Source: Pyrobaculum calidifontis JCM 11548 (GTDB lineage Archaea > Thermoproteota > Thermoprotei > Thermoproteales > Thermoproteaceae). Taken from it: 32,000 nt of DNA. The position numbers and the translations under genes are program-made. Positions 1 through 32,000 of this stretch are shown piece by piece. Numbering within the stretch: the stretch's first letter is position 1; each line of letters starts with the position of its first letter. Below the pieces are notes generated by a model. The model made no database searches, was not told the origin of the DNA, and was given only the letters and a program-made list of their open reading frames with translations. The stretch spans positions 450,001-482,000 of the forward strand of contig NC_009073.1 in NCBI RefSeq assembly GCF_000015805.1. The letters are read 5' to 3'.

Positions 1-95
1 ACACAGAGAGGCTGTGAGGCGGGCGCTGGAGCAGGCCCAAAAATCTGCATGAAGCTGGGCCACGGCTTTTCGCAAGAAAAATAAACATCGTAAAG

Positions 96-104
96 CTATT
101 ATAG
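96..104 (+). promoter_or_regulatory. Putative TATA box (CTATTATAG) upstream of the ATPase gene
   Basis: A/T-rich element centred 23-29 nt upstream of GTG123/ATG129. The same spacing recurs at many genes in this window (leaderless-type architecture). Confidence 0.4.
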
Positions 105-122
105 CAGACGGACATCGGTGAT

Positions 123-1169
123 GTGGGCATGGGCTACGTAAAGGGCCTGGAGGTAGAGGGCTACCGCGGGCTCCGCAAGGCGAGCCTAACCGACTTCGCA
201 GGGATAAACGTGTTCGTGGGCAAAAACGGCAGCGGGAAGTCCTCCCTCCTCGAAGCCCTCTACATAGCCCTCAAGCCGTTTGACGGGCTGAAGCACGTAG
301 TCAAGAGACGCGGCTGGTTTGGCCTAGCGTCGGCAGAGGCGCTATTCCACGGCAGGGATAGTGAGATCAAGATAAGAATAACGTTGGAGGATGGGTCTTG
401 GGAGGAGGTGATAATAAGACGCAGTGCGCCTACCGTAGGTCATATAGAGGCACTTAAGGCCAAGGGCCTAGACGCCAGCAAACTATATGCGCTCAGCATA
501 AGCGCAAAGGGCAAAGTCGCCGGAGATGCAACATTTTATGTAGACCCCAGCGGTAAATGTCTTACGCTTTTTGAAAAGGGGGAAGGGATGGTTTACGGCG
601 CGACGTTCATTGACTGGAACAGCGTCTACTCCTACGGCACTCCAGAGGAAGCCTATTCCACCATGGTGAAAGAGGGCGGTGAAGAGGCTAAGGAAGCCGT
701 CATCAAGACTTTACAAGCTGAATACGAGGAGCTTCGCGACATCGCAGTCCTTCGTGCATACGACGAATGGGTGCTCCATCTAACCTTTAAGGACGGGGCC
801 GTTCCATACTACGTAGCAGGCGACGGCATTAGATACGCCCTGATGTACCTCATGGCCGTGTCCACGCCCAAAGAAGCCGTGTTGCTAATGGAGGAGCCGG
901 AGCTACATGCCCATCCGAGACTGATGAAGATAGTGGCCAACTCCATCCTCCACACCCACCGCGAAAGGAGAAACCAGGTATTCCTCTCAACCCACAGCCT
1001 AGAGCTAATAGAGATGTTAATCGAACAAGCCGAGAAGCTCGGACTAAAAGACCAAGACCTGAAAATCTACAGACTCGCGCTAAAAAACGGCGTCCTCTAC
1101 AGCAAGGTGTACACCTTAAGCGAAGCCCTAGACGCCGTCAAAAAACTCGAATGGGACCTCAGGAGGTAA
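123..1169 (+). CDS. Stand-alone ABC/SMC-type ATPase (AAA_21/AAA_15-like)
   Basis: 348-aa ORF. Walker A GKNGSGKSS near the N-terminus, signature-like GDGIRYAL, Walker B VLLMEEPE, H-loop LSTHS. Start is GTG123 or ATG129. Confidence 0.8.
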   Translation: MGMGYVKGLEVEGYRGLRKASLTDFAGINVFVGKNGSGKSSLLEALYIALKPFDGLKHVVKRRGWFGLASAEALFHGRDSEIKIRITLEDGSWEEVIIRRSAPTVGHIEALKAKGLDASKLYALSISAKGKVAGDATFYVDPSGKCLTLFEKGEGMVYGATFIDWNSVYSYGTPEEAYSTMVKEGGEEAKEAVIKTLQAEYEELRDIAVLRAYDEWVLHLTFKDGAVPYYVAGDGIRYALMYLMAVSTPKEAVLLMEEPELHAHPRLMKIVANSILHTHRERRNQVFLSTHSLELIEMLIEQAEKLGLKDQDLKIYRLALKNGVLYSKVYTLSEALDAVKKLEWDLRR

Positions 1170-1882
1170 GACGCAAGACGTTGATACTTCTCACGGAGGG
1201 TCTAGTCGAGGAAATAGTCTACTCCAGCATGCTGGAAAAACTATACGGCGGCAGACAAGTAGAGTGCGAAGATGCGCCAACACCGTTGGAAGCGCTCATA
1301 GATCCCCTCATACGACGCGCCAAATGCTATACTCTAGAACATGGAGACCTTATAGTCATAGTCAACAGCAGAGGGTATGAAAATCTCAGAAACACAATCA
1401 GACAACTACTCACACAGCCAGAGCTCCCCGAAGCCCTCGGCCAACTCGACCTACGCATAGCAGTCGCGGCCGACAGAGACAAGAACCCCACCGAGAGCAT
1501 CAGAGGAGTACTATCGTCAATGGGCCTCCAGGCAACAGGAGGCGACACCCTCACCGTTGAGCTCGGCAACGGGGCCAAGTTGGCCATACACGTAATAGAA
1601 CAGGGAGGCGAGGGAGACACTGCCACAGGGGAAATAGAAGACGAGCTAAGAAAACTCGTTGAGACGCTAAAGCCAGAGCTACAACACGCCGCCAAGAAGG
1701 TAGAGGAGATCTACGGGCCACTAACCGACAAGCAGAAGCTACTAATCTACCTGGCACTACTAGAGCGCAAACCCAAGATAAGAGAGCTGTACGAGCTCTT
1801 CAGAGAGGCGGTGGCGGCGGCCAGCAGAGACGCCATAGAACACCTGGGCCTAGCCAAAGGCCTAGGAAAAGCGCTCGGATAG
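1151..1882 (+). CDS. TOPRIM-like small protein (RloB/DUF4276/DUF4435-like pattern), partner of the upstream ATPase
   Basis: 243-aa ORF overlapping the ATPase gene by 19 nt. N-terminal LILLTEGLVEE and central IAVAADRDKN give the E...DxD pattern of TOPRIM domains. Helical C-terminus. Fold assignment is from motif pattern only. Confidence 0.5.
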   Translation: MGPQEVRRKTLILLTEGLVEEIVYSSMLEKLYGGRQVECEDAPTPLEALIDPLIRRAKCYTLEHGDLIVIVNSRGYENLRNTIRQLLTQPELPEALGQLDLRIAVAADRDKNPTESIRGVLSSMGLQATGGDTLTVELGNGAKLAIHVIEQGGEGDTATGEIEDELRKLVETLKPELQHAAKKVEEIYGPLTDKQKLLIYLALLERKPKIRELYELFREAVAAASRDAIEHLGLAKGLGKALG

Positions 1883-1893
1883 CCGCGCGCAGA

Positions 1894-2991
1894 ATGCTCC
1901 TTGAGGCAATCGCCATCGCGCTGACGGCGGCGCACTTCGGGGCGCCCCTGCTCTACTACTGGCGCGCAAAGAGGTGGCTCAAAAAGCCCTGGGACGTCGC
2001 CCCCGACCCCACCTATAGGCCCAGAGTCACCGTGATAGTCCCCACATACAACGAGGCCCCCCTCATCGAGGAGAAGCTGGACAACATATACGAGCAGGAC
2101 TACCCCAGAGACAAGCTGGAGGTCGTGGTGGTAGACTCCGCCAGCACCGACGGGACCCCAAGCGCCGTGAGGAGATGGGCAGAGACACACCCAGACCTCG
2201 CCCTCACCCTCGTCGAGGAGACCGAGAGGCGGGGCAAGGCCCACGCCCTAAACACAGCCCTCAGACACGCCACGGGGGAGATCGTCGTCATAACAGACGC
2301 CGACGCGCTATGGCCCGCCAGAGACACCCTCGCCAACGCCGTCAAGTGGCTCGCCGACCCCACAGTCGGGGCAGTCTCCTGCGTCAAGAGGCCGGCCGGC
2401 CCCGCCGGGGTTGAAGACAGCTACAGAGACTTCTACAACGTGCTAAGAGTCGCCGAGAGCAAGGCCTGGGCAACCCCCATATTCCACGGCGAGCTGGCGG
2501 CCTTCAAGAGGGAGCTACTGGAGAGGCTCGGCGGGTTTCCAACTGACGTAGGCGCAGACGACAGCCACACCGCCACCAAGATAGCCATGATGGGCTACAG
2601 AGCCATAACACCCCCCGACGTCGTATGCGTCGAGGCAGTGCCCAAGCGGGGCTACCACGCGTGGAGAATAAGGAGGGCCCAGCACCTCGTACAACACTTC
2701 GCCAAAGCCATCCGAGACGGCAAAGCCCCACCCCCCTTCAAGCCCATCCTACACGCCGAGGCCTACCTCCATTTGGCCAACCCCTGGGCACTCCCCACAG
2801 CCGCCGCAGCCCTAGCCGCCGCGGCCGCCGCAGGGAGCCTCCCAGCCGCCGCGCTCCTCGCCACAGGCGCCGCCCTAGCCCTCTACAAGCCATATAGGAC
2901 TTGGACTACCATGCAGGCCTACCTAATCGCCGCCGCCGTCAAAAACCTCTGGGACAAGGAGCTAGTCTGGGAAAAACAGGAAAAACGCTAA
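1894..2991 (+). CDS. Family 2 glycosyltransferase, membrane-anchored (PgaC/NodC-like)
   Basis: 365 aa. N-terminal TM, VTVIVPTYNE, VVVDSASTDGT, ITDADA (DxD), GADDSHT, and WRIRRAQH resembling a degenerate QRxRWAQG. Ala-rich C-terminal TM segments. Confidence 0.85.
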   Translation: MLLEAIAIALTAAHFGAPLLYYWRAKRWLKKPWDVAPDPTYRPRVTVIVPTYNEAPLIEEKLDNIYEQDYPRDKLEVVVVDSASTDGTPSAVRRWAETHPDLALTLVEETERRGKAHALNTALRHATGEIVVITDADALWPARDTLANAVKWLADPTVGAVSCVKRPAGPAGVEDSYRDFYNVLRVAESKAWATPIFHGELAAFKRELLERLGGFPTDVGADDSHTATKIAMMGYRAITPPDVVCVEAVPKRGYHAWRIRRAQHLVQHFAKAIRDGKAPPPFKPILHAEAYLHLANPWALPTAAAALAAAAAAGSLPAAALLATGAALALYKPYRTWTTMQAYLIAAAVKNLWDKELVWEKQEKR

Positions 2992-2995
2992 CCAC

Positions 2996-4066
2996 GTGAG
3001 GGTAGTCTACGCCGCGCCCACCTACCACCCCCACGTGGGAGGCGTGGAATACGTCGTCAAGGCGGTCGCGGAGAGGCTGGCCAAGCGGGGCCACGAAGTC
3101 GTCGTACTCGCAGGAGAGCCAAACGCCGAGAGACCCGCCGAGGAGGAGGTGAGCGGGGTGCACGTGGTCAGGTGGCCCACCTGGACCCCCGGCGGGGCCT
3201 ACCACGTCCCCCGCCACAGAGCCAGGCTAGAAGAGGCGCTGAGGGAACTGCTCAGGGGGGCAGACGTGTTGCACGTCCACAGCATACACGCGATCCTCCC
3301 CGTGTGGGCCGGCCTAAAGGCAAGGGAGCTGGGCTTCAGGGGGAGGCTAGTGGCCTCCACGCACTACCACGGCACAGGCCACACCCCCCTGAGGAGGGCC
3401 CTGTGGGCCCTGTGGAGGCGCTACGCCGCTAGGCTCGTAAAGGCCGCAGACGTTGTACACGCCGCGTCTGCCTACGAGGCCAAGCTATTGGAGGAGCACT
3501 TCGCCGTGAGGCCCACCGTCGTGGAACACGGCGTAGACGAAGACGTGGCAGAGGTGCAGTGGACCCCCAGGGACTACGCCATGTACAGCGGCCGCCTAGA
3601 GAAGTACAAAAACGTGGAAAAACTCGCCGCGGTAGTCAAGGCGCTGAGCCGCCTAGGCCACAAGCTCAGGCTAGAGATATACGGCGAAGGCCCCCACCGC
3701 CCCAGCCTAGAGAAGGCGCTTAGGAGGATTGGAGTGGACTACTCAATATACGGCTTTCAGCCGAGGCGCCGCTACTTGGAAAAGCTCGCCGGAGCCGCCC
3801 TCTTCGGCCTACTCTCCACCCACGAGGCCTACGGGCAGACAGCCAACGAGGCAAACGCAATCGGTGTCCCCACCCTGGTGGCCAAGCCCTGGGGAGAACA
3901 CTTCGCCGCCAGGCCCAGGACACTCGCCGTAGACCCCCACGAAGACGCCGAAAAAATAGCCAAAAAGGCGGCGAGGCTAATAGAAGAGGCCCCACGGCAA
4001 CCAAGGCCACGCGTCCCCACCTGGAGCCAGACAGTCGACACGTACCTAAAGCTCTACACCCCCTAA
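2996..4066 (+). CDS. GT-B fold glycosyltransferase (GT4 family)
   Basis: 356 aa, GTG start 4 nt after the upstream stop. N-terminal VVYAAPTYHPHVGGVEYVV. C-terminal STHEAYGQTANEANAIGVPTLV donor-binding-type motif. Confidence 0.8.
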   Translation: MRVVYAAPTYHPHVGGVEYVVKAVAERLAKRGHEVVVLAGEPNAERPAEEEVSGVHVVRWPTWTPGGAYHVPRHRARLEEALRELLRGADVLHVHSIHAILPVWAGLKARELGFRGRLVASTHYHGTGHTPLRRALWALWRRYAARLVKAADVVHAASAYEAKLLEEHFAVRPTVVEHGVDEDVAEVQWTPRDYAMYSGRLEKYKNVEKLAAVVKALSRLGHKLRLEIYGEGPHRPSLEKALRRIGVDYSIYGFQPRRRYLEKLAGAALFGLLSTHEAYGQTANEANAIGVPTLVAKPWGEHFAARPRTLAVDPHEDAEKIAKKAARLIEEAPRQPRPRVPTWSQTVDTYLKLYTP

Positions 4067-4067
4067 A

Positions 4068-5384
4068 ATGCGCCGCCTAGCGCTCGCCGTTGCCGCCGTC
4101 GCCGCGGCCGCCCCCTACCTATACCTCTACGTCACTGCCTACGCCAAATTCTTCGCCCACTACCGCGGGGCCCTAATCCCCCTAGGCGACGACTACCCCA
4201 TGCACGTCTACTTCGCCCTACAATTCTGCCACGACCCAGCCACAGTCATGCAAGGACAGTACCCAGGCCTACTCCACATCGCCGCCTCCCTCCCCTGCGA
4301 CCTGTGGAAAACCGCCACAGCCCTCTCCACAATGGCCATACTGCTGATACCCCTAGCAGTCGCCGCCTGGGGGCTTGTGTACAGGGCAGTAGGCGCGGGG
4401 AAGTGGGCGTGGCCCCTTGCCGCCCTCGCAGTACTCTCCCAGCCCCGCCTACTCCAGTCAGTGGGAGACGGACAACTCCCAGAGAAGTACACACTCCTCG
4501 TCATACTCCCAGCCGCCGCCTACCTATGGCTAAGAGGCAGACGCGCCGCCGCAGGGGCGGTGGCAGGCCTAGCCGCGTGGACAAGCTACCTAGGCGCCAC
4601 CTACGTCGCACTCTTCGCCCTAGCCACCCTAAGCCCAACCCTCGCCGCCACAGCCGCCGCAGTGGCCGCCGCGGGCTGGCCCAGAGTTCAGACCGCATTC
4701 ACAACCGCGGCAGAGGCCGCGGGGGGGCCCGCGCTGATCCCCTACATGGACCCCATTAGGGCCTCCTTCTACGTCTACTTCAACCCCATCGCCCTCCCCG
4801 CCCTAGCCGCCGCGGCCCTGTGGCTAGCAGCTAAAAAGCCCAGGACTCTGCCCCTACTCGCCACAGCCCTCGCCCTATGGGCCGCCGCATTCGCCCTGCC
4901 CCCCCTCAACGAGAGGCTGGCAAGAGCCGCCGGCTTTCTATTGACAGCGTCAACGTTGGCCGCCGCCTGGGAAAAAGACAGGCGCGTACTAGCCGCCACA
5001 GCCCTCCTAATAGCCGCGGGGCCCGCGGCTGCCGGCTGGGCCTGGGCCGCCGCACACATAGCCCCAGTCCCCTACGGAGAACAACTACTCCAATACGGCC
5101 TATTCCAGCCCGCAGTGAGGACGCTCCCCTGCAAACTAGACGCATACCAGGAAATTGCCAAGGAAATACCCCGAGGGGCAACAGTGTCCGTGGCTTGGCA
5201 GTTAGACCTCTGGCTACTCCCCTACCTATACCAGACAAGGCCAGACGTCAAAGTAAACGTAACAGTATGCCCCTGGGACATGGAGGGGTTGCGCGTGGTG
5301 TCGGGCCTCGTGCCCGGTAGCTGGTACCTCCCCTGCTACTCTGGGTGGCCAACGGGGCCCTGCAACGTCACCCTGGTACGGTGA
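4068..5384 (+). CDS. Polytopic membrane protein, candidate GT-C glycosyltransferase or Wzy-like polymerase
   Basis: 438 aa, Ala/Leu-rich with many predicted TM segments. Acidic DDYPMH motif in the first loop. ATG one nt after the upstream stop. Function inferred from context. Confidence 0.5.
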   Translation: MRRLALAVAAVAAAAPYLYLYVTAYAKFFAHYRGALIPLGDDYPMHVYFALQFCHDPATVMQGQYPGLLHIAASLPCDLWKTATALSTMAILLIPLAVAAWGLVYRAVGAGKWAWPLAALAVLSQPRLLQSVGDGQLPEKYTLLVILPAAAYLWLRGRRAAAGAVAGLAAWTSYLGATYVALFALATLSPTLAATAAAVAAAGWPRVQTAFTTAAEAAGGPALIPYMDPIRASFYVYFNPIALPALAAAALWLAAKKPRTLPLLATALALWAAAFALPPLNERLARAAGFLLTASTLAAAWEKDRRVLAATALLIAAGPAAAGWAWAAAHIAPVPYGEQLLQYGLFQPAVRTLPCKLDAYQEIAKEIPRGATVSVAWQLDLWLLPYLYQTRPDVKVNVTVCPWDMEGLRVVSGLVPGSWYLPCYSGWPTGPCNVTLVR

Positions 5385-6337
5385 GGGTGCTGGCAGTGGT
5401 GGAGGATTGGCCAGACCGCGGCGGGGGGCTACTCGCCACAGAGCTATGGCTAAAAGCCGCGTGCAGAGAGGTCGAGGTGGTAGTGGTGGGCCCAAGGCCC
5501 TTCCCCCCATGCCCCCACTTGCCCCACCCCCTACCACACCAGCGGCCCAAGCTCTGGCTCACAAGACCAAGGGTCGACCTAGCCAAATTCGACGTCTTGT
5601 ACATACCCAGATACGCCTACCACCTCATCCCCGCCGCCAAGCGCCTAGGCCTAAGAGCGGTGGTACACATGCACGGATACCCCACCTACCTCTCCACCGG
5701 GCAGCCCCACGACTGGCGCTACGAGACGGCGACTGTGAAGAGACTATACGCCGCCGCGGCCGCCAAGGCGGTGGAGACCCTCATCGACAAGTGGCTCAGA
5801 CAGGCAGACGCCGTCATATGCGTAAGCAGAGCCCACTGCGCCCGCCTGGAGAAGTACCGCGTGGTTTATGTGCCAAACCCCCCGCCCCCAGTCCCCCAGA
5901 TAAGCGCCCCCCGCGCCAGGCGGTTCGTCTACCCATGGGGCCCAAGGCCCTTCAAAGGCCCCCACATAGCCAGAGCCGTCGCAAAGGCCCTCGGCACAGA
6001 GCTGGTGGAGACCGGGGAGTTGAGCAGGGGGGAGTACTACCACGTCGTGGCCACCTCCAAGGCCCTCCTCGCCCCAGCCCTGTGGGACGAGCCCTACGGA
6101 TACGCCGTGGTAGAGGCCATGATGCTCGGCACACCCCCCGTCGCCTTCGCCAGAGGGGCAATACCCGAGTTAGTCGAGGGCACAGAGGCCGAGGCCTACC
6201 TAGCCCACAACCTCGCCGAATTCGCCAAGGCCGCCAAAAAGGCCCTCGAAGAGCCGCCGCCCCCCAAGCTGGCCAAAGAGGCCAGAGAGAAGTTCCGCAC
6301 CGAGCTAGACCGCTTCCTAAAAGCGCTGATGGGGTGA
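5381..6337 (+). CDS. GT-B fold glycosyltransferase (GT4-like)
   Basis: C-terminal WDEPYGYAVVEAMMLGTPPVAFARGAIPELVEG motif. GTG5381 overlaps the upstream stop as GTGA and gives an N-terminus VRVLAVVED typical of GT4. ATG5345 is the longer alternative start. Confidence 0.7.
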   Translation: MRVLAVVEDWPDRGGGLLATELWLKAACREVEVVVVGPRPFPPCPHLPHPLPHQRPKLWLTRPRVDLAKFDVLYIPRYAYHLIPAAKRLGLRAVVHMHGYPTYLSTGQPHDWRYETATVKRLYAAAAAKAVETLIDKWLRQADAVICVSRAHCARLEKYRVVYVPNPPPPVPQISAPRARRFVYPWGPRPFKGPHIARAVAKALGTELVETGELSRGEYYHVVATSKALLAPALWDEPYGYAVVEAMMLGTPPVAFARGAIPELVEGTEAEAYLAHNLAEFAKAAKKALEEPPPPKLAKEAREKFRTELDRFLKALMG

Positions 6338-7344
6338 CCTGGGACGCCACCCTAGCACTGCTCTGGTTCTTAGCCCCAGAGGCAGGCCGCGCCCTCTCCC
6401 CCCGCGACCCAGCCAAGGCAGTGGCCCTCGGCCTCGCCGCGCTGGCCGCCTCCCTAGCCTTCCCCCCAGCCGCCTTACTCATAATAGTCACAAAGAGGCA
6501 CAGGCCAGACCCGTGGTTCCTCGCCGCCCTCAAGCCCATCGCCGTCGCCGCCGCCCTCGGCCACCTACTACCCCACCCCGAGCCCCTCGCCTTCGCCAAA
6601 GGAGGAGTGTGGAGCCAGTACGCCCCCCTCACCTACTACATGTACAAACTGGCCTGGTGGGCAACCCCAGAGGCGGTGGCCCTCGGCGGCACAGCCGCCG
6701 CCGCGGCCATCCTCTACCAAGCCCTAGCCGCCTGGAGAGGGGCAAGGGACGCCGCCCTCCTCACCCTCATGTGGCCCACCCCCGCCTTCCAATACTTCTC
6801 ACACCACGCCTACACCTTCGCCGCCATATGGACCGCGTGGCTCATGTGGGAAAAAGGCCGCAGACGCGCCTGGCTAGGCTACACAGCGCTGGCAACGGCA
6901 TTCCACACCATAATGGGACCCCTAGCCGCCGCCCCCCTCCTCAAACGCAGAGCAATACAAGCGCTAGCCGCCCTCTGGGCCATATACTTCGCCATAAGGG
7001 GGGCCTGGCCCATCGGCGACGTCGTGGCAGGAGCCGCCGCGGCCCTAGCCGACCCAAGCCGCCTAGCCGCCGGCGCAATAGCTCTGCTCGACAGCTTGCC
7101 CACCCTAGCCGCCCTGCCCACATACCTCTACATCCTCGCCACAGCCCACAGAGGAGGCATCTACTACGCCGTAGCCCTGCTGGGAATTGCAATAGCCGCC
7201 CTAACCGCCGCCCACGTGCCGCCCAGCGTCGCCAGAGGCTACATCTCCAGGTTCATATTCCTCGCCCTACCCTTCGCCGGGACAGCCGCCTGGCCCCTAG
7301 GCCTAGCCGCGTATATATACCAGGCAAGCCTCACCGCGGTATGA
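6334..7344 (+). CDS. Polytopic membrane protein (Wzy/O-antigen-polymerase-like or GT-C candidate)
   Basis: 336 aa from GTG6334 (GTGA overlap with the upstream stop), hydrophobic throughout. The part of the 645-aa ORF upstream of 6334 is Arg/Pro-rich and overlaps the GT4-like gene, so it is not coding. Confidence 0.5.
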   Translation: MTWDATLALLWFLAPEAGRALSPRDPAKAVALGLAALAASLAFPPAALLIIVTKRHRPDPWFLAALKPIAVAAALGHLLPHPEPLAFAKGGVWSQYAPLTYYMYKLAWWATPEAVALGGTAAAAAILYQALAAWRGARDAALLTLMWPTPAFQYFSHHAYTFAAIWTAWLMWEKGRRRAWLGYTALATAFHTIMGPLAAAPLLKRRAIQALAALWAIYFAIRGAWPIGDVVAGAAAALADPSRLAAGAIALLDSLPTLAALPTYLYILATAHRGGIYYAVALLGIAIAALTAAHVPPSVARGYISRFIFLALPFAGTAAWPLGLAAYIYQASLTAV

Positions 7345-8657
7345 CCGAGCGAGTGGCCAAGACGGGCTTCCACATATACGGCCAGTCCATCGCCTTCGCA
7401 ATCGGCGGGGGGCTCTACTGGATAATCGCCGCCGCCCTAGTGGGCCCCGCCGAAATGGGAAAAGCGGCGTACGTGGTGTCCCTAGCCGCGCTCGCCTCCA
7501 CCACCGCCGGGCTGGGCCTCGACAGCGCCGTCCTCAAGATGCAACCCAGGGACTGGGGCGCCATGTACACAGCCACAGCCCTCTACCTCGCCCTGTCGGC
7601 GCCAGCGGCGGCTGTAGCGGCCTATGTCGCGTGGCAGAGCTTGGGCCTGCCTGGCGCCATCGCCGCCGCGGTGTTGGCCCTCTCCTGGCTGTCTAACATT
7701 TACACAAGCGCCGTGGTGGCCTCCTTCAACGCCCAGAGGCTGCCCCTCTACGCCGCCGCCTCCATAGCCGCAAGATTCGCAGTAACCTTCGCCGCGCTCG
7801 GGGCGGGGTGGGCCGCCGTGGCCTATGGATACGCCGCGGGAAGCGCCCTCTACCTCGCCCTAACCGCCGCCACAGCCGCCGCCCTGTGGGGGAGGCCGAG
7901 GAGGCTGGGAGAGTTCCGGGAGGTGGCAAAGGCCGGCCTCTCGGCCTGGCCCAGCCAGCTGGTAGCCGCGGCCCTGATGGGGGGAGGCACCGCCCTCGCC
8001 TTCTCCAAAGCCCACGAAGCCGCCGGCGCCTACTACCTAGCCTACACAGTCGCCACAGTCGCCGTCGGCCTGCCGTCTGCGATAGCCAGAGCCGCCATCC
8101 CCTACTTCGCCGCCACGGGATCCCCCGCGGAGAGAGTAGCCGCAGTGACCGCCTACGTGGGAGCCCCCTTCGTCGCCGCCGCAGTAGCCGCCCCCACCCA
8201 GATACTTGCGCTAATTAGGCAAGACTACGCCGCGGGAGGCCCCGACCTAGCCGCACTGGCCCCAGCCCTCTGGCTAAACGCCGTAGCCTCAGTCCACTTA
8301 AACAAGAAGTACGCCGACGGGAGATATGCCACATACGCCCTAGCCTACGCCGCCTTCGGCGCCACGCTGGCAGTCGCGTCGGCCTACATCGGATACGGCC
8401 CAGCCGCCCTCGCCGCCTCCGCCGTGCTCTACGCCCTCTCAGGCGCGCCTCTCAGGCACCTGGCACTGCTGGCCACAGCCGCCCCAGCCCCACTCCTCGG
8501 CGCCGCCCTGCCCTGGCCCGCCGCAGTGGCCGCGGCCTTCCTCCTGTCACTTGCCGCCTCTGCGCCACTGGTCGGGGCAGAGGAGAGGAGGATTGTCGTG
8601 GAGCTCGCCCCCAAATACTTAAAGCCCCTCGTCAAGCGCCTAACGTGGACTGCGTAA
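7341..8657 (+). CDS. Wzx-like oligosaccharide flippase (polysaccharide biosynthesis protein / MOP superfamily)
   Basis: 438 aa from ATG7341 (ATGA overlap). N-terminus KTGFHIYGQSIAFAIGGGLYWIIAAALVGPAEMGKAAYVVSLAAL is typical of the Wzx/RfbX family. About 12 or more hydrophobic segments. Confidence 0.65.
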   Translation: MTERVAKTGFHIYGQSIAFAIGGGLYWIIAAALVGPAEMGKAAYVVSLAALASTTAGLGLDSAVLKMQPRDWGAMYTATALYLALSAPAAAVAAYVAWQSLGLPGAIAAAVLALSWLSNIYTSAVVASFNAQRLPLYAAASIAARFAVTFAALGAGWAAVAYGYAAGSALYLALTAATAAALWGRPRRLGEFREVAKAGLSAWPSQLVAAALMGGGTALAFSKAHEAAGAYYLAYTVATVAVGLPSAIARAAIPYFAATGSPAERVAAVTAYVGAPFVAAAVAAPTQILALIRQDYAAGGPDLAALAPALWLNAVASVHLNKKYADGRYATYALAYAAFGATLAVASAYIGYGPAALAASAVLYALSGAPLRHLALLATAAPAPLLGAALPWPAAVAAAFLLSLAASAPLVGAEERRIVVELAPKYLKPLVKRLTWTA

Positions 8658-9760
8658 CCCTCGTAATACCCACCCTAGACGAGGCCGAGGCCATAGGCAA
8701 AGTGATAGAGGAGGCCAGGAGAGCGGGCTTCACAAAGATACTAGTGGTAGACGGAGGCTCCAGGGACGGCACCCCCCAAATCGCCGCAGAGAAGGGCGCA
8801 GTCGTAATAGGGCAGAGGGGGAGGGGAAAGGGAGACGCCATAGCCACAGCACTAGACTACGTGGACACCCCCTACCTCGTCGTAATAGACGGAGACTACA
8901 CCTACCCCCCAGAGGAGGCCGCCAAGCTAGTCGCATACCTACGGCACTACGACCTAGTCCTAGGCGCGAGGCAGGGCCCCATGCCCCTCATCTACCGCGT
9001 GGGAAACTGGCTACTGGCAAGGGCCATATCCCTAATGTACGGAGTGAGGCTGAGGGACCCCCTCACAGGCATGTACGCCGCCAGGACCGAGGTCCTCAGG
9101 CGAGCCGCCCCCACAGCCCAAGGCTTCGACATAGAGACAGAGATAATAGCCAAGGCAGTGGAACAGGGCGCGTCGGTGAGAGAGGTGCCCATCCAGTACA
9201 GGAAGAGGCTAGGCCGCAAAAAGCTAAAGCCATGGCACGGCCTTCACATCCTCTGGCGCGCAGTGAGAGCCGCCTACACCGCCAACCCACTCCTCGCCCT
9301 ATACCTCGCCGGAGCCCTCCTCGCCGCGCCAGGCCTCGCCCTAGGCGGATGGGTCGCCTACAGGCTATTCTACCAGGGAGTCCCCCACTACATGCTAGGC
9401 TTGTTAGCCCTCGGCCTACTCCTACTCGGGTTGGTCTCCCTCGCCCTAGCCCCCCTAGCCGCCGCCGTGGTGAGACTGAGGGCACAAATCGCCCGCGCCA
9501 CCCCCAGACAGGAGCCCACAGACTGCCTCCCACCACTCCCACCACCCCCACCACCCCAGCCCAGGAGGCGCCCAACCATCTGGGACAGACTAGAGGCAAC
9601 GGCCAGGGGGCTGACAATAGCCTTCGCCGCGACCCTCTCCGCCGCCGCGTACTTCCTAGCCGTGGGAGACACGCCGACCGCGAACAAGCTCGCCGAATAC
9701 GCCTACTACTTCCTCGCCGCCGCGACTGTGATATATCTGGCAGTAGCCGCCAAACAATGA
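8645..9760 (+). CDS. GT2 glycosyltransferase, dolichyl-phosphate hexose synthase-like (DPM1/AglD/AglJ type) with C-terminal membrane domain
   Basis: 371 aa. VTLVIPTLDEAEAIGKVIE, LVVDGGSRDGT, VVIDGDYTYP (DxD). C-terminal TM helices separated by a proline run PPLPPPPPPQPRRRP. 13-nt overlap with the flippase gene. Confidence 0.75.
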   Translation: MDCVTLVIPTLDEAEAIGKVIEEARRAGFTKILVVDGGSRDGTPQIAAEKGAVVIGQRGRGKGDAIATALDYVDTPYLVVIDGDYTYPPEEAAKLVAYLRHYDLVLGARQGPMPLIYRVGNWLLARAISLMYGVRLRDPLTGMYAARTEVLRRAAPTAQGFDIETEIIAKAVEQGASVREVPIQYRKRLGRKKLKPWHGLHILWRAVRAAYTANPLLALYLAGALLAAPGLALGGWVAYRLFYQGVPHYMLGLLALGLLLLGLVSLALAPLAAAVVRLRAQIARATPRQEPTDCLPPLPPPPPPQPRRRPTIWDRLEATARGLTIAFAATLSAAAYFLAVGDTPTANKLAEYAYYFLAAATVIYLAVAAKQ

Positions 9761-10272
9761 GCTGGAGGCTTACCGCCACCGTGGCCATAACCGCCACGCT
9801 GATCGCGCTGGTAGCCGCCCTGTTGCCCCCCACCGACTTGTTGACACAGCTACGCTCAGCCACCTACACCGCCCACTACCCCTGGGGCCTCGTCGCCGCA
9901 GACGGGAGCCACGCATACGCGGAGCTGGGCCCCTACAGGGTGGCCCTCAACCTGTGGAAAATCGTGATATGCGACGGCGGGTGCACCAGCCAGAACATAA
10001 ACGCCATCCAGCTATACGCCCAGCTCAAGGCACAGGGCCAACTCGTCATAGAAGACAGGGGAGGCGGGTGCTACCACGCACAGCTAAAACCCACCCAACT
10101 CGCCGGCAGAGTCGTAGCCGCCGACGTCACCTTCTGCCTACAAAGAGGCATCCCTACCCGGATAGACGGCACAGTCACAATAGACGGACACGAGATAAGG
10201 CTCGGCGGAGAGCCCCACATCGAGCCGACATTCCCAATGGACAAATACCTAGAAATCCACGAAAAAACTTAA
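9757..10272 (+). CDS. Hypothetical exported/membrane-anchored protein
   Basis: 171 aa from ATG9757 (ATGA overlap). N-terminal hydrophobic anchor TATVAITATLIALVAALL followed by a Cys-containing soluble domain (CDGGC). No recognised family. Confidence 0.55.
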   Translation: MSWRLTATVAITATLIALVAALLPPTDLLTQLRSATYTAHYPWGLVAADGSHAYAELGPYRVALNLWKIVICDGGCTSQNINAIQLYAQLKAQGQLVIEDRGGGCYHAQLKPTQLAGRVVAADVTFCLQRGIPTRIDGTVTIDGHEIRLGGEPHIEPTFPMDKYLEIHEKT

Positions 10273-10277
10273 AAAAT
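10268..10277 (+). promoter_or_regulatory. Putative internal TATA box (CTTAAAAAAT) for the downstream gene set
   Basis: A/T-rich element overlapping the stop of the preceding gene, centred about 24 nt upstream of ATG10296. It coincides with a drop in GC content of the locus. Confidence 0.35.
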
Positions 10278-10295
10278 CCCCGCGTTGTGGCGTGT

Positions 10296-10658
10296 ATGCC
10301 CTCGCCGCTGGTGTTGCACAGGTTGTTGGCTGTTAGGTCTTTGGCGCTGCGTAGGGGTGTTTGGTTTAGGGTTAGGCCGGCGGCGAGGGCGCTAATAGAC
10401 GCCGTAATCATACACCTCAGAAGGGGCGGCCGGGTGAAGTCGCCCGCCCTCATCGACGCCCTCAAGAGGGCCGTGGAAGAGGCCCTCTCCCTCGCCGCGC
10501 CGCTTCGCGTAAAGGCGAAGGCCCTGGGATACGCCATAGCCGCCAAGCTCGGCATCACAGTAGACGAAGAGAGAGCCATCGCCCTAGGAATACAATGGAT
10601 AAACACCCCAAAAAGGTATAGAGGAGAGATGCTGCTCACATGGACAGTGGCGCCGTAG
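10296..10658 (+). CDS. Hypothetical small basic helical protein
   Basis: 120 aa from ATG10296. The listed 234-aa ORF extends upstream in Arg-rich sequence that overlaps the previous gene. No recognised motif. Confidence 0.45.
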   Translation: MPSPLVLHRLLAVRSLALRRGVWFRVRPAARALIDAVIIHLRRGGRVKSPALIDALKRAVEEALSLAAPLRVKAKALGYAIAAKLGITVDEERAIALGIQWINTPKRYRGEMLLTWTVAP

Positions 10659-11605
10659 GCGGAATTGAGGTTAGCGTAGTTGTTCCCACCTATAACGAGG
10701 AGAAGAACATCGGGACTCTGCTAAGAGCCCTCGACGAGGCCCTACACGGAATACCCTACGAAGTGGTGATAGTGGACGACGCAAGCCAAGACAAGACCAT
10801 TGAAGTAGCTAATGCCACTCCTATCAGCGGGCACTTAGTTGTATATAGGAAGCCAAAAAGAACGGGAAAGCCGGAGTCCCTCGCCATAGGGCTAAAGGTG
10901 GCCAGAGGCAGATACATTTCCTTCCTAGACGCAGACCTGGAATACCCGCCCAAGGCCATAGCCCAAATGTACCATGAGGCGCTTGAAACGAATGCGGACA
11001 TCATCGCCGCGGCTAGGATAGACAAAAGGCCACTTCACAGAAGAGTAATATCGTGGGGGGCAAAACTCCTAGCAAAGCTAATGATACGAGAGCTGAGGAG
11101 GCTAAGAGACCCCACCACCGAGCTCATACTGGCCAAAAAAGAAGCTCTGGTTAAGGTGGGATTTGAAAAATACGCCAAGTACATAAAGCCCATAACAGCG
11201 GCCCTCCGCCACACAGCAAAACTCGGCTACAGAATAGCCGAAGTGCCAGTAGAGGTGACCCCCAGGCAACACGGCTCCAGTAGCTTCAAGACCAAATGGA
11301 TAACCGCCTACCTGAAAGAGCTAATGGACCTTACCGACTGGCTCATACCCAAATACATCGCAATCGCCCTCGTGGCAGCCCTCATAGCACACGTCTTAAA
11401 CCCAGCCATAGGCATAGCCTCCCTCGCCATGAGCCTAGCCATCCGCTACATCCCACTAAGACGCCTAATCAACCCCCTGGGCCTCATCACGGCCGAGGCC
11501 ACCTCCACAGCGCTAAAAATCGCCTCCGCCTCCCTCATCGGGCTACCTCTCGCTTGGCTAATAGCCTCAGCCCTCGAGGTGGCGCTAGTGATGTGGCTAA
11601 GATAG
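10640..11605 (+). CDS. GT2 glycosyltransferase, dolichyl-phosphate hexose synthase-like with C-terminal TM helices
   Basis: 321 aa. VSVVVPTYNEEKNIGTLL, VIVDDASQDKT, FLDADLEYPP. C-terminal hydrophobic tail. Confidence 0.8.
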   Translation: MDSGAVGGIEVSVVVPTYNEEKNIGTLLRALDEALHGIPYEVVIVDDASQDKTIEVANATPISGHLVVYRKPKRTGKPESLAIGLKVARGRYISFLDADLEYPPKAIAQMYHEALETNADIIAAARIDKRPLHRRVISWGAKLLAKLMIRELRRLRDPTTELILAKKEALVKVGFEKYAKYIKPITAALRHTAKLGYRIAEVPVEVTPRQHGSSSFKTKWITAYLKELMDLTDWLIPKYIAIALVAALIAHVLNPAIGIASLAMSLAIRYIPLRRLINPLGLITAEATSTALKIASASLIGLPLAWLIASALEVALVMWLR

Positions 11606-12423
11606 TGGGAAGATACGGGGGTAAGCCCACGCCCCCAGAGATAGCCTACATAGACGAAAAAGCCATAGCCACATACGAGCCATACGTGGTGCCCGTGATC
11701 TGGGCCCCAGAAGCCCCAACGCCGGAAGCCGCCGTGGTAACCATAGACGGGACGCGGGGCCTATTCGCCTTCAACAACTCGGGCTGTCCACGAAACCCAG
11801 CCGTAGTACAACACCTAAAAAAGAAGATAGAGAGAGTGAGGCGGCTGGGGTACTCCCTAGCAGTCCTCGACGAGCTCAACTACCCCACCCCACACGACGG
11901 CGAGCTCTTCTACAGTTGCTTCTGTCAATACTGCCTAACCCACAGCCCACGGCTAAAAATGCTCAAAAAAGGCGACCTCCAAGGACTCGCCGAGGTCCGG
12001 AAAGACCTCGTGAGGAGCGTGCTGAGAGAGGTGGCCCAATACGCCGAAGGCCTCGGGCTGAGGCTAGAGGCGGCAGTACACGCCCCTACAATAGCCCACC
12101 TAGCAGGCCAAGACTACCACACATTCCTCAGACACGTGGACAGACTACAGGTAATGCTATACCGCAAATGCCCAGGCCCAGCCTGCCTAAACCGAGAGCT
12201 GGCAATGCTCGCCCGCTTCGGCTACAACCCATATGGAATAGACCCAGACGCGGTGGAGAAGGCAGGCGTGCCAATCCGTGTGCTAAAGCAAGAGGCGCAG
12301 AAGGCCAGAGAGCTGGCCGGAGAGAGAGCCATCCCAATACTCTGGGCCGACGAGAAGCTCCCAGAAGCCATAAGGGCGGTAGAGGAGGTGGGATTCGAAG
12401 AAGTCATAATATTCACGCCATGA
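11605..12423 (+). CDS. Hypothetical protein, possible TIM-barrel glycoside-hydrolase-like (GHL/DUF4015-type) enzyme
   Basis: 272 aa from GTG11605 (overlaps the upstream TAG). The segment CPRNPAVVQHLKKKIERVRRLGYSLAVLDELNYP resembles the C-x-x-N-P...LD-x-x-x-x-P pattern of GHL families. Weak assignment. Confidence 0.35.
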   Translation: MGRYGGKPTPPEIAYIDEKAIATYEPYVVPVIWAPEAPTPEAAVVTIDGTRGLFAFNNSGCPRNPAVVQHLKKKIERVRRLGYSLAVLDELNYPTPHDGELFYSCFCQYCLTHSPRLKMLKKGDLQGLAEVRKDLVRSVLREVAQYAEGLGLRLEAAVHAPTIAHLAGQDYHTFLRHVDRLQVMLYRKCPGPACLNRELAMLARFGYNPYGIDPDAVEKAGVPIRVLKQEAQKARELAGERAIPILWADEKLPEAIRAVEEVGFEEVIIFTP

Positions 12424-13532
12424 GAATACTCTGGCTAAACTGGCGCGACATAAAACACCCACTAGCAGGAGGCGCAGAGGTGTACACACACGAAGTGGCA
12501 AAACGCCTCGCCGCACGCGGCCACGAAATCATCCTCGTCACCTCGAGGCCAAAAGGCCTCCCCCCAAGAGAGGAGATAGACGGCTACACAGTGATAAGGA
12601 GAGGAGGCAAGTACACCGTATACCTAGAAGCCCGCCGCCTCTATCACCAGCTAAAGAAGGAGGGCTGGCGCCCAGACGTGGTAATAGACGAAATAAACAC
12701 AGTGCCATTCCTAACCCCCAAATACGTCAAAGAGCCAATAGTAGCCCTGATACACCAGCTATGCAAAGACTGCTGGAAATACGCAGTACACCCACTCGCA
12801 CAGCCCCTAGGATGGTGGCTAGAACAACGCCTACACAAGCCATACATACAAGCGGCAAAGAGAGGCAACCTAAAGGTAATCACAGTCTCCCCCAGCACAG
12901 CCCAAGACCTATACGACCTAGGCTACCCACCCTACGCAGTAGCCATAGTCCCAAATGGGCTAGACTGGGAGCTATATAAAGACTGCAACAGCCAAAAGCG
13001 TGACTTAGTCACCTACGTGGGGAGAATAACCCCCTACAAAAGACTAGAAGACCTCCTAAAAGCTTGGAAAACTGTGGAAAAAAGCTACGACGCCGAGCTG
13101 ATCATTGCAGGCCGGGCCGACCCACGTTACCTAGCCAGACTCACAAAACTAGCCAAAAGACTAGACCTTAGCCGCGTCAACATAAAGGCTAACATTACCC
13201 AGCAAGAAAAAAAGGCACTACTAGCCGAGGCAAAGCTCCTCGTATACACATCCGTCCGCGAAGGCTGGGGACAAACAATCCTAGAAGCTGCGGCATGCAA
13301 GACACCATCAGTGGTATACAACGTACCTGGCCTAAGAGACGCCGTAAAGCACATGGAAACAGGTGTAATAGTAAAGCCAGGGAACATAGAAGAGCTAGCA
13401 AAGACAATAGTACTTGTAATGACAGAGGAAGAATTAGGGAAAAGGCTAGGAGAGATGGCCTATTTGTATGCACAGACATTTAGTTGGGATTTTACAGCAA
13501 AATTATTTTTAAAAGAAATTAATACAAGTTAA
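12420..13532 (+). CDS. GT-B fold glycosyltransferase (GT4 family)
   Basis: About 370 aa from ATG12420 (ATGA overlap). MRILWLNWRDIKHPLAGGAEVYTHEVAKRLAARGHEI and C-terminal EGWGQTILEAAACKTPSVVYNVPGLRDAV. The upstream part of the 538-aa ORF is Arg/Pro-rich read-through. The last ~100 nt are already AT-rich. Confidence 0.8.
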   Translation: MRILWLNWRDIKHPLAGGAEVYTHEVAKRLAARGHEIILVTSRPKGLPPREEIDGYTVIRRGGKYTVYLEARRLYHQLKKEGWRPDVVIDEINTVPFLTPKYVKEPIVALIHQLCKDCWKYAVHPLAQPLGWWLEQRLHKPYIQAAKRGNLKVITVSPSTAQDLYDLGYPPYAVAIVPNGLDWELYKDCNSQKRDLVTYVGRITPYKRLEDLLKAWKTVEKSYDAELIIAGRADPRYLARLTKLAKRLDLSRVNIKANITQQEKKALLAEAKLLVYTSVREGWGQTILEAAACKTPSVVYNVPGLRDAVKHMETGVIVKPGNIEELAKTIVLVMTEEELGKRLGEMAYLYAQTFSWDFTAKLFLKEINTS

Positions 13533-13535
13533 AAT

Positions 13536-14441
13536 ATGCAAAATAAAGAAGGGGTTACAATTGGAATACCGGTTTACAACGAAGAAAAAAATATACAAAG
13601 ACTTCTTAAAAGTTTGGCCATTCAAAAAAATGTTAATATAGATCAAACAATCATCGTTAATGATGGTTCTACAGATAATACAACAGCAAAAATACATGAA
13701 CTTAATACCTCAATAAAAAACAAACTTAATTTACATATAATTAACTTAGAAAAAAACATGGGAAAAGCAAATGCGCTAAACATAATTTTTAACAAAGCAA
13801 ATTCGGAAATATTGATTATCCTAGATGCAGATGTAATTCTTATAAAAAGCAATACATTAGAAGAATTGTTACGATGCTTTCAAATGGACAAAAACATAGG
13901 ATTAGTAAGCGGATGGTACATAATGGAGCCGCTTAAATCAACAAATATAATTGCAAGAGCGTATAGATTTTCAAACATATTACTCGAAAATCTAAGCAAA
14001 AAGAAACCATTGTATAGTGCCACTGGTGCTATTATGGCTTTACATAAAAGCATTTATAAAAAACTATCACTGCCACACAATGTTGTGAGGGATGATGCAT
14101 ATATTTATCTCTATACAGTAAAAAATGGAAAAAAGTATGTGTTTTGTCCAAACGCAAGAGTAATTATACCTATATATGAAAAAATGACAACTAAAACATT
14201 TTTATATAGACAACTTCGTGCTACTCGAATTCCAAAAGTTTTTGTAAAAGAATTTGGACAAATTGCAATTGATGAACTTAAAATAAATCCTTCAATAGCA
14301 ATTAAATCGTTTATAAAATCTTATATTAAACAACCATTTGATGGTACAATATACCTCATACTAAAAGTTGTATCAAGTATTTATAAAAGACTTTCAACAA
14401 ACACAAGCGTTAGAATTCATTGGAAAAATTATGAAAAATAA
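13536..14441 (+). CDS. GT2 glycosyltransferase (AT-rich, horizontally acquired)
   Basis: 301 aa. GIPVYNEEKNIQRLL, IIVNDGSTDNT, ILDADVIL (DxD), VRDDAYIYLY, YRQLRATR. Confidence 0.8.
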   Translation: MQNKEGVTIGIPVYNEEKNIQRLLKSLAIQKNVNIDQTIIVNDGSTDNTTAKIHELNTSIKNKLNLHIINLEKNMGKANALNIIFNKANSEILIILDADVILIKSNTLEELLRCFQMDKNIGLVSGWYIMEPLKSTNIIARAYRFSNILLENLSKKKPLYSATGAIMALHKSIYKKLSLPHNVVRDDAYIYLYTVKNGKKYVFCPNARVIIPIYEKMTTKTFLYRQLRATRIPKVFVKEFGQIAIDELKINPSIAIKSFIKSYIKQPFDGTIYLILKVVSSIYKRLSTNTSVRIHWKNYEK

Positions 14442-16566
14442 TTTGATCATATTATTGCTATACATCTTTATAAGTTTAATACCTCTTGTACTCATTTACT
14501 ATGATAATGATTTTAGAATTGTGATTTTCCACGATTCACCGTATCCGTTAAATTCAAAGGAACTCGCCTACCTATTCTTTTATATTTGGCGCGATAATTT
14601 TAATTTCGGTATAGCTGATGTTACAGGTATACCATTATCATTATTTTATCTTTTTATTTATATACTTGAAACAATAACTGTTGATAAAGCTCTAGCGCAG
14701 ATTCTACTTTTATTTATATTAAATTTATTAGCATTATACTCGATCTATTTGTTAGCGAAAGATATTGGTTTAAATAATTCACTAGCCTTAGTGGCATCGC
14801 TTCTATATTCGTTCAACCCTTACTCGCTTTATTACTGTTGGAGGATTTTTAATACTAATATATTTCTATATTCAGTTTTTCCACTTTATATTTTATCCAT
14901 AAACAAAATATACCGAGATAAAAAATACAAATATGTAGTACTGATATTGATCTCTACTGTAATTGCATATCCTTCGTTTACTAATCCAGCCTTTTTCTTG
15001 TCTCTATTTGTTGCATTATTAATTTATTTGCTAACATTATCGGTACTTATAAAGAAGAGCCTTATCGAAACATTTGCTACTTTTATTATAATAATTTTTC
15101 CCATTTTTACTCTAACATTTCCTGTTTATACTAATCTATATTTTGCAGTTAAAGAAAATAATATATTTACAAAAGATGTAATTCACAGCTTAGTAAAAAT
15201 ATATGAATTTAATACTCATAATGTAACTTTACTCAACCTCTTCACTTTAACTGCTATGCCACCTGTCTATGAAAATATTGAATGGTATCCTTTCCAAGAT
15301 TTATATAAAACTAATAATTTCACTATCGCTTTGGGACTTTTTATAGTTTTTATGTTAACCTTATCTTCAATTATTCAAAAAAATCGACTAATTTATGATC
15401 TACTTCCCTATATTTCACTCTTCTTATTTGCTTCATTTTTTACATTTAATAATGAATTTGGACATTACATATTTAGTAACTTAATTAATTTATTAGCACC
15501 ATGGCGTGATCCATATCATAAGCTTGGTTTTATCATTGCTTTAAGCTTAAGTCTCATTTTCTCTAAATCACTTCAGCTTCTAATAAAACTGTTTGCTAAA
15601 AATAACTATATAAGGTTATTTATTTATTTATTAGTTATGCCAATTTTACTATTTTATTTATTTCCATTTTTTACTTTAAATTTCATTCCAGAAAGTTTAA
15701 CTTACGAAAACACCATTATTACTCCTTTTACACAGGTAATCTACGACTATTCTCGTGTTATAGAAATATTGAAAAATGATAATTCTTTCAATCATTCAAT
15801 TGACAGAATTTTAGTCTATCCTTTTACTAATACACTTTGGTGTGAAAATGGCTATTTAGGAAGTGATATTTTACGTTTATATGGTTTCAATACTATTTCT
15901 ACGCTCTCTCACACAAATAGTTTAGAATCAATAAAATTTTTAGAAAATATATTAGAAAATGTAACAGTTATAAGGCAAAGTAATTTTGTTGATATAATCA
16001 GTAGATTAGGTGTAAAGTATATTCTTATCAGAAAGCAAACTTGTCAACGCTATTTAGTTGACCGCGCAATAGTAATCAAGACCATTCTTGAAAATAAGAG
16101 TAATATAATAAAAGTTCTAGAAACTGAACGTTTTGCTTTATTTAAGATAAAAAATGCAACAGTAAGCAGATTTGCTATACTAACTACCACTACCACAGAG
16201 GATTCTAATCTTGATATCTTGAATGTCTTGTTGACCAGCAGAGCTGTAGTTGCCTCAAAGGTTGATCCTTCTACCTGGGAGCTTAATGTCTCTTCTGACA
16301 CGCCCTTTTATCTTATATTTGCAAACAGTTATGACCAATATTGGGAAGCATATATATACAAAAACGGGACATTAGTTAGGACAATTAAGCCAATATCTTT
16401 TTATGGCATCTTTAATGCCTTCTGGATAAATGAAACTGGTAATCTATACATAGTAGTTAAATATAAACTGCAAGAATTTTTTATACTATTTTTGTTGATT
16501 TCATTTATTTTTCTCTCAATATTCATCTTCTTTATCTTTCACATAAAAGGCGATCCTCTTCAATAA
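14431..16566 (+). CDS. Large polytopic membrane protein, GT-C-type glycosyltransferase/polymerase candidate (AftD/DUF3367-like N-terminal pattern)
   Basis: 711 aa from ATG14431 (11-nt overlap with the upstream GT2; ORF opens at 14368). More than 12 hydrophobic segments. The first loop HDSPYPLNSKELAYLFFYIWRDNFNFG resembles the acidic/Pro...W...G loop of GT-C enzymes. A ~250-aa soluble C-terminal domain is followed by a terminal TM. Confidence 0.55.
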   Translation: MKNNLIILLLYIFISLIPLVLIYYDNDFRIVIFHDSPYPLNSKELAYLFFYIWRDNFNFGIADVTGIPLSLFYLFIYILETITVDKALAQILLLFILNLLALYSIYLLAKDIGLNNSLALVASLLYSFNPYSLYYCWRIFNTNIFLYSVFPLYILSINKIYRDKKYKYVVLILISTVIAYPSFTNPAFFLSLFVALLIYLLTLSVLIKKSLIETFATFIIIIFPIFTLTFPVYTNLYFAVKENNIFTKDVIHSLVKIYEFNTHNVTLLNLFTLTAMPPVYENIEWYPFQDLYKTNNFTIALGLFIVFMLTLSSIIQKNRLIYDLLPYISLFLFASFFTFNNEFGHYIFSNLINLLAPWRDPYHKLGFIIALSLSLIFSKSLQLLIKLFAKNNYIRLFIYLLVMPILLFYLFPFFTLNFIPESLTYENTIITPFTQVIYDYSRVIEILKNDNSFNHSIDRILVYPFTNTLWCENGYLGSDILRLYGFNTISTLSHTNSLESIKFLENILENVTVIRQSNFVDIISRLGVKYILIRKQTCQRYLVDRAIVIKTILENKSNIIKVLETERFALFKIKNATVSRFAILTTTTTEDSNLDILNVLLTSRAVVASKVDPSTWELNVSSDTPFYLIFANSYDQYWEAYIYKNGTLVRTIKPISFYGIFNAFWINETGNLYIVVKYKLQEFFILFLLISFIFLSIFIFFIFHIKGDPLQ

Positions 16567-16621
16567 AATACATAAAAATGATTAATTATATAGGCCATAC
16601 ACCGCGCTGAGAATGTAAATC

Positions 16622-16808
16622 GTGAAAATTTTAAGTTTTGGGGCTCGCGTTTAAGCCTGGCACAGACGACGTGAGAGAGTCACGCGGCGTGGAGGTGGCC
16701 AAGCTCTTGGCTGAGGAGGGAGCGGAGGTCTACGTCCACGACCCCGTGGCGTTGGAAAAGGCGAAGGCCGTGCTAGGAGACAAGGTGGCCTATGTGGAAG
16801 ACGCGTAG
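16622..16808 (+). pseudogene. ugd: 3'-terminal remnant of UDP-glucose/GDP-mannose 6-dehydrogenase
   Basis: Translation gives VKILSFG (frame a), then after a GGGG run [55 protein letters not shown]-stop (frame b). [14 protein letters not shown] is the hallmark of the UDPG_MGDP_dh C-terminal domain. About 60 of roughly 430 expected codons remain. High GC, unlike the flanks. Confidence 0.8.
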
Positions 16809-17100
16809 AGACTCGCGAAACCAAGATCTACGAAGGAGTAACATGACAGTGGTGGGCTGGGTTGTGAGATACTTATTATAGGAGCCGTCTCGAAAAGGTT
16901 TTCTAGATTATAACCTTGCATCGCAAAAATGTATATATGCATTGGAAATTCAACGAGGTCGTGAAGCCCGTCTTGGCGAACGGCATAGCCAGCGGCTATT
17001 GGATAGATGACGCCGAATTACGGCACATCTTCCAAAGACCTTATGATGTGGTGGTAAAAATCTCTGCCATGGCTCTAGCCGCAACCATGCCATATTTATC

Positions 17101-17976
17101 ATGGGCCTTACGAAGGGAAATATGACAGAGCCATTAGTATCAATAATAATACCTACACGCAACTCAGAGAAGACACTGCCCCTATGTTTAAGATCTATTG
17201 AAAAACAGACATATAAAAATATTGAAGTAATTGTAGTAGACAATTACAGCAAAGACAAGACTGTAGAAATTGCGAAATCCTATGGTGCGAGAGTGTACTT
17301 CAAGGGCCCTGAACGGTCTGCGCAAAAAAACTTTGGTGCACTCAAGGCCCAGGGAGACTACGTCTACTTCATAGACGCAGACTTCGTCCTCCACGCCCGC
17401 GTAGTAGAGGAAGCGGTCTCCTTAGCTAAGGAGGGATACGACGCAGTAGTAATTTTGAACATAAGCGATCCTCGCCCTAGTCTTGTGGCAAAGATTAGGT
17501 TTTATGAAAGATTGAGTTATTACGGCAGTGAAATGTATGAAGCAGCGAGGTTTATTAAGAAAGATCTTTTTTTAAAAGTTGGCGGTTTTGATATAAGGCT
17601 TTACGCAAATGAAGATTATGAACTCCATCAAAGACTTCTAAGGGCTGGTGCAAAGATTGCCAAAACAAAAAATAGTTTTGAAATACATATAGGTGAACCG
17701 TCAAGTATAAAAGAATTCATAATTAAGAATTTGTATTATGCATCAAATATTAGTACATACTTTAGGAAAAATCCAAATATTCGCCATATGACACCTTTAA
17801 GGCCCACTTTCTTTAGGAAGAGCTTTATAGGACACCTTGGGAGGAAATGGTTGCCAGGCCTATTTTTAGTGATTCTATTCAAAGTTTTACAAGCCACTGT
17901 AATAGGGTTAGGTATTTTAATAAAGTCCAACGTTTTACCATATGAGAATATACAAAAACTTAGAAGAGTAATTTAA
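17101..17976 (+). CDS. GT2 glycosyltransferase (compositionally chimeric)
   Basis: 291 aa. VSIIIPTRNSEKTL, VVDNYSKDKT, FIDADFVL (DxD), ANEDYELHQRLLRAG. Alternative start ATG17122 lies about 27 nt after the A/T box ATATTTAT (17092-17099). Confidence 0.8.
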   Translation: MGLTKGNMTEPLVSIIIPTRNSEKTLPLCLRSIEKQTYKNIEVIVVDNYSKDKTVEIAKSYGARVYFKGPERSAQKNFGALKAQGDYVYFIDADFVLHARVVEEAVSLAKEGYDAVVILNISDPRPSLVAKIRFYERLSYYGSEMYEAARFIKKDLFLKVGGFDIRLYANEDYELHQRLLRAGAKIAKTKNSFEIHIGEPSSIKEFIIKNLYYASNISTYFRKNPNIRHMTPLRPTFFRKSFIGHLGRKWLPGLFLVILFKVLQATVIGLGILIKSNVLPYENIQKLRRVI

Positions 17977-17998
17977 GGTTAACTCTATATAAACTAGA

Positions 17999-18019
17999 AA
18001 TGTTTTTAAATAAAACATT
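17999..18019 (+). terminator. Possible terminator hairpin with T-run after the GT2 gene
   Basis: AATGTTTT (17999-18006) and AAAACATT (18012-18019) form a perfect 8-bp inverted repeat with a 5-nt loop, 23 nt after the stop codon. It contains a T5 run. It is a weak A/T-only stem in AT-rich DNA. Confidence 0.25.
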
Positions 18020-18107
18020 AAATAGTGATGAATAGCGAAACTGTAGTTTACAAGGCAGATGTGTATATCTTAATTGTTCACCATAAACTTTCTTAGAAGG
18101 ATAGGCG

Positions 18108-18403
18108 CATATAGCATATAGAGACGTGAGGACTGAGGTGAGAAGGGTCGTAGAGAGGTGCCGTTTTTTGAGGTGTATGTGAGAGTGCCTTTCGACGTGG
18201 CGATTAGGCGGGATCCCAAGGGGCTTTACGCAAGGGCTCTGCGGGGTGAGTTGAGGGGGTTCACGGGGGTTGACGACCCGTACGAGGAGCCTCTCTCGCC
18301 GGATTTGGTGCTCGACAACGCGGAGCCCCCTCCTGAGAGGAATGCGGAGGTGCTCGCCGGCTTTGTCTTGGAGAGGGTTGAGTATGGAGTCTCACGGGGG
18401 TAG
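18108..18403 (+). pseudogene. cysC: 5'-truncated, frameshifted adenylylsulfate (APS) kinase
   Basis: Translation gives [17 protein letters not shown] in one frame and [59 protein letters not shown] in another. This matches the C-terminal half of CysC (E. coli: [43 protein letters not shown]). The P-loop half is absent. Similarity starts exactly at the AT-to-GC boundary. Confidence 0.8.
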
Positions 18404-18873
18404 GCTGGTCTACAGAGTGGTGGAGGGGTTGGACGAGGCCGCGGCGCTGGCGGATGGGCTTCCTAGGCTGGAGCTGGGGCCTGCCCTGGGCCCGGGGGGA
18501 TTCCCATTAGGAGTCCCTATAGGGAGGTGATGTCTATCGGGTTTAGCCCGGTGGAGGGCTTTATGACGTGAGGCGAGGTTGGGTCTGTGGTTGGGGAGCG
18601 GAGGCTTTTGAGCGGGCGGCTTTTTCCCATCCCGTTGATCTTTGACGTGGGGGAGGCCTTTTGCAGTGTTGGAGGTTTATAGGCTTCCCGGCGGGACTGG
18701 CGCTCCTGGGCGTAATGGGGAGGTGGTTGGGTGCCGGTTTGGCGAGGGGCGCTTGGGCCGGCTTGTGTGTAGGCTTTACTCTGAGTTTGTTCACCTCGTG
18801 CAGGTTAACGCAAAGGGGGTTTGAAGTTAAAGGAGGCGCGCTAAGGCTGGAATTAGCGCACGGCTCTGCTTAA
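18384..18873 (+). pseudogene. sat: Degraded sulfate adenylyltransferase (ATP sulfurylase), N-terminal part only
   Basis: [31 protein letters not shown], then a frame change near a G6 run (18494-18499), then YREVMSIGFSPVEGFMT, an in-frame TGA (18569-18571), GEVGSVVGERRLLSGRLFPIPLIFDVGEA and TAG (18680-18682). Further pieces (GLALLGVM..., FVHLVQV) lie in other frames. The order matches the Sat N-terminal domain (PHGGxLVxRVV...GxFSPLxGFM...PIxL). The catalytic QTRNPxHRxH / GRDHAG region is missing. Confidence 0.7.
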
Positions 18874-18974
18874 AGCGATTGTGGTGGGAAATACCTGTCC
18901 CAATGTTTGTGAAATTGCGGCCCGGCGGAGAAAAGTTTTTCTAAACATATAAGTAGTTCACATGGGGAGGGGGT

Positions 18975-19028
18975 GGGTCAGCGTGCCTGGTTTCGGGCAG
19001 GGACCCCTCCCAAGTCGTTCATCATCCC
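18975..19028 (-). ncRNA. Candidate C/D box sRNA
   Basis: Minus strand reads GGG-AUGAUGA-(37 nt)-CUGA-CCC: a canonical C box, a canonical D box, a 3-bp terminal stem, 54 nt total. Internal D'/C' boxes are poor (GGGU / UGCCCGA), which lowers confidence. Confidence 0.3.
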
Positions 19029-19644
19029 CTCCCCCAATGAGTTTCCCCCTAGAGCGCGTGGACGCACGTTTTGTAGCTAGCTTCTTTCTCTTCACGGAAA
19101 ATTTGGCCAACTCCTCGGAGCGCAGATACATGCCTCTGCGTGGCAACGACGGTTTAAAACGAGACGTAGAGAGTGTGAAAGTGAGGGGGAGTTCGCTGAA
19201 ACTACGTCTCCCTCAGTCTTAACTGCCGCCAGCGGCCAGGCGGCGGGCTCCAGCTGTAGCGTGCTGTGTCAATTTTATCAATTATTTTGTACTGCCTTTG
19301 AAGTCAGCTTCTGTACTGCAGATGGGCCGTAAATGCGGCTATGTCATGGGTGGGCGGGCGTTGTGGGTGTGGTGGATCGTGGTGATGTACCGCGTCGGCG
19401 TAGTAGTGGAGGGCTGACGCCGGCTAGGGGGCGTGGTGGTCGTTAACGTGAACGGCGGCTCGCGGTGGGGGTGGAGATGTCCGTGGAAGAGGGTGCTGGG
19501 GGCAGTATGCGGTATCAAAGAAAGGTTTGTGGCGAGTGAGATTGGCGAGAGGTCGCGCACATGAGCCGTTGCCCTGGGGGTCGTCCGGGCGTGTGGCGTG
19601 GACTGGGGAGGGGCCTCTCTAGGCCTGTGGGGGCGGCGTGCGGT

Positions 19645-20016
19645 TTAGCTCTCCTGTCTTTTCTGTGTGAGGGCGGTTATTAGGAGTCGATAGAGTTCGT
19701 CGAATTTGCGGTTTATCTCGGCGTAGAGGGCGTCGATCTTTGCGTTCATTTCCTTACGCAGTTCCTCGATTTTGGCGTCAAACTTGGCGTCTGTGGCGTC
19801 GAATCTGGCGTACATTTCTCTCCTTAACTGCGCTATCTCCTCTCTTAGCGCTTTTTCTCTTTCGGTTGCCTCGGCGCGCATTGCCCTCACGTCCTCTGAT
19901 ATTGAGCCTAGGTAGAGTATGAGGATGTCCTCTGTGGTAAGCTTCTTGCCCCGCTTTATCTTCTCCATCACGTGTTTCACGGCGGTCTCGATGGCGATAG
20001 AGGCGGCGGCGTCCAT
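19645..20016 (-). CDS. Coiled-coil protein of unknown function
   Basis: 123 aa. The C-terminal two thirds are charged heptad-like sequence (REEIAQLRREMYARFDATDAKFDAKIEELRKEMNAKIDALYAEINRKFDEL). ATG lies 24 nt from a TATA element. Confidence 0.65.
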   Translation of the reverse strand: MDAAASIAIETAVKHVMEKIKRGKKLTTEDILILYLGSISEDVRAMRAEATEREKALREEIAQLRREMYARFDATDAKFDAKIEELRKEMNAKIDALYAEINRKFDELYRLLITALTQKRQES

Positions 20017-20035
20017 AGATGAGAGATGTTGTGTG

Positions 20036-20043
20036 TTTAAATA
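20036..20043. promoter_or_regulatory. Near-palindromic TATA element TTTAAATA between divergent start codons
   Basis: Centred 24 nt from ATG20016 (minus-strand gene) and 27 nt from ATG20067 (27-codon plus-strand ORF). Confidence 0.4.
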
Positions 20044-20696
20044 TGTGGCTTTTTATGTTCGTTAGGATGGGCGCCGAGATTAATGTGGCTGTTTTCAAGG
20101 CGCTGGCTATGCCTAACGGCGGTGTCTTAGCGAGGTACGAAGTGGTGTAGTGACTGAGGTTACTGGTGGTGGGCAATACGGGGGCGGAGGAGTGTGGACA
20201 ACGGAGTGCTAGAGCTTGACGTCTCTCAGGTTGTTGGGCGAGGGGTGCTACGTCGTTGAGAGAAGTCGCCTGTGAATGTGCTAATTAGCGTGGGTGAGTT
20301 GGCTTTATGGCACTACGGGGGGTGAATCTGTTGGCCGTGTAGCTCTTTGTGGCGGCTGTTGGTTGCTCGTCTGACAAGCCTCCTGCTTGTGAGGTCCCTT
20401 GTTGGTGGTTGTAGGGGGCGCGCTTGTTTTCGTAATTTCTTTCCGCGACTGTCCGGCCCCCTTTTGGCCGTTGGCGCAAATTCTTTAGAGGGCTGTGGTG
20501 CATTGGGTATGCTCGCTTGTGGTCTCGCAGTCGCCTTAGGCGGGGGCCGCTGTCTAGGGTCGCTGGAGTTGTGTGCCCTCTCGCACGGTGGTGGTTAGAG
20601 TTGAGGCGCGTCTGTGGCGCTGGCGGACTGGTCTAGCGTGGTCCTACGTCTCTCTCAGGGCCTTGTTTACTTCGGCCTATTACGTCGGCGGTAAAC

Positions 20697-20704
20697 TTTT
20701 AAAT
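20697..20704 (+). promoter_or_regulatory. Putative TATA box (TTTTAAAT) of the tRNA gene
   Basis: Centred about 24 nt upstream of tRNA position 1 (20725). Confidence 0.5.
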
Positions 20705-20724
20705 CGCCGCATTCGTTAACACTA

Positions 20725-20837
20725 GGGCCCGTAGCTTAGCCCGGCAGAGCGCCCTGGGGCCGTGCCCCGCGTAGGGCTCATAACCGGGAAGTCCCGGGAG
20801 GGTGTCCCCGGGAATTCAAATCCCGGCGGGCCCACCA
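20725..20837 (+). tRNA. tRNA with CAU anticodon (elongator Met, or Ile2 if C34 is modified) carrying two introns; 3' CCA encoded
   Basis: Removing 20755-20774 (20 nt, between positions 29/30) and 20799-20814 (16 nt, between 53/54) gives a canonical cloverleaf. Acceptor GGGCCCG/CGGGCCC, U8, D stem GCUU/GAGC, A14, G18G19, anticodon stem CCCGG/CCGGG, loop CUCAUAA (CAT at 20779-20781), variable AAGUC, T arm CCGGG-UUCAAAU-CCCGG, A73, CCA. G1:C72 argues against an initiator. Intron ends can slide by a few nt because of local repeats. Confidence 0.8.
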
Positions 20838-20970
20838 GCCTCTTCGCCTCAACGCGCGCAATAATTCTCTTATCTTCCGCTGGGTTTCCGCCGTTTAGGC
20901 CGGCGGTGGCTTGGCCGGTGAGAGGCTTGACTGCTGTTGAGCTTAAATGGGCTTGATCATCGTACAAGCT

Positions 20971-20978
20971 ATTTAAAA
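20971..20978 (+). promoter_or_regulatory. Putative TATA box (ATTTAAAA) for the PaREP1 gene
   Basis: Lies 23 nt upstream of the second in-frame ATG (20998), suggesting the leaderless start is 20998 rather than 20980. Confidence 0.4.
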
Positions 20979-20979
20979 C

Positions 20980-21537
20980 ATGGTTCAACAAAGAGCCATG
21001 GAACAGGTGATTGAAAGGCCGCTCCCGAAGCCCACGTCCGCCGATTACGCCTCTGCGCGTCTTCTTGAGGCCCTTGTCAAAGCCAAGCTCGCCCTCGACT
21101 TCCTCGAGCGTGGTCTTACTCGCAACGCGGCTGGGAAGGCTTTTCAAGCGTGGAGGACTGTGCTGGCGGCTCTTCTCAAGCTGGAGCTTGAGCGGCTGAA
21201 GGCCTTGGCCAAGACGGAGGAAGAGCGGCGCTGGCTTGAGGAAAGGGCGGTGCCCCGAGTCCCCACTACGAAGATGATACCGCTTTCGCAGATGTTGAGA
21301 GTGCTGGGGTATCGGGATGTTGCATTTATAACTGACCGCGCTTTAAACCTCCACGACTATCAGTACCACGGACCAGATCCAGACATGGCATTGAGCAAGT
21401 ACAGGACGAGGGAGGAGGCGGCGAGGGCGGTTGTGGAGCTTGTGTCGGCTGTGGTTGACTATGTGGAAAGGCTGAGGGATAAGTGCGCTGGATGCGAAGA
21501 GCTCCTTGGGGATCTGAGAGAGGAGGTGGCTAGGTAG
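20980..21537 (+). CDS. PaREP1-family protein (four-helix, HEPN-like)
   Basis: 185-aa ORF (179 aa from ATG20998). The N-terminal segment ADYASARLLEALVKAKLALDFLERGLTRNAAGKAFQAWRTVLAALL matches the PaREP1/PaREP8 family pattern known from Pyrobaculum. Contains RALNLH (Rx4H). Confidence 0.7.
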   Translation: MVQQRAMEQVIERPLPKPTSADYASARLLEALVKAKLALDFLERGLTRNAAGKAFQAWRTVLAALLKLELERLKALAKTEEERRWLEERAVPRVPTTKMIPLSQMLRVLGYRDVAFITDRALNLHDYQYHGPDPDMALSKYRTREEAARAVVELVSAVVDYVERLRDKCAGCEELLGDLREEVAR

Positions 21538-21559
21538 CGCGACTGGGGTGTCGCGTTTT
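21538..21559 (+). terminator. Stem-loop plus T-run directly after the PaREP1 stop
   Basis: CGCGAC (21538-21543) and GTCGCG (21550-21555) form a 6-bp G/C-rich stem with a 6-nt loop, followed by TTTT (21556-21559). Confidence 0.4.
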
Positions 21560-21692
21560 GCCAGCGCCGTTTGTGTCGCGTTGTTTGGCGAAGCTGGGCT
21601 TGGCGTTTCGCTAGGCGTAGCTTTGGGGAGGGGGCGCGTCGGCCGCGCGTCTGCGTAGGGACCGCAGGCCGGGTCTGTGGGGGCCTCGTGTG

Positions 21693-22475
21693 TCAGTACT
21701 CTCTTCCGACTATTAGGTATATCTCTAGCTCTTTTGCTCTTTTTTGTAGGTGTTGTACCACTTCTGTGGGGGCGTTTTCTACGGCTAGGACTTTTAGGTA
21801 GGTCTTCTTGCCTGTGAATTTTTCTGCGGCTTCTGCGGCGGATAGGAGTTTTTCCACTTCTCGCTCAGCCTCCTCCACGGTCTTCAGCGAGGTTGTGGCT
21901 TCTCCCACGACGAGGGGATCTGGGCAGAAGATGTCTACTTCTCTGTAGCCGTCTACTGGGAGGGTGACGTTGACTCTTATGCCGCATATAATGCCCCTCT
22001 CGGCGAGTAGGGCCTTGACTACGTTGGCTGTGTAGTACTCAAAGGCTCCGCCGAGGGAGTCCCTTATCTCGCCTAGCGCGGCCATTATCCATTTAAACTT
22101 CTTGTCCGCCTCCTCCCAGCGCCTGAAGTTTTCCTGCCACTTTCTCTCGTTCTCCTCCCACCGCTTCTCGTTTTCTTCCCACCTTTTCTCGTTTTCGCGC
22201 CACCTCCTCTCGTTCTCTTCCCATCTTTTTGCCTGTTCTTTTATGAGGGTGTTGAAGTCTTCTCTTAGTTTTCTTAGTTCTTCGAGTATTTCTCTGAGGC
22301 CGAGTAGGCCTGCCACAGCGAGTCTGAACTCTTCGTCTTCTTCTAGTAGTTTAAGTAGCTGGCGTTTGAGGGCTGGCTCCACGTGGCTTGTGAGGTGGCT
22401 GTTTATAAGCGTTAGGTGTTTAGTAGCCACTTCCAGAGGGGGACGTACGTTACTACTCCCCTCTTCCTGTACCAC
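21693..22475 (-). CDS. Coiled-coil protein with Trp-heptad repeats and a C-terminal PD-(D/E)XK-like domain
   Basis: 260-aa ORF. Central KRWEENERRWRENEKRWEENEKRWEENERKWQENFRRWEEAD. C-terminal FEYY...REVDIFCPDPLVVGEATTSLK fits a D...(E)x(K/T) restriction-endonuclease-like core. An alternative GTG start at 22430 would reduce the overlap with the upstream ATPase gene. Confidence 0.6.
   Translation of the reverse strand: MVQEEGSSNVRPPLEVATKHLTLINSHLTSHVEPALKRQLLKLLEEDEEFRLAVAGLLGLREILEELRKLREDFNTLIKEQAKRWEENERRWRENEKRWEENEKRWEENERKWQENFRRWEEADKKFKWIMAALGEIRDSLGGAFEYYTANVVKALLAERGIICGIRVNVTLPVDGYREVDIFCPDPLVVGEATTSLKTVEEAEREVEKLLSAAEAAEKFTGKKTYLKVLAVENAPTEVVQHLQKRAKELEIYLIVGREY
22110..22229 (-). 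repeat. Tandem 21-nt (7-codon) repeat, about 5.7 units
   Basis: Trp codons (CCA on the plus strand) at 22116, 22137, 22158, 22179, 22200 and 22221 are spaced exactly 21 nt apart. Unit consensus is CTCGTTYTCYTCCCAYCKYTT. Confidence 0.85.
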
Positions 22476-23704
22476 GTGTGTTCTCTTTGGTCTTCGTAGT
22501 CCCAGGTTATGATGGTGAGCTGTGGGTTGTCTTGTTTGAATTGTTCGTAGGCGTGTAGTAGCGCCCGTATTTCGCGTCTGTCTACTTCGTCGTATGCCTT
22601 GGCGTAGGTCACGTTTATTAGCTGGGCTATTCGGCCCTCCTGTTTTACTAGGAAGTCTACTTCGTAGCCCTCCTTGGTGTGGAAGTAGTAGATCTCTGCG
22701 GGGGGCTCGTGGCGTCTTAGTAGCTCTAGGAGTACTGCGTTTTCCATGTCTCTTGCGACGTCTTTTTGGCCGAATAGCGCGTAGCCCGTGTCTATTAGGT
22801 AGATCTTTCTTGGGGCCGCTATTCTCTGCCTCAGCGACGGCGTGTATCTTCTTAGGAGTGTGATGTACATGGCGTCTTCTAGGTGGGAGAGGTAGTTTAT
22901 TATGGTCCTCTTGGTCGCGGCCGTTCTCTGTCCTAGTAGCCTGTAGAGCGAGTCGTATGAGGTGTGTCCTGCGTAATTGTTTAATGTGTAGTATATGAGC
23001 TCGTTTATTAGTGGAATATTTCTAATTCTGAATCTTTCTAGTATGTCTTTTTTTATTATTAGTTCTAGGTATTCTTTTAGAATTCTCTCTTTTAGCTGAC
23101 TTAGGACTACCTCTGGGTAGCCGCCGTAGTGTAGGTATTCCTCTACGGCGCCTCTAATTCTGTTGTAGTTTTTGTAGAAGTTTCTCCCTCTGAAGTCTAT
23201 GCCTTTGAAGGTTAGAAATTCTCTAAAGCTTAGGGTGAGTAGGCGGTATGTTAGCGACCTCCCTCTGAGGTGTGTGGCTATTTCTTTTGACAGCAGTTTT
23301 GAAGAGGAGCCCGTGACGTAGACCTCTAGGCCTTTGTCTAAGAGGTATCTGACCATTCTCTCCCAGTCCGGGACATTTTGGACTTCGTCTAAGAGGACTA
23401 TTGGATCTCTGTCGTATAGCTCCTTATATGCGTCAACTATTGTAATAATGTCCTTGGGACTGGCGTTGTAGAATACTGGGTTTTCAAAATCTACATAGAG
23501 GTAGTCTTCTACCTTTTTTATCAGTGAGAATAAGTAGTAAGTTTTTCCAGCTCTTCTGGGGCCTACGATGCATGTGGCCTTGTTTTTCACCTTCTCTATT
23601 CTTAACTCCCTTGGCTTTTTACCTCTGGGACTCCTCTCTCGTGGAATTCGACTATGTACCTCTTCACAAGCTCTCTGTCTAACGTGTGTACTAATGGGAA
23701 CCAA
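22412..23704 (-). CDS. AAA+ ATPase of the AAA_14/DUF4143 type
   Basis: 430-aa ORF. Walker A GPRRAGKTY, Walker B-like VLLDEVQ. The C-terminal part resembles DUF4143 (HTKEGYEVDFLV...). The ORF opens with TTG; the true start is uncertain (next candidate is a GTG just before the P-loop). Confidence 0.7.
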   Translation of the reverse strand: MVPISTHVRQRACEEVHSRIPRERSPRGKKPRELRIEKVKNKATCIVGPRRAGKTYYLFSLIKKVEDYLYVDFENPVFYNASPKDIITIVDAYKELYDRDPIVLLDEVQNVPDWERMVRYLLDKGLEVYVTGSSSKLLSKEIATHLRGRSLTYRLLTLSFREFLTFKGIDFRGRNFYKNYNRIRGAVEEYLHYGGYPEVVLSQLKERILKEYLELIIKKDILERFRIRNIPLINELIYYTLNNYAGHTSYDSLYRLLGQRTAATKRTIINYLSHLEDAMYITLLRRYTPSLRQRIAAPRKIYLIDTGYALFGQKDVARDMENAVLLELLRRHEPPAEIYYFHTKEGYEVDFLVKQEGRIAQLINVTYAKAYDEVDRREIRALLHAYEQFKQDNPQLTIITWDYEDQREHTWYRKRGVVTYVPLWKWLLNT

Positions 23705-23779
23705 ATTTATGAATTTTTGGTGCTCTATGATGCACTTTTGATTGTGGGAACTGCCGCGCGGAAGAGCTTTTATTTGGGT

Positions 23780-24169
23780 GTGGAACTCTTGGCGTGGCTG
23801 TGGAGGCGTGTGGAGTGGGGGCGGCTGGGGGTCCGCCTGGCCGTGGTTTTTGGATCTATTCTGCGTAGTCCTAGGGCTAGGGATGTTGACGTGTTGGTGT
23901 TTGTGGATGAGGGTGTGGATGAGGACGAGGCGGCGCTGAGGGTTATGGAGGCTGTGGAGAACGCGGTTGGTCTCGAGGCTGACGTGTATGTGGTTGGCGA
24001 CGTGTCTAGTGTTAACTGTTTTTTACTGCTCGAGGCGCTGAGGGACGGGGTTATTGTGTACAGAGACGTGGTTGGCTTAGAGCGGCTCGTGTTTGCCGTG
24101 GGCGTGTGCAACGACTTTATGATTTCGCGTAGGAAGCTTGGGTCGACCCCGACAAAGTGGTTAATTTGA
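23780..24169 (+). CDS. Minimal nucleotidyltransferase (MNT-type, pol-beta superfamily)
   Basis: LAVVFGSILRSPRARDVDVLVFVDEG carries the GS...DxD nucleotidyltransferase motif. The start is set at GTG23780 (TTG23774 also possible). The region upstream to 23654 overlaps the divergent ATPase gene and looks non-coding. Confidence 0.6.
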   Translation: MELLAWLWRRVEWGRLGVRLAVVFGSILRSPRARDVDVLVFVDEGVDEDEAALRVMEAVENAVGLEADVYVVGDVSSVNCFLLLEALRDGVIVYRDVVGLERLVFAVGVCNDFMISRRKLGSTPTKWLI

Positions 24170-24651
24170 GTCAAGGGGGTATTTCCGCGTCTTGTCTATA
24201 GTTTCCAAGCTTCGCAGTTTGTTAAAAGCCGAGGGCTTGCTGGACCCATAACCTGCGACAGGCTTGGTGCCCCGCTAGAGGGGCAGGCCTTGACTGCATT
24301 GTGCCGTTTTCGAGGCATTGGCGGCTGGGCTCAGAGCACTAGCGTGGTGCATCTGCGCTTAGGCGGTCTCTTTGCCTCTGCGTCTGGCGCCACGCCGTCG
24401 TTGTGCATCAAGCGGGCGCCGTGTGTCGCATCGATCTGGCATGGGGTAGGGGCCGCTGAGAGTTTTGATTTTACCAGCGTCTTTCTTCGCGGCTCTTACG
24501 CGGGGCTTATGGACCTCCTAGCGAGTGTCGGCCACTGTGGCCGCTTGTCAAAGGCGCGCATGTTTTCTACGCTCTCGGCGATTTTCCGTTGGCTTCTTAA
24601 GATGCTGTAGCCGCCTTGCCTTGTGGCGCTTCGCGGCGTTGTGTCGTGTTA

Positions 24652-24664
24652 AAGATATATTTTT
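24652..24664 (+). promoter_or_regulatory. Putative TATA box (AAGATATATTTTT) for the wHTH gene
   Basis: Centred about 23 nt upstream of GTG24681. Confidence 0.4.
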
Positions 24665-24680
24665 GCCTGTTTTATAGTGT

Positions 24681-25079
24681 GTGGAGTCTGCTGAGATAAG
24701 GCGGCGTATTGTTGAATATTTGAAGTCTGTGGGTAGTGCCTCTGTGTACGAAGTGGCTAAGGCCATTGGCCTCTCCTACGGCTCGGCGCAGTGGCATTTG
24801 TACGTCTTGGAGCGGGAGGGCATCGTCTTCTCGGTGGCGAAGGGGAAGAAGAGGATTGTCATGCTTAAGGACTCTTTGGACGCGTATATTAAGACGCTTA
24901 AGGTTAGGGACTTTTTTAGAGATTTTTGGCAGTTGCTCAGGGAGTTGGGCATTGAGAGCGACATGGACGTGGTGGACGCTTTGAAGATCCTCGAGGTGGA
25001 GCGGAGGGAGGTGGCGTCTTCTATTCTTTCCATTGCGAGGAATTTGTATGAGGCTCGGCGTGGGCGAGGACAAACTTAA
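24681..25079 (+). CDS. Winged helix-turn-helix transcriptional regulator (ArsR/TrmB-like)
   Basis: 132 aa. N-terminal RRRIVEYLKSVGSASVYEVAKAIGLSYGSAQWHLYVLEREGIV shows an HTH plus wing pattern. Confidence 0.65.
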   Translation: MESAEIRRRIVEYLKSVGSASVYEVAKAIGLSYGSAQWHLYVLEREGIVFSVAKGKKRIVMLKDSLDAYIKTLKVRDFFRDFWQLLRELGIESDMDVVDALKILEVERREVASSILSIARNLYEARRGRGQT

Positions 25080-25084
25080 ATATA
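25076..25084 (+). promoter_or_regulatory. Putative TATA box (TTAAATATA) for the erythrin-VIT1 gene
   Basis: Centred about 23 nt upstream of ATG25103. It overlaps the stop of the wHTH gene. Confidence 0.4.
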
Positions 25085-25102
25085 CATAAGATCTGCTTCG
25101 TC

Positions 25103-26002
25103 ATGGAATCAGGTTCTAGTTCGAACTTAGTTCTCGTAGCTAGAGAGGCCGCGGTGGACGAGTATAAGGAGTATTTGACCTACAGCACCTTGGCCAAGAT
25201 TGAGCGGAATCCGGCGAGGAGGGCTGTGCTTATGCGTCTGGCGGAGCAGGAGTTTAGGCATTTCCAGTTCTGGAGCAGGCTGGCCCCCGTCGAGCCCCGG
25301 GGCTGGTTGCTGAGGCTCTACGCGTGGCTTATGGCGCTGCTCCGCCTTATACTCGGCGTAACTTTTGTGGCTAAGTTTATGGAGCGGGGGGAGGAGAAGG
25401 CTATTGAGAGGTATAGGTCGGTTGAGCCCCTCCTCTCTGGGAGAGACTTGGAGGAGCTTAGGCAGATAATTAGGGATGAGGAGGAGCACGAGAGGGCGCT
25501 TATTTCTCAGCTTGACGAGACTATTGTCAAATATATGGGGGCGCTCGTCTTGGGCCTGGCTGACGCGATTATTGAAATCACCGGTGCCCACGCTGGAACT
25601 CTCGGCGCCACTGACAGCACCATCACGGCGGGCGTTATTGGCCTAATTGTGGGCATCGGCGCGTCTATCTCCATGGCCTCTGCCTCATTTCTGCAGACAA
25701 AGCACGAGGTGGGGAAGTCGCCCACTGTGGCGGCCCTTGTGACGGGTGTGGGATACATCGCGGCGGTTGCCCTTATGTCCCTGCCATACTTCCTCACACA
25801 CGACATCTACGTGGCCTTTGCCGCGTCTATCGCCGTGGGCATCTTCCTCACGTTTGTCTTAACGCTACAAGCCTCGGTCTACGCCGATAGGGACTTCAAG
25901 TTTGAGTTTTTGCAAACCGTGGGGCTTCTCTTGGGCACTGCACTGTTGACATACTTCGCGGGGACGTACCTCGGCGAGTTGTTTGGAATAAGGACTATCT
26001 GA
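25103..26002 (+). CDS. Ferritin-like (erythrin) domain fused to a VIT1/CCC1-family iron transporter (MbfA-like)
   Basis: 299 aa. Two ExxH di-iron motifs (EQEFRHF, EEEHERA) in the N-terminal half. The C-terminal half has VIT1-type TM helices (VLGLADAIIEITGAHAGTLGA...). Confidence 0.75.
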   Translation: MESGSSSNLVLVAREAAVDEYKEYLTYSTLAKIERNPARRAVLMRLAEQEFRHFQFWSRLAPVEPRGWLLRLYAWLMALLRLILGVTFVAKFMERGEEKAIERYRSVEPLLSGRDLEELRQIIRDEEEHERALISQLDETIVKYMGALVLGLADAIIEITGAHAGTLGATDSTITAGVIGLIVGIGASISMASASFLQTKHEVGKSPTVAALVTGVGYIAAVALMSLPYFLTHDIYVAFAASIAVGIFLTFVLTLQASVYADRDFKFEFLQTVGLLLGTALLTYFAGTYLGELFGIRTI

Positions 26003-26011
26003 TTTTTATAC
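26002..26011 (+). promoter_or_regulatory. Putative TATA box (ATTTTTATAC) for the UbiD-family gene
   Basis: Centred about 21 nt upstream of GTG26027. Confidence 0.35.
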
Positions 26012-26026
26012 ATCGTGATTTAACCC

Positions 26027-27475
26027 GTGTTCTCTGACCTAAGGGACTTCCTCTCAGCGCTCGAGGAGAGGGGCTGGCTGGCGCGGGTTAGAGAGCCGCT
26101 TTCGCCTGAGCTTGAGATTCCTGAGGTGTTGCGGCAGGTCATGTATGCCCGGGGGCCGGCGGTGTTGTTTGAGTCTGTGAGAGGGTTTCCGGGGTGGAGA
26201 GTTGTGGGGAACCTCTTTGGCTCTCTTGAGAGGATAAGGCTGGCGCTCGGCGTCGAGAGGCTTGAGGACGTGGGTAGGCGGCTTCTTGCGCCCCTCGCAT
26301 CCCCGCCTCCCCTCACTCTCACGGAGAAGTTCAAGGCCGCGGCTGATCTGTTTGAGCTGGGTAAATACGCGCCAAGGCTGGTGAGGGGCGGCCCTGTGAA
26401 GGAGGTTGTGGAGGAGAGGCCCAATCTGCTCTCTATACCAGCGTTTAAGACTTGGCCCAAGGACGCCGGGCGCTATATAACATATGGCCTTCTTGTAACT
26501 AGGAGGGAGGGGGTCACAAACATCGGCGTCTATAGGATCCAGGTGGTTAACGAGTCGGAGGCAATTGTGCACGCCATGGTCCACAAGAGGGCAGCTGAGC
26601 TTTTTGGCCAGTCTAGTGGCTGTGTAGAGGCCGCCATTGTAATAGGGGGCGACCCCGCCCTCCTTTTAAGCGGCATGATGCCCACCCCATACCCTCTTGA
26701 CGAGTATCTCTTCGCCGGCGTGTTGAGAGGCGGGGGGGTAGAGGTGACGAGGGGAGTGGCCACGGACCTCTACATCCCCGCCCGCGCCGAGGCCGTGGTG
26801 GAGGGCTGTATAGACGTAGGCGACTTGAGGAAGGAGGGGCCTTTCGGCGACCACTACGGCGTGTACGACCCGGGCGGCCTCTACCCCGTGTTTAAGGCGA
26901 GGGCTATTCTGCGGAGGGAGGACCCCATATACTACGGCACCGTCGTGGGTAAGCCGCCGCTGGAGGACGCCTACATGGGCAAGGCCGTGGAGCGGATTTT
27001 TCTCCCAATTCTCCAGTTCCTCTTGCCAGAGGTGGTGGACTTAAACTTGCCCGAGTATGGGCTATTCCAGGGGGTGGCCGTTGTGTCTATCCGCAAGAGG
27101 TACCCGGGCCACGGCAAAAAGGTGATGTTCGCACTGTGGGGCCTTGGTCACATGATGTCGTTGACTAAGATCATAATTGTGGTGGACCACGACGTCAATG
27201 TCCACGACTTTAACGAGGTGCTCTTCGCCCTGGCGCAGAGAGTCGACCCGCAGAGGGATGTGGTGGTGGTGCCGGGGGCCCACGTGGACGTCCTCGACAC
27301 GGGCTCGCCTATTCCTGGATACGGCTCTAAGCTGGGCATAGACGCCACTAGGAAGCTGCCGGAGGAGTACGGGGGGAGGCCGTGGCCCGAGGAAGTGGCC
27401 CCAGACCCCGAGGTGGCTAAGCGGGTTAGAGACGTGGTGGCAGAGGTCTTGGGCCGTGTGGCGTCTCGAGTTTAG
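26027..27475 (+). CDS. UbiD-family (prFMN-dependent) decarboxylase
   Basis: 482 aa. N-terminal LRDFLSALEERGWLARV, the GVYRIQV segment and EGPFGDHYGVY (compare GPFGExTGYY) are characteristic of UbiD/Fdc1 family proteins. Confidence 0.8.
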   Translation: MFSDLRDFLSALEERGWLARVREPLSPELEIPEVLRQVMYARGPAVLFESVRGFPGWRVVGNLFGSLERIRLALGVERLEDVGRRLLAPLASPPPLTLTEKFKAAADLFELGKYAPRLVRGGPVKEVVEERPNLLSIPAFKTWPKDAGRYITYGLLVTRREGVTNIGVYRIQVVNESEAIVHAMVHKRAAELFGQSSGCVEAAIVIGGDPALLLSGMMPTPYPLDEYLFAGVLRGGGVEVTRGVATDLYIPARAEAVVEGCIDVGDLRKEGPFGDHYGVYDPGGLYPVFKARAILRREDPIYYGTVVGKPPLEDAYMGKAVERIFLPILQFLLPEVVDLNLPEYGLFQGVAVVSIRKRYPGHGKKVMFALWGLGHMMSLTKIIIVVDHDVNVHDFNEVLFALAQRVDPQRDVVVVPGAHVDVLDTGSPIPGYGSKLGIDATRKLPEEYGGRPWPEEVAPDPEVAKRVRDVVAEVLGRVASRV

Positions 27476-28094
27476 AGGGGGGGAGCTCGCCAAGGTGGAG
27501 GAGCCGGCGTTGAGAGTGCCGCCTGGCCACATAGCCTTAAAGGTCAAGGCCTTCCTCGTCGACGACTTTACTCTGTGGAGCCTTAGGCGGGGGGGACGGT
27601 CGCCGTCTCGGTGGGCCTTCGGCGTAGTTGTGGCAAATGGGGAAGTGGGCCGCTACGTGGTGGCATACGCCGAAAACGCCGCGGCGCAGTACGCGGCGTC
27701 CCGCCTATATGTATACGCCTCTCCAGACCCCTCCTCGCTTGAGCTTGTCCACGTGGCCTACGTAGTCGAGGCGCTTAATAGGCTCCCCCGCTTTAGGCCT
27801 GTGGAGGTCGTCGGCGACGATCCACGGGGCTCTGCCGTGCGCAAATTGGCGGAGGTGGGGAAGTCTAAGTGGCGTGTTGTTCTCCAAGACGGGGTGGTGG
27901 AGGGCGGAGTTGCCGTCGCCTTGTCGAGGCTTGTGGAGGTTAGGGGCAACGCGCTTGTGCGCTTTGTAGATGTCCCATCTCGCCGCGCGCTAGAGGCGGC
28001 GGCTAAAATGAGGCTGAGGCTTGGGCTACCCGTTGTCGGTCTTGAAGACCTAGCCTTTGACAGGTGGGCTATTGTAAAAGTAGAGGGCGCGTAG
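27456..28094 (+). CDS. Degenerate medium-chain dehydrogenase/reductase (GroES-like/ADH) fold protein
   Basis: 212 aa, GTG start, 20-nt overlap with the UbiD gene. The N-terminus ELAKVEEPALRVPPGHIALKVKAFLV resembles the MDR N-terminal strand pattern. The Zn ligands and the GxGxxG motif (here VVGDDPRGSA) are not conserved. Confidence 0.4.
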   Translation: MWRLEFRGGELAKVEEPALRVPPGHIALKVKAFLVDDFTLWSLRRGGRSPSRWAFGVVVANGEVGRYVVAYAENAAAQYAASRLYVYASPDPSSLELVHVAYVVEALNRLPRFRPVEVVGDDPRGSAVRKLAEVGKSKWRVVLQDGVVEGGVAVALSRLVEVRGNALVRFVDVPSRRALEAAAKMRLRLGLPVVGLEDLAFDRWAIVKVEGA

Positions 28095-28104
28095 TATTTA
28101 AATT
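28095..28104 (+). promoter_or_regulatory. Putative TATA box (TATTTAAATT) for lysS
   Basis: Centred about 22 nt upstream of GTG28122. Confidence 0.45.
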
Positions 28105-28121
28105 GGGGATTTGCAGGTGCC

Positions 28122-29570
28122 GTGTCCGAAAGGCAAAGCGGCGAAAAGGTTGAGGAGTGGCGCCGCATTTTGGACTCCTTGCGTAAGGCCGGCGTTGAGC
28201 CATATCCGCACAGCTTTTCCCCCACCCACAGCATAAAGGCCTTAAACGAGCTTAGGCGGCAGGCGCTGTTGGACCCCTGGCTAGGCGCCGTGATAAGAGT
28301 GGCGGGGAGGGTGACGGATGTTAGGAGGCACCCAAACGTGGTGTTTTTAGACTTGTACGAGGATGGGGCGCGGTTTCAAGCCATGGCTGATCCAAAGCTT
28401 CCCCTGTTGGAGCACATCTGGCGGGGCGACTACGTGGGCGTGGAGGGGCCTTTGGTTAAGACGCAGAGGGGGGACTACGCCGTGAGGGCGACCTCTATTA
28501 CTCTATTGGCCAAGGCTGTTCAGCCCCTCCCCGAGTGGGGGAAGGTAGATAGGGACTCGCCCTTCTACATGCGGTACAGGTCTGTGGCCATGGTCCTCGA
28601 CTTGCAGCTTAGGTGGCGTATTGCGGCTAGGGCTAGGCTTATACAAGCGTTTAGAGAGGCCATGTGGCGTAGGGGGTTTGTGGAAATTCCCACGCCTGTC
28701 CTACAGCCCATCTACGGCGGCGCCGCCGCCAGGCCCTTTACCACGAAGGTCTGGGCCATCGACGAGGAGTGGTACCTCCGCATCTCCCCCGAGCTCTACC
28801 TCAAGCGCTACATAATCGCCGGCTTCCCCAAGGTCTTCGAGATAGGGCCTCAGTTCCGCAACGAGGACATAGACGCGTTGCACAACCCCGAGTTCTGGTC
28901 GCTTGAGGCCTATCAGGCATACGCCGACTACAGAGAGATCATGAAGCTGACGGAGGAGGTGGTGTACGAGGCCATCGTCGCGGTCTTAGGCACGCCGGTG
29001 GTTAAGTATAGGGAGTGGAGCATAAACTTCAGCCCGCCGTGGCGGCGCATAACTCTCCACGATGCGCTTAGGGAGTTCGGAGGCGAAGACCCCGAGAAGT
29101 TGACCGACGACGAGATTAAGCAGAGGCTTAGAGAGATGCAGGTACCTCTCAAGGTCTACAACCGCGGCGTAGCCCTCGTCAAGCTCTTTGAGAAGCTGGT
29201 GGAGAAGAAGCTCGTGGAGCCCACCTTCGTCTTAGACTACCCAGAGGAGTCTACGCCTCTGTGCAAGCCGCATAGGGAGAAGAAGGGCCTTGTGGAGAGG
29301 TTTGAGGCGTTCGTAGGCGGCCTCGAAATCGCCAACGCGTACACAGAGTTAAACGACCCTGTGAAGCAGTACGAGTACTTCGTCCGCGAAGAGGAGCTGT
29401 TTCCCAAGGATGAGGCGCACCCGCTGGACTGGGACTTCGTCGAAGAGCTCTCCTTCGGCATGCCTCCCACGGGCGGCGTCGGCATAGGAGTGGATAGGCT
29501 CGCCATGATTATCACCAACGCCGAGTCTATAAAGGACGTGATCCCGTATCCCATTGTGAAAAGAAAGTAG
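28122..29570 (+). CDS. lysS: Lysyl-tRNA synthetase, class II
   Basis: 482 aa. Motif 2 region FRNEDIDALHNPEFWSLEAYQAYADY and motif 3 GGVGIGVDRLAMII are typical of class IIb LysRS. N-terminal OB-fold region. Confidence 0.9.
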   Translation: MSERQSGEKVEEWRRILDSLRKAGVEPYPHSFSPTHSIKALNELRRQALLDPWLGAVIRVAGRVTDVRRHPNVVFLDLYEDGARFQAMADPKLPLLEHIWRGDYVGVEGPLVKTQRGDYAVRATSITLLAKAVQPLPEWGKVDRDSPFYMRYRSVAMVLDLQLRWRIAARARLIQAFREAMWRRGFVEIPTPVLQPIYGGAAARPFTTKVWAIDEEWYLRISPELYLKRYIIAGFPKVFEIGPQFRNEDIDALHNPEFWSLEAYQAYADYREIMKLTEEVVYEAIVAVLGTPVVKYREWSINFSPPWRRITLHDALREFGGEDPEKLTDDEIKQRLREMQVPLKVYNRGVALVKLFEKLVEKKLVEPTFVLDYPEESTPLCKPHREKKGLVERFEAFVGGLEIANAYTELNDPVKQYEYFVREEELFPKDEAHPLDWDFVEELSFGMPPTGGVGIGVDRLAMIITNAESIKDVIPYPIVKRK

Positions 29571-29578
29571 CCCCCTCC

Positions 29579-31072
29579 CTACTTAGCTATTTTCAATAGG
29601 ACGTAGGCTAACACGACTAGGACAAACGCCGAGTTCGACGCCAGGACCCAGTTTCCTAGGTACACGCCTATTGCCACCAGCATTGATAGAAGAGCCGCCA
29701 TCAGCGCCTCGTACAAGCCCAACGCCCCCTTTGCTAACGCGCTGAGTCCCTTTGGCGTCACATACCACCTAATCCTCCTCTTAAATAAGCCAAGGAGTAC
29801 GTAGAACGTCAGATAGGGGCTTAAGATTAACAACAACGAGGCCGATTGTGCCATTCTTTTGACAACTGTCCAGAAGCTGTATCCATCGCGTTTGGCGATT
29901 TTGTAGACGTAGTACACTTGCGCAAGCGCCAGTGCAAACAACGCCGCTTGGGCCATTAGGACGTAGATTGGGGGCAATAAAATGCCTGCGTACCCCATTG
30001 CGAGGCCCGCCGCCATAATTGCAAAAGTTGTCGCCACCATTAGGGGGTGTGTGGCTACGTTTAGAAAAAGACTCAACTTGTGAGACTTGGGCATTTTCAG
30101 ACTGAAAAGCGCAGATGCATATTTTGCAAATACATAGGCCGAGTTGTAGGTCCACCTGGCGTATTGCCTCTTAAATGCGTTATACCCAGCTGGGACTTCT
30201 ACGTAGACGGGGGGCCCTGGCGTATAGCGCACTTGCCCGCCGTGTACATAGGCCCTCAAAGATATGTCATAGTCGTCTGCTGTACAGTTGCAGAAGCCAC
30301 CTATCTCCTCAAAAAACTTCTTTCTCACAGCTATGCCCGACCCCAGGGCGAGCAGTGGGTGCCCAGCGTTGAATCTCCCCAATATTGCCAAGTGGTAGAG
30401 CAGATACTTGTAGAGAAAGAGCTGAAGTGAGGCTATCGGCGTATTGACAGCCGCATAGCCGTCCCAGCCGAGGAAGAGTATTTCCCTGTCGCCGACGGCC
30501 CGCGCCCTGGCGCACATGTCAAGCGGAGGCACGCTGTCGACGTCTAGGAAGAGGAGCACGTCGCCTCTGGCCCTCTCCGCGGCCCAGTTCAACGCCACCC
30601 CCTTATACCCCACGGGGTTAGGCCTCCTCAAGATTCTCACATTTGTAAGCCCTAGGGCGTCTACGGCTTCTTTCAACTTCTCAAACTTCTCAGGCGGGTC
30701 GTCGGACACTATTACCACCTCGGCGTCTGGGCAAGGGAGGGCGGCCAACCTCTTAACTGCCGCCGTCACGGTATCCACGTCCTCGTTCTTCACTGGTACA
30801 ATTATTGAAAGAAAGCCGCCAGAGGCTTGAGGGGGGTCTGCGTGTGACTCGCGGACGGCGTGCCTGGCGTAGTAAATGTAGTGCGAAATCAACAGAAGCG
30901 ACAATAGGAGGAGTGCTAGGTATATGAGAATTAGCGTGTTTTGCAACCACTCTGGCAGTAGAGGCGCGTTGGATATTACCACGGGGCCCTCCCTAGTCTT
31001 ATTTATCACCTGAAGAGTCTCGTTTAAGATGTCGCGCGGTATCGTGATGTTTAAAAAAGTGATATTGGCCAC
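29579..31072 (-). CDS. Processive GT2 beta-glycan synthase-like protein (CesA/chitin/hyaluronan synthase type)
   Basis: 497 aa, GTG start. LSIIVPVKNED, VIVSDDP, FLDVDSV, TADDYDISLR (TED-like) and RQYARW (QxxRW). One N-terminal and several C-terminal TM helices. Confidence 0.8.
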   Translation of the reverse strand: MANITFLNITIPRDILNETLQVINKTREGPVVISNAPLLPEWLQNTLILIYLALLLLSLLLISHYIYYARHAVRESHADPPQASGGFLSIIVPVKNEDVDTVTAAVKRLAALPCPDAEVVIVSDDPPEKFEKLKEAVDALGLTNVRILRRPNPVGYKGVALNWAAERARGDVLLFLDVDSVPPLDMCARARAVGDREILFLGWDGYAAVNTPIASLQLFLYKYLLYHLAILGRFNAGHPLLALGSGIAVRKKFFEEIGGFCNCTADDYDISLRAYVHGGQVRYTPGPPVYVEVPAGYNAFKRQYARWTYNSAYVFAKYASALFSLKMPKSHKLSLFLNVATHPLMVATTFAIMAAGLAMGYAGILLPPIYVLMAQAALFALALAQVYYVYKIAKRDGYSFWTVVKRMAQSASLLLILSPYLTFYVLLGLFKRRIRWYVTPKGLSALAKGALGLYEALMAALLSMLVAIGVYLGNWVLASNSAFVLVVLAYVLLKIAK

Positions 31073-31089
31073 GCCCCGTGGTAATGGGT

Positions 31090-31104
31090 ATTTTATATGT
31101 AAAA
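31090..31104 (-). promoter_or_regulatory. Putative TATA box for the minus-strand GT2 synthase
   Basis: Minus strand reads TTTTACATATAAAAT, centred about 25 nt upstream of the GTG at 31072. Confidence 0.4.
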
Positions 31105-31122
31105 CGCTGACCTCGACAGAGG

Positions 31123-31135
31123 CATATTATTAAAC
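31123..31135 (+). promoter_or_regulatory. Putative TATA box (CATATTATTAAAC) for thyX
   Basis: Centred about 22 nt upstream of ATG31151. Confidence 0.4.
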
Positions 31136-31150
31136 CCACCAACATTTTCC

Positions 31151-31891
31151 ATGTTCATTTTGGAGTCTCCGCGCGTTCGCCTTATTGGGGCTTGGGGCTC
31201 TGAGGCCCTCGTGTCTGCGTTCACCGACATGTTGTACCGCGGAGTGGAACCAGAGGAGGCGCTCAAGGCGCAGTCTGCCGACGTAGTCGAGAGGAGGATA
31301 TCTGCGTTCTACAGGCAGGGCCACTGGTCGGTCTTCGAGTTCATGGGGGCACAGTTCCTCGTGGAGTGCTCCCGCGCCTGCCACACCCAGTTCATACGCC
31401 ACCGCCTAGCCTCATACTGGTCTGAGTCCCAGCGCTACGTTGATTACACAAAGCGGGAGGTCAGATTCGTCGTGCCCAGGGGCTTCCCCGCAGACGTCCT
31501 GAAGAGGGCGTACGAGGACTACTTGGCGCTTAGGGGCCAGTACAAGCCGGAGTACGCGAGGATGGCCCTCCCCAACGCCACCGCTGTGCTGTTCGCAGTG
31601 CAAATGAACGCGAGGGAACTCCTCCTAAACTTCGTCCCACTGAGGTGCGCCGCGACGGCCCAGGCGGAGATACGCCACGTGTGTTGGCAGATTTTCGCCC
31701 ACGCGTGGCGCCTCTGGCCCACCCTGGCTAAGCTGGTGTGGGAGGACTTGCCCAACCTACACCGCGACTTCTGCACTAAGGTTCCCAAGGGGGCCGACTG
31801 CCGGGAGTACGCCATAAGAGACGCCGAGGAGAAACACGGCCCACTGCCAGAGAAGCCGTGGCTCTATGCGAGTCCTTATCAGAGGGCTTGA
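31151..31891 (+). CDS. thyX: Flavin-dependent thymidylate synthase
   Basis: 246 aa. Contains the ThyX signature RHRxxSxxxxSxR as RHRLASYWSESQR. Confidence 0.9.
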   Translation: MFILESPRVRLIGAWGSEALVSAFTDMLYRGVEPEEALKAQSADVVERRISAFYRQGHWSVFEFMGAQFLVECSRACHTQFIRHRLASYWSESQRYVDYTKREVRFVVPRGFPADVLKRAYEDYLALRGQYKPEYARMALPNATAVLFAVQMNARELLLNFVPLRCAATAQAEIRHVCWQIFAHAWRLWPTLAKLVWEDLPNLHRDFCTKVPKGADCREYAIRDAEEKHGPLPEKPWLYASPYQRA

Positions 31892-32000
31892 GGCCGGGTC
31901 CGCCTACCTGGCCTATCTCTTGAGAGAAAGCGGCGTAGAAGTCGACATATATACCTCTAACCCGGCGGACCCCCTCTTGGACATACCGCCTTTTGAGCCT
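31866..32000 (+). CDS. 5' end of an unidentified gene (runs off the window), possibly a dinucleotide-binding protein
   Basis: ATG31866 opens MRVLIRGLEAGSAYLAYLLRESGVEVDIYTS..., a beta-strand / Gly-rich turn / helix pattern. It overlaps the thyX 3' end by 26 nt. Only 45 codons are visible. Confidence 0.3.
   Translation, partial: MRVLIRGLEAGSAYLAYLLRESGVEVDIYTSNPADPLLDIPPFEP

What the first reader, a model, noticed from the sequence alone, without database searches (positions are those of the whole stretch)
123..1882. Overlapping ABC-ATPase + TOPRIM-like gene pair: a split OLD/PARIS-like candidate defence module in a hyperthermophile
Seen: protein 1 is only an ABC/SMC-type ATPase head (GKNGSGKSS, GDGIRYAL, VLLMEEPE, STHS). 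Protein 2 starts 19 nt inside gene 1 and shows an N-terminal LILLTEGLVEE glutamate motif plus a central AADRDKN DxD motif, which is the catalytic pattern of TOPRIM domains. Established: OLD-family nucleases fuse exactly these two modules. PARIS (AriA/AriB) and RloA/RloB-type pairs split them into two genes and act in anti-phage defence. Inference: this is a compact archaeal version of that architecture. No hyperthermophilic crenarchaeal representative has been characterised to my knowledge. Only 11 nt separate this pair from the first gene of the glycan locus, so it may be co-transcribed with cell-surface genes.
Basis: partly seen in the sequence, partly recalled or inferred. Interest (0 to 1): 0.65.

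Follow-up and report, generated by a model that had tools for sequence, protein, structure and literature searches.

The report
Archaeal two-gene ATPase–nuclease defence candidate
Two tightly linked genes in a Pyrobaculum-like archaeon encode an ABC-type ATPase and a small TOPRIM-like predicted nuclease, and the pair looks like an untested antiviral module that only by accident sits next to a sugar-coat gene cluster.

Summary
Window 129(123)-1169 encodes an ABC ATPase (AAA_15/AAA_21) with all catalytic motifs invariant. Window 1151(or 1181)-1882 encodes a 243-aa protein in which E16, D108xD110, G152 and E163-D164 are conserved across 31 homologues at 20-48% identity.

Protein 2 belongs with PH0156/DUF3226, an uncharacterised Pyrococcus structure (2P62, TM 0.69). 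Profile-profile alignment to OLD-family TOPRIM domains places its E and DxD in register (score 33.5; shuffled controls reach at most 14.4). Foldseek did not return any solved TOPRIM nuclease.

Both proteins match PADLOC's untested candidate PDC-M38 best. They are not PARIS (no AriB/DUF4435 match), not AbiL/RloAB, and not a fused OLD.

The pair is conserved as a unit in eight independent loci, with gaps of -19 to +42 nt. Its neighbours there are CRISPR-Cas genes, HEPN/MNT and PIN genes, an integrase, STAND-like ATPases and further ATPase-partner modules.

Adjacency to glycan genes is specific to this lineage. GC jumps from 54% to 64-69% at the boundary, and protein 2 is cleanly deleted in a close relative.

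Verdict: a divergent archaeal member of the known ATPase+TOPRIM defence theme. Function is inferred, not shown.

The parts
97..105 (+). Candidate archaeal TATA-like box (CTATTATAG) about 27 nt upstream of ATG 129. This would give the pair its own promoter and a leaderless mRNA.
   Evidence: Read directly from the sequence. Inference only: the bacterial sigma-70 scan is not applicable and found nothing.
129..1169 (+). Gene 1: ABC/OLD-type ATPase, 346 aa from ATG 129 (348 aa if GTG 123 is used).
   Evidence: ORF. Pfam AAA_15 1.3e-22 and AAA_21 1.6e-22. PADLOC best match PDC-M38A 7.7e-33, then AbiLi and AriA. 72 homologues.
219..242 (+). Walker A / P-loop, GKNGSGKS (residues 31-38).
   Evidence: G31, N33 and K37 invariant, G36 and S38 in at least 90% of 15 homologues.
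819..827 (+). ABC signature-like motif GDG (residues 231-233).
   Evidence: Invariant in 15 homologues.
891..902 (+). Walker B / catalytic glutamate block EEPE (residues 255-258), followed by invariant H262.
   Evidence: Invariant in 15 homologues.
987..998 (+). H-loop / switch motif STHS (residues 287-290).
   Evidence: T288, H289 and S290 invariant.
1155..1163 (+). Conserved C-terminal D-L-R tail of the ATPase (D343, L344, R345). It lies inside the overlap with gene 2 and is a possible partner-docking element.
   Evidence: L344 invariant, D343 at least 90%. The docking role is speculation.
1151..1882 (+). Gene 2: PH0156/DUF3226-type TOPRIM-like predicted metal-dependent nuclease, 243 aa. The alternative start TTG 1181 would give 233 aa.
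   Evidence: ORF. Homologues. AF2 model pLDDT 85.7. Foldseek 2P62 TM 0.69. Pfam OLD-like_TOPRIM in 19/31 and DUF3226 in 15/31 family members. hhalign to an OLD TOPRIM profile, score 33.5.
1196..1201 (+). E16-G17, predicted catalytic glutamate at the C-terminal end of strand beta1.
   Evidence: E16 30/30, G17 29/30. Strand 9-15 in the model. Aligns with the glutamate of P2 Old LLVEGKTE.
1472..1480 (+). D108-R-D110, the DxD motif at the C-terminal end of strand 100-108.
   Evidence: D108 30/31, D110 29/31. Aligns with Old ADCD and PH0156 DVD.
1598..1606 (+). E150-Q151-G152 at the end of the last core strand (143-151).
   Evidence: Q151 28/31, G152 31/31, E150 19/31.
1637..1642 (+). E163-D164, a second conserved acidic pair at the start of the C-terminal helical domain. 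Candidate second metal site.
   Evidence: E163 31/31, D164 30/31. The metal-binding role is inferred.
1883..1893 (+). 11-nt spacer to the GT2 gene. It marks the boundary between the 50-55% GC pair and the 63-69% GC glycan block.
   Evidence: In L095 the same two flanks are joined with gene 2 deleted.

Best explanation
The two genes form one operon encoding a two-component nucleic-acid-targeting defence (abortive-infection type) module. It belongs to the broad OLD/PARIS/PDC-M38 theme.

Protein 1 is an ABC-type ATPase. Like other ABC ATPases it is expected to dimerise around ATP, acting as sensor and regulator. Protein 2 is a PH0156/DUF3226-type TOPRIM-like enzyme. Its conserved E16, D108xD110 and E163-D164 are expected to bind divalent metal and cut DNA or RNA.

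By analogy with PARIS (AriA holds AriB until a viral trigger releases it) and with OLD, Gabija and Cran1 (nuclease activity depends on the ATPase), the ATPase most likely keeps the nuclease in check. It would license the nuclease on sensing infection, stopping viral replication or host growth.

Shown: domain identities, motif conservation, tight gene linkage, co-divergence, defence-island neighbourhoods and dispensability. Inferred: nuclease activity, physical complex, trigger, substrate and the antiviral phenotype.
For: ATPase identity and intact motifs.

Protein 2:
- Conserved acidic residues at strand ends.
- OLD-like_TOPRIM and DUF3226 are the only recurrent Pfam matches, in 19/31 and 15/31 members. 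No other family matches more than 2/31.
- hhalign against a profile of fused OLD TOPRIM domains scores 33.5 (P 3e-4) with E and DxD in register. Controls reach at most 14.4.
- PH0156 is a full-length structural neighbour (TM 0.69) and a profile match (34 bits).
- PH0156 is reported as the top HHpred hit of a PARIS AriB (PMC11381338).

Both proteins hit the two components of PADLOC PDC-M38. The Roseburia pair in L015 is a clear PDC-M38, with its ATPase at 1.8e-67 and a partner that passes the DUF3226 threshold.

The pair is conserved as a unit in 8 independent loci, with gaps of -19 to +42 nt. Identities of the two proteins are correlated (r 0.86, n 28 locus pairs).

Neighbourhoods:
- CRISPR-Cas, HEPN and a Cas_NE0113 (CARF-like) gene (L092).
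- An array of paralogous ATPase-partner modules with STAND-like ATPases and PaREP1/HEPN (L093).
- Integrase and PIN (L094).
- HEPN-MNT (L007).
- A second HEC-01A-like ATPase (L009, L010).

Signs of a non-essential gene: clean deletion of gene 2 in L095, a degraded second copy in L012, truncated copies P0030 and P0031, and only 45 clusters among 1.84 billion representatives.
Against: - No experiment exists for this family, for PH0156 or for PDC-M38, which is one of 145 untested candidates.
- The related HEC-01 (ATPase + DUF4276) gave no protection in the assays of Payne et al..
- Foldseek with both the full and the core-only model returned no OLD, GajA, AriB or primase TOPRIM structure in the top 50.
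- PDB sequence profiles found none either.
- The window protein itself is below threshold for OLD-like_TOPRIM (E 0.21).
- An archaeal OLD-family protein, Cran1, works in the cell cycle and not in defence.
- The pair was not found on viral contigs.
Confidence: 0.6

Rival explanations
1. A chromosomal housekeeping or DNA-processing role rather than defence. As with Cran1, the class 5 OLD ATPase-nickase of Sulfolobales, the pair could act on host DNA or chromatin (repair, replication or cell-cycle control). Alternatively it could work like RecF/RecR or Rad50-type ATPase-plus-TOPRIM machinery.
For: - Cran1 shows that an archaeal OLD-family enzyme can be non-defensive.
- The closest PDB sequence matches of protein 1 are Rad50 heads, and it has a weak RecF hit.
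- NurA/HerA genes lie within 8 kb in two loci.
Against: - Cran1 is fused, essential, vertically inherited across Sulfolobales and paired with a membrane protein.
- Here the genes are split and the family is tiny and patchy.
- Gene 2 is deleted in a 75-84% identical relative and degraded elsewhere.
- The contexts are defence, toxin-antitoxin or mobile genes.
- The Rad50/RecF matches cover only the Walker A region.
Confidence: 0.12
2. A selfish addiction (toxin-antitoxin-like) cassette. The nuclease would be a toxin and the ATPase its antidote or regulator, and the cassette would persist in variable islands by post-segregational killing without providing antiviral benefit.
For: - The AAA_21 Pfam family is annotated as a 'putative AbiEii toxin, type IV TA system'.
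- Neighbours are often TA-type genes such as HEPN-MNT, PIN and PaREP1.
- The cassette is duplicated and decays within islands.
- In L095 the surviving gene is the ATPase (the putative antidote) while the nuclease (the putative toxin) is lost. That is the order expected for TA decay.
Against: - Not found on viral contigs.
- Embedding next to CRISPR-Cas and the match to a guilt-by-embedding defence candidate point to immunity.
- TA behaviour and abortive-infection defence are not mutually exclusive.
Confidence: 0.12
3. Protein 2 is not a nuclease. The PH0156/DUF3226 fold might use its acidic cluster for another metal-dependent reaction (such as phosphatase or nucleotide hydrolysis), or for binding only. 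The pair would then signal or regulate rather than cleave nucleic acid.
For: - No solved TOPRIM nuclease was recovered by structure or PDB sequence search.
- The family carries a 27-residue insertion and extra invariant residues (QG 151-152, E163-D164, K194) that are not part of the minimal TOPRIM signature.
- PH0156 has no assigned function.
Against: - E and DxD align in register with OLD TOPRIM, well above controls.
- The only recurrent Pfam hits are OLD-like_TOPRIM and DUF3226.
- PH0156 is the reported HHpred bridge to AriB, a proven TOPRIM nuclease (PMC11464382).
Confidence: 0.1
4. The pair works with the adjacent glycan locus, for example by regulating or being co-expressed with cell-surface glycosylation genes.
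For: - Only 11 nt separate gene 2 from the first GT2 gene, and no obvious TATA box precedes the GT2 gene.
- The same arrangement is found in close relatives.
- A bacterial PDC-M38 pair in Roseburia is also directly followed by two GT2 genes.
Against: - Six more distant loci have no glycosyltransferase nearby.
- In L007, five unrelated small genes separate the pair from the GT cluster.
- GC jumps from 0.50-0.55 to 0.63-0.69 at the junction.
- In L095 gene 2 is deleted while the GT2 gene is retained at 92.5% identity.
- Neither protein has a glycan-related domain.
Confidence: 0.04

Closest known systems
PADLOC candidate PDC-M38 (Payne et al., bioRxiv 10.1101/2024.01.29.577857): ABC ATPase + DUF3226-type partner, untested
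   Same: The same two-gene order and strand. Protein 1's best match of all 5027 PADLOC models is PDC-M38A (7.7e-33). Protein 2 and 12/19 of its relatives match PDC-M38B. A clear PDC-M38 pair in Roseburia has a DUF3226 partner with the same EG...DxD layout.
   Different: The partner match is weak (E 1e-4 to 1e-6, about half the model length). The archaeal family is closer to PH0156 than to the bacterial PDC-M38B-type partner (34 versus 12.9 bits). The window family is confined to Thermoproteota-like hot-spring contigs.
PH0156 of Pyrococcus horikoshii (PDB 2P62; Pfam DUF3226), structural-genomics orphan
   Same: It is the only genuine structural neighbour: TM 0.69 for the full-length model, and TMq 0.62 with rmsd 3.6 A for the core. 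It is the same length (241 aa). It shares the IIVEGKTDE...LLEKLYG N-terminus and a DVD motif aligned to the DxD.
   Different: About 16-18% identity. PH0156 has no known function, and I could not inspect its genomic partner.
PARIS (AriA/AriB; 'Class 4' OLD)
   Same: A split ABC ATPase plus a small TOPRIM effector encoded by adjacent genes. Protein 1 matches AriA models at 3.8e-23. PH0156 is the reported top HHpred hit of an AriB (PMC11381338). PARIS is the likely analogue for mechanism (PMC11464382, PMC10802454).
   Different: Protein 2 matches no AriB/DUF4435 model. The ATPase is about 100-150 aa shorter than the 53-55 kDa AriA. PARIS was reported only in bacteria (PMC12796447). No anti-restriction trigger is known for archaeal viruses.
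Fused OLD-family nucleases (P2 Old, Class 1/2; GajA of Gabija)
   Same: The same ATPase families (AAA_15/AAA_21). The TOPRIM E and DxD align in register with P2 Old and nine fused OLD-type proteins.
   Different: Here the domains are on two polypeptides. There is no helicase partner. Protein 2 has a 27-residue insertion in the core and a different helical C-terminal domain. No structural hit was found.
Cran1 (class 5 OLD of Sulfolobales; PMC12796447)
   Same: A crenarchaeal OLD-type ATPase with a TOPRIM nickase whose activity depends on the ATPase domain.
   Different: Cran1 is fused, essential, vertically inherited, linked to a membrane protein and tied to the cell cycle. The pair here is split, patchy, dispensable and located in defence islands.
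HEC-01 / DUF4276-type pairs and AbiL (AbiLi/AbiLii), RloA/RloB
   Same: ABC ATPase + small TOPRIM-like partner. Protein 1 matches AbiLi (8.2e-25) and HEC-01A (1.5e-18). More distant relatives of the ATPase carry DUF4276/HEC-01B partners.
   Different: Protein 2 matches no AbiLii, RloB, DUF4276 or HEC-01B model. hhalign to DUF4276-type partners aligns only the first 25 columns.

Membership tests
ABC/OLD-type ATPase (Pfam AAA_15 / AAA_21) | Profile match above the curated threshold. | tested here: met
   AAA_15 81.3 bits (cutoff 32.1). AAA_21 81.4 bits (cutoff 27).
ABC/OLD-type ATPase (Pfam AAA_15 / AAA_21) | Walker A, signature-like motif, Walker B with catalytic Glu, and H-loop all present and conserved. 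| tested here: met
   G31/N33/K37, GDG 231-233, EEPE 255-258, H262, Q283 and T288-H289-S290 are invariant in 15 homologues.
TOPRIM domain | Conserved glutamate at the end of the first strand. | tested here: met
   E16 30/30. It directly follows strand 9-15. It aligns with the Old glutamate.
TOPRIM domain | Conserved DxD at the end of the third core strand. | tested here: met
   D108 30/31 and D110 29/31, at the end of strand 100-108. Aligned to Old ADCD.
TOPRIM domain | Significant match to a curated TOPRIM profile. | tested here: inconclusive
   The window protein scores E 0.21 (12.6 bits, cutoff 23.2). 19/31 relatives match at E<=0.1, best 2.3e-5. hhalign to my own OLD TOPRIM profile gives P 3e-4 and probability 39%, with controls at most 14.4 against 33.5.
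TOPRIM domain | Structural similarity to a solved TOPRIM enzyme. | tested here: inconclusive
   The top 50 Foldseek PDB hits contain only PH0156 as a real match. No OLD, GajA, AriB, DnaG or topoisomerase appears. Lower-ranked hits are not shown, and I had no coordinates to check strand order.
PH0156 / DUF3226 | Fold and profile similarity to PH0156 / PF11536. | tested here: met
   TM 0.69, E 2.7e-7. The family profile scores 34 bits on PH0156 residues 1-112. PF11536 matches 15/31 members, best 1.6e-7. The window protein alone does not reach PF11536.
PADLOC PDC-M38 | Component A match. | tested here: met
   PDC-M38A at 7.7e-33, the best of 149 matching models.
PADLOC PDC-M38 | Component B match. 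| tested here: inconclusive
   PDC-M38B at E 1.2e-4, covering 107 of 240 model positions. 12/19 relatives match, best 2.5e-6. I did not apply PADLOC's own per-model thresholds.
PADLOC PDC-M38 | The two genes are adjacent on the same strand. | tested here: met
PARIS (AriA/AriB) | AriB: a DUF4435-type TOPRIM partner. | tested here: not met
   No AriB or DUF4435 match for the window protein or for the 19 relatives at E<=1. There is one marginal hit (E 0.0072) for the L012 homologue.
PARIS (AriA/AriB) | Activation by viral anti-restriction proteins, and tRNA cleavage. | not testable with these tools
   Requires experiments.
Fused OLD nucleases (Classes 1-3, Gabija GajA) | ATPase and TOPRIM on one polypeptide, plus a helicase or retron partner for Classes 2/3 and Gabija. 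| tested here: not met
   There are two ORFs in all 8 loci. No helicase or reverse transcriptase is adjacent.
Cran1 / class 5 OLD | Fused protein, conserved membrane-protein partner, vertical inheritance, essentiality. | tested here: not met
   The genes are split and there is no conserved membrane neighbour. Gene 2 is deleted in a close relative. The family is small, with 45 clusters.
AbiL / RloAB / HEC-01 | Partner of AbiLii, RloB or DUF4276 type. | tested here: not met
   No such hits. hhalign to DUF4276-type partners aligns only 25 columns at probability 6%.

The most novel reading that the evidence does not exclude
The PH0156/DUF3226-type pairs could be a distinct, largely archaeal class of split OLD-type immune systems. 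In the published OLD classification the split class (PARIS) was found only in bacteria. Such a class would have its own effector architecture: a TOPRIM core with an insertion, a second acidic site at E163-D164 and a helical tail. It might also have its own trigger and substrate in hyperthermophile-virus conflicts. This would also give a function to the 2007 orphan structure 2P62.
Probability: 0.35. Interest if true: 0.55.

Novelty: new member of a known kind. Interest (0 to 1): 0.4.

Why it matters
Antiviral systems of hyperthermophilic archaea other than CRISPR-Cas are almost untested. The only characterised archaeal OLD-family enzyme turned out to be a cell-cycle factor.

This pair is compact (346 + 243 aa), predicted to be thermostable and well modelled. 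It could show whether the ATPase-controls-TOPRIM-nuclease logic of PARIS, OLD and Gabija operates in archaea. It would also assign a function to DUF3226/PH0156 and to PADLOC's PDC-M38. Thermostable ATP-gated nucleases could be useful reagents.

It does not change any concept. ATPase + TOPRIM pairs are already a recognised recurring theme.

Tried and rejected
- **Genome-collection scan with the protein 2 alignment:** 296 pattern matches, none confirmed. Pyrobaculum genomes appear to be absent or masked, so I could not do a presence/absence survey in named genomes.
- **Exact-sequence look-ups:** Tneu_0498 and the Pyrolobus ATPase were not on record.
- **Viral structure library:** nothing.
- **Viral contig scans with both proteins:** nothing.
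- **Foldseek hits to glyoxalase/FosB and Arf GTPases:** rejected as spurious (TM 0.17-0.46, rmsd 6-16 A).
- **Core-only remodelling (residues 1-160):** did not bring out TOPRIM structures.
- **PDB sequence searches with three profiles:** only PH0156. The hit is circular because PH0156 was in the alignment.
- **Coiled-coil/GCN4 and ribosomal eS12 hits:** low-complexity helix noise.
- **Homologue search with the TOPRIM half of P2 Old:** only 5 proteins, so I built the OLD TOPRIM profile from fused proteins in the fetched loci instead.
- **hhalign to DUF4276-type partners:** only the first motif aligned.
- **Literature searches:** 'PDC-M38', 'DUF3226' and MADS MAD3/MAD4 gave nothing usable. The weak mad3/mad4 matches were not pursued.
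- **Herpes_BLRF2 Pfam hit (E 0.022):** ignored as noise.
- **Rfam on the whole window:** no RNA families.
- **Bacterial promoter and terminator scans:** at background level and not applicable to archaea.
Full report
**1. What is there**

The window opens 122 nt upstream of two same-strand ORFs. Gene 1 is 123/129..1169 (348 or 346 aa). Gene 2 is 1151..1882 (243 aa). A GT2 glycosyltransferase gene follows 11 nt later at 1894. Gene callers on identical metagenomic contigs start gene 1 at ATG 129. An ATTATA element at 99-104 sits where an archaeal TATA box for a leaderless transcript would be (my reading; inference).

The start of gene 2 is ambiguous. However, several homologues start at the equivalent of TTG 1181, 11 nt after the stop of gene 1, with GGAGG at 1162-1166. 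Across eight independent loci the spacing is -19 to +42 nt. The conserved feature is therefore tight juxtaposition, not the overlap itself.

**2. Protein 1**

Protein 1 passes the Pfam thresholds for AAA_15 and AAA_21. Its best match among 5027 PADLOC models is PDC-M38A (7.7e-33), followed by AbiLi, AriA, HEC-01A and GajA. NCBIfam gives only partial matches to MAD3, RecF, the retron Eco8 effector and Rad50. PDB sequence matches are limited to the Walker A region of Rad50.

In 15 homologues down to 20% identity, the following are invariant or nearly so:
- Walker A (G31, N33, K37)
- an RR pair (R60, R61)
- GDG (231-233)
- EEPE (255-258)
- H262 and Q283
- T288-H289-S290
- a C-terminal D-L-R tail

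The protein therefore looks like a catalytically competent ABC-type ATPase. At 346 aa it is a compact one.

**3. Protein 2**

Protein 2 alone has no significant Pfam or NCBIfam match (OLD-like_TOPRIM E 0.21). It does hit PADLOC PDC-M38B (1.2e-4).

The family is small. There are 31 proteins in the 5.8-billion-protein index, nearly all from hot-spring metagenomes. Two are named genes, Pyrobaculum neutrophilum Tneu_0498 and a truncated P. islandicum Pisl_1482. An exhaustive profile search of 1.84 billion cluster representatives found only 45 clusters.

Conservation in 31 members at 20-48% identity:

| Residue | Conserved in |
|---|---|
| E16 | 30/30 |
| G17 | 29/30 |
| Position 20 (acidic) | 28/30 |
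| D108 | 30/31 |
| D110 | 29/31 |
| Q151 | 28/31 |
| G152 | 31/31 |
| E163 | 31/31 |
| D164 | 30/31 |

Across those members the only recurring Pfam families are OLD-like_TOPRIM (19/31, best 2.3e-5) and DUF3226 (15/31, best 1.6e-7). No other family matches more than 2/31. PDC-M38B matches 12/19 close members.

**4. Fold**

AlphaFold2 with the family alignment gives a confident model (pLDDT 85.7, pTM 0.83). It has an alpha/beta core (residues 9-151) followed by a helical domain (162-242). E16 directly follows strand 9-15. D108 ends strand 100-108. E150-Q151 end strand 143-151. E163-D164 begin the first helix of the tail. These are the positions expected for a TOPRIM-type active site at the C-terminal edge of a parallel sheet (inference, since I had no coordinates).

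Foldseek against the PDB returns one genuine neighbour, 2P62. This is the hypothetical protein PH0156 of Pyrococcus horikoshii (TM 0.69, E 2.7e-7). The other hits (glyoxalase/FosB, Arf) have TM below 0.5 and are spurious. A core-only model (pLDDT 88.8) gave the same result. No solved OLD, GajA, AriB, primase or topoisomerase TOPRIM appeared, so the direct structural test of TOPRIM is inconclusive.

I built my own OLD TOPRIM profile from P2 Old and nine fused OLD-type proteins found in fetched loci. It aligns to the protein 2 family over 70 columns with score 33.5 (P 3e-4). E16 falls on the Old glutamate and AADRD on Old ADCD, and the alignment skips a 27-residue family-specific insertion. The reversed control scores 10.3, and 30 column shuffles score at most 14.4.

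I conclude that protein 2 is a divergent TOPRIM-like protein of the PH0156/DUF3226 group. This is probable but not proven.

**5. The pair as a unit**

Every sufficiently long locus with a close ATPase homologue carries a protein 2 family gene immediately downstream. These loci are L007, L009, L010, L012, L092, L093 and L094, besides the window lineage. Identities of the two proteins co-vary (Pearson 0.86 over 28 locus pairs, not phylogenetically independent), and protein 2 diverges faster.

More distant ATPase relatives keep the same architecture with other small EG...DxD partners:
- **DUF3226-type partners** occur in Byssovorax, Roseburia and a Thermoproteales MAG.
- **DUF4276/HEC-01B-type partners** occur in Pirellulaceae, Bacteroidia and Meiothermus.

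The Roseburia ATPase is a full-length PDC-M38A (1.8e-67), and its partner passes the DUF3226 threshold. This shows what PDC-M38 is: an ABC ATPase plus a DUF3226-type partner. PDC systems are 145 untested 'guilt-by-embedding' candidates (10.1101/2024.01.29.577857).

**6. Neighbourhood and the glycan question**

In the window's own genome, the gene upstream of the pair is a STAND-like ATPase_2, just beyond the 5' end of the window.

| Locus | Identity to window | Context |
|---|---|---|
| L007 | 71% | HEPN-MNT and Pol-beta genes lie between that anchor gene and the pair. Five small genes (DUF2283, TPR, PaREP1 and others) separate the pair from the GT cluster. |
| L095 | 75% (ATPase) | The upstream island holds another AAA_15 pair, PaREP1, an MNT gene and three ATPase_2 genes. 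|
| L092 | 42% | Cas4, Cas1, Cas2, Cas1 and Cas6 directly upstream. A Cas_NE0113 (CARF-like) gene and HEPN downstream. |
| L093 | 55% | At least four ATPase-partner modules plus ATPase_2 genes. |
| L094 | 42% | An integrase and a PIN gene. |
| L009, L010 | 59%, 42% | A second HEC-01A-like ATPase. |

None of the last five loci (L092, L093, L094, L009, L010) has glycosyltransferases nearby.

In the window, GC is 0.50-0.55 across the pair and jumps to 0.63-0.69 from about nt 1800-1900. In L095 the flanks are retained (84% identity for window 1-1173 and 92.5% for window 1882-2984). The 708 nt of gene 2 between them are replaced by 33 nt.

So the pair belongs to the variable defence/toxin-antitoxin island on its upstream side. 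The glycan locus is merely the next block. Read-through transcription into the GT2 gene remains possible in this genome, but it is not a conserved feature. One oddity remains: the Roseburia PDC-M38 pair is also followed by two GT2 genes. This is probably because polysaccharide loci are themselves variable islands.

**7. Mechanism (inferred)**

This rests on established knowledge of ABC ATPases and on PARIS, OLD, Gabija and Cran1 (PMC11464382, PMC10802454, PMC12392090, PMC12796447).

The ATPase probably dimerises on ATP and binds the nuclease. A viral cue or a change in nucleotide state would then release or activate the nuclease. The nuclease would use E16/D108/D110, and perhaps E163/D164 as a second metal site, to cut DNA or tRNA. 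That would abort the infection.

Loss of the nuclease gene with retention of the ATPase gene in L095 fits a toxic effector. So do the degraded copies in L012, P0030 and P0031.

**8. Rivals**

- **Cran1-like housekeeping role.** Cran1 is a real precedent for a non-defence archaeal OLD enzyme. It is fused, essential, vertically inherited and linked to a membrane protein, none of which applies here.
- **Pure addiction module.** This cannot be separated from abortive-infection defence by sequence alone.
- **Non-nuclease chemistry.** This is possible given the missing structural link.
- **A glycan-related role.** This is unlikely.

**9. Novelty**

The architecture is a well-known theme, and PADLOC already lists the closest candidate. 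The following points are new:
- An archaeal, hyperthermophile-associated branch of the split type. The published OLD classification found split (PARIS) and retron classes only in bacteria.
- The link of PH0156/DUF3226 to an ABC-ATPase partner.
- Evidence from context and gene decay.

I rate it a new member of a known kind, of moderate interest.

**Organism.** The source is not disclosed. The identical protein occurs on a 2,009,313-bp contig, and the nearest named relatives are Pyrobaculum species. From memory, that size matches P. calidifontis, but I did not test this.

Noticed in passing
window 2001-18000: The glycan locus is a compositional mosaic. GC is 0.64-0.69 at 2-10 kb, 0.55-0.56 at 10-13 kb, and only 0.25-0.39 at 13-18 kb, against about 0.54-0.58 elsewhere. 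This suggests several independently acquired blocks. The 25-28% GC stretch is extraordinary for a hyperthermophile of this GC content.
   Followed up: partly
window 14368-16566 (+): A 732-aa ORF at 27% GC has no Pfam match and about 11 hydrophobic segments. It is flanked by low-GC GT2 genes (13536-14441, 17101-17976). It is probably a foreign polymerase, flippase or oligosaccharyltransferase-like membrane protein.
   Followed up: partly
window 4068-5384, 5407-7344 and 6513-8657 (+): These are large ORFs in the 65-68% GC block. They have no Pfam match, or only a marginal one (Polysacc_synt_3, E 3.8e-5), and they overlap one another in different frames. The true gene models here are uncertain.
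   Followed up: no
L095 9049-9081, compared with window 1174-1881: In a close relative, gene 2 is cleanly deleted (708 nt replaced by 33 nt) while the ATPase and the GT2 gene are retained. The ATPase flank is 84% identical and the GT2 flank 92.5% identical.
   Followed up: yes
L012 409-2186 (-) and 5986-7625 (+): A Desulfurococcaceae MAG carries two copies of the pair within 7 kb. The second copy has only fragments of the partner gene (a 72-aa ORF at 7065-7283 and a hit at 7341-7625).
   Followed up: partly
L093 1839-12545: An array of at least four ABC-ATPase + small-partner modules sits on one 12-kb stretch. One has a DUF4276-like partner, one is the protein 2 family, and one is a distant protein 2 paralogue at 32.7 bits. 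They are interleaved with three STAND-like ATPase_2 genes. It looks like a diversifying cassette array.
   Followed up: partly
L015 5968-9856: A clear PDC-M38 pair in a Roseburia MAG is followed after 18 nt by two GT2 glycosyltransferase genes. This echoes the arrangement in the window in a distant bacterium. It may be coincidence or a shared 'variable island' effect.
   Followed up: partly
L009 1-1666; L092 1-1532; L094 2382-3545: NurA and/or HerA-like (DUF87/FtsK) genes lie within 6-8 kb of the pair in three independent loci. I did not determine whether these are the housekeeping copies or defence-associated paralogues.
   Followed up: no
window 1155-1163 (protein 1 residues 343-345): The extreme C-terminus of the ATPase (…DLR) is conserved from archaea to bacteria. 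It lies in the region overlapping or abutting the start of the partner gene. It may be a docking motif.
   Followed up: no
window 2996-4066 and 11916-13532 (+): Both GT4 glycosyltransferases also match Pfam 'GT4-conflict' (family 4 glycosyltransferase in conflict systems) at 1.5e-11 and 7.1e-9. These matches are weaker than their generic GT4 matches.
   Followed up: no

Follow-up and report, generated by a model that had tools for sequence, protein, structure and literature searches.

An AT-rich glycosyltransferase tract as the probable exchangeable core of a surface-glycan island in Pyrobaculum calidifontis

Why is the surface-glycan island of the GC-rich hyperthermophile Pyrobaculum calidifontis JCM 11548 interrupted by a 4.7-kb stretch of AT-rich DNA (Pcal_0483–0486), and does that composition mark a recent arrival? 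GT2, GT4, and flippase-like genes occur throughout positions 1894–18000 of the window (the whole 32,000-nt stretch of DNA analysed; Table 1), and the island also encodes the crystallised mannosyltransferase PcManGT, whose gene (GC 64%, GC3 0.80) marks its left part and is included as context only. The AT-rich tract is probably the exchangeable core of this island, with a low GC content that persists in the exchanged pool, so that it would correspond, in an archaeon, to the serotype cassettes of bacteria.

Mean GC was 27.6% over 13533–16566 compared to 58.6 ± 6.4% in the remaining window, a gap of ~30 points, or 37 points relative to the upstream glycan genes (65% GC). For 300-nt windows outside 13380–18107 (n = 267), mean GC was 0.586 (sd 0.064, minimum 0.39), while windows inside had a mean of 0.32, with 80% below the lowest outside value. 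The 60-nt counts on which the original prediction of a GC drop was based were reproduced (13501–13560, 11/60; 14461–14520, 13/60; 16681–16740, 41/60), near-exactly at the onset (13321–13380, 29/60 compared to 28/60). As had also been claimed, the fall starts within the 3′ end of the GT4 gene Pcal_0483: the last ~60 codons grade into AT-rich composition, with GC3 of 0.57, 0.40, and 0.33 in successive 30-codon blocks before reaching 0.0 over the final 11 codons, and the stop at 13532 is followed by the next ATG at 13536. GC3 was 0.185 for Pcal_0484 and 0.229 for Pcal_0485 compared to 0.62–0.80 in neighbouring genes, so amino-acid content alone is an insufficient explanation for the drop. The tract is foreign in composition at all three codon positions, confirming a compositionally foreign tract inside a surface-glycan locus.

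Table 1. Features of the glycan island and AT-rich tract, in positions of the window.
Feature	Position	Strand	Evidence
PcManGT, GT2 mannosyltransferase	1894..2991	+	Full-length match PDB 6YV7/6YV8/6YV9, 797 bits
GT2, two C-terminal transmembrane segments	10640..11605	+	Pfam PF00535, E = 2e-27; GC 54%
276-aa protein without assigned function	11593..12423	+	Overlaps genes on both sides
GT4 glycosyltransferase Pcal_0483, boundary gene	12420..13532	+	Pfam Glycos_transf_1 and Glyco_transf_4
AT-rich GT2 (GT-A fold) Pcal_0484	13536..14441	+	PF00535, E = 2e-25
711-aa polytopic AftD-like GT-C family member Pcal_0485	14431..16566	+	Homologue profile
UDP-glucose/GDP-mannose dehydrogenase pseudogene remnant	16635..16813	+	PF03720 positions 3-57 of 103, E = 8e-16
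Conserved spacer, 46% GC	16814..17121	+	77% nt identity to L033 4320-4620
GT2 Pcal_0486, mosaic GC	17122..17976	+	PF00535, E = 1e-28
AT-rich non-coding tract end, 29% GC	17977..18113	.	Composition; L034 homology begins only ~18114
Adenylylsulfate kinase (cysC) pseudogene, 5′-truncated	18114..18403	+	PF01583 positions 101-152 of 152
Sulfate adenylyltransferase (sat) remnant	18384..18650	+	Aligns to L034 sat 5′ end

The left-hand piece of the proposed core (13533–16634) would consist of the membrane-associated GT2 Pcal_0484 and the overlapping GT-C Pcal_0485. The encoded proteins match those of Pcal_0483–0486 exactly, with accessions ABO07914 for Pcal_0483, ABO07915 for Pcal_0484, and ABO07917 for Pcal_0486. 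For Pcal_0484 (gene GC 27.7%), the best Foldseek matches of the AF2 model (pLDDT 91.5) were PcManGT and hyaluronan synthase. Pcal_0485 has about 11 N-terminal transmembrane segments and a C-terminal anchor. The original prediction that this polytopic protein is a GT-C family member was borne out by a profile of its homologues (A2), which matched the AftD structures 6W98/6WBX (E = 1e-23, profile positions 39–576), and by matches to PF11847 (GT-C_AftD) in 14 of the 38 homologues; one homologue matched Pfam YfhO (E = 5e-6), while Pcal_0485 searched alone against Pfam matched no model above thresholds. An 11-nt overlap joins the stop of Pcal_0484 to the start of Pcal_0485, and an overlap of ~11 nt is retained in the window, L027/L036, and L029, which suggests coupled translation. 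Long open frames in 27% GC DNA (a 711-codon frame would remain open by chance at tract composition with P = 6e-24), low dN/dS ratios (0.22 for Pcal_0484 against its L036 orthologue; 0.19 for Pcal_0485 against L027), and the kept overlap argue that the AT-rich genes are functional.

The pair belongs to a tightly packed gene run (10640–16566) opened by a GT2 with transmembrane segments at residues 231–266 and 290–320. This enzyme is a candidate dolichol-phosphate sugar synthase, with near-full-length, sub-cutoff matches to ArnC, AglJ, Dol-P-hexose transferase, and PpgS models. The 276-aa protein that follows had no match in Pfam and NCBIfam searches; a homologue (29% identical) occurs upstream of a GT4 in L014.

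To the right of Pcal_0485, the 179-nt GC ‘rebound’ (61.5% GC) is a UDP-glucose dehydrogenase (UGDH) pseudogene with 92–96% nt identity to copies in L033 and L032. These copies are longer (131 aa in L033, at least 109 aa in L032); relative to L033, the window remnant has CAG>TAG at 16806 and then a 106-nt deletion after 16813. The adjoining spacer (45.8% GC) holds a 69-aa ORF (16916–17125) that is open in L033 too, with in-frame indels only. This decaying remnant and the conserved spacer would separate the left-hand piece from a second one (17122–18113), composed of the GT2 Pcal_0486 and an AT-rich tail. Pcal_0486 has a GC of 37.2% overall in a mosaic (48–56% at 17300–17500; 25–42% elsewhere), and its first 86 codons share 84% aa identity with the L033 orthologue at a GC3 of 0.395 compared to 0.581, while full-length identity to GT2s of L028 and L031 was 41–48%. 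GC was 29.3% over 17977–18116, and the right end of low GC, originally placed at 18107, shifted to ~18114 after alignment to a relative.

The cysC pseudogene forms the right junction, with the edge at ~18114 cutting into the gene: the remnant aligns at 87% nt identity with the 3′ portion of an intact 185-aa gene in L034, relative to which about 89–104 5′ codons were lost and a further 4 nt deleted. In the sat remnant, comparison with L034 identified deletions of 1 nt near 18484 (frameshift) and of 9 nt, together with TGG>TGA near 18573, with no reading frame past about 18650. Both cysC and sat are intact in L034/L035 but truncated or broken in the window. The truncated native genes UGDH, cysC, and sat mark the junctions, having probably been clipped by entry or replacement events. 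The right flank (18.4–24 kb) is gene-poor and contains PaREP1 and ATPase genes, which are characteristic of variable regions.

Related loci, mostly short metagenome contigs, carry other genes at this position. The close relative L033 has the UGDH remnant, the spacer, and the 5′ part of Pcal_0486 in common with the window (77–92% nt identity), but to the left of these an unrelated AT-rich pair, a gene for a 731-aa polytopic protein and one resembling GT1; in L032, UGDH is followed on its right by a further, different AT-rich gene. In two Pyrodictiaceae/Desulfurococcales MAGs (L011/L012), whose GT4s share 64–67% aa identity with Pcal_0483, 6-kb tracts of 20–35% GC near the orthologous GT4 contain other GT2s, GT4/GT1s, a methyltransferase, and 606- and 892-aa proteins without a Pfam match. 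The more distant Pyrobaculum sp. L035 has the same neighbourhood, from a PcManGT-like gene to an intact cysC, but no AT-rich DNA in it and no cassette. The same anchors host alternative gene sets in related genomes, always glycan enzymes and always AT-rich, the UGDH remnant being the common anchor on the right side of the variable cassette. The proposed analogy with O-antigen-style cassette exchange therefore holds, since L033 keeps the right-hand sequences and differs in the AT-rich pair to their left. The exchanged unit may extend to GT4 or more, as L033 starts within the GT4 gene, the 3′ part of which is only 53% aa identical to that of the window.

According to the original prediction, the tract arose by one or two direct acquisitions so recent that amelioration has not yet occurred, the donor being low in GC (Sulfolobales-like, DPANN, methanogen, or virus). 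Foreign composition at every codon position and the AT-rich-free neighbourhood of L035 are as expected from such an import, but recency was not supported. The closest relatives of the cassette (66–78% aa identity) lie in L036/L027, in a colinear block of GT4 3′ end, GT2, and GT-C that is 78% nt identical to the window and has the same GC step and GT4 junction, in a host context judged GC-rich from a few hundred flanking bases. The two copies differ by a dS of 0.86–1.03 (rough, being near 1 in strongly biased sequence) under purifying selection (dN/dS about 0.2), and yet GC3 remains 0.19–0.25 in both. Orthologous AT-rich genes, which by the original prediction would speak against recency if present at this position in all relatives, do occupy it in L036/L027, though not in every relative, as L035 shows. 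L036 is the nearest partner both of GT4, at 78% aa identity across the final 160 residues, and of the cassette, which fits inheritance or transfer of a block with the GC step already present. No donor could be named. Among 5.8 billion proteins no relative with >67% identity occurred in a uniformly low-GC contig, and no viral relatives were present in IMG/VR or 50,697 phage records. The whole set (GT4, 0486-like GT2, 0484-like GT2, and AftD-like GT-C) was found at 30–49% aa identity in uniformly 33–40% GC contigs (L038, L039, L043), so that an ultimately low-GC origin is plausible. Recent import is accordingly an unlikely explanation, though already-diverged cassettes could conceivably have entered at this GT4 junction in two independent recent events. 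Low GC instead appears to be a long-lived, persistent property of the gene pool; homologous glycan genes are also below host GC in Thermococcus barophilus and L031.

The remaining explanations have far less to recommend them. Vertically inherited native genes, AT-rich only through membrane-protein amino acids or expression selection, would accommodate the Ile, Leu, Phe, Tyr, Asn, and Lys richness of Pcal_0485, the purifying selection, and the compact, operon-like run. Against this very improbable account stand the low GC3, the equally AT-rich non-membrane GT2 Pcal_0484, GC-rich polytopic proteins in the same island (4068–5384 and 6513–8657, 65–68% GC), and nearest GT4 relatives from a different archaeal order; the contents of L033 and L035 largely rule it out. 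An integrated mobile element (virus, plasmid, or other) that carried glycosyltransferases and decayed to a remnant fares no better. Phage-borne serotype-converting GT2/GT-C modules (gtr) do exist in bacteria and the right flank has its PaREP1 and ATPase genes, but the predicted lack of integrase, transposase, and flanking repeats at the tract was confirmed, tRNA, att-like repeats, and Rfam matches were likewise not found there, IMG/VR and the phage records contained no relative, and all genes in all tract variants are glycan enzymes. The abrupt composition change might indicate an assembly chimera or contamination of the reference genome, and this was ruled out: ten independently assembled public contigs from several sequencing projects match the window at 99.99–100% across both junctions, which are therefore not assembly artefacts, neighbouring genes adjoin or overlap at the left junction, and homologous junctions occur in L036 and L033.

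Under the favoured reading of an exchangeable core, GC-rich hyperthermophilic Thermoproteota would share a pool of low-GC glycan gene sets, possibly with deeper roots in low-GC archaea, and swap them through recombination. In the cytoplasm, GT4 and GT2 enzymes would lengthen a dolichol-linked glycan, dolichol-phosphate sugar would come from the upstream GT2 with its two transmembrane helices, and the GT-C enzyme would add residues from that lipid-linked sugar at the external side of the membrane, such that the cassette would determine what is strain-specific in the outer part of the N-glycan or of another surface glycan.

Bacterial O-antigen and capsule loci, termed ‘replacement flexible genomic islands’ (López-Pérez et al. 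2014, via PMC4535781), likewise have conserved anchors around a non-homologous centre of glycan enzymes and polytopic membrane proteins, a centre GC lower than the genome, and no mobility genes, exchange being ascribed to flank recombination. By contrast, the present tract belongs to a hyperthermophilic crenarchaeon, is anchored by a GT4 gene and pseudogene remnants where the bacterial loci have housekeeping genes (galF/gnd, for example), spans a GC gap of about 30 points, and has an AftD-like GT-C without a Wzx/Wzy pair. Among archaea, the variable Haloferax ‘alternative’ N-glycosylation cluster, whose G+C of 52% lies well under that of the genome (PMC5867893), and the Haloquadratum walsbyi cell-wall island GI1 show serotype-like diversity, possibly virus-driven (PMC5867893; PMC4535781). 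These too are surface-glycan genes, varying between close strains, but in a different phylum with different enzymes; the tract has about twice the GC gap and adds low GC3 persisting across a dS of about 1.

Like mycobacterial AftD (PDB 6W98, 6WBX; PF11847), whose GT-C membrane domain its family profile matches, Pcal_0485 begins with a polytopic domain at its N terminus and continues into a soluble extracytoplasmic one. It is half the size (711 vs about 1,400 aa), lacks the carbohydrate-binding modules and acyl-carrier partner, and would presumably use a dolichol-phosphate sugar rather than decaprenyl-phospho-arabinose as donor. In GtrB/GtrA/GtrC and CsbB/YfhO-type systems, a polyprenyl-phosphate sugar synthase is paired with a GT-C transferase. 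The gene run here similarly combines a GT2 with C-terminal transmembrane helices and a GT-C that is the variable component, with YfhO matched by one homologue. Unlike Gtr, the module is not phage-borne and no GtrA-like flippase gene was found here, and Pcal_0484 is nearer to PcManGT/hyaluronan-synthase-type GT2s than to GtrB (Foldseek rank 29, TM 0.42).

Windowed GC content confirmed the drop across the AT-rich tract at 13380–18107, with a mean of 32% in the 300-nt windows inside it compared to 58.6% outside (sd, 6.4; minimum, 39%), and 80% of the windows inside fell below the lowest outside value. The 60-nt GC counts in the original prediction were reproduced almost exactly at the positions given (29/60, compared to 28/60 in the prediction, then 11/60, 13/60, and 41/60). 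GC was non-uniform along the tract (Table). The two most AT-rich genes, Pcal_0484 and Pcal_0485, had a third-codon-position GC (GC3) of 0.185 and 0.229, respectively, compared to 0.62–0.80 in neighbouring genes. Codon usage in Pcal_0484–0486 lies far from that of the host. The fall starts, as had been proposed, within the 3′ end of the upstream GT4 gene, where GC3 goes from 0.40 to 0.33 and to 0.0 in the final 11 codons. Both junctions were spanned by ten independently assembled public contigs that matched the window at 99.99–100%, so the tract is not an assembly chimera. These contigs are presumably one strain from mock-community sequencing and are therefore uninformative on natural populations. 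Several 100%-identical contigs (L001–L010, window 9544–20409) end within or at the edge of the tract (14466, 14535, 14582, 15094, 16649, 16836, and 17009), and short-read assemblies seem to break at its compositional discontinuity.

Table. Genes, gene remnants, and GC segments of the glycan island (window coordinates)
Feature	Coordinates	Strand	Description
PcManGT	1894–2991	+	Crystallised P. calidifontis GT2 mannosyltransferase (PDB 6YV7, 6YV8, 6YV9); first island gene
Pcal_0483	12420–13532		GT4; exact protein look-up
Pcal_0484	13536–14441		GT2; exact protein look-up
Pcal_0485	14431–16566		711 aa; exact protein look-up
UGDH remnant	16635–16813		GC “rebound”; 56 codons of the UDP-binding domain
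Pcal_0486	17122–17976		GT2; exact protein look-up
cysC and sat remnants	18114–18650	+	Dead sulfate-activation genes in JCM 11548
GC segment	13533–16566		27.6%
GC segment	16635–16813		61.5%
GC segment	16814–17121		46%
GC segment	17122–17976		37%, with a patch of 48–56% at 17300–17500
GC segment	17977–18113		29%

The tract lies in a glycan island (1894 to ~18100) with GT2, GT4, and flippase-like genes throughout. Because the island opens with PcManGT, the tract shares it with a published N-glycan enzyme; the title of the PcManGT paper links the enzyme to N-glycan biosynthesis. Successive gene junctions across 10640–16566 consist of a 13-nt overlap, a 4-nt overlap, a 3-nt gap, and an 11-nt overlap, which places the AT-rich genes within an operon-like run alongside GC-normal genes. 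A literature search by locus tag (Pcal_0482–0486) returned no papers.

The GC-rich interruption and the right edge of the tract both carry gene remnants. The interruption derives from a UDP-glucose/GDP-mannose dehydrogenase (UGDH) gene; in L033, a related hot-spring metagenome contig, the remnant is 131 aa with a complete C-terminal domain and the 5′ truncation still present, and, compared with L033, the window reads TAG for CAG at 16806 and has lost 106 nt. At the right edge, homology to relatives starts at ~18114, within the adenylylsulfate kinase gene cysC. The window copy is missing ~89–104 of the 5′ codons of a gene that is intact in L034, another metagenome relative (185 aa), and in L035, a Pyrobaculum sp. 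(177 aa). The adjoining sulfate adenylyltransferase gene (sat) is frameshifted by a 1-nt deletion, lacks a further 9 nt, reads a TGA stop in place of TGG, and is lost after ~18650. The truncation of UGDH, cysC, and sat indicates that native GC-rich genes were clipped at their contacts with AT-rich DNA. In GenBank, the 81-aa cysC remnant is still labelled adenylyl-sulfate kinase. A 69-aa ORF (16916–17125, +) in the spacer that follows the UGDH remnant has no Pfam match and is open in L033 too, with indels only in-frame; this ORF could be a small gene, or else the constrained remnant of one. Pcal_0486 itself is a GC mosaic, at 25–42% outside its GC-richer patch. GC3 over its first 86 codons is 0.395, compared to 0.581 in the 84%-identical L033 orthologue (4620–4877), so composition at this gene varies between close lineages.

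Comparison with relatives revealed a common flank with a different AT-rich centre. L033 matched window 16637–17358 at 77–92% nt identity; the UGDH remnant agrees at 92% nt, and the match runs on through the spacer into the 5′ part of Pcal_0486 (77% nt, 84% aa). Between GT4 and the UGDH remnant, L033 carries an AT-rich gene pair differing from that of the window, encoding a GT1-like protein and a 731-aa polytopic protein that resembles Pcal_0485 only over the C-terminal ~130 residues (34% identity); L033 samples just part of the left flank, since its sequence opens within the GT4 gene. A left breakpoint at ~13410 was considered from L033 and rejected, as a conserved GT4 motif accounts for the 78% nt match at 13260–13410 and GT4 in L033 is a divergent allele with 53% aa identity. 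In L032, also a metagenome relative, the UGDH 3′ end (96% nt identity) is followed by a further AT-rich gene and then GC-rich DNA. Two MAGs, L011 (labelled Desulfurococcales) and L012 (labelled Pyrodictiaceae), possess GT4 orthologues (64–67% aa identity) and each a ~6-kb tract of 20–35% GC, which abuts GT4 in L011 and lies ~1.8 kb downstream in L012. These tracts lack orthologues of Pcal_0484 and Pcal_0485 and encode other GT2s, GT4/GT1s, 606- and 892-aa Pfam-less proteins, an FkbM methyltransferase, and a phosphodiesterase. The more distant L035 has a like neighbourhood, with a PcManGT-like gene, a homologue of 9954–10658, and intact cysC, and no AT-rich DNA in that neighbourhood.

The comparison contigs are short. 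In the genes scanned (in L032, those other than a 377-aa gene), the tracts of the window, L033, L032, L011, and L012 all encode glycan-assembly functions. Overall, the relatives point to exchange rather than a one-off insertion, as expected of a replaceable glycan cassette, and the analogy drawn in the original prediction to O-antigen-style exchange is supported. The same pattern occurs in bacterial O-antigen and capsule loci and, among archaea, in island GI1 of H. walsbyi (PMC4535781) and in the alternative glycosylation cluster of Haloferax, which is variable and low in GC (52%; PMC5867893). A replaceable low-GC glycan cassette is therefore of a kind already known, and what is notable here is how large the GC gap is, how stable the low GC appears to be, and that the host is a hyperthermophilic crenarchaeon whose N-glycan is eukaryote-like. 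This suggests that serotype-like surface diversity, familiar in bacteria and haloarchaea, reaches hyperthermophiles.

The original explanation of the low GC, that a low-GC donor supplied the DNA too recently for amelioration, is not supported in view of the block carried by another GC-rich host on L036 and L027, contigs from one metagenome with 95.5% identity in their overlap. The block is colinear with window 13044–16548 (75–78% nt identity; aa identity of 78% for the GT4 3′ end, 67% for the GT2, and 66% for the GT-C), its GC falls within the GT4 tail as in the window, and the downstream DNA is 56–74% GC. At a synonymous divergence of ~0.86–1.03 (rough estimates), GC3 is 0.186 in the window compared to 0.236 for Pcal_0484, and 0.229 compared to 0.246 for Pcal_0485, with 0.42 in the adjoining part of GT4 in both; as a rough expectation, about half of the GC3 gap would have closed after such divergence. 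Both GT4 and the cassette have their nearest relative in this one block (L036/L027). The simplest reading is that the GC step is older than the split of the two copies and has not eroded since. The original prediction had named AT-rich orthologues at this position in all relatives as evidence against itself; such genes occupy it in one relative (L036/L027), but not in L035, L011, or L012. Homologous glycan genes are 30–36% GC in Thermococcus barophilus (host, 40–46%) and likewise below host GC in L031, and a full gene set at 30–49% aa identity (GT4, a Pcal_0486-like GT2, and an AftD-like GT-C, with a Pcal_0484-like GT2 in L038) occurs on uniformly 33–40% GC metagenome contigs (L038, L039, and L043; one of 71 kb), which makes an ultimate origin in a low-GC source plausible. 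Naming a donor lineage was rejected, as the closest labelled homologues (T. barophilus and a Thermoproteales MAG) are just 44–46% identical. A GT4 homologue (38%) was also observed in Ca. Nitrosocosmicus agrestis, and the gene module may be widespread among low-GC archaea.

Arrival as an integrated virus, plasmid, or integrative element finds no signature in the searches made. No tRNA target or Rfam match was found in the whole window, no flanking direct or inverted repeats in 13000–18600 (where all matches were short AT stretches of low complexity), no integrase or transposase domain in the ORFs scanned, and no viral relatives of the GT-C family in IMG/VR or of the GT2 among 50,697 phage records. 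The absence of mobility genes that had been noted from the sequence is thus upheld, and we infer that cassettes were exchanged through recombination. A speculative and on balance doubtful extension of the old GC step is that GC-rich hyperthermophiles of the Thermoproteales and Desulfurococcales/Pyrodictiaceae draw on a common, long-lived pool of glycan cassettes whose AT-richness (GC3 ~0.2) is actively maintained. If so, the cassettes would form a stable compositional “second compartment” within 55–60% GC genomes growing above 90 °C, possibly through selection (on expression level, for example, or on keeping alleles from recombining with each other), or alternatively through constant re-circulation under virus-driven, frequency-dependent selection. 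A GC3 of ~0.2 over a dS of ~1 in GC-rich hosts offers a useful case in nature on which to test amelioration models, and warns against taking low GC for evidence of recent transfer.

Pcal_0484 and Pcal_0485 are real, constrained genes, with dN/dS of 0.22 and 0.19, respectively, against their closest homologues and a chance probability of ~6e-24 for a 711-codon open frame at the composition of the tract. Pcal_0485 by itself had no Pfam or NCBIfam match, even at E ≤ 10, and a set of 5.8 billion proteins contained just three close homologues; an exhaustive profile search found ~4,500 relatives. A profile of 38 homologues, with Pcal_0485 as the first sequence, matched the GT-C domain of mycobacterial AftD (6W98/6WBX, E = 1e-23, profile positions 39–576), which a 4-sequence profile did not reach, returning nothing from the PDB, and 14 of the 38 homologues matched PF11847 (GT-C_AftD; best E = 3e-19). 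The earlier GT-C-like call is sustained at the family level, and the putative AftD-like GT-C membership of Pcal_0485 is supported through this family profile, not its own sequence. Hydropathy and AF2 secondary structure predict ~11 helices at the N terminus, then a soluble domain of α/β plus β-sandwich type (residues 440–680), and a C-terminal anchor. At least 90% of the 38 homologues keep D35, which lies in an FHDSPYP motif, and all have W53; topology and placement of the D35 loop are predictions, the AF2 model from the 4-sequence alignment (pLDDT 56) being too poor for a fold search.

PF00535 scored 90 bits for Pcal_0484 and 100 bits for Pcal_0486 (cutoff, 23.3). Pcal_0484 is a GT2 with a predicted GT-A fold (AF2, pLDDT 91.5), its best Foldseek matches being PcManGT (E = 5e-14) and hyaluronan synthase. 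A role for it as a dolichol-phosphate sugar synthase was considered and rejected, as GtrB, DPMS, and ArnC align only to the common N-terminal GT-A core, GtrB ranks 29 in Foldseek (TM 0.42) after PcManGT and hyaluronan synthase, and no transmembrane segment is predicted. The upstream GT2 at 10640–11605, which carries two transmembrane segments at its C terminus and aligns over nearly its full length, though below cutoff, with ArnC, AglJ, and Dol-P-hexose transferase models, is a better candidate for making the lipid-linked sugar donor of the GT-C enzyme. Compared to the Gtr module (GtrA/GtrB/GtrC), this gene would be the GtrB/ArnC-like candidate, and no GtrA-family flippase was matched in any ORF scanned. 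Cytoplasmic GT4 and GT2 steps would extend a dolichol-carried glycan, to which the putative GT-C Pcal_0485 may add residues at the outer face of the membrane from a Dol-P-sugar donor. Such a step would suit the branched, mannose-rich N-glycan of P. calidifontis (PMC11407970, PMC8993221), the most eukaryote-like (high-mannose-type) archaeal N-glycan on record (PMC11407970). A swappable, foreign-looking module with an AftD-like GT-C offers a concrete candidate for glycan elaboration in Crenarchaeota that takes place at the outer face and depends on lipid-linked sugars.

At the left edge of the island (123–1882, +), an AAA_15/AAA_21 (AbiEii/OLD-like) ATPase adjoins a gene for a 243-aa partner, and a related ATPase lies beside the GT4 locus in L012 (7787–9226); these may represent a gene pair of the defence type that moves along with glycan islands. 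To the right, 18650–24200 is gene-poor and variable-looking, with a DUF7121-like gene, a nucleotidyltransferase, PaREP1 (20980–21537), and an AAA_14/DUF4143 ATPase (22412–23704), and a second, milder GC dip (41–47%) occurs at 22800–23700.

Follow-up and report, generated by a model that had tools for sequence, protein, structure and literature searches.

A decayed cysC-sat gene pair at the distal edge of a glycan gene cluster in Pyrobaculum calidifontis

The 32-kb stretch of the P. calidifontis genome analysed here (the window) carries a glycosyltransferase cluster of ~16 kb, from about 1894 to 17976, comprising GT2 and GT4/GT1 genes, a flippase-like gene and several unknown genes. The distal part of this cluster is a block of low GC content (0.28 over 13536-16566, and 0.37 for the GT2 gene at 17101-17976, against 0.55-0.68 elsewhere). 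Beyond this block, and upstream of PaREP1-family genes, lies a segment that resembles cysC (APS kinase) and sat (ATP sulfurylase). The locus raises the question of whether these are working genes and, if not, in which order their loss and the arrival of the low-GC cassette took place. An initial annotation had read the segment as a decayed operon whose pathway was abandoned after the cassette replacement.

The segment ~18092-18830 is very probably a non-functional cysC-sat remnant at the distal edge of the glycan cluster, formed in the order of events given below. It is an ordinary pseudogene pair with an informative history; the relic itself makes nothing, and its value is historical. Judged from what is left of the two genes, PAPS production from the present-day locus would be impossible. 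The features of the segment are collected in Table 1.

Table 1 Features of the cysC-sat relic and its surroundings, in window coordinates
Feature	Position	Strand	Basis
Low-GC glycosyltransferase cassette/relic junction	18092-18105	.	GC step; onset of similarity to L092
cysC relic, first kept stretch (frame of 18102), ~residues 87-103 of intact CysC	18105-18157	+	Stitched Pfam match, tblastn
-1 frameshift of cysC in a GAG/GGA repeat tract	18150-18158	+	Alignment of relatives
cysC relic, 81-codon open frame with GTG start, stop TAG 18401-18403 and C-terminal lid region (RDPKGLY...)	18158-18403	+	PF01583
sat relic, codons 1-~35	18384-18487	+	Sat profile positions 7-39, tblastn
-1 frameshift of sat inside the G3C3G6 run GGGCCCGGGGGG	18488-18499	+	Alignment of relatives
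sat relic, second frame (IPIRSPYREVMSIGFSPVEGFMT and GEVGSVVGERRLLSGRLFPIPLIFDVGEA on either side of a stop)	18500-18661	+	PUA_2, Sat profile positions 54-94
In-frame nonsense codon TGA, window-specific	18569-18571	+	TGG (Trp) in L091, L092, L093 and L097
Deletion junction, 62 nt missing relative to L091	18654-18655	+	Alignment of relatives
8-nt insertion TTATAGGC with in-frame TAG 18680-18682, common to L097 only	18677-18684	+	Alignment of relatives
Probably sat-derived stretch, aligning to the same relic in six relatives	18685-18830	+	Nucleotide alignment
Slowly evolving island within/after the relic, including the hairpin 18789-18809	18745-18900	.	Substitution rate
Non-coding tail accompanying the relic in relatives, homology ending at ~19302-19305	18901-19305	.	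blastn
Inverted repeats of the tail	18964-18975/19023-19034; 19161-19169/19202-19210		

Remains of cysC and sat

What 18105-18403 encodes of APS kinase is limited to the C-terminal ~90 residues. The unstitched 81-aa open frame matched PF01583 at 1.7e-18 (model positions 101-152 of 152), and the match widened to positions 85-152 (2.8e-22) when the 17 codons of 18105-18157 were stitched onto it. A tblastn search matched 18117-18170 to residues 82-99 of P0012, and in an alignment with intact Pyrobaculum CysC the fragment began at Y90 of 183. The first ~88 codons are missing, including the start codon, the DGD motif and the Walker A P-loop (GxxGxGK[ST]), which sits at residues 14-21 in intact proteins. 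The C-terminal lid region (RDxKGLY ... FTG[IV]Dx PYExP) was present, and the invariant columns R121-Y128 and T140-P149 were common to the fragment and four intact CysC proteins. The Ser-Pro of the conserved FVSPYRD motif is substituted, the window reading IAYRD. Scored with the NCBI equivalog model TIGR00455, the stitched 99-aa fragment reached 88.2 bits over model positions 101-171 of 184 only, below the curated cut-off of 138.7, compared with 205.1 bits for the intact CysC of P. arsenaticum.

The two kept stretches of cysC stand in different frames. Alignment with related loci (described below) placed the shift in the GAG/GGA repeat tract, where the spacing from CGT to GCC is 8 nt in the window and 6, 9 or 12 nt in the in-frame relatives L091, L094 and L095; the same alignment ruled out the T6 run at 18164-18169 as the site. 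A scan of genome contigs with the cysC fragment, from which the intact Sat reference sequences were drawn, was dominated by the generic RDPKGLYA pattern. Among the matches listed, the best came from bacteria (57-58% identity) and none from Pyrobaculum.

The sat remnant begins at ATG 18384 in a frame that overlaps the end of cysC by 20 nt; of the gene, no more than the first ~95-125 codons, roughly a quarter, are retained. A profile of 393 positions, built from seven intact Sat proteins, matched in different frames at positions 7-39 (18384-18476) and 54-94 (18539-18661, 5e-09). By tblastn, the start of sat shared 53% identity over 30 aa with an intact Sat (L053; joint E 2.7e-08). The second stretch alone matched PUA_2 at 1.7e-09 (model positions 45-87 of 159), and the stitched PUA-like domain (PF14306) covered model positions 2-88 of 159 (4.4e-11), across two frames and with one stop inside. 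In the G/C run at the frameshift, L093 has 1 nt more than the window, and L100 has 1 nt more than the window, L092, L098 and L099. The full 62-nt deletion was also found in L092 and L098; L097, L099 and L100 keep 21-26 nt of the segment. Farther on, 18685-18830 gave no match to the Sat profile or to Pfam.

No trace of Sat beyond profile position ~94 was detected on either strand of 18000-19700, nor beyond position ~106 in any relative. The catalytic nucleotidyltransferase domain (PF01747; QxRNPxHxxH and GRD motifs) was found nowhere in the 32 kb, nor in the relatives. When the stitched Sat N-terminus was compared with 5.8 billion proteins by shared 5-residue words, two other relic ORFs and no close intact Sat were returned. 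The relic sequence is not repeated within the window, and no second cysC or sat was found there (Sat tblastn, nothing else at E<0.1). Set beside bacterial Sat from cysC-sat/sat-cysC loci (L053, L070, L035, L071), the motifs PHGG.LV and FSPLEGFM...RL..G..(W/F)PIP are recognisable in the window, but it has profile positions 7-94 only, at 33-53% identity over short stretches.

Much of this had been described in the initial annotation and was confirmed: a genuine cysC-sat relic with disabling lesions, the C-terminal part of cysC without a P-loop and in need of a frame change, the start of sat and its overlap, the frame change near the G6 run, the in-frame TGA and TAG, and the fading of sat ahead of its catalytic domain. 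The further frame changes proposed for sat appeared as indels relative to the relatives, but not by Sat homology. The end given to the segment, 18873, proved to be that of a chance ORF; recognisable homology does not end there. The attribution of the slips to homopolymers held in part: the shift of sat lies in a G/C run, and the length of G runs is variable among relatives, as in L100 and L094, but the shift of cysC lies in a trinucleotide repeat. Homopolymer instability in Pyrobaculum has reportedly been noted, in the genome paper of P. aerophilum. A literature search on this instability and on Pyrobaculum sat/cysC found nothing usable.

It is extremely improbable that faulty sequencing or assembly produced the frameshifts and stops and that the organism has intact genes, a concern already raised in the initial annotation. 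Two of the lesions do lie in repeat-prone DNA (the G3C3G6 run and the GAG/GGA tract). However, ten contigs (L081-L090) from nine sequencing runs of two projects, compared at assembly level, were 100% identical to the window over 10001-20835, the whole relic included, in stretches of up to 10.8 kb. Of the nine runs, seven come from PRJEB12287 at ENA, in which a mock community was sequenced by Illumina (PMC4787001); the Logan runs ERR9765742 and ERR9765743 make up the remainder. The identity of these ten independent assemblies shows that no single faulty assembly gave rise to the frameshifts and stops, and several lesions are common to divergent relatives as well. Indel repair could bring back neither the missing 5' half of cysC nor the missing sat catalytic domain of ~270 codons, which are therefore beyond any indel-error explanation.

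Related loci and the order of decay

Protein and contig look-ups yielded nine related loci from hot-spring metagenomes. Six of them (L091, L092 and L097-L100, termed clade B) carry the same relic, all with 72-82% nucleotide identity to the window over 18114-19305, and three (L093-L095, clade A) form a sister group. What lies upstream of the relic differs from locus to locus: an intact 424-aa ugd and a 342-aa glycosyltransferase, not of low GC content, in L092; rmlC in L100; an epimerase in L093; and the low-GC GT2 gene in the window. At this junction the GC content steps from 0.32 (18050-18099) to 0.50 (18100-18149), and nucleotide similarity to the L092 relic is weak from about 18092 and clear from 18114-18117. 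APS kinase similarity thus begins where the GC content rises, and cysC is truncated at the right-hand junction of the low-GC block, both as had been proposed. The 5' ends of cysC are nested, at about residue 65 in L100, 72 in L091, 82 in the window, 92 in L093 and 118 in L099; in L097 and L098 only the last ~5 codons are left, from residue ~160. A single common truncation point had been considered and was dropped when tblastn against a full-length reference gave these nested ends.

Because the upstream gene and the cysC end differ per locus and homology stops at ~19302-19305, the relic is a conserved 1.2-kb block between variable regions, with its left end cut to different depths by what would have been successive replacements. 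Here a hypervariable island of glycan genes in Pyrobaculum has its fixed right-hand border. Gene remnants occur at the junctions where surface-polysaccharide cassettes are exchanged, as on the borders of O-antigen or capsule loci in bacteria. Like those borders, the present one combines a conserved flank, eroded fragments, cassettes of deviant GC content, neighbours that vary by strain and nested truncations. Unlike them it is archaeal, its flank is a dead sulfate-activation operon, and recombination is inferred here from mosaicism: L100 sides with L092 in cysC and with L099 in sat. The relics being mosaic, the order of events is blurred by recombination.

The lesions and substitutions nevertheless differ in age between the two genes. 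Specific to the window are the cysC truncation point, the -1 shift at 18150-18158 and the change of TGG to TGA at 18569. By comparison, a 9-nt in-frame deletion in sat is common to all of clade B, and the -1 shift of sat at the G/C run is common to the window, L092, L098 and L099. Since L092, with its intact ugd and without a low-GC cassette, has sat lesions in common with the window, sat was broken before the cassette came. In clade B, changes at codon positions 1, 2 and 3 numbered 3:6:17 in cysC (18236-18367; third-position bias, p~0.002) and were evenly spread in sat (10:12:19 and 13:13:10). Over the same 44 codons of cysC, dN/dS among the relic-bearing lineages was 0.05-0.19, with 10-17 substitutions per pair; it was 0.05-0.09 for the window against L091, L092 and L100, and 0.10-0.29 among clade-A copies of which at least one is apparently intact. 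Because the changes in sat are position-neutral and those in cysC synonymous-biased, sat died earlier than cysC and separately from it. The substitution pattern indicates that sat was neutral during the radiation of these lineages and cysC constrained for most of it.

The favoured sequence of events would accordingly start with the death of sat, which would predate the divergence of the relic-bearing lineages, since the lesions in sat are shared and the substitutions there are neutral with respect to codon position. Through most of the divergence cysC would have stayed under purifying selection, with its upstream partner persisting. The low-GC glycosyltransferase cassette, replacing the 5' half of cysC and everything upstream of ~18092-18105, probably inactivated cysC, and the -1 frameshift would be an additional lesion. 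The relic would then have been kept as a conserved right-hand flank for cassette exchange. Read in this way, it may date the events, with sat lost first and cysC lost repeatedly afterwards, each cassette exchange reaching a different depth.

Two other accounts of the history were weighed against this one. According to the initial annotation, the cysC-sat pair was still working for the ancestral glycan locus when the low-GC cassette replaced that locus, and only then did the two genes decay. The cysC truncation is indeed the cassette junction, and a ugd fragment lies nearby, at 16635-16813. But L092, which keeps an intact ugd and a cassette that is not of low GC content, already has a decayed cysC-sat with sat lesions common to the window, and sat is neutral across the clade whereas cysC is not. 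Moreover, identity to L092 is 95.5% for the ugd fragment and 82% for the relic, so the two have different histories. This late decay of both genes is therefore very unlikely, and the idea that the pathway was abandoned after the cassette replacement had to be given up.

The second account concerns cysC only: its C-terminal fragment, 81 aa in the window and 91-130 aa in relatives, might have been exapted as a small stand-alone protein under selection, so that only the kinase function is dead. The low dN/dS values given above were obtained among lineages without a usable N-terminus, and they fall in the same range as those of clade-A cysC. The third-position bias points the same way, and in the window, L092, L099 and L100 the ORF stays open throughout this segment. 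Furthermore, L092 and L100 have three cysC indels in common, and the frame is restored by a different fourth indel in each, the shared frameshifts having thus been compensated independently. Set against this are the ~5 codons left in L097 and L098, a +2 frameshift within the ORF in L091 and relaxed constraint in L099. As the ORF is missing in the first two and frameshifted in the third, an essential role is argued against. Half of a P-loop kinase fold would be unlikely to fold alone, the mosaic structure allows recent copying of 3' parts from functional alleles, and the samples are small in number of substitutions. On balance, exaptation of the fragment is quite unlikely, and inactivation of cysC after a long period of ordinary constraint is preferred.

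A slowly evolving island and a non-coding tail

The region is not neutral throughout. Over ~155 nt, the island at 18745-18900 had 0.17 changes per alignment column and few indels, whereas the sat relic had 0.47 changes (Fisher p=3e-6); since the island evolves about three times more slowly, not all of the relic region can be regarded as neutral. It holds no conserved ORF. At both gathering and E<=1 thresholds, Rfam gave no match in the relic or the window. The consensus fold of 18735-18900 favoured the + strand (-48 vs -24 kcal/mol), and a structured RNA was not supported there: a compensatory change was seen in one of 52 predicted pairs, and single-sequence z-scores were -0.02 and -0.76. Inspection by eye found no RUGAUGA box of a C/D-box sRNA on either strand. 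A scan of metagenome DNA with the conserved island returned the L092 contig only.

The tail that follows was traced by blastn against L091 and L092, ending at 19302 and 19305. Because a Pfam search on every ORF of 18561-19683, on both strands, gave no match, the tail is not recognisable as the sat catalytic domain or as another gene remnant. It is unlikely that any of three pieces, namely the 81-aa CysC ORF, the PUA-like Sat stub of ~90 codons found in other Pyrobaculum or the 18745-18900 element, is a selected small protein or non-coding element. If one were, such selected pieces would explain why the 1.2-kb block survives between variable regions in every relative.

Intact counterparts and the possible glycan connection

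Intact CysC proteins are encoded by P. ferrireducens (183 aa; P0130, CP003098) and P. arsenaticum (197 aa; P0133, CP000660), and with full-length clade-A CysC as the query, intact adenylyl-sulfate kinases were also found in several Pyrobaculum MAGs. The window fragment aligned with the two named proteins without gaps over residues ~90-178 and shares all their lid motifs (RRDPKGLY, TGxDDPYExP). It differs from them in being frameshifted and in lacking residues 1-~88, with the P-loop GLPASGKT and DGD, as well as the SP of FVSPYRD. In both species cysC overlaps by 4 nt an upstream gene of the alkaline-phosphatase superfamily (PF01663). This partner gene is missing from the window and is a candidate for what the cassette displaced.

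Downstream of cysC, P. arsenaticum has the same cysC-sat order and overlap as the window, with sat likewise cut to its first ~90 codons and without a catalytic domain. Its stub (L103 10539-10811) ends near Sat residue 90 and is open, unlike the sat of the window, which is frameshifted, carries two stops and evolves neutrally. Against clade A, the stub gave a dN/dS of ~0.05-0.11, and therefore sat or the stub was long under selection on the P. arsenaticum and clade-A branches. At the cysC locus of P. ferrireducens no trace of sat was recognised, and the Sat catalytic domain was absent in all Pyrobaculum copies examined. From these copies, sat was probably lost repeatedly and not just once in the distant past.

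The neighbours of the intact cysC genes are ugd, an epimerase, a methyltransferase and glycosyltransferases in P. ferrireducens, and TauE, a sulfatase, rmlA/C and glycosyltransferases in P. arsenaticum. From these gene neighbourhoods, a link of cysC-sat to glycan sulfation is plausible. The initial annotation had gone further in proposing an ancestral sulfated or uronic-acid-containing glycan. The glycan link is in keeping with this proposal, but no sulfotransferase Pfam family was found in the 26 ORFs of the window, six unknowns among them having been scanned at E<=1. Its view that uronic-acid chemistry was abandoned is contradicted by the N-glycan of P. calidifontis, which contains a glucuronate-type residue (PMC8993221), so that uronic-acid synthesis has not been lost from the organism.

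The comparison points to a candidate module of cysC and the PF01663 gene in translational coupling, with TauE, sulfatase and glycan genes as neighbours. Such a module could be the basis of PAPS-dependent surface-glycan modification in Thermoproteales, and sulfated glycans may accordingly be predicted to occur in P. arsenaticum and P. ferrireducens and not in P. calidifontis. In genome annotation, the 81-aa 'APS kinase' ORF ought to be left out of any inventory of sulfur-assimilation genes. In a Desulfurococcales MAG, a 429-aa ORF that gave no NCBIfam match lies directly upstream of cysC and resembles the PF01663 partner by eye.

Possible residual coding constraint in the cysC and sat remnants

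Across the cysC codons at 18236-18367, the lineages bearing the decayed cysC-sat pair differed nearly only synonymously, with dN/dS values of 0.05-0.19 and substitutions by codon position in the ratio 3:6:17. Despite this mostly synonymous pattern, a usable kinase N-terminus was found in none of these lineages. The cysC frame was regained separately in two of the clade-B hot-spring metagenome loci, L092 and L100, after indels that were common to both. In sister clade A, the full-length cysC of L094 carried an in-frame TAG that placed its end 16 codons short of the usual one, and the sat start of the same locus was frameshifted by a G5>G6 slip. These lesions look like an early stage of cysC-sat decay, or else homopolymer error.

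Open Sat stubs, consisting of the PUA-like N-terminal part, were located after cysC in P. arsenaticum (L103) and in the clade-A locus L093, and the catalytic domain was absent 3' of both. The dN/dS of the stub was ~0.05-0.11 between P. arsenaticum and the clade-A copies. The open stub could represent a conserved small protein or the product of recent independent truncations. At 7150-7396 of L093, sat codons ~16-55 were present twice, the second and slightly different copy (GDAARSYWEVSARLEVRPTLGPDGAPIRNPYREVVSIAY) lying where the contig stops. Either the segment was duplicated in tandem or strain variants were joined during assembly.

Features in the window and in related loci
Feature	Location	Remark
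AAA_15/AAA_21 ATPase (348 aa), then 243-aa protein	window 123-1882	upstream of the glycan cluster
ugd 3' fragment and start of next gene	window 16635-16921	similarity to L092
Slowly evolving island, ~155 nt	window 18745-18900	directly beyond the recognisable sat stub
Hairpin GTTCACCT-CGTGC-AGGTGAAC	window 18789-18809	inside the island
Near-palindrome AGAAAAGTTTTTCT, then A/T-rich ATATAA motif	window 18929-18953
12-nt inverted repeat GGGGAGGGGGTG / CATCCCCTCCCC	window 18964-19034	arms 47 nt apart
Upstream gene and intact cysC	L103 (P. arsenaticum) 8751-10594	4-nt overlap
Upstream gene and intact cysC	L101 (P. ferrireducens) 9030-10552	4-nt overlap
429-aa ORF, in position equivalent to the PF01663 gene, and cysC	L003 (Desulfurococcales MAG) 6-1873	putative counterpart of the PF01663 gene
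Full-length clade-A cysC with P-loop	L094 363-1067
Open Sat PUA-like stub after cysC, 90-112 codons	L103 10539-10811; L093 6955-7293

A slowly evolving island and repeats beyond the sat stub

In the alignment with relatives, the island showed 12 changes in 71 columns, as against 108 in 228 for the sat stub (p=3e-6), a rate of change ~3 times lower, and indels in it were scarce. Searches of the island gave no Rfam match, no conserved ORF and no signal in the folding z-score. In the adjoining non-coding tail, the near-palindrome and the inverted repeat were both kept in L091, L092 and L097 of clade B, and together they may constitute a promoter plus a structured transcript.

Genes flanking intact and decayed cysC

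The upstream gene overlapping intact cysC in both Pyrobaculum genomes belonged to the alkaline-phosphatase superfamily (PF01663, Phosphodiest), and TauE and sulfatase genes were close to cysC in P. arsenaticum. NCBIfam supplied no name for the PF01663 gene and no match for the 429-aa ORF. The PF01663 gene is a candidate partner of cysC in a PAPS-dependent process.

Against L092, which has an intact 424-aa ugd, the ugd 3' fragment showed 95.5% identity and the beginning of the gene after it 80.5%, whereas the cysC-sat relic reached only 82% against that contig. The two remnants thus differ in history, and the ugd piece seems to have been gained or recombined recently. The glycosyltransferase gene beside the relic (GT2, 17101-17976) was uneven in composition (GC ~0.44 at 17001-17500 and 0.32 at 17501-18000), which suggests that it is chimeric or recombinant. 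At the start of the window, the 243-aa protein resembled an OLD-like TOPRIM only faintly (E 0.21), and with the preceding ATPase it could form an OLD/Gabija-like defence pair.
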